Notes: generated by a model from the sequence alone, not told the origin. Positions 1 to 64,000 are shown, counted from the first letter of the stretch. The stretch: DNA of 64,000 bases from Candidatus Syntropharchaeum caldarium (GCA_001766815.1 LYOS01000002.1:39777-103776); one strand, 5' to 3'. Numbers and translations are program-made.

Positions 1-318
1 ACAAACAGCGAGCTTACAGGAGAAATAACGGCATTTATAGGTATCGTGATCGAGAATGGTGATGTGATGGGGGTGGTGGATGAACTAAAAAAAAGACCGG
101 ATATTCTCGAGATTTATGAGACGCTTGAACCATACGATATCTTCCTGAAAGTGAGAACCACCGATATCCATACGCTTAAGAACGAACTCATAAATCCGAT
201 TTCAGAGATCGATGGTGTTGTTGAGATCAGAAGCATATTAACAACTCGCCGACACAAGGAACAAACCACAAAGATTGGCATGAATGTAAAAGAGGATCTG
301 AGGAGTTTAAATGTATGA
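1..318 (+). CDS. Lrp/AsnC-family regulator, C-terminal ligand-binding (RAM) domain; 5' end outside window
   Basis: Frame open from nt 1 to stop at 316-318. 'ILEIYETLEPYDIFLKVRTTDIHTLKNELINPISEIDGVVEIRSILT' fits the AsnC C-terminal pattern (G.YD....V......l..f....l..i.GV..t.T). Confidence 0.5.
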   Translation, partial: TNSELTGEITAFIGIVIENGDVMGVVDELKKRPDILEIYETLEPYDIFLKVRTTDIHTLKNELINPISEIDGVVEIRSILTTRRHKEQTTKIGMNVKEDLRSLNV

Positions 319-336
319 AACTGGCGTGGAGGAATT

Positions 337-624
337 ATGATGCTTGATATCTTGGAGCAGATGAACGGGCTTATCACAGCAACGATTTTCCTGATAGGTG
401 GAGCACTGATCATCTTTATTTACGATGCGTATAAGCAAACACAGAATAAAAATCTTCTGGCTCTCGCACTCGGGCTTTTCATCCTGATAATTGCAGGCAA
501 TATCCCCTCGCTCGTGTATCTCTTTGCATCGGATAGAATAGAGCTGATCGAAGCGCTAACAATCTCTCAATACACACAGATGGCTGGTATCATTGTAATA
601 CTCTACTCTGCACTTAGAGCGTAG
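337..624 (+). CDS. small integral membrane protein, function unknown
   Basis: ATG preceded by GGAGG. 95 aa with three hydrophobic segments. Confidence 0.4.
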   Translation: MMLDILEQMNGLITATIFLIGGALIIFIYDAYKQTQNKNLLALALGLFILIIAGNIPSLVYLFASDRIELIEALTISQYTQMAGIIVILYSALRA

Positions 625-655
625 ATTTTGAGTTGTCAGGATGGAGACAGGATAG

Positions 656-1147
656 ATGGAACGATCTAAACGATTTGCACAGGAATGGCAGGCAATCGGG
701 CTGACAAGCCGCATGAAGTGGAGAAAGAACAGAAAGGGTGAGATCACTCCACTGGTTGCAGCAAAGATCGTTGAAACCTTCGGGGGAAAAGGGCTTGAGG
801 TGCTCTCTGCTGCTTATGAAGAAGTTGGAGAACACGACGGCTCAAAAATCGCAGAGAGTCTCCGTATCAAGAGTGAAGAAATTTCTGCTGCAATATCGGT
901 TGTAGAAACTCTATGCATCATCTATGGAATTCATTCAATCTGTGAGAGAGATGAAGATGGATCATTTGTACTGACACTTGATGCCTGTCCATTTGAGGAT
1001 ACACTGACACTTTACAGGGAGACGCTCTGCATATACTACCTGCGCGGACTCATACATGCGATAAACAGGGATATCGACGTTAAGATTACAGGAAAAATCT
1101 GTGAAGGCGATAAAACGTGCAGGTTCAGGTTTGAGATCAAATCATAG
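656..1147 (+). CDS. V4R (4-vinyl reductase)-like ligand-binding domain protein
   Basis: C-terminal 'LDACPFED...IYYLRGLIHAI...KITGKICEGDKTCRFRFEI' resembles the V4R Cys-containing C-terminus. Weak by-eye call. Confidence 0.4.
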   Translation: MERSKRFAQEWQAIGLTSRMKWRKNRKGEITPLVAAKIVETFGGKGLEVLSAAYEEVGEHDGSKIAESLRIKSEEISAAISVVETLCIIYGIHSICERDEDGSFVLTLDACPFEDTLTLYRETLCIYYLRGLIHAINRDIDVKITGKICEGDKTCRFRFEIKS

Positions 1148-1152
1148 TATGA

Positions 1153-1443
1153 TCAGACAAGAACTCCAACCATCGCTTCTGTGAGTTCGTCGAACTTTGA
1201 GATGATCCGATCCACTGCATCCTTCAGGATTGTACGGGGTCCACGATCTCCTTCTTTTGTCCTGATGTACATTATGGGGTTACTGATCGTCGGGAACTTG
1301 ATATCATAGGTTGCAACAAGCACATCTGGATCTTCAAGCAGGGACGATTTCAGGAGATTCATAAATGTATGCCCCTCGCCTACAAACTCAAGTTCAAGTT
1401 CTCCTGCCCCCTCTCGCAGAACTTTAAGCTCGATATCCTTCAT
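1153..1443 (-). CDS. rpoL: DNA-directed RNA polymerase subunit L (Rpo11)
   Basis: 96 aa. 'LELEFVGEGHTFMNLLKSSLLEDPDVLVATYDIKFP' is the Rpo11/RpoL signature. 4-nt overlap with upstream csl4, the conserved archaeal pairing. Confidence 0.85.
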   Translation of the reverse strand: MKDIELKVLREGAGELELEFVGEGHTFMNLLKSSLLEDPDVLVATYDIKFPTISNPIMYIRTKEGDRGPRTILKDAVDRIISKFDELTEAMVGVLV

Positions 1444-2042
1444 ACAAGACCTTTCCCATAGTCACTCGATATCTTTCGGGTCTCGGTTCGCTCACATTCT
1501 GGACACTCAAGCACCTTATTCTTGCGTATCATTCCAACCTTGCACTTTGAACAGAATGCTTTGATAACGCCGTGGCGAGGATGAGTTGTATCAATCCTCA
1601 ACGTCGCAGGATCAAGTATACGCCCTTTTATAATATCCTGATATCCAAACTCATGCTTCAGATCTGAGACGTAGGATTTTTTTACATTTGAGACGTGGAT
1701 TGCAGCCATTATATCACCGGCAATCTCCCGATTTTCAGACCCCTCGATGAAAGCGAGGTCAACAAGCACAACAGAACTCTTGATCCCTGAAACGGTTCCA
1801 TAGACGATGTCCCCGCGCTTAATAACTGGTGGTGCATCACACAGTGGTTTTACACCGATAACCCGTTTCTTTGGGTCTTCAACGACCGTACCAACAATGG
1901 TCGCATATATATTACCCTTCTCATCAAAAGCTCCTTCTCCTGTGGTGTACTCCTCAGATATACCGATAATATCACCTGGCAATACGGTCTTTGCCCTTTC
2001 TGCTTTTGGTTCAGTCGCAGCCACGCCTTCTCCATCTACCAT
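1440..2042 (-). CDS. csl4: exosome complex RNA-binding protein Csl4
   Basis: S1-like core followed by a C-terminal zinc ribbon 'CSKCKVGMIRKNKVLECPECERTE'. The track start 2051 is GTG; ATG at 2042 sits 8 nt after AGGTG, so it is preferred. Confidence 0.85.
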   Translation of the reverse strand: MVDGEGVAATEPKAERAKTVLPGDIIGISEEYTTGEGAFDEKGNIYATIVGTVVEDPKKRVIGVKPLCDAPPVIKRGDIVYGTVSGIKSSVVLVDLAFIEGSENREIAGDIMAAIHVSNVKKSYVSDLKHEFGYQDIIKGRILDPATLRIDTTHPRHGVIKAFCSKCKVGMIRKNKVLECPECERTETRKISSDYGKGLV

Positions 2043-2154
2043 TCTTTTCACACCTGTGATTATCTACCCACCTGATTTAAATAAAGCTTTCGATGGACAG
2101 AGATCTAAATACGCAACCAAACCTAAATATACGATCAGATCGGATGGAAATAAT

Positions 2155-3069
2155 ATGAGCAGGAGAGGGCCACTTGAGCGTTACTTTGAGATCGTGAGAG
2201 GAAAGCGGGATGCTGCGTATCTTATGACAAAACAAACCATCATGGAGGATGGGAGAACGCTTCTTGACCATAAGCTTGCAGCAGCGGAAACAATGATGGA
2301 GAGCTGCCACCTATGTGAACGAAGGTGCAATGCAGACCGCAGGAGTGGAGAAGTTGGATACTGCGGTGTTGATGCCGTATCCAGGATTGCATCTGAGTTT
2401 CTTCATTTTGGTGAGGAGGAAGAACTTGTCCCATCCCACACGATCTTCTTTACAGGCTGCACATTCTCGTGTGTTTACTGTCAGAACTGGGATATTGCAA
2501 CATCTCCACAGTCAGGCACACCAGCCCTCCCTGAAATTGTCTGTGAGGCGATTGTGCGGCGCAATATCGAGGGTGCAAGGAATGTTAACTTTGTTGGCGG
2601 CGATCCAACACCACACATCCCAACAATACTTCGGATTCTCAACCGCTGCAATGTAAACACACCCATCATCTTCAACTCAAATATGTATCTATCAAACGAG
2701 GGGATGGAACTGCTCGATGGTATCGTTGATCTGTATCTCGGTGATTTCAGGTATGGGAATGATGCCTGTGCAAAGAAATACTCAAATGTTGATCGATACT
2801 GGGAGGTTGTAACACGAAACTTCATGTCTGCAGCCGCAGATGCCGAGGTTCTCATCAGACATCTCGTTCTCCCAGGACATCTTGACTGCTGCACCCGTCC
2901 AATAATGGAGTGGACGGCAGCAAATATGGATAGAGTACGGTTCAATCTGATGTTTCAGTACCATCCATCTTACAGGGCAAATCTCTACCCTGAGATTGAC
3001 AGGCGCCTCACACACGATGAGATGGCATATGCGACGGAGATGTATAACAGCTTACTTGCTGAACCATGA
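2155..3069 (+). CDS. radical SAM protein, PflX-like (pyruvate formate-lyase activase homologue family)
   Basis: CxxxCxxC motif 'CTFSCVYCQNWD', plus an N-terminal Cys cluster 'CHLCERRCNADRRSGEVGYCG'. The track ORF 1807..3069 is extended antisense to csl4; first plausible ATG is 2155. Confidence 0.8.
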   Translation: MSRRGPLERYFEIVRGKRDAAYLMTKQTIMEDGRTLLDHKLAAAETMMESCHLCERRCNADRRSGEVGYCGVDAVSRIASEFLHFGEEEELVPSHTIFFTGCTFSCVYCQNWDIATSPQSGTPALPEIVCEAIVRRNIEGARNVNFVGGDPTPHIPTILRILNRCNVNTPIIFNSNMYLSNEGMELLDGIVDLYLGDFRYGNDACAKKYSNVDRYWEVVTRNFMSAAADAEVLIRHLVLPGHLDCCTRPIMEWTAANMDRVRFNLMFQYHPSYRANLYPEIDRRLTHDEMAYATEMYNSLLAEP

Positions 3070-3911
3070 GAAAAAAACCAGAAAGTGATCCGGATCTGAT
3101 CGCACAGGCAGCCCAGCTTGCGATGCTTCTTGAGGTATCTGCATCCCCAAAGGCTGGAAATGTTGATAGGTGCCACGACTACCCTGATACCAGGTATGAG
3201 GACTTTCTTGCATCCTCTGTCGCTGTATATCCTGTCTTTAGAAAAGCGGCATTAAAGGACACTGGGGTGGGAAAACTCATCTTTGAGGCGGTTGAAGCAA
3301 GTAAAAGGTGGCACACCGGCGGTAACACGCATTTTGGAGCGTTTATACTACTCATCCCACTTGTAATGGCAGGAGGGGTACAGGATCTTGCAAAAGAGAT
3401 TGTTAGAGGCACTGGGTGGCAGGATGCCATAGATTTCTACCGTGCATTCGCTATCGCAGGTGTAAGGGTTGGAAAGGTCAATGATCTCAATCTTGGTAGC
3501 CAGGAGTCTCTTGATCGAATAAGGGAGGAAAAAATTACGCTCTTTGATATATTCAAGATCTCATCATCTTACGATTCGGTATCTGCTGAGTGGATAAACG
3601 GCTTTGAACGATCATTCAAATACGCGTGGATTGTTGGCACCAATGTCCGCGAGTACGGGATGAACGACGGTATTGTCCTAACATTCATGCAACTACTTGC
3701 GGAATATCCTGATACATTCATCGCGATGAAATCTGGAAATGAAACCGCACTCGATATCTCAGCGACTGCCTCAAAACTTGCCTGTGAGTTTGATCTTGAT
3801 AAAATCAGGTCGTTCGATGAAGAACTCATTGAAAGAGGAATAAACCCTGGTGCCACGGCCGATATGATCATCGCATCCATATTTATAGCACTCATCAAGG
3901 GGTGGCTTTAG
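3066..3911 (+). CDS. triphosphoribosyl-dephospho-CoA synthase (CitG/MdcB) family protein
   Basis: 'SPKAGNVDR', 'GGNTHFGAFILL' and 'INPGATADMIIAS' resemble CitG family motifs. ATGA overlap with the radical SAM gene. Confidence 0.7.
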   Translation: MRKKPESDPDLIAQAAQLAMLLEVSASPKAGNVDRCHDYPDTRYEDFLASSVAVYPVFRKAALKDTGVGKLIFEAVEASKRWHTGGNTHFGAFILLIPLVMAGGVQDLAKEIVRGTGWQDAIDFYRAFAIAGVRVGKVNDLNLGSQESLDRIREEKITLFDIFKISSSYDSVSAEWINGFERSFKYAWIVGTNVREYGMNDGIVLTFMQLLAEYPDTFIAMKSGNETALDISATASKLACEFDLDKIRSFDEELIERGINPGATADMIIASIFIALIKGWL

Positions 3912-5948
3912 ATGCTGTATGATATCATCATCTGGTATCTTTTTTTCCTTTTAGCAGGGCTGATCGCGCTCCCGTTTGTTAAAGATATTGGGTATGCATC
4001 TTCAAAGGCTGTTGCCATTCTTGTTACAACTTATCTCACATTTATAACAGGTTATCTGTATTGCTATGATCTCATAACCGTTGTTACCTCTTTTCTTCTC
4101 CTTGCGACGATTGCTGCAGGATATATGATATATCGCAAGGATTTTAAGATTCAGTGGAAGGTTTTTATCGAGTTTGAACTGGTGTTTGCGGTCGCTTTTT
4201 TCATTTTCGCGCTGGTGCGTGCATTCTCCCCTGAGATCTACTTCACAGGTGGTGAGAAGCTTGGTGAGCTCGGATTTTTGAATGCGATCCTGAGATCGGG
4301 ATCCTTCCCACCGTACGATCCCTACTTTGGCGGTGAGCCGATGCAGTACTACTATTTTGGGCATCTGATCGTTGCAAACATCATAAAACTCACGGGTATA
4401 AGCCCTGAAGTAGGATTTAACCTTGCAACAGCCTCTCTTTTTGCCCTGAGTGTTCAGATTGCATACGGTCTCGGATTCAGGCTGAATATTCGTCGCGCAT
4501 ACGCTATGATAACCGTAGTCTTTCTTCTGATACTTGGAAATCTATCAGGTATCATCCAGTTTCTGCTTCAACATGCATCAGACCCATCTTCTGCCATCTA
4601 CTTCAACTACTGGTATGCATCGCGGATAATCCCGGATACGATCAATGAATTCCCGTACTTCAGCTTTCTGCATGGTGATCTGCACCCCCACATGATCGCG
4701 ATACCGTTTAAAATTATGCTCCTGACCCTCTTTCTACAACTTCTTTCTGAAAAAAAAGATAATACAGCTTTCGTAATTGCAGCTGGATTCTTCACAGGTT
4801 TTTTAGCACCACTTAACACCTGGGATTATCCTGTATTTTTATTGTTGCTTCTTATAATCCTATGGACTGGACGATACGGTCTTGATAAGATTGCTCTTTC
4901 GATATCAGCTGCCATAATCCCCTATCTACCGTTTCTCCTCTCAACCACAGGACGCGGAATCGGTTTTGTCACAGAACGAACAGAGCTTATCAACTTCTTT
5001 GTAATACATGGTTTATTTCTTTTCATACTCTTCTCATACCTCTTATTGAGGCTTGAGAGAAAATATCAGAACTATCTCATCATTATGATCCTTATTCTGC
5101 TTCCGATATCTTATCTCATACAGTTCCAGACACTATTTCTGCTACTGCCGCTCATCATCCTGCCGCTGTGGCTTCGATTCTGGGATGGTGGAGCAGATCA
5201 CGCCTTTATAGATATTCTCATTCTTGTCGGGGCTCTTATCGCGCTTGGTTGCGAACTCTTCTACGTCGATGATGCTTTCACTGGAAAAATTGAGCGCCTG
5301 AACACGGTATTCAAGCTCTACCTGAATGTATGGATCTTCTGGGCAATTGCATCTGCTTATGCACTCAGAAATATCCTCATGCAACCTGGAAGACATGGTA
5401 TGATGAGACGTATCTGGACGATCACACTTACGATACTTCTGATCTCAGCCTCGATCTATCCTGTTTTTGCAACATCGGGGAGATCTCATGCATTTGGGGT
5501 TAAACCAACGCTTGATGGCTTAGCATGGGCAAGAGATGAGTTTACATCTGATATGGATGCTCTTGATTGGATAAATAAGAACATAGATGGACATCCAGTA
5601 TTTCTAACCGTGCCTGCACAGGACTACAGGTGGGATTCGAGGGTTGCATCTGTAACAGGAGTTCCCATCATAATTGGATGGATGGGAGAGGAGATAATGT
5701 GGAGAGGGGATCGCGAAGAAGTTAACAGGAGATTGAAGGATGTATCAAAGGTGCTATCTTCAGATAAAATCGATTCTGAGGTGATAGCGATCCTTGAAGA
5801 TTACAATGTAAGTTATATCTACATAGGGGAGATTGAAAGGACGAAGTTTCCTGAGGGTGTTCTGAAGTTTGATGGCTGGAGTGGGTGCGAGGCTGTCTTT
5901 AAGAATGAGGGGGTTACAATCTTTGAGCTTCTGGATGAAAACGCTTAA
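3912..5948 (+). CDS. polytopic membrane protein of the Chlor_Arch_YYY / DUF2298 family
   Basis: 678 aa, many TM segments, diagnostic 'PMQYYYFGH' motif. Starts immediately after the citG-like stop. Confidence 0.7.
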   Translation: MLYDIIIWYLFFLLAGLIALPFVKDIGYASSKAVAILVTTYLTFITGYLYCYDLITVVTSFLLLATIAAGYMIYRKDFKIQWKVFIEFELVFAVAFFIFALVRAFSPEIYFTGGEKLGELGFLNAILRSGSFPPYDPYFGGEPMQYYYFGHLIVANIIKLTGISPEVGFNLATASLFALSVQIAYGLGFRLNIRRAYAMITVVFLLILGNLSGIIQFLLQHASDPSSAIYFNYWYASRIIPDTINEFPYFSFLHGDLHPHMIAIPFKIMLLTLFLQLLSEKKDNTAFVIAAGFFTGFLAPLNTWDYPVFLLLLLIILWTGRYGLDKIALSISAAIIPYLPFLLSTTGRGIGFVTERTELINFFVIHGLFLFILFSYLLLRLERKYQNYLIIMILILLPISYLIQFQTLFLLLPLIILPLWLRFWDGGADHAFIDILILVGALIALGCELFYVDDAFTGKIERLNTVFKLYLNVWIFWAIASAYALRNILMQPGRHGMMRRIWTITLTILLISASIYPVFATSGRSHAFGVKPTLDGLAWARDEFTSDMDALDWINKNIDGHPVFLTVPAQDYRWDSRVASVTGVPIIIGWMGEEIMWRGDREEVNRRLKDVSKVLSSDKIDSEVIAILEDYNVSYIYIGEIERTKFPEGVLKFDGWSGCEAVFKNEGVTIFELLDENA

Positions 5949-5990
5949 TATATATACTGCTGCTTTAATTTAATATCTGGAGGATCGTCC

Positions 5991-6863
5991 TTGAATCCAT
6001 GTGAATGGGAAGAGAAGCAGCTAATCGAGAATCGACTGAATCGCATTCTTGATGAGATCGATGACTGGCCCCACAACAGGGAAATCATGCAGTATATAAT
6101 TCGTTCAGGTGGTAAACGAACCCGTTCAATCATCGTTCTCCTCACATGCGAGCTTACTGGTGGCGATGCACGTGATGCGGTCGATGCCGCGGTCGCGGTT
6201 GAGTTCTCGCATATCGCATCACTCATTCATGATGACATCCTCGATGCAGGCAAGATGCGGCATGGAATCCCAACGATTTACGAGAAGTACGGGCTCGATC
6301 AGGCGATATTGATCGGTGATTTTCTTATATCAAACTCAATCTTTCTTGGATCAACGTATGACGAGGCTGTGATAAAGGATCTTGCTCTGGCTACGATGAA
6401 CATGGCAGAAGGAGAGATCCTCGATACAGCAAGCAGAACCGATCCATATTTTGACGAGGATAAATACTATGACCTGATAGAAAAAAAGACAGCCTCACTC
6501 TTCTCAGCTGCTGCCTCTATCGGTGGCAGAATCGGGGGTGCATCAGAGAAGGAGGTTTTAATGCTTAAGGAGATTGGCACAAAGGCAGGAATCGCATACC
6601 AGATCCTTGATGACCTTCTTGAATTTTTAAACCTTGAGATAGACAAACACTCAAGCGATGCATCCGTTACACTACCCCTAATTCTAAACAAAACGATGGA
6701 AGAGGAAGAAGTTAAATTTGAATGTATCGAGCGGATCAGGTCGCTTGTTGGTGGCTGCATGGATCTTATAAACGCGTTTCCAGAATCACCTGCTCGCAAA
6801 CGCCTGATTCAGGTGATTGAGTACATGACCCTCGAACAGCTCAAAGATGAATGCTATCTCTGA
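5991..6863 (+). CDS. polyprenyl (geranylgeranyl-type) diphosphate synthase family protein
   Basis: First Asp-rich motif 'LIHDDILD'; second motif region 'YQILDDLLE'. TTG start 8 nt after GGAGG; the first in-frame ATG would remove 32 aa. Confidence 0.8.
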   Translation: MNPCEWEEKQLIENRLNRILDEIDDWPHNREIMQYIIRSGGKRTRSIIVLLTCELTGGDARDAVDAAVAVEFSHIASLIHDDILDAGKMRHGIPTIYEKYGLDQAILIGDFLISNSIFLGSTYDEAVIKDLALATMNMAEGEILDTASRTDPYFDEDKYYDLIEKKTASLFSAAASIGGRIGGASEKEVLMLKEIGTKAGIAYQILDDLLEFLNLEIDKHSSDASVTLPLILNKTMEEEEVKFECIERIRSLVGGCMDLINAFPESPARKRLIQVIEYMTLEQLKDECYL

Positions 6864-7479
6864 TCTTATCAACCGTCTTCCATGAGTGCCTGATGACGCG
6901 CAACATAGACTCGTCCTGACGCTTCAGTGCTTCAGCCACAAACGCGCGGCTTTCAGGATCCGCGGGGTATCCACTCCCGATCGTGCATCCAAGCTCTTCT
7001 TCGAGTTTCATCATCAGGTTATCTCTTGTGACCTTTGCAACAATCGATGCCGCAGATACGATCAGATATTTTACATCAGCGTTGTGCTCTGATGTGATCT
7101 TTGCAGGAGAAGCGAGAAGCTTTTTGAGATTCAGTCCAAAACGCTGGGCATTTACGTCTGCAGCATCAACATATACTTCATCGGGCATGATCCTGTTGAT
7201 CACCTGTGCATGTGCTTTTAAAACGATCTCATTCATCGTCATAACTTTTCTCAGTTCATCGATCATCTGAGCACCAACCTCAAGCACGTGCCATGATGTG
7301 ATCTCTTTGATCTCAACGGCAAGCGCTTCACGCTTCTTCTTTGAGATCTTCTTTGAATCTTTAATACCAAGCGTTTCAAGATTGTGGAGATCTGCTTTTT
7401 CGAGTGCAACACACGCAACACACATCGGTCCAACAACAGGTCCCTTTCCTGCCTCATCAACGCCCGCAACAACTACCAT
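6841..7479 (-). CDS. rnhB: ribonuclease HII
   Basis: 'VAGVDEAGKGPVVGPM' catalytic N-terminus and 'GSGYPADP'. Track start 7482 is TTG; the adjacent ATG at 7479 is used. Confidence 0.9.
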   Translation of the reverse strand: MVVVAGVDEAGKGPVVGPMCVACVALEKADLHNLETLGIKDSKKISKKKREALAVEIKEITSWHVLEVGAQMIDELRKVMTMNEIVLKAHAQVINRIMPDEVYVDAADVNAQRFGLNLKKLLASPAKITSEHNADVKYLIVSAASIVAKVTRDNLMMKLEEELGCTIGSGYPADPESRAFVAEALKRQDESMLRVIRHSWKTVDKIRDSIHL

Positions 7480-7521
7480 CAATCAGAAACTACTTATCTT
7501 ACCACGACTATTAAAGTTATC

Positions 7522-8559
7522 ATGCAGGAGAAATCTAACCATGATCGTATCTTTTATATTATTTGCGGGATTGTCCTGCTTCTTGCATTTCTACTTTTAC
7601 TGAGGGCTGTCTCCCCGCTCTTTGATGGGATTATCCTGGGAGTCGTCTTTGCCTATGTTGCAAGACCGATAAAGAGAAAGCTTACGGTTCTTGGCGAGGT
7701 GCTTTCATCAGCGATCGCAACACTGTGTATCATCATCCCGATCGTATTAATCGTTATACTGGGGATTAGTGAGGCGATACGGCAACTTATCTGGCTAAGT
7801 TCGAAGCAGGAAGAGATCCTGAGTAAAACGTTGGGACTTCTGGGTTCAGATTTAGTTCCAGCGGATATCACAAATATGATCCATCAACGGCTACCAGAGA
7901 TCCTGGATTACGTCACACCCATCCTTCACTCGATAATATCCATCGAGACGACGATAAACATGGGTATCCTCCTCCTTAATGTCTTTGTACTCATCGTTGT
8001 TGCCTACTACCTCCTTGCAGATGGTTCAAAGATCGTCACCGCCATCCTCAAGCTTGTACCTCTCGGAAAAGAGGATGTGGCATTGCAATACATACGTGAG
8101 GTCGATGATATAATTGCAGGGATATATGTTGGAAACTTCTTTGTCGCACTCCTGATCGGTCTTTTATCTGTTCCTTTCCTCTTTGCCTTCAAAGTGCCGA
8201 TGGTTGCGCTGATTGCAAGCCTCGTATTTCTTGCGGCTCTGGTACCACTTCTTGCAAAGTGGATGATCTGGGTTCCAATCTCAATCTATCTCTTCTACAC
8301 ATCCGGGATATATCCTGCAATCGCTTTCTTCATTCTGGTTCTGATTTTCATCGACGTCGCACCTGAGTTTTTTATACGACCAAAGCTCATAGGCTTGACG
8401 TCAAAGATACACCCGCTCCTGCTGCTTCTTGCTTTCATCGGTGGCGGCATTACAGGTGGTATCGCAGGATTCTTTGGGGCGCCTGTACTTGTTGGAATCC
8501 TCGTAGGATCGTATAACGTCTATACCATGAGTGAGAAAGAGGAAGAAACGGAGGTATGA
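7522..8559 (+). CDS. AI-2E (PerM/UPF0118) family transporter
   Basis: About 8 TM segments. Typical 'PLFDGIILGVVFAYVARPI' N-terminus and 'FIRPKLIG' motif. The track ORF start 7384 is antisense overlap with rnhB. Confidence 0.7.
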   Translation: MQEKSNHDRIFYIICGIVLLLAFLLLLRAVSPLFDGIILGVVFAYVARPIKRKLTVLGEVLSSAIATLCIIIPIVLIVILGISEAIRQLIWLSSKQEEILSKTLGLLGSDLVPADITNMIHQRLPEILDYVTPILHSIISIETTINMGILLLNVFVLIVVAYYLLADGSKIVTAILKLVPLGKEDVALQYIREVDDIIAGIYVGNFFVALLIGLLSVPFLFAFKVPMVALIASLVFLAALVPLLAKWMIWVPISIYLFYTSGIYPAIAFFILVLIFIDVAPEFFIRPKLIGLTSKIHPLLLLLAFIGGGITGGIAGFFGAPVLVGILVGSYNVYTMSEKEEETEV

Positions 8560-8562
8560 CCA

Positions 8563-9489
8563 ATGGGCTCCAGACACTTCGAAGGCGGACTTACTGGACT
8601 CGCTATCGGTGACGCACTCGGAATGCAGGTTGAAGGTTTAAGCTCCTATGAGTTTATCAGTGATTATGGTGATGCAAGGGTTGATTCTGTGAATTACCCG
8701 CTCAAAGCAGGCCAGTACACCGATGATACGCTTCAGATGCTCATCCTCACCGATTCAATCCTTGAGGCAGGTGGGTTTGATATTTCATCCTTCACAGCAG
8801 CACTTAAATCATGGGGCAGGGAGATCATGAATGATCTGACCCTATCCCGTGGGATTGGACCAACCAGTATCGATGCGATCCAGAAACTACTCGATGGTGT
8901 ACACTGGGAAAAATCAGGGGGCATGAATCCAACGTGTGGTTCTGCAATGAGGGTTGCACCGATAGGACTGCTTTATTCTCATGATCTTGATCTGACAGCC
9001 GAAATGGCGGCAAAATCGAGTATTCCAACACACAGAAGTGATGAATCAATTGCAGGAGCTGTTGCAGTGGCTGTTATTATTGCAGGGGTAGCTTCAGGGA
9101 TTGATATATTAAATGCAGCAAAAAAAGCAGTAGATTATGCAGAAGCATACTCAAAAAAGTTTTCTGATAAGATTCGGCTTGCAATCTCGCTCAGAGACGA
9201 TCCACCAGAGATGGTGTTTAAGACAATCGGGACGTCGATTCTCGCCATCGAGAGTGTTCCAGCCGCGATATTTGCTGCACTTCATGGGAGAAACTTCGAG
9301 GATGCGCTGCTCATTGCGGTTAATCATGGCGGTGATACCGATTCAATCGGGGCAATGACAGGTGCGATCAGAGGTACGATGCATGGTCTTGATGGCATAC
9401 CACAGAGATGGCTCGATGGACTTGAGGATTGTGCCAGGATCACCAGCTATGCAAAAAGATTATATGCCTTGCATGAAATGATCTTCTGA
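8563..9489 (+). CDS. ADP-ribosylglycohydrolase family protein
   Basis: 'GLAIGDALGMQVEG', 'QYTDDTLQM' and 'GGDTDSIGAMTGAIRG' motifs. GGAGG upstream. Confidence 0.8.
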   Translation: MGSRHFEGGLTGLAIGDALGMQVEGLSSYEFISDYGDARVDSVNYPLKAGQYTDDTLQMLILTDSILEAGGFDISSFTAALKSWGREIMNDLTLSRGIGPTSIDAIQKLLDGVHWEKSGGMNPTCGSAMRVAPIGLLYSHDLDLTAEMAAKSSIPTHRSDESIAGAVAVAVIIAGVASGIDILNAAKKAVDYAEAYSKKFSDKIRLAISLRDDPPEMVFKTIGTSILAIESVPAAIFAALHGRNFEDALLIAVNHGGDTDSIGAMTGAIRGTMHGLDGIPQRWLDGLEDCARITSYAKRLYALHEMIF

Positions 9490-10001
9490 TGAGTACGCCA
9501 GAAGAACACAGGAAAGGAGCGAGAGAGCGGTTTGACCTATCTCTGATCACGATATCAACTTCCAAGTACTTTGATCGTGAGCGTGATGACCTGTCAGGTA
9601 AACTTGCAAGAGCGATACTCGAGAAAGCTGGGCACACGGTTTCATCAATGATTATTCTGCCTGATCAGAAAGATATGATCAGACGTGAGCTGCTCCGACT
9701 TATATTATCTGATACAGATGCAATCATAACAAGCGGAGGCACAGGACTTACCCCCGATGATCTCACGATCGAGACGATCGCACCACTCTTCAAGAAAGAG
9801 ATCACTGGTTTTGGTGAGCTATTCAGGAGATTGAGCTATGAGCAAATCGGTACAGCCTCAATGCTTTCGCGTGCTGCTGCTGGTGTGATCGAAGGGAAGC
9901 TGATCATCTGCCTGCCTGGCTCACCAGATGCGGTAAAACTCGCGCTCGAAGAGATAATCGTGCCAGAGCTTCCTCACCTGATGCGCCACATATCAGGGTA
10001 G
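9489..10001 (+). CDS. moaB: molybdenum cofactor biosynthesis protein B (MoaB/MogA family)
   Basis: 'IITSGGTGLTPDDLT' and 'LPGSPDAV' motifs. 1-nt overlap with the upstream gene. Confidence 0.85.
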   Translation: MSTPEEHRKGARERFDLSLITISTSKYFDRERDDLSGKLARAILEKAGHTVSSMIILPDQKDMIRRELLRLILSDTDAIITSGGTGLTPDDLTIETIAPLFKKEITGFGELFRRLSYEQIGTASMLSRAAAGVIEGKLIICLPGSPDAVKLALEEIIVPELPHLMRHISG

Positions 10002-10047
10002 ATAACAATACTTATTTAAAACAGCGTGGATAATCACCTGTGATTCA

Positions 10048-11289
10048 ATGAGATATACGATACTGATTCTCGCTATCCAGCTTGCACTTCTAATAATTGC
10101 CCCAACCGCGGCAGGTGCCACAACACCAGTTACTGACTCTTCTGTCACAGTTGCAAACTATACCCTCGATCCACCGATCTTTATATCTGGTGATAAAGGC
10201 ACACTCACGGTTACTATCATCAACAGGGATACGACATCATCCGAGACAACGACCACATCAACCACGACAACAACCGGCACCACATCAACAACATCCACCT
10301 CTCTGATCAAGACAAAGATCGATGACGTCCGCCTTTATAGCAGAAATATCGAGTCGGTTGGAGAAGATGGAAAACGAGTGATATATGACAACCCTGGTGC
10401 ACTTTCACCCGGGGAGAGTATGACACTGACATTCCCGCTTGAGGCAGATGTCGAGGATGGCACGTACTTCCCTGAACTCAGGATCACAGTTGAGGATGGA
10501 ATAAATACTCGCTATCCAATCCCGATAACAGTTGATAGCTCACCCGTTGAGATCATCCCGATCGACATTCCAGGAGAGATCCCGGTCAAAGGATCGCAGT
10601 TGATCCAGCTTGCAGTTGCAAACACAAGACAGAACAGTGTAGAAAGCGTCAGAATCACTCCCAGATCCAGTATCTTTAAATTTGCACCTGAGAGCATCTT
10701 CATCGGCAGGATGGCTCAGAATGAAGAGGTTAACGCCAACTTCACACTCACTCCACTTATTGATGGTGCAGGCGTAGATACGATCACGTTTCGGCTCGAT
10801 TACAGAAACGGAGACAACACCCATGTATCTACACTCGAAAAACGTGTCGAGGTCGTTGAGAGGGAGGATCTGAGAGTTATTGTTGTCTCATATCCTCAAT
10901 CGATACCTGTGGGTGGTACTGGAAGAGTCGAACTGGATATCGCAAACGGCAGATCGAGCGATCTTTCAAGCGTACGTGTGGTGCCGATTACAGATGGGTT
11001 CACACTCTCACCGAAAGAGGTTTTTATAGGTGATATGGAGCAGGATGATGTTTTTTCCGCTGAGTTTGACCTGCGCCCGGTCTCAGGACCAGGTACGTTT
11101 GAAGAGGTCTCATTCAGGGCAATATATCGAGATCTTGGTAATGACAAACTCTATGAGACAGAACCGATCACACTCACAATTGAGATTGGCGAAGAAGAGA
11201 AGGAATCGCCTGCCCTCTCTCCAATTGCGCTTCTTATCGGGTTTGTTATCGCAGTTCGCCTTATTTCCCGTACTCGTCAACATTCTTGA
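10048..11289 (+). CDS. secreted, C-terminally anchored surface protein with repeated CARDB/S-layer-like (COG1361-type) domains
   Basis: Signal peptide, Thr/Ser-rich linker 'TTSSETTTTSTTTTTGTTSTTSTS', repeated beta-sandwich-like units, C-terminal TM plus basic tail. Confidence 0.5.
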   Translation: MRYTILILAIQLALLIIAPTAAGATTPVTDSSVTVANYTLDPPIFISGDKGTLTVTIINRDTTSSETTTTSTTTTTGTTSTTSTSLIKTKIDDVRLYSRNIESVGEDGKRVIYDNPGALSPGESMTLTFPLEADVEDGTYFPELRITVEDGINTRYPIPITVDSSPVEIIPIDIPGEIPVKGSQLIQLAVANTRQNSVESVRITPRSSIFKFAPESIFIGRMAQNEEVNANFTLTPLIDGAGVDTITFRLDYRNGDNTHVSTLEKRVEVVEREDLRVIVVSYPQSIPVGGTGRVELDIANGRSSDLSSVRVVPITDGFTLSPKEVFIGDMEQDDVFSAEFDLRPVSGPGTFEEVSFRAIYRDLGNDKLYETEPITLTIEIGEEEKESPALSPIALLIGFVIAVRLISRTRQHS

Positions 11290-11408
11290 AGAGCAGAATT
11301 CAAGCCAACCTGATCTGCACCATTGATCACGGTGCAAATCCGCCGATCGGGATAGATTTTATAATACAGCCCGATCAAGTGTTAATGAAAAAGGTGATTT
11401 GATCGAGT

Positions 11409-13613
11409 ATGCGAGGGATGGAAGAGGTTGAATTGAGCCGTGATATGGGGCTTTTCCATATCACGATGATCGGTATCGGTGCGATGATCGGGGCCGGAAT
11501 ATTTGTTCTGACCGGTATTGCAGCGGGTATCGCAGGACCTGGTTTCATACTCGCGTTTCTTTTAAATGGCATCATCGCAGGCTTAACCGCGATGGCATAC
11601 GCAGAGCTTGGTTCGTGTATGGCAGAGGCAGGTGGCGGGTATGTATGGATAAAACGGTCACTGCCGAATCCACTTGGATTCTTAAGCGGATGGATGGATT
11701 GGTTCGCACACTGCATCGCCTGCAGCCTCTATTCACTCGGATTTGGTGCGTATTTTGTTATTCTTCTGGAGATGGCAGGCGTAAACTTCATGGGAATAGA
11801 TAAAGGAATTCTAATAAAGGTTTTTGCAGTTATTATCTGCGCATTTTTTGCATACATCAATTTTAAGGGTGCATCTCAGACAGGAAAAGCAGAAAGCGTT
11901 GTTACAATGATAAAAATTATAATTCTCGTTATGTTCATCGGATTTGGCGTCCTCGCAATTATAAGAAACGGAGATTATACAAATTTCACGCCCCTCTTCC
12001 CTAAAGGATTTTTCGCGGTCTTCACAGCGATGGGATTGACCTACATTGCCTTTGAAGGCTATGAGATAATCGCCCAGGCAGGGGAAGAGGTTGTAAACCC
12101 AAAGAAGAATATCCCCAGAGCGATATTTATATCACTTTTAATTGTAATTCCGTTATATCTGCTCGTTGGATTTGTCGCTATCGGTGCAACCCATATTGAG
12201 GGGATGGAAACATATCTATATCTTGGCCAGAGTGGTGAGACAGCGATGGTTGAAGCCGCAAAGACTTTTATGCCCGCGGGTGCGCTGATTCTTCTGATAG
12301 GCGGCCTCATGTCGACTGTCTCAGCGCTCAATGCAACGATTTATTCATCCTCCCGTGTCTCGTTTGCGATGGGGCGGGATCATGATCTCCCTGAAGTTTT
12401 TGGCAGAATTCACAACAGAACACGCACCCCCCATATTTCTATTTTCATATCAGCCACACTGATAATCCTGATGGCGATCCTCCTGCCAATCGAGGATGTA
12501 GCGTCTGCAGCAGGTATATTTTTCCTCCTTATTTTCATTGGAGTCAATATCGCCATGATACGAATAAGAAAACAGATGCCAGAACTTGATCGAGGATTTA
12601 TAACGCCCTTATTTCCATTTATCCCGTTATTTGCAATCATAGCTCAGCTTTTCATTGCAGCCTATCTCTTTGGCTACAGCCCTGTTGCCTGGTACACCGC
12701 GTTTTTCTGGATCATAATCGGTGTGATTGCATTCTATCTCTATCCTGTGAAGAAGGAGCGTGAGGAGATCGAAGCACAGATTGTATATGAAGAAAAGGAG
12801 ATCGAGAAGAGACCTTATCGAATCCTTGTTCCAATTGCAAACCCTGAAACCGTAAAGGATCTGATAACGCTTGCATCGATCATCGCAAGAGAGAAAGATG
12901 GTGAGATACTTGCAATGGCAGTCATAAAGGTCCCTGAGCAACTTCCGGTATCAAGCGGCAGAGAGTTCGTGGATGAGAAGAAACCGATCATACAGGATGC
13001 AGTAGAGGCATGTCCTGATGATATACCAATAAATACCCTGATCAGGGTGGGACACAGCATTCCCAGGGCAATTACAGAAACTGCGAAGACAAGAAATTGC
13101 GATCTCATAATACTCGGATGGAGGGGCTGGACGTGGCGGCAGGAGCGTATACTGGGGAGCACAATCGATCCCGTTGTTATTCATGCACCCTGCGATGTTA
13201 TCATCGCCAGGTTCAGGGATTTTGTACCAGAGATGGTAAAAACGATACTTGTTCCAACCATAGGCGGTGTACATGCCAACTTTGCCTATGAGATCGCCAA
13301 AATTTTTGAGCGTGCAGGTGGCAGGATAAGAGCCGTGCGAATTGTGAAAGATCTGAAAGAAGAAAAGACACACATCACCGAGGATGAAATGGATATTGAG
13401 CTTATTCGTGCACCATCTGTTCGAGCCAAGCTTATTGAGCTATCAAAAGAGTCTGATCTGCTCGTGATTGGAGCAACAGAGGAACCGATCTTTAAACGCC
13501 TGGTATTCGGCATTGTTCCTGAAACTGTTGCACGTTCGGCAGACTGCACGGTGATCATGGTCAAACGGTATGAGAATAAGGTTGTATCGATCCTCAAGCG
13601 CTGGCTTGGCTGA
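11409..13613 (+). CDS. APC-family amino-acid permease fused to two universal stress protein (UspA) domains
   Basis: About 12 TM N-terminal region ('GIGAMIGAGIFVLTG'), then two USP-like modules ('ILVPIANPET...DLIILGWRG', 'ILVPTIGG...DLLVIGATE'). Confidence 0.85.
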   Translation: MRGMEEVELSRDMGLFHITMIGIGAMIGAGIFVLTGIAAGIAGPGFILAFLLNGIIAGLTAMAYAELGSCMAEAGGGYVWIKRSLPNPLGFLSGWMDWFAHCIACSLYSLGFGAYFVILLEMAGVNFMGIDKGILIKVFAVIICAFFAYINFKGASQTGKAESVVTMIKIIILVMFIGFGVLAIIRNGDYTNFTPLFPKGFFAVFTAMGLTYIAFEGYEIIAQAGEEVVNPKKNIPRAIFISLLIVIPLYLLVGFVAIGATHIEGMETYLYLGQSGETAMVEAAKTFMPAGALILLIGGLMSTVSALNATIYSSSRVSFAMGRDHDLPEVFGRIHNRTRTPHISIFISATLIILMAILLPIEDVASAAGIFFLLIFIGVNIAMIRIRKQMPELDRGFITPLFPFIPLFAIIAQLFIAAYLFGYSPVAWYTAFFWIIIGVIAFYLYPVKKEREEIEAQIVYEEKEIEKRPYRILVPIANPETVKDLITLASIIAREKDGEILAMAVIKVPEQLPVSSGREFVDEKKPIIQDAVEACPDDIPINTLIRVGHSIPRAITETAKTRNCDLIILGWRGWTWRQERILGSTIDPVVIHAPCDVIIARFRDFVPEMVKTILVPTIGGVHANFAYEIAKIFERAGGRIRAVRIVKDLKEEKTHITEDEMDIELIRAPSVRAKLIELSKESDLLVIGATEEPIFKRLVFGIVPETVARSADCTVIMVKRYENKVVSILKRWLG

Positions 13614-13658
13614 TTAAATATTTATATCATTAGATTAAACATTAGACGAGGGATACTG

Positions 13659-14033
13659 ATGTCTAAAGGATTCTTGAATAAGTTATTAGATCCACATGCG
13701 CGAACGAGAGAGGAAGAGTACATCGATCTGGATCTTGCTGAGTACGAGGAGATTCTTGATGAAGAACCTGCTGCACTCTTTGTCAAACTTGCAGAGTTGA
13801 CAGGCGTGAACGACCTCCCGGAGATCAAGAAAGAGGTGTATAACGGTAATATCGTAATTGTAGATATCTCACTTATCAAGAATGATAAGATCACGATGGA
13901 CAGGACGACCAAAGAGCTTAAGCAGGTTGTGGCAGATATAAAGGGAGATATAGCGATGACAGAGCATGATCTGGTGATCGTAACGCCTTCAAATGTCAGG
14001 GTTGATCGGAAGAAACTTGTCAGAAAGTACTGA
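13659..14033 (+). CDS. sepF: cell division protein SepF (DUF552)
   Basis: 124 aa. Acidic N-terminus then 'IKKEVYNGNIVIVDISLI...TKELKQVVADIKGDIAMTEHDLVIVTP', typical of the SepF fold. Confidence 0.7.
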   Translation: MSKGFLNKLLDPHARTREEEYIDLDLAEYEEILDEEPAALFVKLAELTGVNDLPEIKKEVYNGNIVIVDISLIKNDKITMDRTTKELKQVVADIKGDIAMTEHDLVIVTPSNVRVDRKKLVRKY

Positions 14034-14403
14034 TCCAGCAACATCAAGGATCAAATCTGATACGAGGGGAAGAAGGTTTGAGTTTAGAATTATATCATGT
14101 GAGGACCTTCTGGTAAGGGTCATACGGGCTGAAACCTGTCAGATTGAGATTCCTGAACTTGGTGTTGTGATAGAACCTGGTAACGCCTCTGAAGGATTTA
14201 TCACAAATGTTGAGGGGGTGCTTTTGCGCATCGAGAAGGTTCTTGGTATGACGAAGAACTGGGCGATCAGAGACGGTGATAAAGATAAAATAGAACAGAT
14301 TGAAGAACTCTCTAACCGAATTGATGCGGTGAAAAATGGAGAATTTGCGATAACACTTATTCTGGAGGATGAAACAGGAAACTCGGCAATTCTCGGAGAG
14401 TAA
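13993..14403 (+). CDS. ZPR1-type domain protein lacking the zinc-finger module
   Basis: 'EDLLVRVIRAETCQIEIPELGVVIEPGNASEGFITNVEGVL' resembles the ZPR1 beta-helix/A-domain. No CxxC pairs. The only in-frame starts (ATG 13993, TTG 14002/14017) overlap sepF. Confidence 0.45.
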   Translation: MSGLIGRNLSESTDPATSRIKSDTRGRRFEFRIISCEDLLVRVIRAETCQIEIPELGVVIEPGNASEGFITNVEGVLLRIEKVLGMTKNWAIRDGDKDKIEQIEELSNRIDAVKNGEFAITLILEDETGNSAILGE

Positions 14404-14406
14404 TAT

Positions 14407-16236
14407 TCAATCATCAAACTTCGCCTCAATCTCACGTGGAGGTATTCCGTTCTCATCCCAGCCCCGTCGTTTGTAATACAGCGAGAGCAGTTTCTGGAAT
14501 TCATCTTTATCGATCACCTTTCCTGCATTGGGTCCGGTGAGAACGGGTCTGGCATAAACCTTGTAGGGCAGTGTATCATCCTTGCGGTTCACACCCATTC
14601 TTGTATTTATCAATCTCGTCAGATCATAGATATCCTTCGATCGTTCCAGCAACTCTTCGAGCGAGGTTTCTCTGCCGGTCACATATCTGTAGAAATTCTC
14701 ATAGTGACGTTCATTCAACCCCAGTTCAATCCATGGCAACCGACAGACTCCCAGCATATCAAAGAGTGGTCGTAGCGTCTGGTGATAGATCACGATCTCG
14801 ACCTTCTCCTCATCTGTCCAGTTCTGCCCTTCTTCCATCTCCTTGGCGATGGTCCATGCACGTGTGTGGTGCGCACCGATATCAGAGGTAGCATATCCAA
14901 GTGCCATTGATATACCCGCACGACTGTCATAAGCCGACTGTTCAAGCCCTTTGACATGCAGAATTATCTTCTCCATCTCAGGCCACCGTTCAATGATCCT
15001 GAGCGATCCCTGTGAAAGTATATCGCCGACTCCTTCTCTGAATGCGATCTTACGGATAAGGTTAAGGATTGCATCCTCATCTCCCCATGCTATCTCTTCA
15101 TTGTCAATATCAGCAAGCGATAGTATGCCCTGCTCATAACCCTCGATCACAGCCCCTATAATATTGCCGGTGGAGATCGTATCGATACCAAGTTCGTCAC
15201 AAAGCCTGTTGGCAGCAAGCACCGCAGCGAAGTTATCGACACCAAGATTTGAGCCAAGCATCGCGCATGACTCATATTCTGGACCCTCGGTGACGGTTCC
15301 GGTGTATTTACCATTCTTGACCAGGCATATATTACCACAGGTCATGGAACAGGCGAAACAGGCACTATCACCTATCTTGTAACGATCGAGCATCTCTTCG
15401 CCATTTATTCTATCATGTCTTACAAATACCGTATCCCTGAAGTTGTAGGTGGGTAAAATTCCATGCTCATTCGCATACTCAATGACGTTCATCAATCCCT
15501 GCTGCTGCCAGAGTTCAAAATATTTGTGCTTTGATAGGTATTCATAGGCGCGATCAGCCTCTGCCACCAGGCCGTTAACATCATAGACAGGAAGATCCTT
15601 GTGGCCTCTTACAGCGATTGCTTTGAGGTTCTTTGATCCCATAATGGCGCCTATACCCGTCCTTCCCGCATTACGACTCCAGTCAGTATTTACACATGCA
15701 AAAAGAACCTGATTCTCGCCACCAACACCAATGGCAGCAATGTGCATCGCATATGTGCCCAGCTTCTCGAATATGATCCCTTCTGTTTCAAGGCAACTCT
15801 TACCTTTGAGTTCAGGCATTGGTATGATCTCGGTTGAGTCGTTGTCGATGAAGAGAATCGAAAGCTCAGGAGCCCTGCCCTTTATTGAGAGGACATCGAT
15901 TCCTGACTGGCGAAGCTCAACCCCGAATGCACCCCCTGCAGATGAGTCACCATACATCCCTGTAGCAGGCGATATGGAGATGAAAGAGCACTTACCTGAG
16001 GATGGTAAGTACACCCCTGTAAGCGGCCCAGGCGCGATGACAAGCAGATTCTCTGGACCAAGTGGATCAATCTTAAAGTCGTGCATCCTGAGGTTATCCC
16101 AGACAAGTTTTGCACCAAACCCTCTGCCCCCGATATACTTTTCAAGGAAGGTTTCTGATAAATCCAGACGTTCAATCTCTCCATCGGTAAGATTGACATG
16201 GAGATGTTTCCTGAAATACCCGCTCCTGATGTTCAT
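14407..16236 (-). CDS. aor: aldehyde:ferredoxin oxidoreductase (tungsten-pterin AOR family)
   Basis: 609 aa. 'LEKYIGGRGFGAKLVWD' N-terminus and [4Fe-4S] Cys region 'DSACFACSMTCG'. Confidence 0.9.
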   Translation of the reverse strand: MNIRSGYFRKHLHVNLTDGEIERLDLSETFLEKYIGGRGFGAKLVWDNLRMHDFKIDPLGPENLLVIAPGPLTGVYLPSSGKCSFISISPATGMYGDSSAGGAFGVELRQSGIDVLSIKGRAPELSILFIDNDSTEIIPMPELKGKSCLETEGIIFEKLGTYAMHIAAIGVGGENQVLFACVNTDWSRNAGRTGIGAIMGSKNLKAIAVRGHKDLPVYDVNGLVAEADRAYEYLSKHKYFELWQQQGLMNVIEYANEHGILPTYNFRDTVFVRHDRINGEEMLDRYKIGDSACFACSMTCGNICLVKNGKYTGTVTEGPEYESCAMLGSNLGVDNFAAVLAANRLCDELGIDTISTGNIIGAVIEGYEQGILSLADIDNEEIAWGDEDAILNLIRKIAFREGVGDILSQGSLRIIERWPEMEKIILHVKGLEQSAYDSRAGISMALGYATSDIGAHHTRAWTIAKEMEEGQNWTDEEKVEIVIYHQTLRPLFDMLGVCRLPWIELGLNERHYENFYRYVTGRETSLEELLERSKDIYDLTRLINTRMGVNRKDDTLPYKVYARPVLTGPNAGKVIDKDEFQKLLSLYYKRRGWDENGIPPREIEAKFDD

Positions 16237-16769
16237 TATAACTCCTCTTTTCCTATCTCAGCATACTGAATGACCTTCTTCTCACCCTTCTCATAGAACT
16301 CGATCTCCTTCATCTGGGTGTAGCTAAGGACATTGTTGAGGCGCCTGACTTCTCCAAGCGCTGCCTCTGGTATGAGCCTGAGTGCGCCCTTCGGGCATTT
16401 TTTAACACATTCTGGGTCTCCGCCACACATATCACACTTGATTGGAAACTCACAGTCCTCATGGGCATATATCGCACCAAATGGACATGCTTCGATGCAT
16501 TTGAAGCACGAGATACAGACGTCCTTATCCAGCTGCACCACACCATTATCCCGGCGCAGTGCACCCACAGGACATACCTCTTCACATGTTGACCGCTTAC
16601 ACTGGCTGCAAACGATCGGCATTCGCAGAACAGGATGTGGATATACAACAATCACCCTGATTGCCGCCTTTTTGGGGTTGTTCACACCAAATTGCCTGAT
16701 TGAACAGACAAGCTCACATATTTTACAACCAGAACACTGCTCTGGGATTACGGTCAGTTTCCTGGACAT
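16236..16769 (-). CDS. 4x[4Fe-4S] ferredoxin-domain protein (AOR electron-transfer partner)
   Basis: Four Cys clusters: 'CSGCKICELVC', 'CSQCKRSTCEEVC', 'CISCFKCIEAC', 'CDMCGGDPECVKKC'. 1-nt overlap with aor. Confidence 0.85.
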   Translation of the reverse strand: MSRKLTVIPEQCSGCKICELVCSIRQFGVNNPKKAAIRVIVVYPHPVLRMPIVCSQCKRSTCEEVCPVGALRRDNGVVQLDKDVCISCFKCIEACPFGAIYAHEDCEFPIKCDMCGGDPECVKKCPKGALRLIPEAALGEVRRLNNVLSYTQMKEIEFYEKGEKKVIQYAEIGKEEL

Positions 16770-16841
16770 GATATAGATCTCCCATATATCTATCTGTTAT
16801 TGAGCTATTTATTAAAAACTGTATCTGTACTTTTGGAGATC

Positions 16842-17519
16842 TCATACAGCCATCACATTGAGCAGCCGTTTCATCTCCCCCACACTCATCTGTCCTGGTG
16901 CAACCGCTTCTCTCACAAATCCATAGTTCAGGGCTGATCCATAGATTGGCGCAATGACTCTTGCATGCCTCCCCAGTTCACCCATCGTTATAACAGAAAG
17001 TCGCATCGGAGAATCAAGCAGAAGCTCAAACAGTCTCAGACAGTCATGGAGGTCGTTGACCATCGTCGCAATCTTTCCAATATCGGCTCCACACGCTTTC
17101 ATCCTTGAAACGATCATGGAGAGTTCATCCTCATCTGGAGTTAGCTCAAAGTTGTGGCAGGAGACAATCACTTCAACTCCCTGCTCCTTGGCCTTCCTGA
17201 TCACATCATCCCGCACCCCGCATTCAAGCTCAATATCGACGTAATCAAGAATATCCAGCATGTGAATCAAAAACTCGATTCGAGCCTCTTCATCCTCTTT
17301 AAATCTTCCACCCTCAAGCTCCCATCTGTTTGTTCCGATGATTTCAAGACCGATCCTTTTAAGTTTCAGGAGGAATCGCCTTGTATCCTCCAGTGAGAGC
17401 CCCCAGAGATCGAGCCTCGCCTCAAGGACGTCTGCACCATCCTTCTTTGCAAGTTGAGCACTCTTGAGATCTGGTTCATCGATTACACCAACGATCAGTG
17501 GTTTGAGTTCATCGCCCAT
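16842..17519 (-). CDS. aroD: 3-dehydroquinate dehydratase, type I
   Basis: 'ADVLEARLDLW', 'SCHNFELTP', 'GADIGKIATM' (Schiff-base Lys region). Track start 17522 is TTG; ATG 17519 overlaps the upstream stop (TGATG). Confidence 0.85.
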   Translation of the reverse strand: MGDELKPLIVGVIDEPDLKSAQLAKKDGADVLEARLDLWGLSLEDTRRFLLKLKRIGLEIIGTNRWELEGGRFKEDEEARIEFLIHMLDILDYVDIELECGVRDDVIRKAKEQGVEVIVSCHNFELTPDEDELSMIVSRMKACGADIGKIATMVNDLHDCLRLFELLLDSPMRLSVITMGELGRHARVIAPIYGSALNYGFVREAVAPGQMSVGEMKRLLNVMAV

Positions 17520-18676
17520 CAATCGAGTTCCTCCATAAACTCCCTGATGCGAGTCATGGCCTCCCTTATGTCATCAACCGAGACTGCATAGGCACATCTA
17601 ACAAAACCCTTACCACATTCTCCAAAGACCTCACCAGGGACAACAGCAACCTTCTTCTCATTAAAGAGACGCTCTGCAAACTCAGTTGAATTTAGTCCGC
17701 TCGCCTCTATCGAGGGGAATGTATAGAATGCACCGCGTGGGTTGAAGCATTCAAGCCCAGCCTCTTCAAGCCCAGCCACCATCAGCCGCCTGCGTCTGTT
17801 GTACTCATCCACCATCTCGGTACAGGCGTCTTCGCCATTTCGCAAAGCCTCACAGGCTGCGAGTTGTGACTGTATTGGAGCACAGAGCATTGTGTACTGG
17901 TGTATCTTCATCATCGCCTCAATTACATCTCTGTTTCCACAGGCATACCCGATTCTCCATCCTGTCATCGCATAGGACTTTGAGAATCCATTCAGGAGTA
18001 TCGTTCTCTCCCGCATACCGTCCAGGGATGAGAAGCATGTGTGTTTTCCATTATAGGTCAACCTGCTGTAGATCTCATCAGATACCACAAATAAATCATG
18101 CTCGTTTGCAATATCTGCGATTTCTTCCAGCTCTTTTTTTGATAGAATTGCACCTGTAGGATTATTTGGATAACCAAGTATCAATGCTTTTGTTTTCTCT
18201 GTTATCTTCGATTTAATGTCCTCTACAGTTGGTTTGAACTCGTTTGAACTCTCGGTTGGCACAACCACAGGTTTACCATAAGCAAGAATGATGCAGGGCT
18301 TGTATGAGACGTAGCACGGCTCAATCACGATAACCTCATCCCCTGGATCAAGGAGTACACGCATCGCGATATCAAGCGCTTCTGATACACCGCTTGTGAC
18401 GAGCACCTCGCCATGCATATCATAATCAACGTTGCAATCACACTTTACCGACTCTGAGATCAACTCTCTGAGTTCAATTAGACCCCAGTTTGAGGTATAG
18501 GATGTGCGTCCGTCCTCAAGCGCCTTTATCCCTGCTTCTCTGATGTGCCATGGTGTGACAAAGTCGGGCTCTCCAACACCGAGCGAGATCACATCAGGCG
18601 TGTTCAGTATCAGATCGAAGAACCTTCTTATCCCTGATGCAGGTATATCATTTAACCGCTGCGAGATTGGTTTCAT
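17519..18676 (-). CDS. class I/II pyridoxal-phosphate aminotransferase (aspartate aminotransferase-like)
   Basis: 'YPNNPTGA' and 'SFSKSYAMTGWRIGY' (PLP-Lys motif). Confidence 0.9.
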   Translation of the reverse strand: MKPISQRLNDIPASGIRRFFDLILNTPDVISLGVGEPDFVTPWHIREAGIKALEDGRTSYTSNWGLIELRELISESVKCDCNVDYDMHGEVLVTSGVSEALDIAMRVLLDPGDEVIVIEPCYVSYKPCIILAYGKPVVVPTESSNEFKPTVEDIKSKITEKTKALILGYPNNPTGAILSKKELEEIADIANEHDLFVVSDEIYSRLTYNGKHTCFSSLDGMRERTILLNGFSKSYAMTGWRIGYACGNRDVIEAMMKIHQYTMLCAPIQSQLAACEALRNGEDACTEMVDEYNRRRRLMVAGLEEAGLECFNPRGAFYTFPSIEASGLNSTEFAERLFNEKKVAVVPGEVFGECGKGFVRCAYAVSVDDIREAMTRIREFMEELD

Positions 18677-19161
18677 AGCGATACCGCCAGTCGCCCTCCT
18701 CCATCCCGCTGGTAAACGATCTCACCTTCATCCTTGTACATCTTGAGTGAGAAATGAGTGACCGTGCGCTGAACATTATGGATCGTTGCGATCTTATCCT
18801 CGACAAAATATGCCACATCCTTGAGCGTCCTGCCACGCACTACAACTGAGAGATCGTAGCTACCTGATACAAGCCGTACCGATCGAACTTCGGGGAACTC
18901 TGCGATTCGCTTTGCCACAACATCATATCCCTCACCCTCTTCCAGATTGATACTGATCTCAATCAGGGCGTAGACGTACTCCTGTCCTGCCTTCTCCCAG
19001 TCGATCATCGTCTTGTACTTGTGTATGATACCCTCCTCCTCAAGTTGCTTTATCAGAGCTTCGACCTCTTCAACCGATCTTCCAACCATCTTTGCGATCT
19101 CTTCAGTCGGAGTTCTTGCATTCTTCTCAAGAATATCAAGTACATCCATCATAAAGGTCAT
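18673..19161 (-). CDS. Lrp/AsnC-family transcriptional regulator
   Basis: HTH 'ILEKNARTPTEEIAKMVGRSVEEVEALIKQLEEEGII' plus a RAM domain. 4-nt overlaps on both sides. Confidence 0.85.
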   Translation of the reverse strand: MTFMMDVLDILEKNARTPTEEIAKMVGRSVEEVEALIKQLEEEGIIHKYKTMIDWEKAGQEYVYALIEISINLEEGEGYDVVAKRIAEFPEVRSVRLVSGSYDLSVVVRGRTLKDVAYFVEDKIATIHNVQRTVTHFSLKMYKDEGEIVYQRDGGGRLAVSL

Positions 19162-20201
19162 TTAACTATCCCTCGCTCCACTGCGAATACTTCGGCATTG
19201 AGGACAGACGCTCCAACAGCACCCCTTATCGTGTTGTGCCCCATGGCGATGTACTTCAATCCCATACTATCTGCCCGTATCCTCCCGACAGAGACCGTCA
19301 TCCCCCTGCCAAGATCGCGATCAAGGCGTGGCTGTGGACGATCTTCCTCTTCCATCACCATGATCGGCATCTCTGGAGATGTGGGAGACTCAATCTCTCT
19401 CCTGAAGTCATAAAAAGCCTTTTTAATTTCACTAACTGAGGGATCGGATGTGAACTCAACCCAGATCGCTTCTGTATGTCCATCTATCACAGGAACTCGA
19501 TGGCAGCTCGCACTTATCTTGAAGTTTGCAGGTTTCACGACATCACCATCAAGCTCACCGAGGATCTTCAAAGGCTCTGTTTCCATCTTTCCCTCTTCAC
19601 CACCAATGAAGGGTATGACATTGTCGTGTATCGCCATCGCAGGCAAGCCCGTATATCCTGCACCAGAGATCGCCTGCATCGTTGCAACCCGCACATGCTT
19701 AATCCCAAATTGCATGAGTGGTTTGAGCGTCATGGTCATCACGATGGTTGAACAGTTCGGATTTGTGATGATGCACCCATCCCAGCCGCGCTTTCTTTGC
19801 TGGACCTCGATCAACGCGAGATGATCACGGTTAACCTCAGGAATTACAAGTGGAACATCTGCATCCATACGGTGAGCTGCTGCGTTGCTTGCCACGGTAA
19901 AACCGGCCTCTGCAAATTCGACTTCAGTCTTTTTAGCGATATTTGCAGGTATAGCTGAGAATAGAAGTTCAATATCACTATTTTTGAGTGATTCGGGTCT
20001 TGCAAGCTTGACCTCCATCGTCTTGAGATCTTCGGGCAACGCTGTCTCGATGAGCCACTTTGTAGCATCCCTGTACTTCTTTCCAGCACTTCGTTCAGAT
20101 GCAAGAAGTTCTGTAATCTCAAACCATGGATGTTCTGAGAGTATCTGGATAAAACGTTGTCCCACAGCTCCTGTTGCTCCAAGTACGCCTACTTTTATCA
20201 T
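19158..20201 (-). CDS. asd: aspartate-semialdehyde dehydrogenase
   Basis: 'KVGVLGATGAVGQRF' Rossmann N-terminus, active-site 'NPNCSTI', 'RVPVIDGH'. Confidence 0.9.
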   Translation of the reverse strand: MIKVGVLGATGAVGQRFIQILSEHPWFEITELLASERSAGKKYRDATKWLIETALPEDLKTMEVKLARPESLKNSDIELLFSAIPANIAKKTEVEFAEAGFTVASNAAAHRMDADVPLVIPEVNRDHLALIEVQQRKRGWDGCIITNPNCSTIVMTMTLKPLMQFGIKHVRVATMQAISGAGYTGLPAMAIHDNVIPFIGGEEGKMETEPLKILGELDGDVVKPANFKISASCHRVPVIDGHTEAIWVEFTSDPSVSEIKKAFYDFRREIESPTSPEMPIMVMEEEDRPQPRLDRDLGRGMTVSVGRIRADSMGLKYIAMGHNTIRGAVGASVLNAEVFAVERGIVK

Positions 20202-20334
20202 TTTATACCCACCTTTAAAACCTACAAATCTACTCCTTTATATACTTATACTTTTCGATTGACCGTATTTTACCCACAAATTCACATATCCCTCACCAAT
20301 TCTTTAATAGATCCAGCATCATATATTTATCTAC

Positions 20335-21210
20335 ATGATCGAAGTGAGGGAGTTGCGAAAGGAGTATGGCAAATTTGTAGCGGTTGAGGGTCTGGATTTT
20401 ACGGTTGAAAAAGGCGAGATATTTGGTATTGTGGGCCCAAACGGGGCTGGAAAGACGACAACTCTCAAGATGATCTCAACACTCATCCAGCCAACCTCTG
20501 GAAAAGTGCGCATTGGAGGTTTTGATGCGATTGATGATGAGATCGAGGTCAGGAAACGACTTGGTTTTCTGCCGGAAGAATCACCACTCTATGAAAACAT
20601 GACGATCGATGGGTATCTCCTTTTTTTCTCAGAGCTTTATGGACTTGAACCAGAGGATGCACTTTTGAAAATAGATAAGCTACTGTCAATGCTTAATTTA
20701 GAGAACAATGGAAAGAGACTCGGTAATCTCTCGAAAGGAATGAAAAGAAAGGTCGTAATTGCAAGATCTCTCCTGAACGACCCTGATGTTTTGATCTATG
20801 ATGAGCCAACATCTGGACTTGACCCAATGACCTCAAAGCAGATCATTGACTTCATTTATGAGATGAAACAGGAAGAGAAGACGATTGTTTTCAGTGCACA
20901 CAATCTCTATCAGGTTGAGAAGATCTGTGACAGAATTCTGATCATGAAAAATGGTAGATCAGTTGTTATCGGGACTGTTGACGAGATTAGAAAAAGATGG
21001 GGCGAGGAGAGCTATTTTGTGGAGTTTGTCTCCGCGAACCCTCCTCAGGGAGATCTCTGGCGTGAGAACGGACATTATAAAATGAAGTGCAGAGGTTCAC
21101 ACGAGATGAACGATGTGACGCGCTTCATACTGGAGCATGGGGGAGAGATCCTCAGGATAACGCCATACGAATCAACGCTCGAGGAGATCTTCATACGTGT
21201 TGTGGAGTAG
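20335..21210 (+). CDS. ABC transporter ATP-binding protein (ABC-2/CcmA-like); no permease gene adjacent
   Basis: Walker A 'GPNGAGKTT', signature 'LSKGMKRKV', Walker B 'LIYDEPTSGLD'. Confidence 0.85.
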   Translation: MIEVRELRKEYGKFVAVEGLDFTVEKGEIFGIVGPNGAGKTTTLKMISTLIQPTSGKVRIGGFDAIDDEIEVRKRLGFLPEESPLYENMTIDGYLLFFSELYGLEPEDALLKIDKLLSMLNLENNGKRLGNLSKGMKRKVVIARSLLNDPDVLIYDEPTSGLDPMTSKQIIDFIYEMKQEEKTIVFSAHNLYQVEKICDRILIMKNGRSVVIGTVDEIRKRWGEESYFVEFVSANPPQGDLWRENGHYKMKCRGSHEMNDVTRFILEHGGEILRITPYESTLEEIFIRVVE

Positions 21211-21221
21211 ATGTAACACCA

Positions 21222-22613
21222 TCAGGCTTGCTGTTCAAGTAGTGCTATCGCAAAAGTAATCATATTCTTGTACTGATCATCCACCCGCTCTTTTGCATCA
21301 CGCAGAGCGTCGATAACACTTTTATCCCCCAGATACCCAAGTGCAACCGCTGCACCACCAGTAAGATCCCCATCCTCTGAGTTTAGAAGCTCAGTGAGCA
21401 GATCACGGGCGCCTTCAACGCCTTTCATCTGTGCGAGACAGTTGAATAGAATCACTGCCCTGTTTCTTCTATTATAAGATTCTGAACTTGTGAGTTCCTC
21501 TTTCAGGAATGGAAGCATGTCTTCGCCTGATTCAACAATTTTATCCACAAACGCACCGATGACAGCCTCATCAAAGACTTTGATTCCGTCGATCATAACC
21601 CTTTTAGATGAGTCACCACCGATCTTTGAAAGGATCTCAGGTGCATCCAGTGAAATTGGATCACCGCGCAGGATGGCAGATCGAAGATATGGTATCGCAT
21701 CCTCGCCGAGCTCAACGATCTCATCAACTTCACCGCCCGCAACGATCGCGCAAAGATCAGAGTCCGTGTCAACAGTGCCTGCTGATTCAAGTGCCATGAT
21801 CTCATTCACGCGCCATATCAGGTTATCAAACTCCTCTCGATTAAGATATCTGGTCTCTGGATCACCAGCATGCTCATTATATTTTATTGCGAGTTCTACT
21901 CCCTCTTCTGCGAGTTTTAAAGCCTCATCATAGGTGCCGGTCTTTATCATGCCCTCGATCAGTTTTGCACGGCTTAAAAGATCCTCTGGGTAGCGTGATG
22001 CGATCTTACCCCCAACCTCGATAAGCTCATCAACCCGGTTCTCCCGGTCAAAGAATGCCATGAGATTTACAAGGGCTGAATAATCGTCTGGATTAACCTC
22101 CAGAACCTCCTTAAATTCTTTCTCAGGATCTTTTACCTCCACATATCCTGCAACAAGGTAATCAGCGAGCCTATCAAAGATCTCTTCCCCTCTTGCCTCT
22201 TCTACAATTGAGATTGCACGCTCAAGATCTGCTATCTCACGTCTCACAATGTGATACTCTCTGCTTTCCTCGTCGAGCTTCTCACATAATTCCTTGCCAT
22301 GCTTTGACATCTCTTCAAGGCGCGTCTTGAGTGCATCAACCCAGACGGGGTCATTGATATCCTTCAAGTTCTTGAGCCTGTAGCCTGTCTCGATCTGATC
22401 AAAAACGGGCATCATCTCACGAGCTATAAGTTTCCATGCTCCATTCTCTATTGTTCCAACGTCTATGGGCTTGAATTCTTTGATCTGGTCATAAAATTTA
22501 GCGATGCGTTCTGCAAACTCCTTCTGTGACTCAGTACCACGTTTTTTAAGCAGTCTTATGGCACGCCTGACCTCTTTCTCCGGTTTATTCCTTGCCATAC
22601 TATCACATTCCAT
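21222..22613 (-). CDS. HEAT/PBS-lyase-repeat protein, function unknown
   Basis: Helical repeat protein. C-terminal 'AVALGYLGDKSVIDALRDA' type HEAT-like repeats. Confidence 0.5.
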   Translation of the reverse strand: MECDSMARNKPEKEVRRAIRLLKKRGTESQKEFAERIAKFYDQIKEFKPIDVGTIENGAWKLIAREMMPVFDQIETGYRLKNLKDINDPVWVDALKTRLEEMSKHGKELCEKLDEESREYHIVRREIADLERAISIVEEARGEEIFDRLADYLVAGYVEVKDPEKEFKEVLEVNPDDYSALVNLMAFFDRENRVDELIEVGGKIASRYPEDLLSRAKLIEGMIKTGTYDEALKLAEEGVELAIKYNEHAGDPETRYLNREEFDNLIWRVNEIMALESAGTVDTDSDLCAIVAGGEVDEIVELGEDAIPYLRSAILRGDPISLDAPEILSKIGGDSSKRVMIDGIKVFDEAVIGAFVDKIVESGEDMLPFLKEELTSSESYNRRNRAVILFNCLAQMKGVEGARDLLTELLNSEDGDLTGGAAVALGYLGDKSVIDALRDAKERVDDQYKNMITFAIALLEQQA

Positions 22614-22743
22614 GCGACATACTACACCATACTAAAAAGTATTTTCCTGTTCCCGTCTGCCATGAGATAGATCAGATAGATCATCAGACAACTCTTATAT
22701 AGACTGTTAAATCTATTTTTTTAAGTACGCGAGGTGCAAAGGT

Positions 22744-24336
22744 ATGACAACAGCGGGAAGCTCTCCCATCGTTATTCTCAGTAAAGGTACAGCCAGTTCA
22801 AGGGGAACTGAGGTGCAAAACAATAACATTTCTGCAGCAATGGCAGTTGCAGAAGCAGTAAGAACAACACTCGGACCACGAGGAATGGACAAGATGCTTG
22901 TCGATACAATTGGAGATGTGGTGATCACAAACGATGGCAGCACAATCCTCAAGGAGATCGATATTGAGCATCCTGCGGCAAAGATGGTCGTCGAGATCTC
23001 AAAGACACAGGATACAGAAGCAGGTGATGGAACAACAACCGCGGTTGTGATCGCTGGTGAACTCCTGAAAGGTGCAAAAGAACTTATTGAACTTGACGTG
23101 CACCCCGCCGCAATCATCTCTGGCTATCGCAGCGCGCTCAAACTGGCGAAAGAAGCGCTCGATGAGATCGCGATCGATATGGACGCAATTGAGAATGATG
23201 AAACGCTCCTCAAGATCGCAAGAACATCACTCACTGGCAAGGGCGTTGATGTGGCACACGATCATCTCGCTGAGGTTGTGGTTGCTGCTGCAAGGGCGGT
23301 TGCAGACGAGGAGGGGGTTGATATCGATCGAATCAATGTGGAGCGGAAGGTCGGAGGCAGGGTGAATGATACATTCATGATAAATGGGGTTGCGATCGAC
23401 AAGGAGAAGGTACATTCAGGTATGCCTGATAGAATCAGGGACGCAAAGATCGCACTCATCAACTCATCGCTTGAGATTAGAAAGACCGAGTTCAGTTCAG
23501 AGATCGCCATAAAAAGCCCTGATCAGCTTCAGACATTTTTGGAGCGGGAAGAGGCGTTGATGAAGGAGATGGTGGAGAAGATCAAAGCGAGCGGTGCAAA
23601 CGTTGTTTTCTGCCAGAAAGGAATGGATGATCTGGTACAGTTTTATTTCGCAGATAAAGGTATACTCGCCCTAAGGAGAGTCAAAAAAAGCGATATGGAG
23701 CGTATTTCAAGAGCGACAGGGGCACAGGTCATCACAAACATCGATATGATCGATGAAGAAGCTCTTGGAAGGGCAGAACTTGTCGAGGAGCGGCGGTTTG
23801 GTGGGGATAAGATGACGATCATAGAGGGATGTCTCGATCCAAAAGCAGTATCGATTGTTCTGCGCGGTGGGACGGATTATGTTGTTTCAGAGTTAGAACG
23901 GGCGATTCACGATGCATTGAATACGGTTGGGTCTGCGATTGAGGATAGAAAGATTGTAGCTGGCGGAGGATCACCAGAGGTCGAACTCGCGATGCGGTTG
24001 CGGTCATACAGCAGCAGACTCAAAGGAAAGGAGCAACTCGCTCTTAAGAAATTTGCAGATGCGCTTGAGGTGATACCAGAGACACTTGCCGAGAACTCAG
24101 GATTTGATCCAATGAACAAACTCGTTGAACTGCGTGCTATGCACAATAAAGGTCAAAAAACGGCTGGAATCGATGTCCAAACTGGAAAAATCAGCGATAT
24201 GCTTGAGCAGGGTGTGATCGAACCGTTGCGCGTGAAGCGCCAGGCTTTAAACTCGGCTGTAGATGCCGCAACGATGCTCCTGCGAATAGATGATGCAATT
24301 CCTATGAAAGGATCATCGCCCGGGGAGAGAAAGTGA
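22744..24336 (+). CDS. ths: thermosome subunit (group II chaperonin)
   Basis: '[12 protein letters not shown]', '[21 protein letters not shown]', 'GDGTTTAVV', '[11 protein letters not shown]' signatures. Confidence 0.95.
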
Positions 24337-24362
24337 TATGCCTCCGGTGATATTATATTACT

Positions 24363-25694
24363 ATGCAACATATGGATCTGAGTACAATCAATATCAGCAC
24401 AAAGGATAGAGAACTACTGAAGAAGAACGGTATCCGTACTGTGGAGGCGCTCGCGATTTTAACTCCAGGCGAGCTCCCGTTCGGAAAGCAGAAAGCAAGT
24501 GCGATGATACAGAACGCAAGGAATGTGATCGCATCGAATAATATCGAAGCGATCGAGATAGAAGATGAAGAGGTGAGGGTGATCTGTTCTGAGCTTGATC
24601 CTGTGATTGAAGCATCGATCAAAGCAGTACTCGGGCTTGATAACCCACACAATCTCATCGAGGTCGAGGATAAAGAATTTTTGATAACTCCAAAGTGGGG
24701 GGCTGAACTCACATGGCGAAGGCTTGTCCTACCACAGATCGTTAAATGGAAGTATGTACTCGATAGTTCAAAAGAGGAACTTCTAAAGGAAAACAGTGGC
24801 TTATCGCTTGATCCAAGCGCAATCATCGATTTTGCTAAGAGCAAAGGCTTTGATGGCTTCTGCAGAGATGTTTTTGAGGATATAAAGGGCAATGAGATCA
24901 TGAAGATGGCGATCACAACCGCACTCTTCTCCACTTTTGATGAACCTGTTCATATTGCGATTGTGGGACCACCCGCATCATCAAAGACCCTTGCACGGGA
25001 GATAATCTCTGACAATATCTCATCTGTTGAGCGAATTGGTGGGAACAGCACAAGAGCAGGGCTTGTTATAAATTATTCTACAGGAGAGCTTGGATCGATC
25101 GCTTATGCAGATGAGCGTCTTGTGCTTGCAGATGAGTTTGATAAAGTCCCGAAAGGAGATATCGAGATGATCTATGAGCTCATGAGCAACGGAACCTGCG
25201 ATGTCCACTCGGGCAGGGTCCACAGAACGATACGCTCAAAGTTCATCATGATAGCAACGATGAATCCCAGAAGAGATGTATTCTCAGCCAATGCGATCGA
25301 AGATATCGGACTGCCACCGACACTGGCATCAAGGTTTGCACTGATCGTTAAGACCGACGATCTCGGTAAACCTGACAGGCTTGATCTCTTCAAAAAGAAG
25401 TTTTACACAGGAAATGAACTCAAAAAGTTCTCGCTCTACTTTGATGAGTGGGTAAAACTTGCACGGACTCATGAACCAGGTATTGTAGCCTCAAACGTTG
25501 ATGAATACCTTGAGAAGATCAATGAGATCGTTGAGGAGTTTGGGTCATCGCCCCTGAGGCGAGATAACAGAATGGGGGAATATGCAAGAAATATTGCATT
25601 CGCGATCGCAAGGTCTGAGTTTACCGATGTCGACGATCGTGTGCTTGATAAGGCACTGGAGATCATCGAAGGTTCTGTGAGGGAGTGGTTGTAA
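24363..25694 (+). CDS. short MCM-family-like AAA+ ATPase with N-terminal helix-hairpin-helix-like segment
   Basis: 'IKGNEIMKMAITTALF', Walker A 'GPPASSKT', Walker B 'LVLADEFDK', 'ATMNP', Arg-finger-like 'SRFALIV'. N-terminal 'LLKKNGIRTVEALAILTPGEL'. Confidence 0.5.
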   Translation: MQHMDLSTINISTKDRELLKKNGIRTVEALAILTPGELPFGKQKASAMIQNARNVIASNNIEAIEIEDEEVRVICSELDPVIEASIKAVLGLDNPHNLIEVEDKEFLITPKWGAELTWRRLVLPQIVKWKYVLDSSKEELLKENSGLSLDPSAIIDFAKSKGFDGFCRDVFEDIKGNEIMKMAITTALFSTFDEPVHIAIVGPPASSKTLAREIISDNISSVERIGGNSTRAGLVINYSTGELGSIAYADERLVLADEFDKVPKGDIEMIYELMSNGTCDVHSGRVHRTIRSKFIMIATMNPRRDVFSANAIEDIGLPPTLASRFALIVKTDDLGKPDRLDLFKKKFYTGNELKKFSLYFDEWVKLARTHEPGIVASNVDEYLEKINEIVEEFGSSPLRRDNRMGEYARNIAFAIARSEFTDVDDRVLDKALEIIEGSVREWL

Positions 25695-26951
25695 TCAGAG
25701 CGCCTGCATAATCTCCCTGGCTCGATCCATACGAATTGCTCCTTCTTTAATCATGATCTCCGCGACCTTATCGATCTGATCGCCTGTTGCACCCGCTGCA
25801 ATCGCGATATTCTTTGCATGAAGTTTCATATGTCCACGCTGTATCCCCTCGGTTGCAAGCGCTCTCAGTGCTGCAAAATTCTGGGCAAGCCCTACTGCAG
25901 CGATCACCTCAGAAAGCTCTGACGCGGTTTTAACACCAAGCATCCTGATCGAAGCCCTTGCTACAGGATGTGTTCTCGTTGCACCACCCACAAGTCCCAC
26001 CGCGACAGGCATCTCGATTGTACCAGCAAGATCTCCGTTCTCGGTCTTTTCCCATCTTGTAAGTGGCTGGTAGTTACCGTTTCTGGCAGCATACGCATGT
26101 GCACCTGCCTCGATCGCCCGTGTATCGTTTCCTGTTGCAAGCACAACCGCGCTGACGCCGTTCATTATCCCTTTGTTATGGGTTGCCGCCCGATAGGGAT
26201 CAAGCTTTGCAAGCCTGTAGGCATCGATGATCCGATCAACGACCTCTTCCCCCCCGATCACATTTTTGGGAAAGATCGCCCCAGCCATCGCAACCCTTCT
26301 ATCTGCAAGATTTGAAATAATCTTCAAAATCGCTTCTCCACCTGTAATCTCCTCAAGAATTGGGGAAACACTCTCTGCCATTGTGTTAACAGCATTTGCA
26401 CCCATTGCATCGCGACAATCGACCAGCAGATGTACTACAAGCATCGACTCTCTGCCATCCTCGATGACGCGTACCTCAAGATCCTTTGCACCACCCCCCA
26501 TCTTAACAAGCATTGGATCCTGTGCATTTGCGTGCTCTATAATTCTCTTCTGTGCCTTAAGTACCTCAAACCTTGCAGCAAAAGGATCTTTGATACCAAC
26601 AAGCTGTATCTGACCAATCATTACTGGATCACTCGAACTTGTCGTGAATCCGCCCCCCTCTCGCGCCATCTTTGCCGCGTTGCTCGCTGCTGCAATAACA
26701 GAAGCTTCTTCTATCGCCATGGGGATGAGGTAATCCTTATCATTTATCCTGAAGTTCAGTCCCACCCCGAGCGGCATCTCCAGATAGCCGATCACATTCT
26801 CAACCATCCGATCGAGATCCGTAATCGTTGCACCGCTGCCAGCAATCGCTGATGTTTCTTCGTCAGAGAGATCGGCGAAAGCTTTCACGATTTCAAGCCG
26901 CTCTTCGGGATTTTTCTTGAAAAAACCTGAGATCCTTGAGTTTTTCTCCAC
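25695..26951 (-). CDS. hmgA: hydroxymethylglutaryl-CoA reductase, class II (bacterial-type)
   Basis: '[44 protein letters not shown]...[16 protein letters not shown]' matches class II enzymes. GTG start 7 nt after GGGGG; no nearby in-frame ATG. Confidence 0.9.
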
Positions 26952-26991
26952 AATTGCGCCCCCTTATGAACGCTATGCTATGATCATTATC

Positions 26992-28170
26992 CTACAGTAT
27001 TCCAACAAGATCTTTCAGTATCAATGGATTCTTCCTGATGATCCTGATTATGAACTCGGTGCTGCTTAACCCCTCGATATCTTCCCCATCAAGCGAGGCT
27101 GCGATTCTGTTAAGCTCAGCATCACTCAGTTTTAATAAAACATTCTTTGTCCTGAGCATCTTACTGAGTTTCTTGCCGATCTCTTCGCGCCATCGCACCT
27201 CATACTCATCAAGCCCGCTGGCAGATGTATCACCACGCGATATGGCATCTGCTGCAACCTCACCTGCGATGACCCCTGCATTCATTGCGTTGATAATTCC
27301 ACCCCCTGTCAATGGATCGCTCTGTCTCGCAGCATCGCCGACAAGCATCAAACCATCTGCAACTGTCTGTTTGATCGGTCCACAAACTGCAACACCGCCA
27401 AGAACAACCTCAAGGATCTTTCCCTCAGGAAACCTGGATTTTACGAATCGGTTGAGGTAATCGATCGGCCTGAGATCGCCCATCATCGTGCTATTGAGCC
27501 CTATGCCGACGTTTGCCATCTGCTCACCCTTGGGAAAGACCCACGCATAGCCGCCTGGGGCAATCTCATTCCCAAGATAGAACTCGGTGAAGAAGCCATC
27601 AAGCTCAATCCCTGTGATTAAATACTGGGCGCATGTTACAATATCCTCCAGTCCGAGGCAGGTATCAATTCCACCCCACCTTCCAACCTTCGACTCAATC
27701 CCATCTGCACCGACCACAATATCAGATTTTATACTGTGATGTTCACCAAGATGGACAACCTCGACACCAGCAATCCTACCATTATCAAACAGAAGCCCTG
27801 ATGCCCGACACTTGACAACCACATCGGCACCAGCTCTAACCGCATTCTGTGCAAGTACACGATCAAATATCTTACGCTCAAGGATGCATCCGCTTTTACT
27901 GGCACTTGCGATCTTGAGGTGAGACCCGTTTGGCGCATATATCTTTGCAGCCTCAATTTCACATGCTATCCAGCGATCATCCAGGGTTACATAGCGAGCC
28001 AGCTCTTTTGTACCAACCCCTTCCGCACATCTAACAGGCGTCCCGATCTCCTGTCGCTTCTCGATCATGAGAACTTCAAGTCCTGCTTCTGCAGCAGTCT
28101 TTGCCGCCATCGATCCCCCTGGACCTGCGCCAACAACTATGAGGTCATATTTATCCTTAAATTCCATCAT
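26992..28170 (-). CDS. geranylgeranyl reductase family flavoprotein (digeranylgeranylglycerophospholipid reductase-like)
   Basis: 'YDLIVVGAGPGGSMAAKTAAEAGL' FAD fold, 'RCAEG', 'GDAA' motifs. Confidence 0.9.
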   Translation of the reverse strand: MMEFKDKYDLIVVGAGPGGSMAAKTAAEAGLEVLMIEKRQEIGTPVRCAEGVGTKELARYVTLDDRWIACEIEAAKIYAPNGSHLKIASASKSGCILERKIFDRVLAQNAVRAGADVVVKCRASGLLFDNGRIAGVEVVHLGEHHSIKSDIVVGADGIESKVGRWGGIDTCLGLEDIVTCAQYLITGIELDGFFTEFYLGNEIAPGGYAWVFPKGEQMANVGIGLNSTMMGDLRPIDYLNRFVKSRFPEGKILEVVLGGVAVCGPIKQTVADGLMLVGDAARQSDPLTGGGIINAMNAGVIAGEVAADAISRGDTSASGLDEYEVRWREEIGKKLSKMLRTKNVLLKLSDAELNRIAASLDGEDIEGLSSTEFIIRIIRKNPLILKDLVGIL

Positions 28171-28343
28171 TCAACCTCCATCGCGAGAGCACCGACAGGA
28201 CAGACATCGACACATGACCTGCAATCTGAACAGCTATCCTGATCGATCTCAAGCCACAACTCAATAAGATCGAGTGCGTTTGACGGACAGACGCCAACGC
28301 ATGTTCCACAATAGCCACATTTATATCTGTTTACAAGAATCAA
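28167..28343 (-). CDS. 2x[4Fe-4S] ferredoxin coupled to the geranylgeranyl reductase
   Basis: 'CGYCGTCVGVCP' and 'CSDCRSCVDVCP'; ATGA overlap with the reductase gene. The track start 28388 overlaps the tRNA, so the in-frame TTG at 28343 is proposed. Start uncertain. Confidence 0.7.
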   Translation of the reverse strand: MILVNRYKCGYCGTCVGVCPSNALDLIELWLEIDQDSCSDCRSCVDVCPVGALAMEVE

Positions 28344-28364
28344 AACCTCATCACCCCTGAGCAA

Positions 28365-28439
28365 TAGCGGGGGATGGATTCGAACCATCGATCTTCGGGT
28401 TATGAGCCCGACGGGATCTCCTGACTACCCCACCCCGCT
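28365..28439 (-). tRNA. initiator tRNA-Met (anticodon CAT)
   Basis: Minus strand reads AGCGGGGTGGGGTAGTCAGGAGATCCCGTCGGGCTCATAACCCGAAGATCGATGGTTCGAATCCATCCCCCGCT+A. It has an A1:U72 pair, three G:C pairs closing the CTCATAA anticodon loop, and a GGTTCGAATCC T-arm. CCA is not encoded. Confidence 0.9.
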
Positions 28440-28461
28440 AATGTAACCTAATAACGATGGG

Positions 28462-28470
28462 TTAATAAAG
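28462..28470 (-). promoter_or_regulatory. candidate TATA box for the tRNA-Met gene
   Basis: Minus strand 'CTTTATTAA' centred about 27 nt upstream of tRNA position 1. Confidence 0.35.
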
Positions 28471-28530
28471 GTTGTGGATTGTTTTCGCTGATGGCAATAT
28501 TGATTAACAGCTTCTCATATATTTAATACA

Positions 28531-29577
28531 ATGAATTCCAGAACGATTAGATTACTCACACTTCAGATCATCATCGTCTCACTTCTAATTCCAATAATAG
28601 CGGCAGCCCAGCCTGTAATTGAGATCAACTACTTCTATGGCAAAGACTGCCCACACTGCCAGGCTCTCAATCCCATAATCGATGAGATCGAAGCTGATCA
28701 TCCCAACCTGGTAATTCACCGCTATGAAGTCTATTATAATGACACAAACTACGAGATATTCGATGAGTTTCGAGATCGTTATGGGATAAAAGTCGGGGGT
28801 GTGCCGGTAATTTTCTTCAACGATACATACCTCTCAGGCGATATCACAAAAGAAGAGATTGAACGCGAGATCGCGCGGATAGAGGCAGGTGAAACGGACA
28901 AAACGCCTGAATCAAAGGTTTCAATCCCTTTTCTGATTATTTCAGGTATTGTAAATGGTCTGATCAACCTCTGCACATTCGCTGTCTTCATACTTCTTTT
29001 AACATCACTTCTCATCCTCAATGACCGGCGAAAGATAATTATAATCGGGATTACATTCATCATTGCAGTTTATCTGACCTATCTACTCGTTGGAGTCGGT
29101 CTGATAAACACATTCCTCTTTGCAGGCACAGAGCGGTATATAAGAAGTGCTGTAATCATCATAGCGCTTCTGGCAGGGGTTATAAACATAAGAGACTTTT
29201 TCACAGGCGAATCAACGCTTGCAATTCCCAAATTTGCAAAACCAGGGATCAAACGGATGATCGAGTACGCTTCACTCCCCACAGCAGGGGTGCTTGGTGT
29301 GTTTGCAACACTTGTCGGACTTCCCTGCACGGTTGGTGTCTATCTGCCAGTTCTGACTGCACTCTCTGCTGAGCCACCACTTCAGGCAATTCTCTACCTC
29401 CTGTTTTATAATATCATCTATATCTTACCATTATTTGGGATAATCGCACTCGTTTACTTTGGTACAGACCCTGAGGAACTCGATGAGATGAGAGAAAGTA
29501 AAAAAAGATATGTCAGACTCTTTGGAGGTATTGTGATACTTTCAATCGGAATATTGATGCTTATAGGGGTTATATAG
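28531..29577 (+). CDS. thioredoxin-like (CPHC) domain fused to a CcdA/DsbD-family thiol-disulfide transporter
   Basis: Signal/anchor, 'YFYGKDCPHCQAL', then 6 TM with membrane Cys residues 'LINLCTFAVF' and 'GLPCTVGVYLP'. Confidence 0.7.
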   Translation: MNSRTIRLLTLQIIIVSLLIPIIAAAQPVIEINYFYGKDCPHCQALNPIIDEIEADHPNLVIHRYEVYYNDTNYEIFDEFRDRYGIKVGGVPVIFFNDTYLSGDITKEEIEREIARIEAGETDKTPESKVSIPFLIISGIVNGLINLCTFAVFILLLTSLLILNDRRKIIIIGITFIIAVYLTYLLVGVGLINTFLFAGTERYIRSAVIIIALLAGVINIRDFFTGESTLAIPKFAKPGIKRMIEYASLPTAGVLGVFATLVGLPCTVGVYLPVLTALSAEPPLQAILYLLFYNIIYILPLFGIIALVYFGTDPEELDEMRESKKRYVRLFGGIVILSIGILMLIGVI

Positions 29578-29586
29578 GATGGAAAA

Positions 29587-29843
29587 ATGATCTTCGATTT
29601 TCACATGGAAACCTTTAGAAGAGAGGTTTTTGAAAGTGAAGAGATTATGGAAACTTTTGTTGCAGAAGGGGTAGTGTAATGAAGTTCCCAAAAGATGCAT
29701 AGGCGAAAGGTCATAAAAATGGGACTAAAACTCCTTTAACCATGCCTAACCATGATAGGATAAAAGGTTCGAGACTGAGAGTTATTTGCAGGCAATCAGG
29801 TATAAAGTGGGAGGAGTTTTTAAAAGCTTATGAAGAAACATGA
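29587..29843 (+). pseudogene. decayed HicA/YcfA-like toxin gene (frameshift plus in-frame TAG)
   Basis: Frame a (29587-29679): 'MIFDFHMETFRREVFESEEIMETFVAEGVV*'. Frame b (29679-29843): 'MKFPKDA*AKGHKNGTKTPLTMPNHDRIKGSRLRVICRQSGIKWEEFLKAYEET*'. The C-terminus resembles HicA (..kG(S)H....vP.H...ikkGtLr.Il.qaGi..eeFl). Confidence 0.45.
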
Positions 29844-29850
29844 GCAACTT

Positions 29851-29945
29851 CGCATAACAGCGTGTATCTGGCTCCGTGCCTTAGGCACTCCGCTCAAATT
29901 CCACCTGCGGGAACTTCGGATACACTCGGAACGTTATATGAAATT
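29851..29945 (+). repeat. structured intergenic repeat, copy A
   Basis: CGCATAACAGCGTGTATCTGGCT...CTTCGGATAC...CGTTATATGAAAT. Termini CATAAC/GTTAT are inverted; internal hairpin GTGCC-TTA-GGCAC. Confidence 0.5.
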
Positions 29946-30045
29946 GAAAAGGGGGCTTTGGCTTTTTTAGTGGTTGATGTTTGGCTTATTGCTTATAGCA
30001 AGTATTTTATAGCAATTGCTACACAATGTATAGCAGGCGATATAG

Positions 30046-30345
30046 ATGACAACACAGATAAATGTCAAGTTAGAAGAACAGTTGCTTAGAGAAGTTGATG
30101 CTTTAACTAAAGTATTGCACATTTCCCGAAGCGAATGGCTCAGGAATAAAATCGCGTACGCTGTGAAAGAAGAAGCACTTCATCTTAGAGAAGCTATTGT
30201 GATGGAATATGCAAGAGGGCATATCACTGAGGAAGAACTTGAGGAGTTGTTAGGTGCTGATGCAGAGGATGTTGAATATATTTTAAGGAAGGTCCAGGAG
30301 GGGAAGGGCAGGGTTGATGAGATGTTGAAGAAGTGTAACATATGA
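30046..30345 (+). CDS. ribbon-helix-helix (CopG/VapB-like) antitoxin
   Basis: 'TQINVKLEEQLLREVDALTKVLHISRSEWLRNKIAYAV' fits RHH beta-strand plus two helices. ATGA overlap with the downstream PIN-like gene. Confidence 0.6.
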   Translation: MTTQINVKLEEQLLREVDALTKVLHISRSEWLRNKIAYAVKEEALHLREAIVMEYARGHITEEELEELLGADAEDVEYILRKVQEGKGRVDEMLKKCNI

Positions 30346-30809
30346 AGGTGACCTTTGGATTCGATACATCTGCTTTGGTATCATTAGGACATACAGGTTT
30401 AGTAGAGGAGATAGTTAATACATGTAACATCGTTGTCACGGAAAGTATCTTGGATGAATTATACGACATAGGGAATTGGGGTGACCTAGATGCTAAATCA
30501 GCCAAAATGTGGTTAAAATGCTTAGGAGATTTAGATGTAAGATATTCTGAAAGACGAGAAAACGCAGAAGACGAGTTATTTATCATTTGCAACCAGGAAG
30601 GTATACCTATAGTGATTGATGACATTAAAGCATTTAAGAGGTTTGATGGCCTGATTGAGTGCTTATTCAGCGTTCATATAGTGTATTTCTTATACAAGAG
30701 CAACAAGATTACTCGGGAGAGTGCCTTGCTTTCTATTGAAAAGATGAGGGTAGAAAGAGATTGGAAAAGAAACATAATAGCGCTTACTGGGTGGATACTC
30801 TTTGAGTAA
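30342..30809 (+). CDS. PIN-like domain protein (putative VapC-type toxin)
   Basis: N-terminal 'FGFDTSALVSL', 'ILDEL', 'IPIVIDDIKAF' supply candidate acidic PIN residues. Confidence 0.5.
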   Translation: MKVTFGFDTSALVSLGHTGLVEEIVNTCNIVVTESILDELYDIGNWGDLDAKSAKMWLKCLGDLDVRYSERRENAEDELFIICNQEGIPIVIDDIKAFKRFDGLIECLFSVHIVYFLYKSNKITRESALLSIEKMRVERDWKRNIIALTGWILFE

Positions 30810-30810
30810 T

Positions 30811-30935
30811 CATAACCCGCTCAAGCCAAAGCCATTTCCCCTTTCAACTCTGCGGAAACCTTCGGTTTCCTCGCCTTCGCTACGCTACGCCCAAATTGCC
30901 CTCGGGAACTTCTTTTATCCGCAATCCGTTATGCG
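30811..30935 (+). repeat. structured intergenic repeat, copy C (longest)
   Basis: CATAACCCGCTC...GGAAACCTTCGGTTTCC (perfect hairpin)...GCCCAAATTGCCCTCGGGAACTTC...CCGTTATG. It shares the termini and the CAAATT..CGGGAACTTC block with copy A. Confidence 0.5.
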
Positions 30936-31001
30936 CCATCGGCTTTAGAGGCCCAAGGCAAAAGTATTTTTATGTTGGGTAATCAAAGAGGTGATTGAGA
31001 G

Positions 31002-31370
31002 ATGTCGAATATCATCGAGTGGTATATAGCGGTCATAGTTGCTTTTCCTACCATCCTCATGCTTGCAGATGCGTATATTGGGTATAAAAAGGGTGGAAGT
31101 GCCCTTAAGGGAATATCCGGTTTTCGCAGAGCCATCATAGCTCTTACTGTAATTTTAATCCTTGGCATAGCCGTCTTTCACCTACTTGTCAATGATACTG
31201 ATTCTAACTCCAGAGCAGTGGTCAACAACATTCTGAGCATGCTTGCAGGACTCGTTTCTGCCATCGCTGGATTTTACTTCGGAGGTAGATTTACAGAAAA
31301 GAGAGCTGAAGATGCGGAGAGAAGGGCGAAAGGGGTTGAAGAAAGAGCAAGGAAAGCTGAGGAAGAGTAG
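31002..31370 (+). CDS. small membrane protein with charged C-terminal tail, function unknown
   Basis: GAGGTG 7 nt upstream. Three hydrophobic segments, then 'EKRAEDAERRAKGVEERARKAEEE'. Confidence 0.4.
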   Translation: MSNIIEWYIAVIVAFPTILMLADAYIGYKKGGSALKGISGFRRAIIALTVILILGIAVFHLLVNDTDSNSRAVVNNILSMLAGLVSAIAGFYFGGRFTEKRAEDAERRAKGVEERARKAEEE

Positions 31371-31385
31371 AAATGTTTCGTTGAC

Positions 31386-31455
31386 GCGTATAACAGCGTC
31401 TATCTGGCTTTGGCTTACGCTTTCGGATACCCCGCCGCCCGTTATATGAAATGCG
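31386..31455 (+). repeat. structured intergenic repeat, copy B (short)
   Basis: CGTATAACAGCGTCTATCTGGCTTTGGCTTACGCTTTCGGATACCCCGCCGCCCGTTATATGAAATG. It shares ATAACAGCGT.TATCTGGCT, TTCGGATAC and CGTTATATGAAAT with copy A. Confidence 0.5.
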
Positions 31456-31491
31456 AACGAGCCAAATGAAATGTTATTAAAGGTTTAAATC

Positions 31492-31683
31492 ATGAATATG
31501 AGAAAAAGTGAAATAATCGTCCTGGGGATAATTCTTTTCTCCTTCATCGTTGGTATTTATTTTTATCCTCAGATGCCAGAGCAGATGGCATCGCACTGGA
31601 ATGCTCAGGGACAGATGGATGGATATATGTCAAAATTCTGGGGATTGTTCCTGATGCCGCTGATCTCTGTGGCACTATTTTAA
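31492..31683 (+). pseudogene. N-terminal fragment of a DUF1648/SdpI-like membrane protein
   Basis: 63 aa: 'YFYPQMPEQMASHWNAQGQMDGYMSKFWGLFLMP' matches the DUF1648 start (P..iP.HWn..G..dgy.sk). The ORF stops after about 1.5 TM segments, whereas family members are several-fold longer. Confidence 0.45.
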
Positions 31684-31741
31684 TATCGTACTACCAAGAC
31701 TTAAATCTATCCTGAATTAACTAATTCCTCAGGAGAGAAGG

Positions 31742-32293
31742 ATGATTGCTGTTGTGATGGCAGGCGGTAAAGCTACAAGGCTTGGATGTGTGGAAAAACC
31801 AATGGTTAAGCTTGGAGGCATTCCACTTATAGACCATGTCATGCGCCCGCTCATTGAACTGGATATTGAGACCATTGTTGCTGTATCGAAGAATACACAG
31901 GATACGACCGTCTACTGTCAGCGATCAAATTATGAGGTCGTGATGACATCGGGAAATGATTACCACGAGGATCTATTCCATCTCACAGAACAGTTCGGTG
32001 CGATCCTTACGATTGTATCAGATATCCCTTTCCTGACTCCTGCTCACATCAAGGCGATTTTAAAGGCAGATCGAATGAGAGATTCTGTTGTTGGATGCAC
32101 GATGGTGCATGATGTGATCACGCCTTTTGGACTCAACATCGTTGATGGAACCACGGATCGCTATCTGCTTTTTGATGATTATTATGTCGGTATCAATATC
32201 AACTCACAGGAAGATCTTGATCTTGCAGAAAAGATTTCTGGAGAGGTAGATTACAACCGCACGGTTGGATCAAAGCTTCTTGAGAAGATTTAA
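31742..32293 (+). CDS. cobY: adenosylcobinamide-phosphate guanylyltransferase (archaeal CobY-like NTP transferase)
   Basis: 'AVVMAGGKATRLGCVEKPMVKLGGIPLIDHV' matches the CobY N-terminus. About 180 aa. Confidence 0.65.
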   Translation: MIAVVMAGGKATRLGCVEKPMVKLGGIPLIDHVMRPLIELDIETIVAVSKNTQDTTVYCQRSNYEVVMTSGNDYHEDLFHLTEQFGAILTIVSDIPFLTPAHIKAILKADRMRDSVVGCTMVHDVITPFGLNIVDGTTDRYLLFDDYYVGININSQEDLDLAEKISGEVDYNRTVGSKLLEKI

Positions 32294-32320
32294 AAAAGAA
32301 AAAATAGTCTGTTTCCAGAC

Positions 32321-33394
32321 CTATTTTAGCTGACCGTACTTCCTGGTTGCTGCAACCATTGCCTCGATGTTTTCATCAGGTGTCTTCACGAAGAAATCGC
32401 ATCCAGGAGAGACAACATCGATCTTTGCATTTTCGATGATATTTTTCACCCACGCATCGATCTTATCCGCACTATTCTTCTTCTTGAGAAGTGACATCGT
32501 TGGCAGGTTTCCAGCGAGCGCGACACCTGTTCCAGCAGAATCAACACTCTCCCGTGCCTTTACTGCATCGGTCTTCTCATCGATTACAATCATCTTTGCA
32601 CCAACCTCGGCACAATCTTTCATGATTGGCCCGGCTGTACCTGACATTGTAAGAATCTCCATTGGAGATTTTGCAAATATCTCGCTGATTGGTGCTTTGA
32701 ATAGATCAACAAAGTCCTTTGGTGAGACATTGTCACAGCAGGCACCGTCTTCCCTGTACACGACATAGTCTGCGCCTGCTTCCTTGTAGATCTTTCCGAG
32801 TTCGATCGGAAGATCCAGCACTGCATTATAGAACGCCTTCACCTTCTCTGGATCCGTCCTCACCAGCATCATGAACTGGATCGTATCAAGGACGTATCCG
32901 AGCAATGTCGTGAAAATTCCCATTGACCAGACAAATATTGGTACCTCACCATAGTACTTTTCATGGAGTATCTTGAGGGCCTCTGTGATCACAGGAACCC
33001 TTCCTGAATTTGCGATATCATCCGGGATTGTGAGATCAGAGGGCTCCTTAATCTCGACACCATCTTTTGTGAAGCCAGGTCGCAGAACACCTGGCCAGAG
33101 GATCTTACCCTTCTTGAGCTGTTTCTCCCTGAAGTCCACAGCCATACCAAGTATCTCTGCCTCGACTACCGCATCAAATGGCACAACCACACTTTCAAGC
33201 CCAAATTTCTCATAAGCCGCGGAACCGAGTATAGCCATCTTTTCAGGATCTTTGTGAGCTTCAGGCCATCCTGCATTGAATTCCTTCATCAGGTTCTCTG
33301 TGTATGTCCCAACTCCCGGGCAGGCGCAGGGTATCCGATCGATCTCCCCTTTCTTGCCTTCCAGGATCAACTTCATCCTCTCGTACGAATTCAT
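32321..33394 (-). CDS. uroporphyrinogen decarboxylase (URO-D) family protein, MtaA/MtbA-like methyltransferase
   Basis: 357 aa. 'ERMKLILEGKKGEIDRIPC' N-terminus, 'VVVPFDAVVEAEILG'. A canonical HxC zinc motif is not obvious. Confidence 0.65.
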   Translation of the reverse strand: MNSYERMKLILEGKKGEIDRIPCACPGVGTYTENLMKEFNAGWPEAHKDPEKMAILGSAAYEKFGLESVVVPFDAVVEAEILGMAVDFREKQLKKGKILWPGVLRPGFTKDGVEIKEPSDLTIPDDIANSGRVPVITEALKILHEKYYGEVPIFVWSMGIFTTLLGYVLDTIQFMMLVRTDPEKVKAFYNAVLDLPIELGKIYKEAGADYVVYREDGACCDNVSPKDFVDLFKAPISEIFAKSPMEILTMSGTAGPIMKDCAEVGAKMIVIDEKTDAVKARESVDSAGTGVALAGNLPTMSLLKKKNSADKIDAWVKNIIENAKIDVVSPGCDFFVKTPDENIEAMVAATRKYGQLK

Positions 33395-33513
33395 CCTATC
33401 ACACCTTCATCTCTTTGTTAAACCATGTATTTGATTCATAATCTTCTCTGTCGTTTATAAGGATTTGGGTTTGCATCGTTGAAGGCGTGATTAAAAGTAA
33501 ACTGGGTAAATAG

Positions 33514-34443
33514 TTACAAGAAAAAAAGATAAACGACGATCGCACACAGCAACAGCAACAGGAGAACTATCATCACATCCGTGCTCTTTATGATAAGCGT
33601 CTTCTTATCCTTTAATACACCATCGAACGGGGCAAGCTTCTCATGCAACCACAGCCTGCTCTTTTCTGTATCTGGGGGTCTAAACGCGGGTAAATTGAAG
33701 ACAAGAACACCTTTTTTGTGATATAGCGCCCATGAATAGTAAACCAGTACAAAGACCGCAAGACCTCCAAAAAGGATGCCGATCATCGCATTGAGGCTGA
33801 AGAGTGCATGGAGGAAGATCGCACCTATCGGAATAATGAGTATCGGGATCGCTACAAATATCCATGCGGCAGTCTCCTCAAATAGCTCAAACTCATTGGT
33901 GATGAATAGCCACCATACAAGATAAAAAATGAGTGTTACATAATGCGCCACACCTATAGGAAACTCAAGCACGTAGAGAAAGCCAGCCATCGTAAATATC
34001 GCAAGGAGCATTGTTTTTGTAGCAAACTTCGGCGTGACTCCAGGTGCAATTATCTCAGGTGATCTATTTACCTGCTCATCTATCAATGCTGCCACCTTGC
34101 GATTTACAAGATCAATCTCTTCTTTCATCTCATCGATCTCAACCCCAACCTCTGCAACTTTCCGCAGGACCGGCTCAAGCCGACGATAAATCCCCTTCTC
34201 AAAAGAGGCATCGATGACCTTTTCATAATAGAGAACCTTTCCAAATGTGCGAGTCGCAAATAATCCAACCTCAAAAGCAATGAAGATAAATATGATATCA
34301 AGAAGAATGCCCGTTGGGTTAAACTCCACAAAAAAATCGATGACAAATGAGTATAATGCGATGAAGAAAAGGATAATACTCGCTGTAAGTGAGCCTACCA
34401 GTCCAACTTTATCAGATAAGGATGTCTTACTCTTAACTTCCAT
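33514..34443 (-). CDS. polytopic membrane protein with central coiled-coil segment, function unknown
   Basis: 309 aa, at least 7 hydrophobic segments. No recognisable motif. Confidence 0.4.
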   Translation of the reverse strand: MEVKSKTSLSDKVGLVGSLTASIILFFIALYSFVIDFFVEFNPTGILLDIIFIFIAFEVGLFATRTFGKVLYYEKVIDASFEKGIYRRLEPVLRKVAEVGVEIDEMKEEIDLVNRKVAALIDEQVNRSPEIIAPGVTPKFATKTMLLAIFTMAGFLYVLEFPIGVAHYVTLIFYLVWWLFITNEFELFEETAAWIFVAIPILIIPIGAIFLHALFSLNAMIGILFGGLAVFVLVYYSWALYHKKGVLVFNLPAFRPPDTEKSRLWLHEKLAPFDGVLKDKKTLIIKSTDVMIVLLLLLLCAIVVYLFFL

Positions 34444-34609
34444 GCCTGCATCACGTCTACTCTTTCATTTCCATCTATTTATATGAACCTTTCTATTTTT
34501 CAACTTCCCCCCTTCTTACCAGAACCCCACAGCAAAAACTGCTACGATCCAGGCAGAGCCTCCAAACCCTGGCGTTCTCTGCTGCTATAACTCATGAGAA
34601 CATCGAGAT

Positions 34610-34644
34610 TAAAATAAAATTAAAAAAGAAGGGATTGACCCTTC
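34610..34644 (-). terminator. hairpin plus oligo-T terminator of the left cytochrome gene
   Basis: Two nt after the TAA stop (34647-34649), the minus strand reads GAAGGG-TCAAT-CCCTTC followed by TTTTTTAATTTTATTTT. Confidence 0.45.
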
Positions 34645-34646
34645 AC

Positions 34647-35381
34647 TTATGGGTAGGTATAACTTTCCACATAGGCGTTTTCGTAGCCAGACTCTGTCAC
34701 GTTGTCACCGAGTGCCTGGAAGTTATCGACTGTCCACTCGCCATCCTCATCCTCTTCGGCATCGAAATCAAGGACAACATTCTTCGTCCATGAGATGTTG
34801 ACACCAACGCGGGTATGACATCCAATGCATGCCTCGTTCGAGTCGATCATAAGGTCATCATCGATCGCCTGCTGGATGAATGCGTTGTGTGCGGCCTTCG
34901 TCCCATTTCTGCCACCGGCATCATAGGAGTACTGGTAAGGATCGTTTGTCTCATCGCCGTTGTAATCACCAACACCATCTGGCTGATCGAATCCACCCGC
35001 GTGTGGGTAACCACCGAGCCCATCATTTCCATACTCATGGCAGATCATACATGCGATCGTCTCTGCTGCGTGCGAGGTCGTACCTGGGGTTGAACCTGAG
35101 GTATCACCTGATGCAACACCTGTTGGCTTCTGCACCTGTGAGGAGTTCACCCTGTGACAGTCACACCCAGGGGATGCAAGGCCTTTGTGCACACCATTAT
35201 CAGAATCGATCATCTCTGCGTTGATATCGCCATGACACTTCACACAGGGTAGCTGGTTTCCATCATCACTCAGGTTATACCAGCTGTGCTGTCCACTGAA
35301 GAGTGCTGCTGTCTGTGGGAGTGCGAATATTCCGATTGCTACGATTGCAACCAGTAGCAGTCCAGTTGTATTCCTTCTCAT
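34647..35381 (-). CDS. membrane-anchored multihaem c-type cytochrome (3 CxxCH + 1 CxCH)
   Basis: N-terminal TM anchor. CVKCH, CMICH, CIGCH plus 'GCDCH'. GGAGGTGA 5 nt upstream. Paralogue of 42871..43566. Confidence 0.85.
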   Translation of the reverse strand: MRRNTTGLLLVAIVAIGIFALPQTAALFSGQHSWYNLSDDGNQLPCVKCHGDINAEMIDSDNGVHKGLASPGCDCHRVNSSQVQKPTGVASGDTSGSTPGTTSHAAETIACMICHEYGNDGLGGYPHAGGFDQPDGVGDYNGDETNDPYQYSYDAGGRNGTKAAHNAFIQQAIDDDLMIDSNEACIGCHTRVGVNISWTKNVVLDFDAEEDEDGEWTVDNFQALGDNVTESGYENAYVESYTYP

Positions 35382-35671
35382 CTATCTCACCTCCTTCTCA
35401 GTTGTTCAGATTTTGATTTCTGGGTTTCTCTCGTCTCCAGATTTTTTAGTTTTGAAAGAGGTGGTACGAGATTTTAAATTTTATCGCATCTCTTCCTCTT
35501 ACCTCTACGTCTATCTACTCGCGTATAGTTTATAAAAGAGATGGGTGTGATCATTTAGAAAAAAAGTTAATATTAATGATTAATACTCACTTTTGACCGA
35601 TTTTAATAAATATAACATAGTTATTTCATAATTGTAATAAAAAATCCCTAAGAGATAGTCCGGGACGAAAG

Positions 35672-36160
<489 letters not shown>

Positions 36161-36166
36161 TTAAAA

Positions 36167-37075
36167 CTATACTGTCTCAGATGAGAAATAGATCGTATCA
36201 CCTGTTTTCAGATCATTGAGAAGTTCACGGTTTTCTGTCACTGTGCCCACGATGTTACTTGCTTTGAAGTTCTCGCCTGTTGGCCCATATTTTTCACTTG
36301 GTTTGAGTCGTATGCCTATCGTCCCCGCACCTTCTTTTGCCATATTTGTCACACCAATTGTAAAGCTCTCCATCACATCAGGGGTATTCTCTGGCATTAT
36401 ACTCCGCTTATATCCTGCTCGTTCATCGAAGAGAACGAACGCACGGTATTTCTTCTTGACGCTCAGTTTTCCAACACCAGCCCTCATAAAGGTTGCATAT
36501 CTGAAGTAGTGAAGTGTCTGGTCTATATTTTCACATAGTTTTATCCTGAGGATCTTATCTGATGATATGCCGTATGTCCTGACCTCTCCTGTTTTAAGAA
36601 TGGATATCGTATAGACTGGGTTCTGTTCTACAATGATTGCGTCGTCCTCGATCGCGCCCTCCCGGATTTGATGGATTCCACGCGCACTGAGCATCCTGTA
36701 TGCCTCCTCCTGTTGCATTCCGATCGCCATTATTCGTGGTGGTTCAACAGAAAGCATAACCTCATCGGATGCCTTCAGCCCTTCCAGAACCTCTGTATTC
36801 TCCAGTATGCCCACAACATCGTGCGATCTTGAGGGTAAAACATTGCGTCGATAGATGTAAACATTACCAATGCCATTTCCCGTGTTTCTCACTGTTACAG
36901 TGTTACTTGAACGAAAACCTGTGGGATCGTCACCATTTCCATAGAAATCAGCCGACCCCACGATCTTTACGTACGTATCGTTAATCTCTTCTACCTTCAA
37001 AGTTCGATCTGCTACGACGTAGATATAGTCGCTTGCCTCATTCTCACTGATGACCTTCAATCGTATTTCTTTCAT
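36167..37075 (-). CDS. methanogenesis marker protein 3 (Mmp3/UPF0288)-like, short form
   Basis: C-terminal half 'MPENTPDVMESFTIGVTNMAKEGAGTIGIRLKPSEKYGPTGENFKASNIVGTV' matches my memory of the Mmp3 signature (PEN.P...G.iGvTN....G.iGvR....fGPTGE). ATGA overlap with the upstream gene. Confidence 0.6.
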   Translation of the reverse strand: MKEIRLKVISENEASDYIYVVADRTLKVEEINDTYVKIVGSADFYGNGDDPTGFRSSNTVTVRNTGNGIGNVYIYRRNVLPSRSHDVVGILENTEVLEGLKASDEVMLSVEPPRIMAIGMQQEEAYRMLSARGIHQIREGAIEDDAIIVEQNPVYTISILKTGEVRTYGISSDKILRIKLCENIDQTLHYFRYATFMRAGVGKLSVKKKYRAFVLFDERAGYKRSIMPENTPDVMESFTIGVTNMAKEGAGTIGIRLKPSEKYGPTGENFKASNIVGTVTENRELLNDLKTGDTIYFSSETV

Positions 37076-37617
37076 GTCTGCAGGCTCTGGAAGACCTGAT
37101 CAAGTCTTTGTGTACTCAGGACTTCCTCTGATGCTACCACCAGAAGTGCGTTCTTCTCTTTCTTTACATTCCATATCCTGAACCCCTCTGGCGCCAGTAA
37201 TTCAAGGAAGGTGATGATATCGTCGAGAAATTCTTCAGACGGCTCAAATATGACAGATTGCATGAAATCCTCCTCTATCTCGGTCTTTACCAAAATTTCA
37301 AGTCTATTTGGCTGTTCCACCATACTGCGTCCAAAGGCATCCCAGAGGTATCGAAGCAACGTTGGCGCGTATGTTTCATCCTTTATGCGAAATATCGTCT
37401 CTCCATCTTCACTTTCGCTCTCCGCTATATTTGCTATTGTAACAAATGATCCACGAGCTTCTTTATAGGCAAGACGAGCCGCAAAGACTCCTTCTTCGGG
37501 ATCAATCTCCATCTCTATCTTATCTATTTCTACTGGAAAGTCATGTGCTCTGATCTCTGCAACTCTGCGATAGGCATCAGCCCCCTTTGCATCCTGGGAT
37601 CTTACAATAATATCCAT
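37072..37617 (-). CDS. methanogenesis marker protein 17 (Mmp17)-like
   Basis: 181 aa acidic soluble protein. Assignment rests mostly on size and its position between A2 and Mmp3-like genes. No motif verified. Confidence 0.45.
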   Translation of the reverse strand: MDIIVRSQDAKGADAYRRVAEIRAHDFPVEIDKIEMEIDPEEGVFAARLAYKEARGSFVTIANIAESESEDGETIFRIKDETYAPTLLRYLWDAFGRSMVEQPNRLEILVKTEIEEDFMQSVIFEPSEEFLDDIITFLELLAPEGFRIWNVKKEKNALLVVASEEVLSTQRLDQVFQSLQT

Positions 37618-37620
37618 CTT

Positions 37621-39189
37621 TCAGATAATGCCACTTTTCAGTGCGTATTCGATGCCTGTGTCAGTATCTCCGGTGAAGATCGCCTTGCCCTTATCCATTA
37701 CCGTAACCCTGTCACACACGAGCCGTACAAACTCAAGGTCATGGCTCACGATAAGAAACGTGGTCTTATGTTCGTTGCGACGGTTAATAATAGAGTTGGT
37801 TATCTGGTACATTGTCATCTCATCCAGTGTGCCTGTTGGTTCATCCAGTATCATTATCTTGGGGTCCTTGAGGATAATCGATGCAAATATTATCCGATGC
37901 TTCTCTCCCTCGCTAAGCTCATCGGGATATCGTTTCAAAATTCCCTCAATTCGTTCTTCACTAAACCCAACAAGCTCAAGGACGTCATAAATTTTCTCCT
38001 CTAAGATCTCTTCCGGCACTCCTGGTACAAATCCCTGCATATTTCTGTAAACTGTCTGGTATGCGGATAGCCCATATTCCTGGTGAAGTATGGCGATCTT
38101 TTCTTTGACACGCCCCCTTTGTATGCCACGTTCACGCATATCCACACGTTCACCATCCAGTCGAACTGTGCAGACACCTTCAAATTCGGAACTGTCACCA
38201 TTGATAATTGTAACAAGTGTTGTCTTACCTGCACCGCTATGTCCCAGAATCCCGTGTATCTCGCCTTCATAAATATCGAGCGATACGCCATCCAGTGCTT
38301 TTATAACACCCTCATCCACCGTGAAGTATTCCCTGCGAAGATCTCTGCACTGAATTATTGGTTCACCTTCAAAGTTAACAACCTGTTTCTTCGACAGACG
38401 TCGTTCAGCGATGAAACGTTCCATTACCTTGCTTGTCTCTCCCTCAAAGACTGCCTTTCCTTCTATAAGCAATATCGATCGCGGGGCCACCTCAGGTATA
38501 TACGATGTCAGATGTGACGCGATGAACGTTGTTCGCTCTTTCGAGATCTCTTTTATCACATCATACATCTCTTCTGATGATTTGGGGTCAAGCGTTCCCG
38601 TAGGCTCATCAAGCAGAAGCACCATCGGATCTTTTGCGATCTGTCTTGCCATCACGACTCTTTGCTTCTCACCGCCGCTCAGGTCCCGTGCAATATGTTT
38701 GATCCTGTGTTCAAGTGAGACGATCTTCACGATCTCATGTGCCCGTTCCATACGTGCATCGATCGGATAATCAGAGCTATGCAGAGCTGCAAGCACATTC
38801 TCGATAACAGACCGCATCGAATAAATCCCGGTGGCTTCCTGAAACATGATCGCAACCCGCCGTTTTATCACATCGCGCATACCTTTATCAATCTCCCAGA
38901 AGTCAACCCGCTGGAGTTCCATCGCCGAACCACAGCGCGGGCATTCTGTGCGTGATGGAGTATCAACCCGCTCGCAATTCTCACAAAAGCGAATGTTGTA
39001 GTATATATGCCCGGCTGTTGGTCTATATTCCTCCATGCCGCGCAATGTGTACATTAGTGCGCTTTTTCCAGCTCCACTTGCTCCAATAACACCGATTATA
39101 TCGTTTTCTTCCACGCTCAGGTTTATATTATCGAGTATCTTGTTGCCTCCCTTTTCGATGGAAAGATTTTCTATCTCTATAATCTTCAT
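37621..39189 (-). CDS. atwA: methyl-coenzyme M reductase system component A2 (AtwA), double ABC ATPase
   Basis: Two ABC cassettes (Walker A 'GASGAGKSA' and 'GHSGAGKTT'; signatures 'LSGGEKQRV' and 'LSEGEKHRI'). Cys4 insertion 'CENCERVDTPSRTECPRCG' after the first P-loop. Track start 39207 is TTG; ATG 39189 gives the 'MKIIEIENL' start. Confidence 0.8.
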   Translation of the reverse strand: MKIIEIENLSIEKGGNKILDNINLSVEENDIIGVIGASGAGKSALMYTLRGMEEYRPTAGHIYYNIRFCENCERVDTPSRTECPRCGSAMELQRVDFWEIDKGMRDVIKRRVAIMFQEATGIYSMRSVIENVLAALHSSDYPIDARMERAHEIVKIVSLEHRIKHIARDLSGGEKQRVVMARQIAKDPMVLLLDEPTGTLDPKSSEEMYDVIKEISKERTTFIASHLTSYIPEVAPRSILLIEGKAVFEGETSKVMERFIAERRLSKKQVVNFEGEPIIQCRDLRREYFTVDEGVIKALDGVSLDIYEGEIHGILGHSGAGKTTLVTIINGDSSEFEGVCTVRLDGERVDMRERGIQRGRVKEKIAILHQEYGLSAYQTVYRNMQGFVPGVPEEILEEKIYDVLELVGFSEERIEGILKRYPDELSEGEKHRIIFASIILKDPKIMILDEPTGTLDEMTMYQITNSIINRRNEHKTTFLIVSHDLEFVRLVCDRVTVMDKGKAIFTGDTDTGIEYALKSGII

Positions 39190-39224
39190 AGACCCACTCC
39201 GTTGCAAACTTAAATCAAGGCTTA

Positions 39225-40004
39225 TTAATTCTTTTCTGTTTTTGCAGACAATGGCATGAGCGTAGAGGTTCTGTAATATAGATCATTTATACGCGCATAT
39301 TTTGCACCCCAGAACTCAACCACCTCTTCAACCGTGCCTGCTGTACCTGTGGCAGTATAGGTAACCTCCATCCCCTCCTCAATCTCTGGTGCTGTTTCGA
39401 TGGCTTTCTCTTCGCCAGACTCGACAAAGACGATTCGTTTTATTTCCTCAGTACTTCGCAGTGGAGTGATATGCCCCCTGATGACACCTGTGATAATACC
39501 AACAACCCTACCTTTTGTGAGTCTCTTCTCTGGTAGGGGGCGAACATACTTGGTATCAACCCCCTCACGTGCCAGATCCTCGTAATCGATTGGACACTGG
39601 CATATCACGATCGATGGCTTATCGAAGAGTTTGAGAAAGTAGATTTGCTTATAAATTATATGTCGTGCGACATTGCCGTGGTGAAATATGAGTAGTTTTG
39701 AACGTTCGATCCGTTCGCGCTCATCCTCTTCCAGTTTGAATTCAACCTTCACAAAATGCTGTTCCGCCTTGATACCTTTTCCCTTACGAAGGACAAGCAC
39801 CGATGCTTTGATCCCATACGCACGCAACCGCTGTGTTATATCACAGACTGGATATGGGATGTGTCGATCCGAAAAGTCCATCGCGATTATCAGTGCATCC
39901 TCGCCATACTCATCCGAGTGCGTGCCTCCACGCGCTATACCGTAACCAAGCCCCCCTCCAAACTTTGCCCTACAGTTGACATAGTGGGCCTTTCTGCCTA
40001 TCAT
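39225..40004 (-). CDS. mcrC: McrC-like protein (MCR operon protein C homologue) with C-terminal extension
   Basis: 'MIGRKAHYVNCRAKFGGGLGYGIARGG', 'YPVCDITQRLR', 'ASVLVLRKGKG', 'PSIVICQCPIDYEDLAREGV', 'TKGRVVGIITGVIRG' follow the McrC pattern. About 60 extra C-terminal residues. AGGTG upstream. Confidence 0.75.
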   Translation of the reverse strand: MIGRKAHYVNCRAKFGGGLGYGIARGGTHSDEYGEDALIIAMDFSDRHIPYPVCDITQRLRAYGIKASVLVLRKGKGIKAEQHFVKVEFKLEEDERERIERSKLLIFHHGNVARHIIYKQIYFLKLFDKPSIVICQCPIDYEDLAREGVDTKYVRPLPEKRLTKGRVVGIITGVIRGHITPLRSTEEIKRIVFVESGEEKAIETAPEIEEGMEVTYTATGTAGTVEEVVEFWGAKYARINDLYYRTSTLMPLSAKTEKN

Positions 40005-40018
40005 AAATCACACCTTTC

Positions 40019-40879
40019 TTATACAGATGGAACACTCAGCGGAAGTTCAATGATTATATCGTCCTGTGTGCCCCTCTTTATGCTGCCAAACTCACCGAGT
40101 TTACCAAAGTAAAATTCCATCTCTCCGAGTTTCTCTGCATATTCATCATAGGATGCGTTCACTCTGAGACCGCTCATTTTGAGTACCACGTTCACACCAA
40201 ACTTTGATTCAATCTCGGTTTTTATATAGGGATAGGTTGCAGGAACATCAGGTCGAAGGCTTCCGATGATCGAGATTACACTCTCCATAAATGCACCTAT
40301 TATCCGTTTATCATCAGGATCATCGAACATCGTTGGTATCCTTGTAATAGACGGGATGAAAATCAGCTCATCATCAGACTCAAGATCTGCATAGCCTGTC
40401 ACGATCACAGGTACATTAAGCCTTCTGCAGAGTTCCATCTTCTCACGGATACAGTGCTCAAAACATCCAAACATGAAGATCGCCAGATCGTGCTCCTCGA
40501 TCATCATCCGCTCTTCCCTCATCAGAATCGCCTTTCTGCCAACGCCTCTTGCAGGTGCGATTGTGTTCACCTTTGCGCCAGCCTGCCGCAGTGTCTCAAC
40601 CGTGCTGCAGTGTGGAAAGGGTGTGTGATGAAGATTAAATGAGGGGATGATCACCGCAACTTCGATACCATAGAGCGGTACAGTGATAACCCTTCCTGAA
40701 TGCTTACGGAGAGCTGCCCGTTTACGCAGAATGTTCACCGATTCATGATCTATCATCACATCAAATTCTGCAACACCACCCATCTGGTCTATGTTCAGGA
40801 CAAAACCGCCAAGATCCTCTATGAACTCAATTATTTCGTCTGATTCAAACGCATTTCCGATATATTTTAGCGGCATCAT
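40019..40879 (-). CDS. methanogenesis marker protein 7 (Mmp7)-like
   Basis: 'EFIEDLGGFVL', 'NLHHTPFPHCSTVETLRQAGAKVNTIAPARGVGRK', 'IEEHDLAIFMFGCFEHCIREK', 'NVPVIVTG' resemble the Mmp7/McrC-related pattern as I recall it. Confidence 0.6.
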   Translation of the reverse strand: MMPLKYIGNAFESDEIIEFIEDLGGFVLNIDQMGGVAEFDVMIDHESVNILRKRAALRKHSGRVITVPLYGIEVAVIIPSFNLHHTPFPHCSTVETLRQAGAKVNTIAPARGVGRKAILMREERMMIEEHDLAIFMFGCFEHCIREKMELCRRLNVPVIVTGYADLESDDELIFIPSITRIPTMFDDPDDKRIIGAFMESVISIIGSLRPDVPATYPYIKTEIESKFGVNVVLKMSGLRVNASYDEYAEKLGEMEFYFGKLGEFGSIKRGTQDDIIIELPLSVPSV

Positions 40880-40897
40880 TTTTATTCCACGCCGTAT

Positions 40898-42679
40898 TCA
40901 GCTCAGATGGAAATACCTGTATGCATCTCCCGTATCCTCAATCTCACCGCCTTTTGAGACAAAGTCGGCGTACTTTCGATTGACAAATTCATTACAGATA
41001 GTCTCAGGATCGCCTGTCATCAGAATTTCGCCACGGTGTATCAGCAGTGCCCGGTGTGCAAGCTCCTTCACCGCATCCAGTTGATGGCTCACGAGGATTA
41101 TTGTGAGGTTGTGCTCCTTGTTGAGGGTTTTTATTGCATTTATACATTTACGCAGCGAGATAGGATCGAGATCTCCGAAAGGCTCATCGAGCAAGAGGAC
41201 CTCTGGCTTCTCCGTCATGTGAAGAGCAAGCGCAACCCGTATCTGCTCACCTGCACTGAGTTCATATGTATAGTGATCCATGAGAGAAAGAGGAAGATCG
41301 AGCGCTTCAAATATGGGTTTCATCCGCTTTTTAGCTTCGTCTGCAGGTATCGTTGGGAATAACTTCCTCAGAATCCCTGGATCAAGTTTCAGCTCCCTGA
41401 GCATGTCTTTCATCTCATCTTCTGGCAGATCTGCAAGTCTATAAAGTACATCCAGCTTCACGTCACTTAGTCCCATTTCTCTCGCCCGTTCGACCACCTC
41501 AGGCAGGAATCGCACGTCCTTTAGCCCAAGTTTCTGCTCAAAGAGGTGCAGCACGATTTCATAGTGCGTGAGCGCAAACTCCTGATGTAACGTTGAGATG
41601 TTAAGACGCGCCTTTACAGCATCATAACCATAGGTACAGATATTTGTCCAGCGCTCTTCACCACCATCGTTGATCCTGTAGGTAACCTCACCAAACTGAG
41701 GAGGTTCAAGTCCTGCAAGCAACCTGATCAGTACTGTCTTTCCAGCAGCACATGGTCCAACGAGTGCAAGTATCTCGCCTTCGTAGATATCGAAGTTGAG
41801 ATTTTTCATCTGGATCGTCTCGATAAACTTTGCACCTGATGTGGTTATCTGGTAACGCTTCCAGAGGTTGGTGAGGCGCATCTTCGGCACTTCTCGTGGT
41901 ATCGATGGCTCAACGGGTTGATCGATCTTTGCAACAAACTTTTTAATGATCTCATCTGGTTTCCCCTCATCAACCACCTTTCCTTCCTCAATCCAGAGCA
42001 CCCTATCAGCGAGAGTTTCGTGTATTTCTGGCATATGAGAGACAAATACAACAGTAACACCAGCATTCTCATTTATTTTTTTTATCGCATCAAGCATCAT
42101 CCCTCGACCAACAGGATCTATCATGGTGGCTGGTTCATCTACAAGAAGAACACGTGGATTTGCTGCGAGCTGTCTCGCAAGCAGAACACACTGCTTCTCA
42201 CCGCCGCTGAGGATATTGTAGTAGTAATACTTCTTATCCAACATGCCAACAATATCAAGAATCTCGGAGGCCCGTTTGAAGAGTCGTTTATAGTCGTTTG
42301 AACCTGTTGTAGGTATCTCTTCAAAACCTGTCTCAAGCTTTCCCAGTTTTCGCATCACATTATTTATCACACTCTCAGGCCATAGTGCAAACGAACGTTG
42401 CAGATGCAGTGCGGTTATCTTCTGGAGTTCAAGCTGTTCATTGGAATTAGAGTCAGGTGTGAGTGTGATACCATCAACCCTTACAGATCCTTCTTTAAAT
42501 GATTCCACGCCCCTTAAAATTCGCAAGAGTGTGGTTTTTCCTGCACTGCTCCTTCCTAATATACCCAGAACTTCACCCTCATCGACTGAGAACGAGACGT
42601 TCTCAAGAGCAGTGTGTTCTTTCTCAATCTTTGAGATCTGATAAGTCTTCGTTAAATTTTCTACTTCGATGATCTTCAT
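40898..42679 (-). CDS. second component-A2-like double ABC ATPase (paralogue without Cys4 insertion)
   Basis: 'GILGRSSAGKTTLLRILRGVE' (A2-like first P-loop), 'LSGGEKQCVLLARQLA', second cassette 'GPCAAGKTVL' / 'LSAGEQIRV'. GGAGG upstream. First gene of the operon. Confidence 0.75.
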   Translation of the reverse strand: MKIIEVENLTKTYQISKIEKEHTALENVSFSVDEGEVLGILGRSSAGKTTLLRILRGVESFKEGSVRVDGITLTPDSNSNEQLELQKITALHLQRSFALWPESVINNVMRKLGKLETGFEEIPTTGSNDYKRLFKRASEILDIVGMLDKKYYYYNILSGGEKQCVLLARQLAANPRVLLVDEPATMIDPVGRGMMLDAIKKINENAGVTVVFVSHMPEIHETLADRVLWIEEGKVVDEGKPDEIIKKFVAKIDQPVEPSIPREVPKMRLTNLWKRYQITTSGAKFIETIQMKNLNFDIYEGEILALVGPCAAGKTVLIRLLAGLEPPQFGEVTYRINDGGEERWTNICTYGYDAVKARLNISTLHQEFALTHYEIVLHLFEQKLGLKDVRFLPEVVERAREMGLSDVKLDVLYRLADLPEDEMKDMLRELKLDPGILRKLFPTIPADEAKKRMKPIFEALDLPLSLMDHYTYELSAGEQIRVALALHMTEKPEVLLLDEPFGDLDPISLRKCINAIKTLNKEHNLTIILVSHQLDAVKELAHRALLIHRGEILMTGDPETICNEFVNRKYADFVSKGGEIEDTGDAYRYFHLS

Positions 42680-42870
42680 GTTAAAACCTCCTTAGAATCC
42701 TCAGAATCATCATAATCTTAACCTGTTCATCATATATAAGAAGATCTATTTTTGGATTGAGGAGGGTTAATCATTTAATTTTTCTAAAGAGCTGTCATGT
42801 CCACAACCTTTATATCTCGCACATGCGATAAGTTAATGTAAGGTAAAGAGTCAGAAATGATCAGCGAAAG
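42680..42870. promoter_or_regulatory. divergent promoter region between the MCR-activation operon and the cytochrome operon
   Basis: 191-nt AT-rich spacer. TATA-like 'TTTATATC' at 42809-42816 (+), 55 nt before ATG 42871. 'TTATATAT' on the minus strand at 42732-42739, about 55 nt before ATG 42679. Confidence 0.3.
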
Positions 42871-43566
42871 ATGAAAAAACACACACCGCTTCTGCTCATG
42901 ATCGCCGTACTTGCGATCGGTATATTCGCACTCCCCCAGAGCGTTGCGCTTTTCTCAGGTCAGCATTCATGGTATAATCTCACTCCACAGGGTAACGATG
43001 TACCCTGTGAAAAATGTCATGGCGACATCGCTTCAGAGATTGCATCAAGTGGTGCACACAAAAATATCGAGTGCGGCGGATGTCACAGAGCAGATGCAAG
43101 GGTTGGCTATGCCGGGGACTGGGAGGGGGATGTGGATCCAGGACAGGGTGCACACGCGGCATCGACTATTGAGTGTATGATCTGCCATGACAGGGGCACA
43201 AACTTCACACACTCCAATATCGGAAGTGATGAGTGTTCTGACTGTCACACCTCGCCTTTTGTGGCGCCTGGGGCAGGAGGCTTCAATCTGACTGATCCTT
43301 CTGTCTTGCCGTCTGATACCGGCACAAAAGCCGCACACATGCAGTTTGTCCATGACGCGATCAACGAGACGCTCATGGAGGGTGCAAACGAAGCCTGTAT
43401 AGCATGTCATACGCATGTGGGTGTCAACATCACATGGACGAAGAACGTGGTGCTCAACTTTGAAGCATCAGAGAATGAGACTGGAAGCTGGTCGATCCCT
43501 GAGTTTTCAGCAACAGGGGATAATGTGACAGAATCAAACTATACAAACACCTGGGTAAATACTTAA
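42871..43566 (+). CDS. membrane-anchored pentahaem c-type cytochrome
   Basis: N-terminal TM anchor. CEKCH, CGGCH, CMICH, CSDCH, CIACH. Paralogue of 34647..35381. Confidence 0.85.
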
Positions 43567-43579
43567 AAGGGGGGTTAAA

Positions 43580-46500
43580 ATGAATGAAGGAATGAAAAAG
43601 GTCAAAATCTTTATTCTCGTATTGCTTATGATCGCATCACCGTTTTCGATGCTTACTGCAGGTGCTGCTATCGATGGCTCAAAGCATGACTTCACGTTTG
43701 AGAGTGAACTTACGCCAAATGGTGCGTGTTCCGCCTGCCATGAGTGGCGTACCATGACGTGGGCACGAAACCTGAGTGAAGAGGAGGCTTATTTTAACCA
43801 GACAGAAGATCCAAACTACGTCCATGATCCTACCATAAAATGCTATGACTGTCACAGTGGCACTGCGGCAGACAATGATCCCAGTTACACGCTTTTTATC
43901 AATACAACACTTGGCAGATATATCCCGCAGGACGTTGCCTTTGATGCCAATATGAAGGGAAACGATCTATCCTATGACAGCTCACCCTCTGATGATGAGA
44001 CCGGATACTACGAGTCATCGACATCAGGCCACTACATAAAGACGAACGCAACAGGCCTGACGAATATTGAACCTGGTGATAAGCTCCCATGCACCGACTG
44101 TCATGAACCACACGAGACAGAACCCACAAATGAGGTCTTCATAAAAGGAAGCTCCGAATATCCACTTGGTGGAAAGGTTGTATCAAACTTAAAAGCAAGC
44201 ACAAACACCCGATCTGGTACTGGCACTGGACGTGAGATCTGTGCGGTATGTCATGGATACAGCGATTCAGGCATAGCTGTCAGGTTTGTTGATGTTAATC
44301 CCCTCTATGGCTCGACCGATAGGATCGTTCAGACCCCGTCAACGGTATCCCAGCATGCAGAGAATGATTCAACACCATGCACAGACTGCCACTCACATAG
44401 CACCCCGGCATCGTATTTTGTCGGAATCAGCAGCCACAACACCCACTTAACCGCCGAGTTTGGACCCAAAATATCCTCGTGCACAGGTGCCGATGGCTGT
44501 CACAGTGAGGGAAACTTCAGCCGCTTCAACGACAACCTCACACTCTCAGCGACTCATGCCTGCGATAACTGCCACAGCCCGAATGGAACATACAATGGTG
44601 TCACCCTTGCCAAGGCAAGCTGGGAAGAAGGCGTCTACAACGGCACAGACTTAAAATCAAGCAAGGAGAAGTGGTGTGCAAGCTGTCATGATAAAGAACC
44701 TGCCAGCTCTATGGGGAATGGAAGCGGTATAAACGCCCCGAATATCGTCGGGATGAATCTAAGCGGTAGCTGGCAGAGCCCCGTCGCTATTATAACAAAT
44801 CAGACGGAAAACGTCAGTGATGCAACAAACCTGCTGGATGGTGACGTTGAGACCGGTGCGAGTGTGAGTGGGGCATCCCAGATCGTCTTTGATCTTGGAG
44901 AGAGTACAGAAGTCTCCCATATCAGGCTTTACACATCTGCCAGTTCCACGGTCAAGTGGGAGGTGTACGGGAGCAATGATCTTTCAAACTGGACGAGAAT
45001 ACTCTATGGTCAGGATGTGATCTTTTCCGCTCCTGCATGGCTTACAGGTGAAGATGAGGGATGGGATGAGAGCAGGGTTGACAGGATCATACCTGTGAGA
45101 TACATCAAGCTCTACAAGAGGAGTCCGTGGCCCGTGGGGAGTGGTTCTCAGCGTGAGTTTGAGTATAAAGCAGATATACGGTATGGATACTATACCACCG
45201 GTCACAAGATTGCCTGCACCAACTGCCACAATAGAAGTAGCGCGCATATCGATGGAACCTCACAGACCTACAACACAACCCTTGATAACTATCAGACAGG
45301 TTTCAGGCTGAAATATCTTGAGGTTGAGAATGAAACCGTCCCCTCACTTGAGATACCAAGAGTCGACTGTAACTGGGGTGATTATCCAAAAACCTCAAAC
45401 GACTTTGCACTCTGTTTCTCATGCCACAACAAGTATAACCTCCTCGGGGATGCGAGTGGTACAGGCGACTACCATAAGGATCCACCCCAGACAAACTTCA
45501 GGAACAACACCACAAACGCCCACCTCATCCATCTGCAGGGAAGGGGATACTGTGGAAACAATCCTGACTGGGACTCAGACTGGAACGGCACAGCAGACTC
45601 ACCACAGAGTTGCACCGCGTGTCACAATGTTCATGGCTCTCCTGCTCCTGCGATGACAAGACACGGAGAACTTGTGAGTATCAACGATACCCTTGAGAAG
45701 GCTCCCCTCCTGAACCTGAAGTACATAAACGCAGACGGAGAGCTTGATCATAATCTCTCAGATGCCACCCAGAGTATCGGCGGAAGGACACAGTTCTATG
45801 GTGCAGGACCCGGAAACGTTGCGAAGAATAAGGTGTGTAACATGTGCCACAATGATCAGATTACCTATTATCGCACACCAGTACCTCCCACCGTAACCTG
45901 TGGTAATGGATCAGGAACAGGAGGCTGCCACAGCCCCACCGCATACTCTTCCTCTGCAGCAGGCAGCCACAATACTCATCTAACCGCACCCAGGGGACCA
46001 AACATAACATCCTGCACAGGTGCTGATGGCTGCCACAAAGGCAACCACACCGGTCTCTTCAACGATGGTTTACCGCTATCAACAACCCACAGATGTGATA
46101 ACTGCCACAGCCCGAACGGGACATACGATGGTGTGAATGACTCCACAATCGGAGCAAAACCCAACTGGGAAAATGGAGTGTACAACAATTCCACGACATT
46201 AAAGTCAGGCAAAGAGAAGTGGTGTGCAGGATGCCATGATGACGAACCGGCGTATAGTAAGGCAGAGTACAGCGAGGTCATCGTGGATAACACCGAAGCT
46301 TCTTTTGCTGGTTCATGGAGTACATCCTCTCACTCAACCGATTATGGAAGCAACTACAGATACAATGGTGCAGGTTCAGGCACTGAAACAGCAACGTGGA
46401 CACCTAACCTGCCAGAATCTGGTAATTACTCGGTCTATGCATGGTGGCCCATATATGTTTCAGGAAGAGCAACGAATGCACCGTACACCGTGTACTACAG

Positions 46501-49500
46501 CAGCGGGTCTGAGACGGTAAGGGTGAACCATAAAGCAGGAGGGGGTGGCTGGAACTACATCGGCACATGGAACTTCTCTGCTGGAACATCAGGTTACGTT
46601 GTGCTCAGTGATGATGCCGATGGAATTGTAATGGCTGATGCCATCAGATTTGTTAAAGGCGGGAATGCCACGTACGCACCCAATATCATCGGTGATAATA
46701 CAAGCTATGGGTTCTATGCAACAGGTCATGGTCGAAGCGGTGTTGTGGATTGCCTGTCCTGTCATGATTCAGATAAAACCCATATCGATGGAATTCAGCG
46801 AACGTATGAAGCAAATGAGACAACAGGTGATGCGATCACACCCTACAATAACAGCTACCGTTTAAAGGATCTTGATGGGTTGCCAGCGATGGTAATGCCA
46901 AGAAAAACAACATCCACATTTAATATGCAGGCCTACTGGCGGGATTTTAACCTCTGTTTTGACTGTCACAACAGGTTTGAGGTGCTGGGTGAAACATCAT
47001 CGGATATCAGTAACACCAACTTCTGGAATAATGATTCAAGTATCTCAAACTCACACTGGCTCCATCTCGGGATAGATAGCAAGCACTTTGACTCTGATTA
47101 TGACAGTTCTGCAGACTCACGTGAGAGCTGCATCGCATGCCACAACGTACACGGTTCGCCAACAGGACCGATGATAAGACATGGAGAACTTATAAGCTAT
47201 CCAAGTACAGCGAACAAGGAGCCTGCGCATAATTTCTACTATCTTCTCCCTGGAGATGGTTCAGCCACTGCCAGGTTTACACCCACACTTGCAGGCGGAA
47301 CATATGATATCTATGCATGGTGGAGCTCGCACTCAAACCGTGCGACAAATGCAAAGTATATAATATACCATGATGGTGGTAGCGCTGAGGTAATCGTCAA
47401 TCAGGAGGAGAACGGCTCACAGTGGAACCTCCTTGGCGAGTACAATATTACAACTTCAAACGGCACGGTCGTTCTGACATCAGATGGCGCCAACGAGTAC
47501 ATCATGGCAGACGGAATCCAGTGGAACAGAACAGATGGCGGAGATACTGTCTATGTTGATGAACCTGATGCCACCTATACTGGAAGCTGGACTGTGGAGA
47601 CCTCAAACCCAGACAAATATTACGGAGATAGCACGAGATACTACTATGCACCCATCAGGAATGCGACTGCAAACGTGAATAAGAGTACTGGCGGCACCTT
47701 CTATGTAAGCGGTGTAATCACTGCAAATCATCTCTGTCAGATGTGTCATAGCAACGTCCAGTACAACAGAGACCCGTATACCGGACCAAGAGTTCCATAC
47801 AGTGATGCAACCCCTGATAACATCTCAAACTTTGAGAGTAACACTGTAACATTCACGGCTTTCGTTACCGATGTGGATGAGAACATAGCAAATGTTACCA
47901 TCGATCTCTCAAGTTTTGGTGGTAACGTTAGCCAGAGGATGTACGATGACGGAACCCACGGTGATACCAAGGCAAATGATGGTGTGTATAGCTACCAGTT
48001 CACAGTGCCTGCAGGTGTTGATGATGGTCCAAGGAGTATCACAGTCACCGCAACAGACGATGATGGTAATAGCGGTGAAGGTCTGATCGATCTTACCGTC
48101 TATCAGCCAGGCGCACTGATCATCGATGATGAAGATGCAAGCTTCACCGGAACATGGGGAGAATCCACGGCAGACGAGACGACGTATGGAACAGGATACC
48201 GCTGGCATGCTTCAGGCACCGGGAGCAATACAGCAACGTGGAGTGTCAACATCACAACCGCCGGTAACTACACCGTCTACGCACGATGGGTTACAGGAAG
48301 CAACCGTGCTACAGATGCACCCTACACGATTAACTATGAAGGAGGCAACGAAACAGTAAGGGTTTCACAGCGGATAAAAGGAGGAAAGTGGAACCGTCTT
48401 GGCAACTACTACTTTGACGTCGGCGAGTACTCGGTCGTTCTCACAGATGATGCTGATAACTACGTTATAGCTGATGCGATAAAGCTTGAATCTGAAGCCC
48501 CTCCAGCTTACCACCCATGGCCAATCGCCGACAATCCCGATGCTGAATACAACGGAACAGGATGGTATACTGGAACAGCCGATAGCGGTTATTATGGCTC
48601 AGACTTCTACTACCATGCCTCAGGCACAGGAGAAAATACCGCAACATGGACACTCGCAGTTCCAGAAGCTGGAAAGTACGATGTGTACGCATGGTGGGCA
48701 GACGGCTCAAACCGTGCAACCAATGCACCCTATATGATTAACTACGAAGGAGGCAGTGAAACAGTAAGGGTTTCACAGAAAATAAATGGAGGAAAGTGGA
48801 ACCTGCTTGGGACATATTCATTCAATGCAGGTAACTATTCAATAGTACTCAGTGACGATGCAGATGGATTCATCATTGCCGATGCAGTGAAGTTTGAGCT
48901 TAACCAATCTGTATGGCTCACCCCTTCCTCAATCCAGTGCACAAACCTCACCAACGCTTCACTCCTGATCGATAACAGCACATCAACTGCCAACGCGCTT
49001 GATACCGGAGATGAACAGTATGTGGTCTTTGATCTTGGTGCAAGATACACCGTTCCATCGATCAAGATGTACACTGATGGTAGCGGCAACTACACATGGG
49101 ATGTCTATATGGGGGATAACATATCTGATCCTGCCTGTTGCAACCATTCAAGCTGGGGCACGCCTGTCCTTGAGAACTGGACTCCCTCTACTTCGGGGTG
49201 GAACGAGGTCAACCTGACAACACCCGCCACAGCGAGATACATAAAGCTCATGCGAAACGATACAGGTGATGATCTTGCCGCAGACAGCCTCTATGAGTTC
49301 ATGTTCGACCCACCAACGGCAACGCTCACCTTTGAACTCCACTCATACGCTGATATGCATATCTATGACCCGGAGGATCGCCATCTCGGGATGAACTACA
49401 CGACAGGCGAGATCGAGAACCAAATTCCCGGAGCAGTATATGACTTCGGTGATGTCCAGACTGCTACCCTGCCAAAGCTTGCAGTGGGGGAGTACAGGGT

Positions 49501-50482
49501 GATACTCAAAGGAACGGGGACAGGTGGATATGAACTGACCGTCACGGGCGAGGATGATGATGGTGTACTCACCAGTGAGACCGTTGCTGGAAATATCACA
49601 GCAGGTGAGATCCATGATGCAACCGCAGCGGTTAACACCACAGACATCACAAACATCACGATAGCACTCGAAGATGAGCCAGAGCCAACGATCAATGCAG
49701 ACGGAGTTGATAATGTCACACTCGCTGATCTCTATCCTGATATCGATGAGGTTGATATCGACCCCCTCGATCCTGAGACGATCGATACCACAGGGATGCC
49801 AGATATTGCCATTCACACCGCCTACATGGTCAACGCCTCAGGAGATGGTGAGTACACACTGAGGTTTGAGGATGTGGAGAACGCTGAGCTTATCACTGCA
49901 GTCTATAAGATCAATGAAGAGGGTGAATGGATCGAGCTTCCAGCAGTGATCAATGGATCGAGAGTTGAGGTTACGATGGAAGCAGGTGATCCACCGGTTA
50001 TTTTTGCATATCCAGCACCAGAAACACCGACTACAGATGACACAAACACCGCATCAACAGGTGGTAGTGGTGGTGGGGGCGGCGGAGGTGCAGGCCCGAA
50101 GGACTCAGATGGTGATGGTGTACCCGATCGTCAGGAGCAGCTTGATGGGACAGATCCTCTCAACCCTGATACAGATCATGATGGACTGAACGACTTTGAG
50201 GAGCGTGTGGCAGGAACAGACCCGAACAATCCTGATACCGATGGTGACGGAATAATCGATGGTGAAGATCCGGATCCAGCGATTATGAACTTCACACAGA
50301 AGGTGAAGAAGACCTTCTCTGATATTTCAGATACCATCTTTAGATCGGGTTCAGAGAATGCGCCGGTACCATCTTCAGAGAGCGGTGCAGAAGAGAAGAC
50401 GCCAGGGTTTGGAAGCTTTGCCTGGATCGTAGCAGTTCTTGCTATGGGGTATCTGGTAAGAAGGGAAAAAGTTGAAAAATAG
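43580..50482 (+). CDS. giant secreted multihaem c-type cytochrome with discoidin-like and golvesin-C-like domains, TSP3 repeats and PGF-CTERM anchor
   Basis: GGGGGG 6 nt upstream and a signal peptide. 17 CxxCH, 2x CTGADGCH and 1x [11 protein letters not shown], all within about the first 1390 aa. Poly-Gly linker, 'DSDGDGVPD...DTDHDGLND...[14 protein letters not shown]', and terminal '[27 protein letters not shown]'. Confidence 0.9.
48134..48900 (+). repeat. tandem duplication (period 408 nt) inside the giant cytochrome gene
   Basis: AACCGTGC at 48302 recurs at 48710. The GAAACAGTAAGGGTTTCACAG...GGAGGAAAGTGGAAC block is nearly identical in both units. Each unit encodes one about 136-aa golvesin-C-like domain. 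Confidence 0.8.
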
Positions 50483-50503
50483 AAAAGGCTGGATTCACTT
50501 AAA

Positions 50504-51814
50504 TTAAAATATCTGCTGTGGAGGAGTGTTAGCTCCTCCCGGTGTTGTATTCTCAAAGATTGCAAAGTCGTTGCTATCAACGTCTGTATCCATGCCATCG
50601 GGGTATCTGCCTGCAGACGCACCATCTTCTGGTGCCTCAGCATTGTCTGAAACGTCGCCATCATCGAAGTCACCGTATGTAACTCTATCGATCACATTCC
50701 CGCCATTTTTCAGGATGATGGTATCTCCGCCATTGTTGAGTCCGAACGAGAAATCAGTGGACTTGTTCAGCAGCAAGAACCCATTTGCAGGTATTGTTTT
50801 TCCGTTTAGACTTGCAGGTGAAGCAGTGTTATCCTCGATCGTCCAGTCATCAAGCGAAATATCCTCGTCCATCAGGTTGTAGAGTTCGATCCATTCTGAA
50901 TCACCTGGTAAAGGATCTGAAAGAAACTCATTCACAACAACCTTCGGGACAGCATCACCCGCTTCGATCGTAAATGTCCCATCAACCACCCTATGTGTGA
51001 TCTCATCCACACCGTCTGTGAGTGATATAACCGTAAGATCGAGTGGGCTTGTGTCACCAATAGCCCCAACTGCTTCAAAGGTAATCTGAGCAAAGACCAC
51101 ATCGCCTGTAAGGCTCGTTGGGAAGTTGAGGGCTGTGTACTGGATAGATCCAGCGCTGTTGTTGATATCTCTATATAGCGGGAAGTTGAACTCGCCATCG
51201 GCAACATCAAGCACCTGCACGACATCTGGGTCGAAGTTCAGGATGATGTTTGCTCCCAGTCCCTGGTAGAGGTTCTCGATCATGATCGGAACTGTGGTAG
51301 TCTCACCTGCTTCACAGCTTAGATTCTCTATCGATACGATCGTATCAAGCACGGTAAATGTCCCGTCAACCACTGTATGCGTGATCTCATCCATGCCGTC
51401 TGTGAGTGATGTAACCGTAAGATCGAGCGGGCTTGTGTCACCACCCTCACCAACTGCCTCAAAAGTTACCTCTGCAAAGACCACATCGCCTGTAAGGCTC
51501 GTTGGGAAGTTGAATGCCGCGTACTGCACATATCCTGCCTCATTATCGATCTGGCTATAAACCGGGAAGTTGAAATCACTTCCATCTATATCAAGCACCT
51601 GCACGACATCTGGGTCGAAGTTCAGGATGATATTTGCTCCCAGTCCGCCATCAAGATTCTTGATTATGATTGGAACGGTCACACTCTCGCCTTTGCCAGC
51701 AGCCACATCCTCGATCGAGATGACCGTCTCTTCGTTTGCAGCTGCTGTAATTACAAGAGCTGATGCTACAATGAGTATGGCAACCACAGATGCAGCCAGT
51801 TTATGCCTCATCAT
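50504..51814 (-). CDS. secreted protein with two cohesin domains and a lamin-tail (LTD) domain
   Basis: Signal peptide. Two 128-aa units 'GE..TVPI.I.NL..GLGANIILNFDPDVVQVLD...LTGDVVFA..TFEAVG..GDTSPLDLTV.SLTDG.DEITH.VVDGTFT'. Then 'VVVNEFLSDP..DSEWIELYN...ISLDDWTIED....GGDTIILKNGGNVIDRVTYG'. Confidence 0.75.
   Translation of the reverse strand: MMRHKLAASVVAILIVASALVITAAANEETVISIEDVAAGKGESVTVPIIIKNLDGGLGANIILNFDPDVVQVLDIDGSDFNFPVYSQIDNEAGYVQYAAFNFPTSLTGDVVFAEVTFEAVGEGGDTSPLDLTVTSLTDGMDEITHTVVDGTFTVLDTIVSIENLSCEAGETTTVPIMIENLYQGLGANIILNFDPDVVQVLDVADGEFNFPLYRDINNSAGSIQYTALNFPTSLTGDVVFAQITFEAVGAIGDTSPLDLTVISLTDGVDEITHRVVDGTFTIEAGDAVPKVVVNEFLSDPLPGDSEWIELYNLMDEDISLDDWTIEDNTASPASLNGKTIPANGFLLLNKSTDFSFGLNNGGDTIILKNGGNVIDRVTYGDFDDGDVSDNAEAPEDGASAGRYPDGMDTDVDSNDFAIFENTTPGGANTPPQQIF
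50960..51727 (-). repeat. tandem duplication (period 384 nt) = the two cohesin modules
   Basis: CCGTAAGATCGAG at 51031 recurs at 51415. Long near-identical nucleotide stretches occur in both units. Confidence 0.8.
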
Positions 51815-51825
51815 GGTAAACCACC

Positions 51826-52737
51826 TCAGCGAAGCAGTTCATAGCCAGCAATCCCGTTAATATGTGATGCCAGATAGACCGCATCGAGCAGGTTGACAAC
51901 ACCGCTGCCATCAACGTCTGCAATTCTCTCGTTCAGGTCATATCCAGGGACCCCGAGTGCATAGCATCCAAGATACACAACGTCATCCTCATCCACATCA
52001 CCATCATCATCGACATCGCCGTTCTTTTTCACAGTGAGCTCAACACTGACCGATGTCTCTGAGAGACCGGGTGCATTTGTTGCGTTGACTGGCAGGAGAT
52101 ACGTACCTGGTGTGGTTCCATCACTTGCATTTGTTACAATTGTGTAAACACCTCCGCCAGTATCAGTCATCACTGCTTCACTATCTCCACCTATCTGAGA
52201 TAGATCGATCGTAACCGAATCGATAGCGCAGATATCGGTGACAGTAACAGATAGCTCTGCTTCTTCTCCCCAGAGAGGGGTATCATCCGTATCGTCAGGG
52301 ATTATCGCAGGATTTGCAGATGGATCTGTCACAAGTGGTGGTGCAACTCCGGTCAGATCAACTTTTCTCGGTGGCTGCATGCGCCCCCATTCTGCAGTCT
52401 CCTGTGCAGTCATCACCCTTCCATCAGGTAGCGTTATCACGAATGTAATTATCTTTCCACGATCATATAGCGTGCCTGTAACCGCCAGATAATTGAGATT
52501 GTTTCCATATTCTCCTTCAATACCTACTGTTGTAGTTCCTCTGAGTTCACCATCGATATACGCCTCTATGATTGTATCTGTGGGCGCGTCAACACCGTTA
52601 ACGCTCACATTTCCCCAGAATTTATTTGGTAGTGCTGGAGGAGGGGAAACCGCTGTTGCTGCTATCACACCAAGCAATAAGAGCAGGCTAATAATAAGAA
52701 TGCCTCCAGTTACCTTTTTCGTTACTTCTTTTTGCAT
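51826..52737 (-). CDS. secreted dockerin-domain protein
   Basis: Signal peptide 'MQKEVTKKVTGGILIISLLLLLGVIAATAV'. C-terminal dockerin with two Ca-binding loops 'DVDDDGDVDEDD' and 'DVDGSGVVNLLD'. ATG 52737 follows GGAGG by 7 nt (track start 52797 less likely). 11 nt upstream of the cohesin gene. Confidence 0.7.
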   Translation of the reverse strand: MQKEVTKKVTGGILIISLLLLLGVIAATAVSPPPALPNKFWGNVSVNGVDAPTDTIIEAYIDGELRGTTTVGIEGEYGNNLNYLAVTGTLYDRGKIITFVITLPDGRVMTAQETAEWGRMQPPRKVDLTGVAPPLVTDPSANPAIIPDDTDDTPLWGEEAELSVTVTDICAIDSVTIDLSQIGGDSEAVMTDTGGGVYTIVTNASDGTTPGTYLLPVNATNAPGLSETSVSVELTVKKNGDVDDDGDVDEDDVVYLGCYALGVPGYDLNERIADVDGSGVVNLLDAVYLASHINGIAGYELLR

Positions 52738-53014
52738 ACACATGCCTCCATTCCTCGTGGTGGCCAACCTACATCTCTTCAAAAGCAGTCGCATCAAAAT
52801 GACAAAATGCCATAATTATTTGACATTTCTTGTACTGTTGGACTGCTATATGACCACCAGAAGCGCATCATCGTTTATACTATTTAAAACTATCGATCTC
52901 AAATATCGTTGTTCTGATGTGAATTTGACAGATGAATAAAAATACAAAAAGAACAAATAAGTCAATCATGGAAGTAATGATAAATTTAAATTGATAAGAC
53001 CCTGAACTGGATTA

Positions 53015-53704
53015 TTACAATACGATGAGTCCGTCGACCGCAAGCACACCCTTCTCATATCCGAGAAGTGGATTTATATCAAGCTCGGTTATCGCTTCGA
53101 ATGTCTCCATAATCGTTGCAACCTTCAATATAACATCAATAATCGCCTCAATATCGAGTGGGGGCATCCCCCTGAAACCATCAAGCACAGGCGCACCCTT
53201 GATCTCACGCACCATTCTGCGGGCTTCTTCTCGATCGATGGGAGGTATGCGAATCGATACATCATCGAGAATCTCGGTAAATACACCTCCAAGACCGAAA
53301 ATAAGTGCAGGACCAAATGTTGGATCTCGTTTTGAGCCCACAAGAAGCTCCTGACCCGCTTCTGCCATCTCCTGCACGAGAAATGCGAACTCAATTCCTT
53401 CTGCCAGCGCTTGCTCTCTGATATTGGAAGCTGCCAGCTCAAGTTCTGCCTCATCCCTGAGTCCCACGTACACACCACCAAAGTCTGATTTGTGACGCAC
53501 GTCAGGAGAAGAGATCTTTAAAACAAGTGGATAACCGATCTTTGCACCTGCTGCAATCGCATCTTCAATTGTTTCTGCAAGTATTTCTTCTGTTACGGGT
53601 ATTCCAGCTGCCCTAAAGATCTTCTTTGATTCATACTCTGTCAAAACTCTACCATTACCTGTCCCTACCCCTTCCAGCAGATTTTTTGCAACTTTCGATT
53701 GCAT
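53015..53704 (-). CDS. ADP-forming acetyl-CoA synthetase beta-subunit-like (ATP-grasp) protein
   Basis: 'LTEYESKKIFRAAGIPV', 'GYPLVLKISSPDVRHKSDFGGV', 'ELDINPL' fit the AcdB/ATP-grasp_5 pattern. Confidence 0.7.
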   Translation of the reverse strand: MQSKVAKNLLEGVGTGNGRVLTEYESKKIFRAAGIPVTEEILAETIEDAIAAGAKIGYPLVLKISSPDVRHKSDFGGVYVGLRDEAELELAASNIREQALAEGIEFAFLVQEMAEAGQELLVGSKRDPTFGPALIFGLGGVFTEILDDVSIRIPPIDREEARRMVREIKGAPVLDGFRGMPPLDIEAIIDVILKVATIMETFEAITELDINPLLGYEKGVLAVDGLIVL

Positions 53705-53986
53705 TTAAACTTCAATACTTGCCAGGTCACGGGTGTCGTACCTGAGTTTATTCATATCGATGGTTACAACATCCTTTGCAGCTTTGACCGCCACAAATGG
53801 AATGCGTATAAAGTCACCCTCCATATCTAAACCACTTGTATCAAAACTTATATCTGGCTTTATAAGAATATTGATGAGTTCACCTGTTCGCATATCTGCT
53901 ATAACACTCTCAAGTTTCCCCACTTCAGTTCCATCAGTTGCCACAACCTTCTTTCCAGTAAGACCTTTTGCATAGATGCTTGGCAT
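53705..53986 (-). CDS. PRC-barrel domain protein
   Basis: 'LTGKKVVATDGTEVGKLESVIADMRTGELINILIK' is a typical PRC-barrel. Abuts the downstream gene. Confidence 0.65.
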   Translation of the reverse strand: MPSIYAKGLTGKKVVATDGTEVGKLESVIADMRTGELINILIKPDISFDTSGLDMEGDFIRIPFVAVKAAKDVVTIDMNKLRYDTRDLASIEV

Positions 53987-54012
53987 CCAATCACCCCATA
54001 ATATGATGAACT

Positions 54013-56214
54013 CTATCCTATATAAGCGTTGGCTTCCACTGATCTCCTGCTGCCCCTGAAAATGCGTTCCATTCGCTCATAGAAGTCACGAGCATTCTCA
54101 TCCATCGTTGGCTTGACAATTGACAGTGCCTCTATAAAATGCCTCATCTTCACGCTGGTGGCGTCAAAATCCTCTCTCAGCGCTATAAGTCCTGCTTCTG
54201 TGCATAACGCCTCAATATCAGACCCCAGATAATCTTCTGTTAGATCTACAAGCTCACTGAGATTGACATCATCTGAAAGCGGCATAGAAGCAGTATGTAT
54301 CTGGAATATCTGCCTTCGATCCTCTTTTGATGGTGGCGATACAAAGATGATCCTGTCAAACCTACCAGGTCGCAAGATGGCAGGATCAATTGCATCATAG
54401 GATCGGTTCGTTGCAGCAAGCATAACAACTCCTTCAAGCCCCCTGATTCCATCCATCTCCGTTAGAAGCTGGTTCACAACCCGTTCTGATGTCTGTGACC
54501 CATTCATGCCTCTGGCGGGTGCTATTGCATCAATCTCATCGAAGAATATTATAGAGGGTGCAGCCTGCCTCGCCTTCCTGAATATCTCCCTTATTCCGCG
54601 TTCTGATTCTCCGAGCCACTTTGACAAGATCTCAGGACCATTGACCGCGATGAAGTTTGCAGATGACTCATGTGCGATAGCTTTGGCAATGAGTGTCTTG
54701 CCGCAACCGGGCGGACCGATCAAGAAGATGCCACCTGAAGTTTTAATTCCCATCCGTTCAAGATGCTCGGGGTATTTGATTGGCCACTCAACCATCTCAA
54801 TAAGCTTCTTCTTAACATCTTCAAGACCCCCAACATCCTTCCAACCAACCTTTGGCGTCTCGATAAGAACGTCTTTTATTATCGATGGTTCGAGATCGTT
54901 CAAAGCCATCTTGAAATCTTCGGACGTTACAACCAGTTCTTCAAGCCTCTCTTCAGGTATTGAATCGTCTTCAAGCTCGATCCCTGAGAGGAATCTTCTC
55001 AAAGCACACATCGCAGCTTCTCTGCAGACTGCCTCAAGATCTGCCCCGACATACCCGTGCAGCTTTTCCGAGAGCTTCGCAAGATCAACATCCTTCCCAA
55101 GCGGCATATTGCGGGTATGGACCTGTATGATCTCAAGGCGATCCTCATAATCAGGTACCTTGAGTTCGATCTCCCTATCAAATCTGCCAGGACGCCTCAG
55201 TGCGGGATCGATCGCGTTCAACCTGTTTGTCGCTCCGATCACAACGATCTCACCACGATCCACCAGCCCATCCATGATCGTTAGAAGCTGCGCAACCACC
55301 CTCCGTTCGACTTCTCCCGAAACTTCCTCGCGTTTTGGGGCAATTGAATCTATTTCATCAATAAAAATGATAGAGGGAGCATTTTCACGCGCTTTTTCGA
55401 ATACTTCTCGAAGGTGTTTCTCGGATTCACCGTAATACTTTGATACGATCTCCGGTCCTGCGATATCGAAGAAACTTGCGCCTGCTTCGTTAGCCACAGC
55501 TTTTGCGATCAGGGTCTTGCCACACCCGGGGGGACCATGCAGAATCACGCCTTTTGGGGGTTTCACGCCAAGTCGGTTGAATACCTCAGGGTGCTTGAAC
55601 GGCAGCTCTATCATCTCTCGGACTCGCTGTATCTCAGTTTTCAATCCACCAATATCCTCATAGGTGATTCCAGATAGGTTAAAATCTGTTTCAGCCTCGA
55701 TCGCGTCGGTGAGAAGTTCAACCTCTGTATCTGCTGTCACAACAACCGCGCCATCTGGTTCGAGATCGCGGACAACAAATGGCAGAAACTCACCAAGCGT
55801 TGTGTTACTCATTACAGGGATAATGTCCCCCTTGCAGAGCGCACGTTTCATGATCTGAGCATGTACAAGTTCTGTAACGTTCTTTCCACCAAAGACAACG
55901 TGACTTCCTTCAATTGGGGCAAGTTTGACACGAATTGCATTATTGATTTCCACTCGCCTCAGAACAACCCGCTCTCCGATCGCGACATTTGCATTCTCAC
56001 GAGTGTAACGATCGATCTTCACGATTCCTTTCTCCCAATCCTGTTTACTGAGCCTTGAAAGTCGTGCAACCGTCTTTCGTTTCCCCTCAATCTCGATAAC
56101 ATCCCCATAAGAGACTTTTAGATTGATCACGACATCGGGAGATACAGCTGCTCGCCCTCGCTCAAGATCTCTCGGATACGCCTTTGATACAATAAGATCT
56201 ACTTCTTCCTTCAT
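54013..56214 (-). CDS. cdc48: CDC48/VCP-type AAA+ ATPase
   Basis: N-domain plus two AAA modules (Walker A 'GPPGCGKTL' twice; 'IIFIDEIDS', 'IIFFDEIDA'). Track start 56220 is GTG; ATG 56214 follows GAGGGGTGA. Confidence 0.95.
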
Positions 56215-56216
56215 TT

Positions 56217-57266
56217 TCACCCCTCAAACAAACTCTTCTGATAGCTTTTTATTCGTTTAACTGCATCCTCTGCTATCGCCGGATTTATCTCGTACCCAGC
56301 ACCATCCCGTTTCAAATCCCTTGCAGCAACCAGAGTCGTTCCTGAGCCCAGAAAAGGATCAAGCACCGTCTCTCCGATGAAACTGTATGCCTTTATTAGC
56401 CTGTAAGGCAGTTCATAAGGAAATGGTGCAACATGATCCCGTCTATCTCCACTTCCCTCTGGATTTATCAACCACACATCACTCTTCTTAAGCGAGAGCC
56501 AGAACTCTTTATCGAGCTTTGATGCTTCCTTTGCTTCAGGAGTGAGGTGTGCGTACTTTCTATAACCTGCTGGAGATGGCTTCTCAAACTCAAGGATAAA
56601 CTCATGGGCATGATTCAAAAGGATACCACCAGGATAGGGGTACGTCCCAAAATGCGCCCTTACCGAGTTTGTCTTATGCCAGATAATATCCCGTTTGAAG
56701 ATGAATCCGATCCTCTCACAGAGGTCGATCGTTCTTCCCACAAGATTTAAAGTTTTAAAACTCCCCTCTGTCCTTATCGGCAGGTTCATGATATTGATAA
56801 ATGCCTTTCTTCCGGGCTGTAAAACCCTGAAGACCTCCTCCCAGACATTGCTGATCTCATCAAACCATTCATCCAGGTCATGAATATCGCCAAGATCGCT
56901 CTCTATAGGCTCTCTGGAGTACATCTTTGCATTAAAATACGGTGGAGAGGTTACCATTAAGTGTATCGAGTTATCCTCTATCTCAGACATCACCTGTGCA
57001 TTCCTGACATAGATACGTTGACTGGTCCCGTTGACCTCAATGACGCTGGTTTCGCCGAGCACACTGCCTGTTTCATTCCTGCTAAACCCCTCGACTTCAA
57101 TTTTCTGTAACGCATCAAGTGTGAATCGATATTGTCCACTGGCTGATCTGTACGTCTCTATGGCATTTCGCTTAACAAGCTCATGGAGGTTACTCACCGA
57201 TATTCCAAGATATTTTGCAGCTTCTCCTGATGATAGGTAACTTCTATTCCTATAATCTGTTATCAT
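56217..57266 (-). CDS. beta-class N4-cytosine/N6-adenine DNA methyltransferase with N-terminal excisionase/MerR-type HTH
   Basis: HTH 'LSSGEAAKYLGISVSNLHELVKRNAI'. Motif IV 'TSPPY' precedes motif I 'DPFLGSGTT'. Track start 57296 is GTG; ATG 57266 forms an ATGA overlap with the upstream small ORF. Confidence 0.8.
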   Translation of the reverse strand: MITDYRNRSYLSSGEAAKYLGISVSNLHELVKRNAIETYRSASGQYRFTLDALQKIEVEGFSRNETGSVLGETSVIEVNGTSQRIYVRNAQVMSEIEDNSIHLMVTSPPYFNAKMYSREPIESDLGDIHDLDEWFDEISNVWEEVFRVLQPGRKAFINIMNLPIRTEGSFKTLNLVGRTIDLCERIGFIFKRDIIWHKTNSVRAHFGTYPYPGGILLNHAHEFILEFEKPSPAGYRKYAHLTPEAKEASKLDKEFWLSLKKSDVWLINPEGSGDRRDHVAPFPYELPYRLIKAYSFIGETVLDPFLGSGTTLVAARDLKRDGAGYEINPAIAEDAVKRIKSYQKSLFEG

Positions 57267-57427
57267 CGCTTTATGACTATTTTTATCTCTTTCCACTCTT
57301 TATCAACGCCATTGAGTTCCCCCACAAAGCCGCCAATAACGCCAAGTGTCAGTCTTCTAACAAATGGATTTGTATCAATCTCCTGTCCGTCAGCAACAAT
57401 CGTAACCTCAATATCCTTCTCATCCAT
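57263..57427 (-). CDS. unannotated 54-aa ORF between moaA and the methyltransferase
   Basis: Below the track cut-off. 'MDEKDIEVTIVADGQEIDTNPFVRRLTLGVIGGFVGELNGVDKEWKEIKIVIKR'. GAGGGGGAG 5 nt upstream of the ATG; the stop overlaps the methyltransferase ATG. Confidence 0.35.
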   Translation of the reverse strand: MDEKDIEVTIVADGQEIDTNPFVRRLTLGVIGGFVGELNGVDKEWKEIKIVIKR

Positions 57428-57444
57428 GATGACTCCCCCTCGTT

Positions 57445-58392
57445 TTATCCTTTAAAGAACGGTTCTCTCAGAGCCAGTGATCTCATAAATGCGTCCATGA
57501 TGGCATCATTTCCCAGATCCTCGATCGCAACGAGGTTATCATCCCTCAGGAGACATGGTTTAAACTTTCCGTCAGATGTCACCCTCAATCGGTTGCAGTT
57601 TGCGCAAAACTCCGAGTTATCCATCGGACGCACCACTTCCACCTCTACTTCATCTATTAAATACTTTCGCCTGTGGTGCATCGTTCTACACCTGATTGAA
57701 TCACATTTAAGAGCAAGTTCGCTTTCAATCGCCTTCATGTTACCCCTCAGTTCTTCAATTCCGTTAAAATCAAGCAGTTCAATGAGCTGAAGTATCACCG
57801 ATCCCTTACCCCAGCGGGCATTGAGTTTGCGGATGTATTCCACCACATCCCAGATCTCATCATCGTTGATACCCTGTAGCAACACAAAATTGAGTTTAAG
57901 TGGAGAGAATCCAAGTTCACATGCCCTGTTAATCCCTGCAAGGGTGCGAGCAAGCATTTTTCCAGGTGCACCGGTAATCCGCGCATATCGCTCAGCCCTC
58001 AATGTATCAAGACTCACGTTTATACGAAGTCCACAAGCTGGAAGCGATGGTGCGACATCTTCAAGGAGTGTGCCATTTGTTGTGAGTGAGATATCACTTA
58101 ACGCTGGCAACGCTGCAAGAATCTCCGGGAGGTCATCTCTGAGGAGTGGTTCCCCTCCTGAAAACTTGACTCGATCAATACCAGCAGTAGTTTTCAGTAC
58201 CTCAACGATCTTTACAACCATCTCTGCGCTGATCTCGTCATTCTGCTTCTTATTATTATGATTCTCACCTTCGTGGTGACAGTACAGGCAATTGAGGTTA
58301 CATCGCTGGGTAAGTGATATCCTGAGGCTCCTTATCTGCCGACCATACAGGTCACAGAATATCCGAGGTTGTTTCATCGTATCAGCGCGCAT
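57445..58392 (-). CDS. moaA: GTP 3',8-cyclase MoaA (radical SAM)
   Basis: 'SLTQRCNLNCLYCH' radical SAM cluster and C-terminal 'CANCNRLRVTSDGKFKPCL' second cluster. Confidence 0.9.
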   Translation of the reverse strand: MRADTMKQPRIFCDLYGRQIRSLRISLTQRCNLNCLYCHHEGENHNNKKQNDEISAEMVVKIVEVLKTTAGIDRVKFSGGEPLLRDDLPEILAALPALSDISLTTNGTLLEDVAPSLPACGLRINVSLDTLRAERYARITGAPGKMLARTLAGINRACELGFSPLKLNFVLLQGINDDEIWDVVEYIRKLNARWGKGSVILQLIELLDFNGIEELRGNMKAIESELALKCDSIRCRTMHHRRKYLIDEVEVEVVRPMDNSEFCANCNRLRVTSDGKFKPCLLRDDNLVAIEDLGNDAIMDAFMRSLALREPFFKG

Positions 58393-58499
58393 GCTCTACA
58401 TCAGCTGATTGGAAGACGTTACATAAAAATATTATTAAAAATGACCTGTACGGATAACATTTATCAGCTATCTGCAGATTAAGTTAATAGGTGTCTTTG

Positions 58500-60125
58500 A
58501 TGAGCAAGAGAAGAAGCAGTCGTGTCCTATCCGGGATTGAACGAGCACCACATCGAGCGTTGTTCAGAGCGGTTGGGCTTGGTGAAGCAGATTTTAAGAA
58601 ACCACTTGTTGCGATCGCAAACTCATACAACGAGATAGTGCCAGGGCATATCCACCTCAACGAGCTTGCAAAGTTTGTAAAAGAAGGTGTGAGAGAAGCA
58701 GGGGGAGTTCCACTTGAGTTCAACACGATCGGTATATGTGATGGAATAGCGATGTCACACGAGGGCATGAAGTCATCACTCCCATCAAGAGAGATTATCG
58801 CAGACTCTGTTGAGCTTATGTTGAATGCTCATGCCTTTGATGCCGTGGTTGCGATCGCATCATGTGATAAGATCGTGCCAGGGATGCTGATGGCACTTGC
58901 ACGCTGCAACATTCCATCAATCATGTTAACAGGTGGTGCGATGCTCCCGGGTGTTCTTGACGGGAAGAACTGCGACCTTGCCGATGTCTTTGAGGCCGTT
59001 GCACCCGTGAAGACTGGATCAGCAGATTCTGAGAAGATCGATAGACTTGAGCAAATTGCATGCCCTGGTGCTGGATCATGTGCAGGGATGTTCACGGCAA
59101 ATACGATGCAGTGCCTCACCGAGGCGATGGGGATGTCACTTCCAGGCTCTGCGACCGTGCCTGCTGTATCTGGAGAGAAACGTGCGATCGCAAAGGCGAC
59201 AGGAGTGAAGGTGATTGAACTTCTTGAGAAAGGTATAACACCTGAGAAGATCATAACACCCCAATCGATTGATAATGCCATCACCGTTGATCTGGCACTT
59301 GGCGGTTCAACAAACTCGGTACTTCACATAATGGCGATTGCCAATGAAGCAGGGGTTGAGCTTGAGATTGAGCGCTTCGATGAGTTATCGAGGCGTGTAC
59401 CTCATCTGTGCAATATGTCACCTGCAGGCGATCACATGATTGTGGATCTGGATGAGGCTGGGGGAATTCCTGCGCTTATGAACGAACTGAGAGATCTTTT
59501 GAACCTTGATGTCATGACTGCATCTGGCATGGTACTGGAGGATGCAATAAAGGGTGCTGCTGTTACAAGGCGTGATGTAATCCGCACTGTATCGGATCCG
59601 TACCATCCAGAGGGGGGGCTTGCGATCTTAAAAGGCAGTCTTGCACCTGATGGATCTGTCATCAAGCAGTCTGCGGTATCTGAAGCGATGCAGATACACA
59701 GCGGGCCTGCACGGGTCTTTGACTCGGAGGAGGAGGCAGCAGATGCGATATATGGTGGTAAGATCGAGAACGGTGACGTGATCGTGATACGATACGAAGG
59801 AGCGAAAGGAGGGCCTGGTATGCGTGAGATGCTTGGACCCACTGCCGCAATCACAGGGATGGGGCTTGATCGGGTTGTGCTCATCACGGATGGGAGGTTT
59901 TCAGGTGCAACCCGTGGTCCGTGTATCGGTCATGTGATGCCCGAGGCAGCGGTGGGCGGTACGATCGCGCTTGTGAAGGATGGAGATACAATCAGTATCA
60001 ATATACCCGAGAGAAGGGTTGATATTGAGGTTGATGAGGAGGAACTTTCACGCCGCAGGGCGGAGTGGAGGGCGCCACCACCGAAAGTTAAGAAGGGAGC
60101 ACTACTCAGGTTTGCAAAGGGATAA
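58500..60125 (+). CDS. ilvD: dihydroxy-acid dehydratase
   Basis: '[13 protein letters not shown]', 'CDKIVPGM', '[14 protein letters not shown]', 'TDGRFSGAT' signatures. Track start 58491 is GTG; ATG 58500 follows AGGTG by 6 nt. Confidence 0.95.
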
Positions 60126-60205
60126 GTTTAATCCCATAGATTCTTATCAGTATTCGAGGATAATTATATTAAGATAACCGAAGTATATTGATGTAGAATC
60201 ATTTA

Positions 60206-60967
60206 ATGAATGATGGAGGGGTTAGCATAACACTGGAACGGGTAGCTACCGGAATTATGGGACTGGACGAGTTGATTGGTGGCGGTTTTCCCGCAAAGAC
60301 CGTAAATCTTATTTCAGCACCTTCAGGTAGTGGAAAGACACTCTTTGCCATGCAGTATATATACAATGGTGCGAAGGATCATGGAGATGTTGGAATCTTT
60401 ATCACGACAGAGGAAGGCTATGGCAGCATACAGCGGGCAATGAGTGCATTTGGAATGGATATCACCAGATACGAAAACGAAGGTAAACTTTTCATCTTCG
60501 ATATCGCAGAACTGAGGAAAGAGATTGGTATCTCTAAATCCGAAAGACAGATAATGACGTTTGAGGCATTGCAGGATGCACTGGCGGGGATATTGAAGTA
60601 CACCCGAGCAAAAAGACTCGCTCTTGACTCACTTGTGGGAATAGGACTTGCGTACCATTCTAACACCAGTCTGCGTGAAGATATCTTCAGGTTCAGCTGG
60701 TATCTTCGCGATATGAATCTAACATCACTTTTGACGACCGAGTCTGTTGAAGGCGTAGCAGGACTTACAAGATATGGGGTCGAACAGTTCATCTCAGACT
60801 CACTCATTGTTCTCGGGCTTGAGGATAACAACGGCGAACTCGTGCGAACGATCAGGGTGAGAAAGATGCGTTTTACAGCGCATGATCGTGGAAAACACCC
60901 GTTCCTCTTCACTTCAAAGGGTATAGAGGTCTCACCCGGAGAGAAGATTTTTTTAGTTCATGGATGA
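60206..60967 (+). CDS. single-domain KaiC/RecA-superfamily ATPase
   Basis: 'TGIMGLDELIGGGFPAKTVNLISAPSGSGKTLFAMQYI' (intact Walker A), Walker B 'RLALDSL'. Confidence 0.75.
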   Translation: MNDGGVSITLERVATGIMGLDELIGGGFPAKTVNLISAPSGSGKTLFAMQYIYNGAKDHGDVGIFITTEEGYGSIQRAMSAFGMDITRYENEGKLFIFDIAELRKEIGISKSERQIMTFEALQDALAGILKYTRAKRLALDSLVGIGLAYHSNTSLREDIFRFSWYLRDMNLTSLLTTESVEGVAGLTRYGVEQFISDSLIVLGLEDNNGELVRTIRVRKMRFTAHDRGKHPFLFTSKGIEVSPGEKIFLVHG

Positions 60968-62501
60968 AGCCGTAGCAATATCGTCTCGATTGCTGGAAGG
61001 AGTGATAAGAGAGATTGGTCTGATCATCGGTTCAGACCCGATCAGAATGTTGATCTCGCGCCTATCCAGGGATGAAGAGGTTCTGAAATCACTTGAAGTT
61101 GGAGATAATTTCAGTGTGTGTTTTGCTGGTCTCAATAACTCAGATATCGATTCCGGGCAAACATTGAATGCACTGAAAATACTCATGGATCACCTCGTAG
61201 ATTTTTCAGCGAATATTTTTGGTGATGAAGCTTCAGAAAGGATGATGGCTCGTGCACTGGAACCCTTTGATCAGGAGATTGCACGAATGTGCGAACTCAA
61301 TCTTGCAGCGTTTCTCCCTCGCATTGTTGATACTGAAATACACGAGAAGAAGCGGGGTGTGGCTGCAATAATTGACAAAAACAGGATTGAACAGGTTCTT
61401 GTGATATTTGAAGATATTTTATCTGCTTATCTGGAAGATGCGAGTGCCATCGGCTTGATTGAGCTCTACAGACGAAAGATAAGTTCACTACCACCCATCA
61501 ACTCCATATCTTCACCAATAGTGATTACAGATGATGGTAGTGTAAGCCTCTCCAGACTTAATAATGCTGATCTGGATGTGAGACTGCTGGTTGATGAACT
61601 CGCATCGATATCCGACTCATTTATCGATACCGCATCTTTTCTAATCGGAAAAAAAGAGGCACTAAGTCGCGCAGAAAACAGTATAAACCCGGTCCTTGCA
61701 AGATTTCAGCCTTTAACCGATGAACTCGGGATAACAGATAAAATTCTAAAAGGTAATCTTGCAAGACGAATCTCAACAGGTGTGAACGGTTTTGATGAGA
61801 TTATTGAAGGAGGTTTCCCACGATCAGGCTCGATTCTTCTGCAGGGACCACCGGGCATTGAGAAAGACGCTTTCATCAACGCATTCCTGAGATCAGGACT
61901 TTCAAAGGGTTATGCTGCGATGGCGGTTCTTTCAAAGTACACGCCAGCAGACCTCAGGATTCAGATGCGAGATACTGGAATTGATTTGATCAAGTACGAG
62001 GATGAAAATGTATTTGGCATGGTTGACTGGAACGCATGGCGCGGGGAAAACGTGAACGGGGTTGAGGAGGGAGATCGGAGTTCGGTTCTTCGATCATCAA
62101 GGGATCTTTCGTATCTGAGTATAGCTATAAACAAGGTACTTGCCAATCTTGATGAAGTTCCGACACGGCTCGCAGTCATTGATATACTCTCACCTGCCAT
62201 AAATGACTTTGATTTTGAGACGGTTTACGATTTTACCCAATCACTCAGGATAAAATTCAAGAAAGAGGATGTTACAGCTTTATTTTTGATAGATAATGAG
62301 ATGCATGATGGTAAATCACTATCTGCGATTCAGGAGATCTTCGATGGAGTGATCGAGATCGAGCGTCAACGGGTAGATGATCAGATCATAAGAAAGATCG
62401 GTGTGATACACATGGATAGAACATACTTTGATTCAAAATATAAGACGCTTAAACTCTCAAGGGAAGGTATTAAAGTTGTATCAGAGGAGGAATCGTTATG
62501 A
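60960..62501 (+). CDS. KaiC-like protein with degenerate P-loop and about 270-aa N-terminal domain of unknown function
   Basis: C-terminal 'STGVNGFDEIIEGGFPRSGSILLQGPPGIEKDAF', where GIEKD replaces G.GK[ST]. 8-nt overlap with the upstream KaiC-like gene. Confidence 0.55.
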   Translation: MDEAVAISSRLLEGVIREIGLIIGSDPIRMLISRLSRDEEVLKSLEVGDNFSVCFAGLNNSDIDSGQTLNALKILMDHLVDFSANIFGDEASERMMARALEPFDQEIARMCELNLAAFLPRIVDTEIHEKKRGVAAIIDKNRIEQVLVIFEDILSAYLEDASAIGLIELYRRKISSLPPINSISSPIVITDDGSVSLSRLNNADLDVRLLVDELASISDSFIDTASFLIGKKEALSRAENSINPVLARFQPLTDELGITDKILKGNLARRISTGVNGFDEIIEGGFPRSGSILLQGPPGIEKDAFINAFLRSGLSKGYAAMAVLSKYTPADLRIQMRDTGIDLIKYEDENVFGMVDWNAWRGENVNGVEEGDRSSVLRSSRDLSYLSIAINKVLANLDEVPTRLAVIDILSPAINDFDFETVYDFTQSLRIKFKKEDVTALFLIDNEMHDGKSLSAIQEIFDGVIEIERQRVDDQIIRKIGVIHMDRTYFDSKYKTLKLSREGIKVVSEEESL

Positions 62502-62806
62502 ACGGAATTGAGATGTCTTTTGACCTTTTAAAGACAGTGGCTGCGTTTGCCCTCTTTGTCTATACGATCAGGATGGCGGGTAGTGTCAGGCGTGGAACAA
62601 CCGCATGGGTCTTCTTCGCAATGATGGGTGCGTTCTTTGTATTTGCAAGGATATACGACTGGATAGGACTTATCGCACCGATCGTGGCAGGGACGGTCCC
62701 AGCATGGGAGATGATGTTCACTCTCTCAGAGGAACTGAGCAATCTATTTGCGATCTTCTGCGGGATGATGGGCGTGAAAGAGCTGTATGATGTTATGGTG
62801 AGGTGA
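62498..62806 (+). CDS. small three-TM membrane protein
   Basis: ATGA overlap with the upstream gene; GAGGAGG upstream. 102 aa. Confidence 0.4.
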   Translation: MNGIEMSFDLLKTVAAFALFVYTIRMAGSVRRGTTAWVFFAMMGAFFVFARIYDWIGLIAPIVAGTVPAWEMMFTLSEELSNLFAIFCGMMGVKELYDVMVR

Positions 62807-62811
62807 GCGTG

Positions 62812-63138
62812 ATGAACGAGATTGTGACATTTGTGGTGCTACAGGAAGTTATGAATGGTCTCACCTTTGTTACGGTGATGCTTGCAGGAAGTTTGGCTCT
62901 CATGGCTGCGATGCTTGCAACGATCACATACAGCGTGCTCAAAGGTGGAACGATCGCATGGATGTATCTGATGCTTGGGTTCTGGATGTTTCTTGTATCA
63001 TTCATTTTGAGGCTCTTTGGGGATGCATGGGTAACTATGGGAATTGCAACCGATATCTCTTACCTCTTTGGGCTTGCAATGATGATCGCGGGCTTCAAAG
63101 AGCTATCAGGTATCTACGTTGATTACCAGCAGACTTAA
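62812..63138 (+). CDS. small three-TM membrane protein (similar layout to the preceding one)
   Basis: ATG 62812 follows GGTGAGGTGA by 5 nt (track GTG start 62803 also possible). Both small proteins end with '...MMG/IAGxKEL...'. Confidence 0.4.
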   Translation: MNEIVTFVVLQEVMNGLTFVTVMLAGSLALMAAMLATITYSVLKGGTIAWMYLMLGFWMFLVSFILRLFGDAWVTMGIATDISYLFGLAMMIAGFKELSGIYVDYQQT

Positions 63139-63187
63139 ATATGGTTGGATGATTCTAAGGCATAAAGAGATAGGGTAAGGTGAAGGT

Positions 63188-63376
63188 ATGCCGACGTTTC
63201 AGGTAAAGGGTGTATTCAAGATGGGTAGCAGAAATAACCGATTTACAAAGGTAATCGAGAGTAACAACGAGAAAAATGCGATCGAGAAGGTTTACTCGCT
63301 TCTTGGTAGTGAGCAGCGATTGAAGCGAAGAAACATCAAAATAAAAGAGGTGATGGCGTATGGCAACGAATATTGA
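63188..63376 (+). CDS. rplX: large-subunit ribosomal protein LX (L18Ae/eL20 family)
   Basis: 'FQVKGVFKMGSRNNRFTKVIESNNEKNAIEKVYSLLGSEQRLKRRNIKIKEV' matches the archaeal LX pattern. Conserved LX-pfdA-ftsY order. Confidence 0.75.
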   Translation: MPTFQVKGVFKMGSRNNRFTKVIESNNEKNAIEKVYSLLGSEQRLKRRNIKIKEVMAYGNEY

Positions 63377-63794
63377 TAAAGAAACTGTTCAGGGAATGAT
63401 TATCAAGCACAGACAGCTCCAGCTTCAGGCTGAGAGCTACACGCAACAGATCGGTGTAATCCAGGCATCACTGGAAGAGCACGAAAAAGCCCTTACAACC
63501 ATGAAAGCACTCGAGAATATAGAGGAGGGTGGAGAACTGCTTGTATCTATTGGTGCTGGTACTGCCATATATGCAACGCTTGATAGAAAGGATAAAGTTA
63601 TCGTCTCGTTCGGGGGTGGGGTGAGCGCTGAAAAGGATCTTAAAAGCGCAATCGATATTGTTACAAAACGTCAGAAAGATCTTTTGGAGACCCAGAAACG
63701 GCTTGCAGAGGCGGTTTCAGGTGTTGAAGCAGAAATACAGAAACTTGAGCAGAATCTTCAGGTGGTTGCAGCACAGATGGAACACAAAGGATAA
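63360..63794 (+). CDS. pfdA: prefoldin alpha subunit
   Basis: Coiled coil, beta hairpins ('LVSIGAGTAIYATL...KVIVSFGGGVSAE'), coiled coil. Confidence 0.85.
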   Translation: MATNIDKETVQGMIIKHRQLQLQAESYTQQIGVIQASLEEHEKALTTMKALENIEEGGELLVSIGAGTAIYATLDRKDKVIVSFGGGVSAEKDLKSAIDIVTKRQKDLLETQKRLAEAVSGVEAEIQKLEQNLQVVAAQMEHKG

Positions 63795-63797
63795 TCA

Positions 63798-64000
63798 ATG
63801 TTTGGAAAGTTAAAAGAAAAGCTTACAAATTTTAAAAAGAACGTAAGCTCAACGATAAAAGAGAAACTCACGAAAGAAGAGAAGATCACGAAAGAAGAGA
63901 AGATTATTGAGGCAGAGCCACCCACACAGAAGGTAGAAGAGGAAAAGAAAAGTATTGGAGAGAAGATAAAGTCACTTGTCGTTGAGCGAGAGGTTACAAT
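63798..64000 (+). CDS. ftsY: signal recognition particle receptor FtsY, N-terminal part (3' end outside window)
   Basis: Not in the ORF track because there is no stop in the window. 'MFGKLKEKLTNFKKNVSSTIKEKL...' plus a Lys/Glu-rich A-region, in the conserved position after pfdA. Confidence 0.6.
   Translation, partial: MFGKLKEKLTNFKKNVSSTIKEKLTKEEKITKEEKIIEAEPPTQKVEEEKKSIGEKIKSLVVEREVT

Follow-up and report, generated by a model that had tools for sequence, protein, structure and literature searches.

We found that one gene in the window (the whole stretch of 64,000 nucleotides of Candidatus Syntropharchaeum caldarium DNA that was analysed) encodes a secreted multihaem c-type cytochrome with 20 predicted covalent haem sites. 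We consider it likely that this protein is a mosaic of two cytochrome subfamilies with independently acquired inserts, and a probable surface electron conduit. Giant surface cytochromes are the presumed route by which archaea that oxidise alkanes or methane deliver electrons to sulfate reducers; the construction, anchoring and targeting of such proteins are, to our knowledge, poorly understood. The features of the locus are as follows.

42871..43566, +, pentahaem cytochrome of 231 aa encoded upstream, hydrophobic anchor or signal at its N-terminus (five CxxCH; Pfam Cytochrom_c3_2, c7)
43580..50482, +, gene of the giant multihaem c-type cytochrome (2300 aa)
43580..44395, +, signal peptide (aa 1-30), then the N-terminal module with its five haems (aa 50, 88, 171, 221 and 267), read from sequence
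44396..45889, +, unit I, heptahaem, aa 273-770 (self-match, end-to-end alignment with 30 stand-alone homologues, domain map)
44396-44779, +, A1 of unit I, three haems including one CX5CH
44780-45160, +, F5/8-type-C insert of unit I, between haems 3 and 4
45176-45736, +, B1 of unit I, three haems
45737-45889, +, terminal haem T1 of unit I
45890..47794, +, unit II, aa 771-1405, linker CX8CH haem and heptahaem unit (self-match, Pfam, domain map)
45890-46270, +, A2 of unit II
46135..48913, +, strain-variable cassette of 2.8 kb (end of A2, Golvesin_C, B2, Golvesin_C, T2, X, two Golvesin_C)
46274-46666, +, Golvesin_C insert of unit II, between haems 3 and 4
46694-47224, +, B2 of unit II
47225-47554, +, second Golvesin_C of unit II (aa 1216-1325), between haems 6 and 7
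47651-47794, +, terminal haem T2 of unit II
47810..48112, +, non-haem region with choice-of-anchor-X-like motif, aa 1411-1511 (NCBIfam NF041940, E 2e-10)
48113..48904, +, two further Golvesin_C, aa 1512-1640 and 1649-1775 (self-match, Pfam)
48920..49300, +, second F5/8-type-C domain, aa 1781-1907, about 30% identical to that of unit I
49301..50089, +, stretch lacking haem motifs (aa 1908-2170), with conserved counterparts in L039p and P0003
50102..50242, +, bacterial thrombospondin-type-3 (calcium-binding) repeats (Pfam PF18884, E 6e-10; internal repeat)
50387..50479, +, PGF-CTERM-like tail (PGF motif, hydrophobic helix and basic end visible in the sequence)

The haem motifs comprise 17 CxxCH, two CX5CH (CTGADGCH) and one CX8CH, and a scan of the whole protein gave Pfam matches above cut-off to Cytochrome_C7, Cytochrom_c3_2 and Paired_CXXCH_1. 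Seven non-motif histidines per unit were invariant or nearly so in alignment A2 (H27, H30, H152, H166, H258, H261 and H295), and the same pattern, as expected of distal axial ligands, was seen in alignment A3, which sets unit I against its stand-alone homologues. The N-terminal five-haem module is common to P0003-P0006, P0008-P0010 and others at 35-67% identity. For aa 1908-2170, Pfam and NCBIfam-type profile scans returned no family match, and the PGF-CTERM-like tail matched no more than weakly (PGF tail of the TIGR04281 HMM, E 0.009).

An earlier note on this DNA had described two collinear haem units, a discoidin-like domain in the first and a golvesin-C-like domain in the second, and had read them as the outcome of duplication plus domain replacement. 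The collinearity was borne out by chunked self-BLAST, in which aa 270-400 matched aa 783-915 (56% identity, E 1e-39) and aa 535-716 matched aa 1043-1222 (40% identity, E 3e-27), both matches being collinear and reaching far past the short CxxCH motifs. At the nucleotide level the units share about 70% identity over 294 nt only, so nothing in their relationship is recent. The last haem of each unit is its seventh (CNMCH, aa 753, in unit I; CQMCH, aa 1386, in unit II); a tail HMM trained solely on stand-alone homologues matched aa 714-767 (91 bits) and aa 1365-1399 (19 bits, E 6e-8), and every other haem motif at 3.6 bits or less. The unit lists of the earlier note are extended by this seventh haem in each unit and by the second Golvesin_C in unit II.

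Both domain assignments were also upheld. Insert I (aa 401-527) is of F5/8 type C by Pfam (PF22633, 30.5 bits against a cut-off of 27.8), by phmmer against the CBM32 structure 4a42 (E 0.003) and by Foldseek, whose top matches were CBM32/discoidin folds (E about 1e-6, probability 1.0); AlphaFold2 predicted its fold with pLDDT 70-88 and modelled the haem parts poorly (mean pLDDT 48). Insert II (aa 899-1029) is a Golvesin_C domain (PF25275, 419.5 bits over the four copies in the protein, against a cut-off of 31.6) and matches residues 905-1038 of the xanthan lyase C-terminal domain 6f2p (E 3e-24). By profile, the F5/8 (CBM32-like) and Golvesin_C modules are sugar-binding-like, and ligand binding is putative.

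Comparison with homologues shows units I and II to be, as far as sequence can tell, not local duplicates but ancient paralogues, which stem from two differentiated subfamilies and were brought together by fusion and recombination. Unit I, insert included, aligned end to end with about 30 stand-alone heptahaem cytochromes of 510-550 aa at 44-54% identity (44-53% by BLAST, in a single segment over residues 24-508 of 513), whereas units I and II share only 36-41%. These proteins are mostly from Desulfobulbaceae and carry titles such as "discoidin domain-containing protein [Desulfobulbus sp.]"; conservation in alignment A3 runs through the insert to their C-termini. The whole mature protein of such cytochromes (Desulfobulbaceae, Thermodesulfobacteriota; HEB51075.1, MBI5559566.1) corresponds to unit I, with the same seven haem motifs, F5/8 site and C-terminal CxMCHND..Y.RTP end, but it differs in having its own signal peptide, CxxCH where unit I has CX5CH, and another type of A part. 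The F5/8 subfamily also occurs with an N-terminal module in ANME-3. In full-text literature searches no paper turned up that names discoidin or golvesin alongside a multihaem cytochrome, so that no functional work on these proteins emerged. From the insert onward, unit I belongs to this F5/8 subfamily, whose stand-alone members are found in Desulfobulbaceae and other bacteria.

Unit II has other relatives. The query aligned over aa 670-2143 with the giant cytochrome of Archaeoglobus sp. JdFR-22 (L039) at 74% amino acid identity, and at 77% nucleotide identity over 4.1 kb. That protein and a Methanophagales homologue (L076, P0003) have the same module order (N module, A, Golvesin_C, B, Golvesin_C, T, Golvesin_C domains, F5/8 and C-terminal region), but contain a single unit, unit I being absent. 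Unit II, with everything downstream of it, is orthologous to that one-unit Archaeoglobus protein, which comes from a MAG.

The haem module is widespread (about 590 clusters at 50% identity), and we placed both units in a neighbour-joining tree of 125 units (298 columns, 200 bootstraps). Units I and II were sisters in none of the 200 bootstraps. The clade of F5/8 units was recovered in 141/200 (70%), its bacterial part in 199/200, and unit I stood beside the bacterial F5/8 units with 56% support; the Golvesin-associated clade was recovered in 178/200 (89%), and unit II joined Archaeoglobus L039p in 200/200. B1 alone joined F5/8-type units in 200/200 bootstraps, with 65-68% identity to them, whereas B2 shared 89% with L039p, and B1 and B2 about 40% with each other. 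A recent tandem duplication inside the gene was rejected on these nearest relatives and the lack of any sister placement. Of the earlier proposal, the homology of the units stands and in-gene duplication is not supported; set against their orthologues, the units are not each other's closest relatives, the A part being ambiguous. A tandem duplication of the haem supermodule within the gene followed by replacement of one insert, for which the significant collinear similarity of the units and their A parts would speak, is improbable given this tree, the identical tandem in distant organisms, the different linker sites of the inserts, the many family units without any insert, and the nucleotide divergence of the units.

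The A parts behaved differently and are the one remaining point that speaks for a local event. A1 and A2 are 54% identical over HMM match columns and 56-62% by BLAST, reaching at most 77% in 30-column sliding windows, and A1 resembles A2 more than it does the A parts found in the F5/8 subfamily. A1 and A2 both carry SCTGADGCH (CX5CH), which is absent from that subfamily. In a tree resting on 131 columns, A1 joined the A of L039p in 158/200 bootstraps (79%) and never the F5/8-type A parts; the A of L039p is itself like A1 in its middle and like A2 at its 3' end. Within unit I the A and B parts group differently, so the history was not a simple fusion, and the resemblance of A1 to A2 and to the L039p A implies either that unit I is itself a chimera or that its A part was converted. 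It is quite possible, although we would not put it first, that unit I is a chimera made in the archaeal lineage, in which a resident A was duplicated or converted and F5/8, B and T were recombined in from an F5/8-type protein; this would combine local duplication of A with foreign acquisition. The opposed affinities of A1 and B1, the mixed A of L039p, and a strain breakpoint at aa 852, also within A2, agree with such an origin. However, a part as short and conserved as A makes for a weak tree, gene conversion between A1 and A2 would yield the same pattern, and the full tandem is already present in L008p and P0195, so that the fusion may predate the archaeal copy.

The complete order A-F58-B-T-A-GOL-B-GOL-T was found in L008p, P0195 and L033p, and the query aligned with L008p over aa 284-1773 in one segment (1544 aa, 54% identity). 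Several of the MAGs in which this tandem occurs bear no label more specific than "bacterium", and they were assigned to a domain of life from record titles and one periplasmic NiFeSe hydrogenase neighbourhood. That the two-unit arrangement is an assembly artefact fusing two cytochrome genes has next to no likelihood: nothing beyond the repetitive nature of the gene suggests it, the same arrangement occurs in GB50, in GB37 (a closed genome from long reads), in independent metagenome contigs and in homologues from other phyla, and the reading frame is unbroken.

The preferred reading, fusion of two subfamilies with independent inserts, is also consistent with where the inserts lie. They flank a conserved APN[IV]xG linker motif on opposite sides, the F5/8 domain after it in 6/6 F5/8 units and Golvesin_C before it in 7/7 Golvesin units shown; this implies two separate insertion sites and independent insertions. 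A domain swap at one site was rejected on these positions, and the insert replacement claimed earlier gives way to two distinct linker sites. About two thirds of the scored family units (107/161) have no insert, and elsewhere the same scaffold carries CBM_5_12 pairs, a ~160-aa insert, or F5/8 in both units. On this comparison the ancestral unit lacked an insert, and F5/8 and Golvesin_C separately entered the same 45-aa inter-haem linker, at sites some 10 residues apart.

The non-haem modules also vary between close strains. The flanks of the cassette are 98% identical in nucleotides to L001/L003, and the cassette itself has no nucleotide similarity to its counterpart there, which is 1.0 kb long. 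The L001/L003 allele (P0002) has lost all four Golvesin_C domains and still has 20 haem motifs, which fits a constant wire with variable binding modules; together with the varied inserts across the family, it bears out the claim of a conserved haem scaffold with differing non-haem domains. The 98% block begins at 42797 and includes the pentahaem gene, which travels with the giant gene and has weak NrfH and HmcA matches. The closest genomes are Ca. Methanoperedenaceae archaeon GB37 (L004, 95% in nucleotides) and GB50 (P0001), ethane oxidisers of GoM-Arc1 / Ca. Ethanoperedens; their translocated copies stop at 48904 and are without the anchor end. By these comparisons the gene is a mosaic in which recombination continues. 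Synonymous divergence along it ranges from 0.02 to 0.31, and dN/dS is below 1 in every module (mostly 0.03-0.34). This constraint, and transcription of the GB50 copy at ~250-270 RPKM (Table S3, PMC7175092), led us to count the gene as functional. Methanogenesis-marker and MCR A2/C genes adjoin the locus.

Ca. Ethanoperedens has no reductive pathway, and its electrons are thought to be passed to Ca. Desulfofervidus via cytochromes (PMC7175092); for ANME archaea, the conduit role has been proposed for giant surface cytochromes (PMC9012536). The giant cytochrome described here is probably a surface electron conduit, which would carry electrons from ethane oxidation to a sulfate-reducing partner. 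Its electrons may be supplied by the pentahaem cytochrome encoded upstream, and the beta-sandwich modules may attach the wire to S-layer, matrix or partner glycans. We think it unlikely that the protein is mainly an adhesin or matrix organiser, or an extracellular redox enzyme with a polysaccharide-bound or mineral substrate. Such a role would suit its six carbohydrate-binding-like modules, its TSP3 repeats, the cohesin and dockerin proteins near the gene, the presence of stand-alone relatives in many non-syntrophic bacteria, and a moderate transcript level far below that of small GB50 cytochromes, which reach 14,800 RPKM (PMC7175092). However, the 20 haem motifs and conserved non-motif histidines point to a bis-His electron-transfer chain and not to a catalytic site, and the haem count is unchanged when the lectin-like modules are lost. 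A wider proposal, which we regard as doubtful, is that the heptahaem unit represents an undescribed, widespread "lectin-cytochrome" class in which exchange of module cassettes would set the glycan or partner docking of a constant wire; carbohydrate-binding modules (CBM32-like, Golvesin_C, CBM5/12 and others) would then sit in loops of the wire and be exchanged between strains and across the archaeal-bacterial divide.

The seven-haem building block of the surface conduit that we favour also exists on its own as a small bacterial protein, which lends itself far better to expression and structure determination than an archaeal one of 2300 aa. Since sugar-binding-like domains have been inserted repeatedly into defined loops of the block, and close strains exchange non-haem modules while keeping the haem count, the role of these domains is directly testable. 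The locus is also a record of electron-conduit modules passing among Archaeoglobi, Methanosarcinales relatives and bacteria.

Like MtrC/OmcA decahaem cytochromes and OmcS/OmcZ, the protein would be an extracellular multihaem carrier. Faint Pfam and PDB matches to these (MtrC/MtrF domain II/IV, OmcS) lie at E 0.03-0.1 and amount to no significant sequence relationship; the best PDB match (E 3e-4) is an unrelated 218-aa cytochrome, and nothing pointed to a porin partner or to filaments. Closer in build are the ANME types A, B and C of Chadwick et al. 2022 (PMC9012536), a study from which GoM-Arc1 was explicitly excluded. A Pfam search of the whole protein at E 0.01 (six families listed) found no S-layer (DUF1608), peptidase-M6-like or pectin-lyase domain. 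[quoted passage not shown] These ANME cytochromes are likewise giant and extracellular, with at least 20 haem motifs, some of them CXnCH, sugar-binding-type non-haem domains and a C-terminal membrane anchor (PMC9012536), to which the PGF-CTERM-like tail would correspond here. In the cytochrome described here, F5/8 and Golvesin_C lie inside the haem units, not beside them as in ANME types A, B and C.

The finding lies within a single open reading frame, the 2300-residue product of which is referred to here as the giant cytochrome. The frame, its two inserts and its neighbours are as follows.

34650-35381, minus strand: 244-aa ORF with three CxxCH motifs
37621-42679, minus strand: MCR-associated cluster (component A2-like ABC ATPase, methanogenesis marker 7, McrC homologue and a second double ABC ATPase)
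Directly upstream of the giant gene: pentahaem cytochrome, 231 aa (Pfam and CxxCH motifs)
43580-50482, plus strand: giant cytochrome ORF, 2300 aa
aa 401-527 of the giant cytochrome: F5/8 insert of unit I, between the two self-matching halves
aa 899-1029 of the giant cytochrome: Golvesin_C insert of unit II, between the two self-matching halves
50504-51814, minus strand, directly downstream of the giant gene: protein with two cohesins and a lamin tail domain
51826-52797, minus strand, next to the preceding gene: protein with a C-terminal dockerin

The giant cytochrome carries 20 haem-attachment motifs (17 CxxCH, two CX5CH, both of them CTGADGCH, and one CX8CH), all within the first 1390 residues and divided into five in an N-terminal module, seven in unit I (aa 273-770), one in a linker and seven in unit II (aa 771-1405). 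Alignments revealed seven conserved non-motif histidines per unit and a long run of bis-His-type haem motifs. Pfam searches returned four copies of Golvesin_C (419 bits) and two of the F5/8 type C (NedA-like) domain, six beta-sandwich modules of carbohydrate-binding type in all, together with Cytochrome c7, c3, Paired_CXXCH and bacterial TSP3 repeats. The 27-residue C-terminus combines a PGF motif, a helix and a basic tail, the pattern expected of an archaeal PGF-CTERM anchor, with a weak HMM match; the protein is secreted and probably lipid- or helix-anchored.

An earlier note had described two collinear haem units with different inserts and proposed that a haem supermodule was duplicated within the gene and its lectin-like domain swapped. 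The description is correct. With chunks of the protein as queries against a masked copy (unchunked self-BLAST gave the identity match alone), aa 270-400 aligned with aa 783-915 at 56% identity (E 1e-39) and aa 535-716 with aa 1043-1222 at 40% identity (E 3e-27), and the like haem scaffolds hold F5/8 in unit I and Golvesin_C in unit II, where a second Golvesin_C lies between haems 6 and 7. Each unit is closed by a seventh haem: a tail HMM built from foreign proteins only matches aa 714-767 (91 bits) and aa 1365-1399 (19 bits, E 6e-8), and the remaining haem motifs score at most 3.6 bits against it. The proposed history is partly supported: the homology and modularity of the units hold; local duplication followed by a swap does not.

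Unit I and unit II are only 36-41% identical. An exhaustive HMMER search with unit I returned 592 clusters (50% identity) with E <=1e-3, 199 of them with E <=1e-30, and about 30 proteins of 510-550 aa match unit I as one segment at 44-54% identity, from the signal-peptide end to their last residues, the alignment spanning the F5/8 insert and the final CxMCHND..Y.RTP. These stand-alone relatives are named "discoidin domain-containing protein [Desulfobulbus sp.]" or "cytochrome c3 family protein" (Thermodesulfobacteriota, Deltaproteobacteria). A genome scan placed them mostly in Desulfobulbaceae MAGs, and a form with an N-terminal module in Methanosarcinaceae MAGs, ANME-3 HMMV2 included. Judged by alignment, unit I is the equivalent of a whole small protein. 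Unit II and the part downstream represent another protein: aa 670-2143 are 74% identical (77% nucleotide identity over 4.1 kb) to L039p, a giant cytochrome of Archaeoglobus sp. JdFR-22, in which unit I is absent. With A and B for the first and second three-haem halves, T for the terminal-haem tail, GOL for Golvesin_C and F58 for F5/8, its domain order is N, A, GOL, B, GOL, T, GOL, GOL, F58, a plan also found in a Methanophagales MAG and in the database homologues P0003 and P0004. At the nucleotide level, positions 770-4824 of this locus (MTMJ01000046.1) match window positions 45962-50025 at 77% identity. By our own judgement of the vertical distance to be expected between Archaeoglobi and a relative of the Methanosarcinales, this match looks too close, which suggests that the giant cytochrome passed fairly recently from one thermophilic archaeon to another.

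Neighbour-joining analysis of 125 units (match columns of both halves with inserts taken out, 298 columns, 200 bootstraps) speaks against local duplication, since units I and II were never sisters. All F5/8 units formed one clade in 141/200 bootstraps and the bacterial F5/8 units in 199/200; the Golvesin-associated clade was recovered in 178/200, and unit II joined L039p in 200/200. Unit I is itself a mosaic, because its halves group differently: B1 (the B half of unit I) alone fell with F5/8-type units in 200/200 bootstraps, while A1 alone never did and grouped with the A half of L039p in 158/200. In addition, A1 and A2, the A halves of the two units, have in common the CX5CH motif, absent from the F5/8 subfamily, and their identity in sliding windows is 56-77%. 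This likeness is the sole evidence for local duplication; on the sequence comparisons, the A part of unit I either underwent conversion or derives from the resident archaeal A.

We mapped HMMs for A, B, T and both insert types on 329 homologues and 26 proteins translated from genome loci. Of the A-B junctions, 209 had no insert, 76 held F5/8, 31 held at least one Golvesin_C and nine held something else, three of these being CBM_5_12 pairs inside the A half (P0125, P0238, P0321) and three a module of about 160 aa without family assignment at the Golvesin site (P0230, P0307, P0326). P0197 has F5/8 in each of its two units. In P0201, B and T are separated by three Golvesin_C domains. Where a unit has no insert, haems 3 and 4 are joined by a linker of 43-75 aa with the pattern WCxxCHDxxPAxxxGVxAPN[IV]xGDxxxYGYYxTGH...CxxCH. 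In all F5/8 units examined the APNxxG motif comes before the insert, and in all Golvesin units examined it comes after; therefore, the two domains were inserted at separate sites, some ten residues from each other. Units without an insert make up the majority and fall outside both clades, which makes two independent insertions, rather than a swap, the simplest reading.

The order A-F58-B-T-A-GOL-B-GOL-T, followed by Golvesin_C copies, is common to P0195, L033p and L008p, the last from a MAG labelled "bacterium" (isolate MAG299) and 54% identical to aa 284-1773 in a single segment. The tandem is not unique to the giant cytochrome. In L005p, L007p, L010p-L012p, L035p, P0194, P0198 and P0038, the unit that comes after the F5/8 unit has no insert. 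At L010 (10579-13367, MAG299), the tandem cytochrome gene precedes those that encode both subunits, small and large, of a periplasmic NiFeSe-type hydrogenase.

Close strains carry a different allele. Window positions 42797-46134 and 48914-50468 are 96-98% identical in nucleotides to contigs L001 and L003, in which 46135-48913 is replaced by an unrelated 1.0-kb segment. The protein they encode, P0002 (1707 aa), lacks an insert in its unit II, which is 60% identical to P0005/P0006, and has zero Golvesin_C, yet again 20 haem motifs. The same haem count with different lectin-like content fits, at the population level, the earlier proposal of a constant haem wire with variable binding modules. The two contigs share with the window only the pentahaem gene and the giant gene (42797-50468), and the genes on either side differ; the two-gene block looks like a cassette that moves or recombines, and a search of its ends for direct or inverted repeats found none. 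Upstream in both contigs lies another copy of the small cytochrome, diverged to 75-80% nucleotide identity. L003 (JAOQII010000027.1) is titled Candidatus Syntrophoarchaeum sp., and its gene is 96-98% identical in nucleotides to the GoM-Arc1 gene, a mismatch that reflects faulty binning or labelling, or else a transfer of very recent date.

The best database match, at 95% identity, comes from Ca. Methanoperedenaceae archaeon GB50, and the closed GB37 genome matches the gene at 95% nucleotide identity; no record matches the window's protein exactly. The copies in these two genomes (in GB50, LR991654.1, 8667-15331) are translocated and homologous to window 43620-48904. Both adjoin DDE transposase fragments and argG, have another signal peptide, and end at aa 1776 without the second F5/8, stalk and anchor. 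We read these genomes as those of Ca. Ethanoperedens thermophilum; the GB50 copy, FHEFKHOI_00149 (5331 nt), is expressed at about 250-270 RPKM (Hahn et al. 2020, Table S3, PMC7175092). Against these copies all modules are under purifying selection (dN/dS <1 throughout, mostly 0.03-0.34, from small counts), and per-module dN/dS, on the same small counts, does not point to positive selection on the inserts. Synonymous divergence differs tenfold between parts of the gene.

Searches of the PDB by sequence, with the protein and a 17-unit profile, brought up no known structure related to the haem parts (best E 3e-4, 9yuq_N). An AlphaFold2 model of unit I from 31 aligned sequences (mean pLDDT 48) was confident only for the F5/8 insert, and Foldseek therefore returned CBM32/discoidin matches alone. 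Discoidin domains have their N- and C-termini together, at the end opposite the binding loops, so an inserted copy would, by analogy, turn its loops away from the host chain. In the arrangement we propose, electrons would pass outwards from the cell surface along the haems, the pentahaem cytochrome encoded next door may supply them, and the beta-sandwich modules may hold the wire to glycans. The cohesin and dockerin neighbours may form a surface scaffold beside it; such proteins are abundant in ANME genomes (PMC9012536). The MCR-associated genes are divergent, all scoring well below their NCBIfam equivalog cut-offs (A2, 291 bits vs 517), which would suit an alkyl-CoM reductase lineage. Ca. Ethanoperedens thermophilum is an ethane oxidiser that lacks its own reductive pathway; its electrons are thought to reach Ca. 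Desulfofervidus via cytochromes (PMC7175092).

In the literature library searched by full text, no paper turned up on multihaem cytochromes together with discoidin or golvesin domains. The value of the locus lies mainly in a tractable stand-alone homologue, defined insertion sites and strain-level exchange of a cassette. Among known systems, Chadwick et al. 2022 (PMC9012536), whose survey set GoM-Arc1 aside, described giant cytochromes of ANME archaea in three types, A, B and C, each recognised by an S-layer, a peptidase-M6-like or a pectin-lyase-like domain; by Pfam, the giant cytochrome differs from all three types in having none of these domains.
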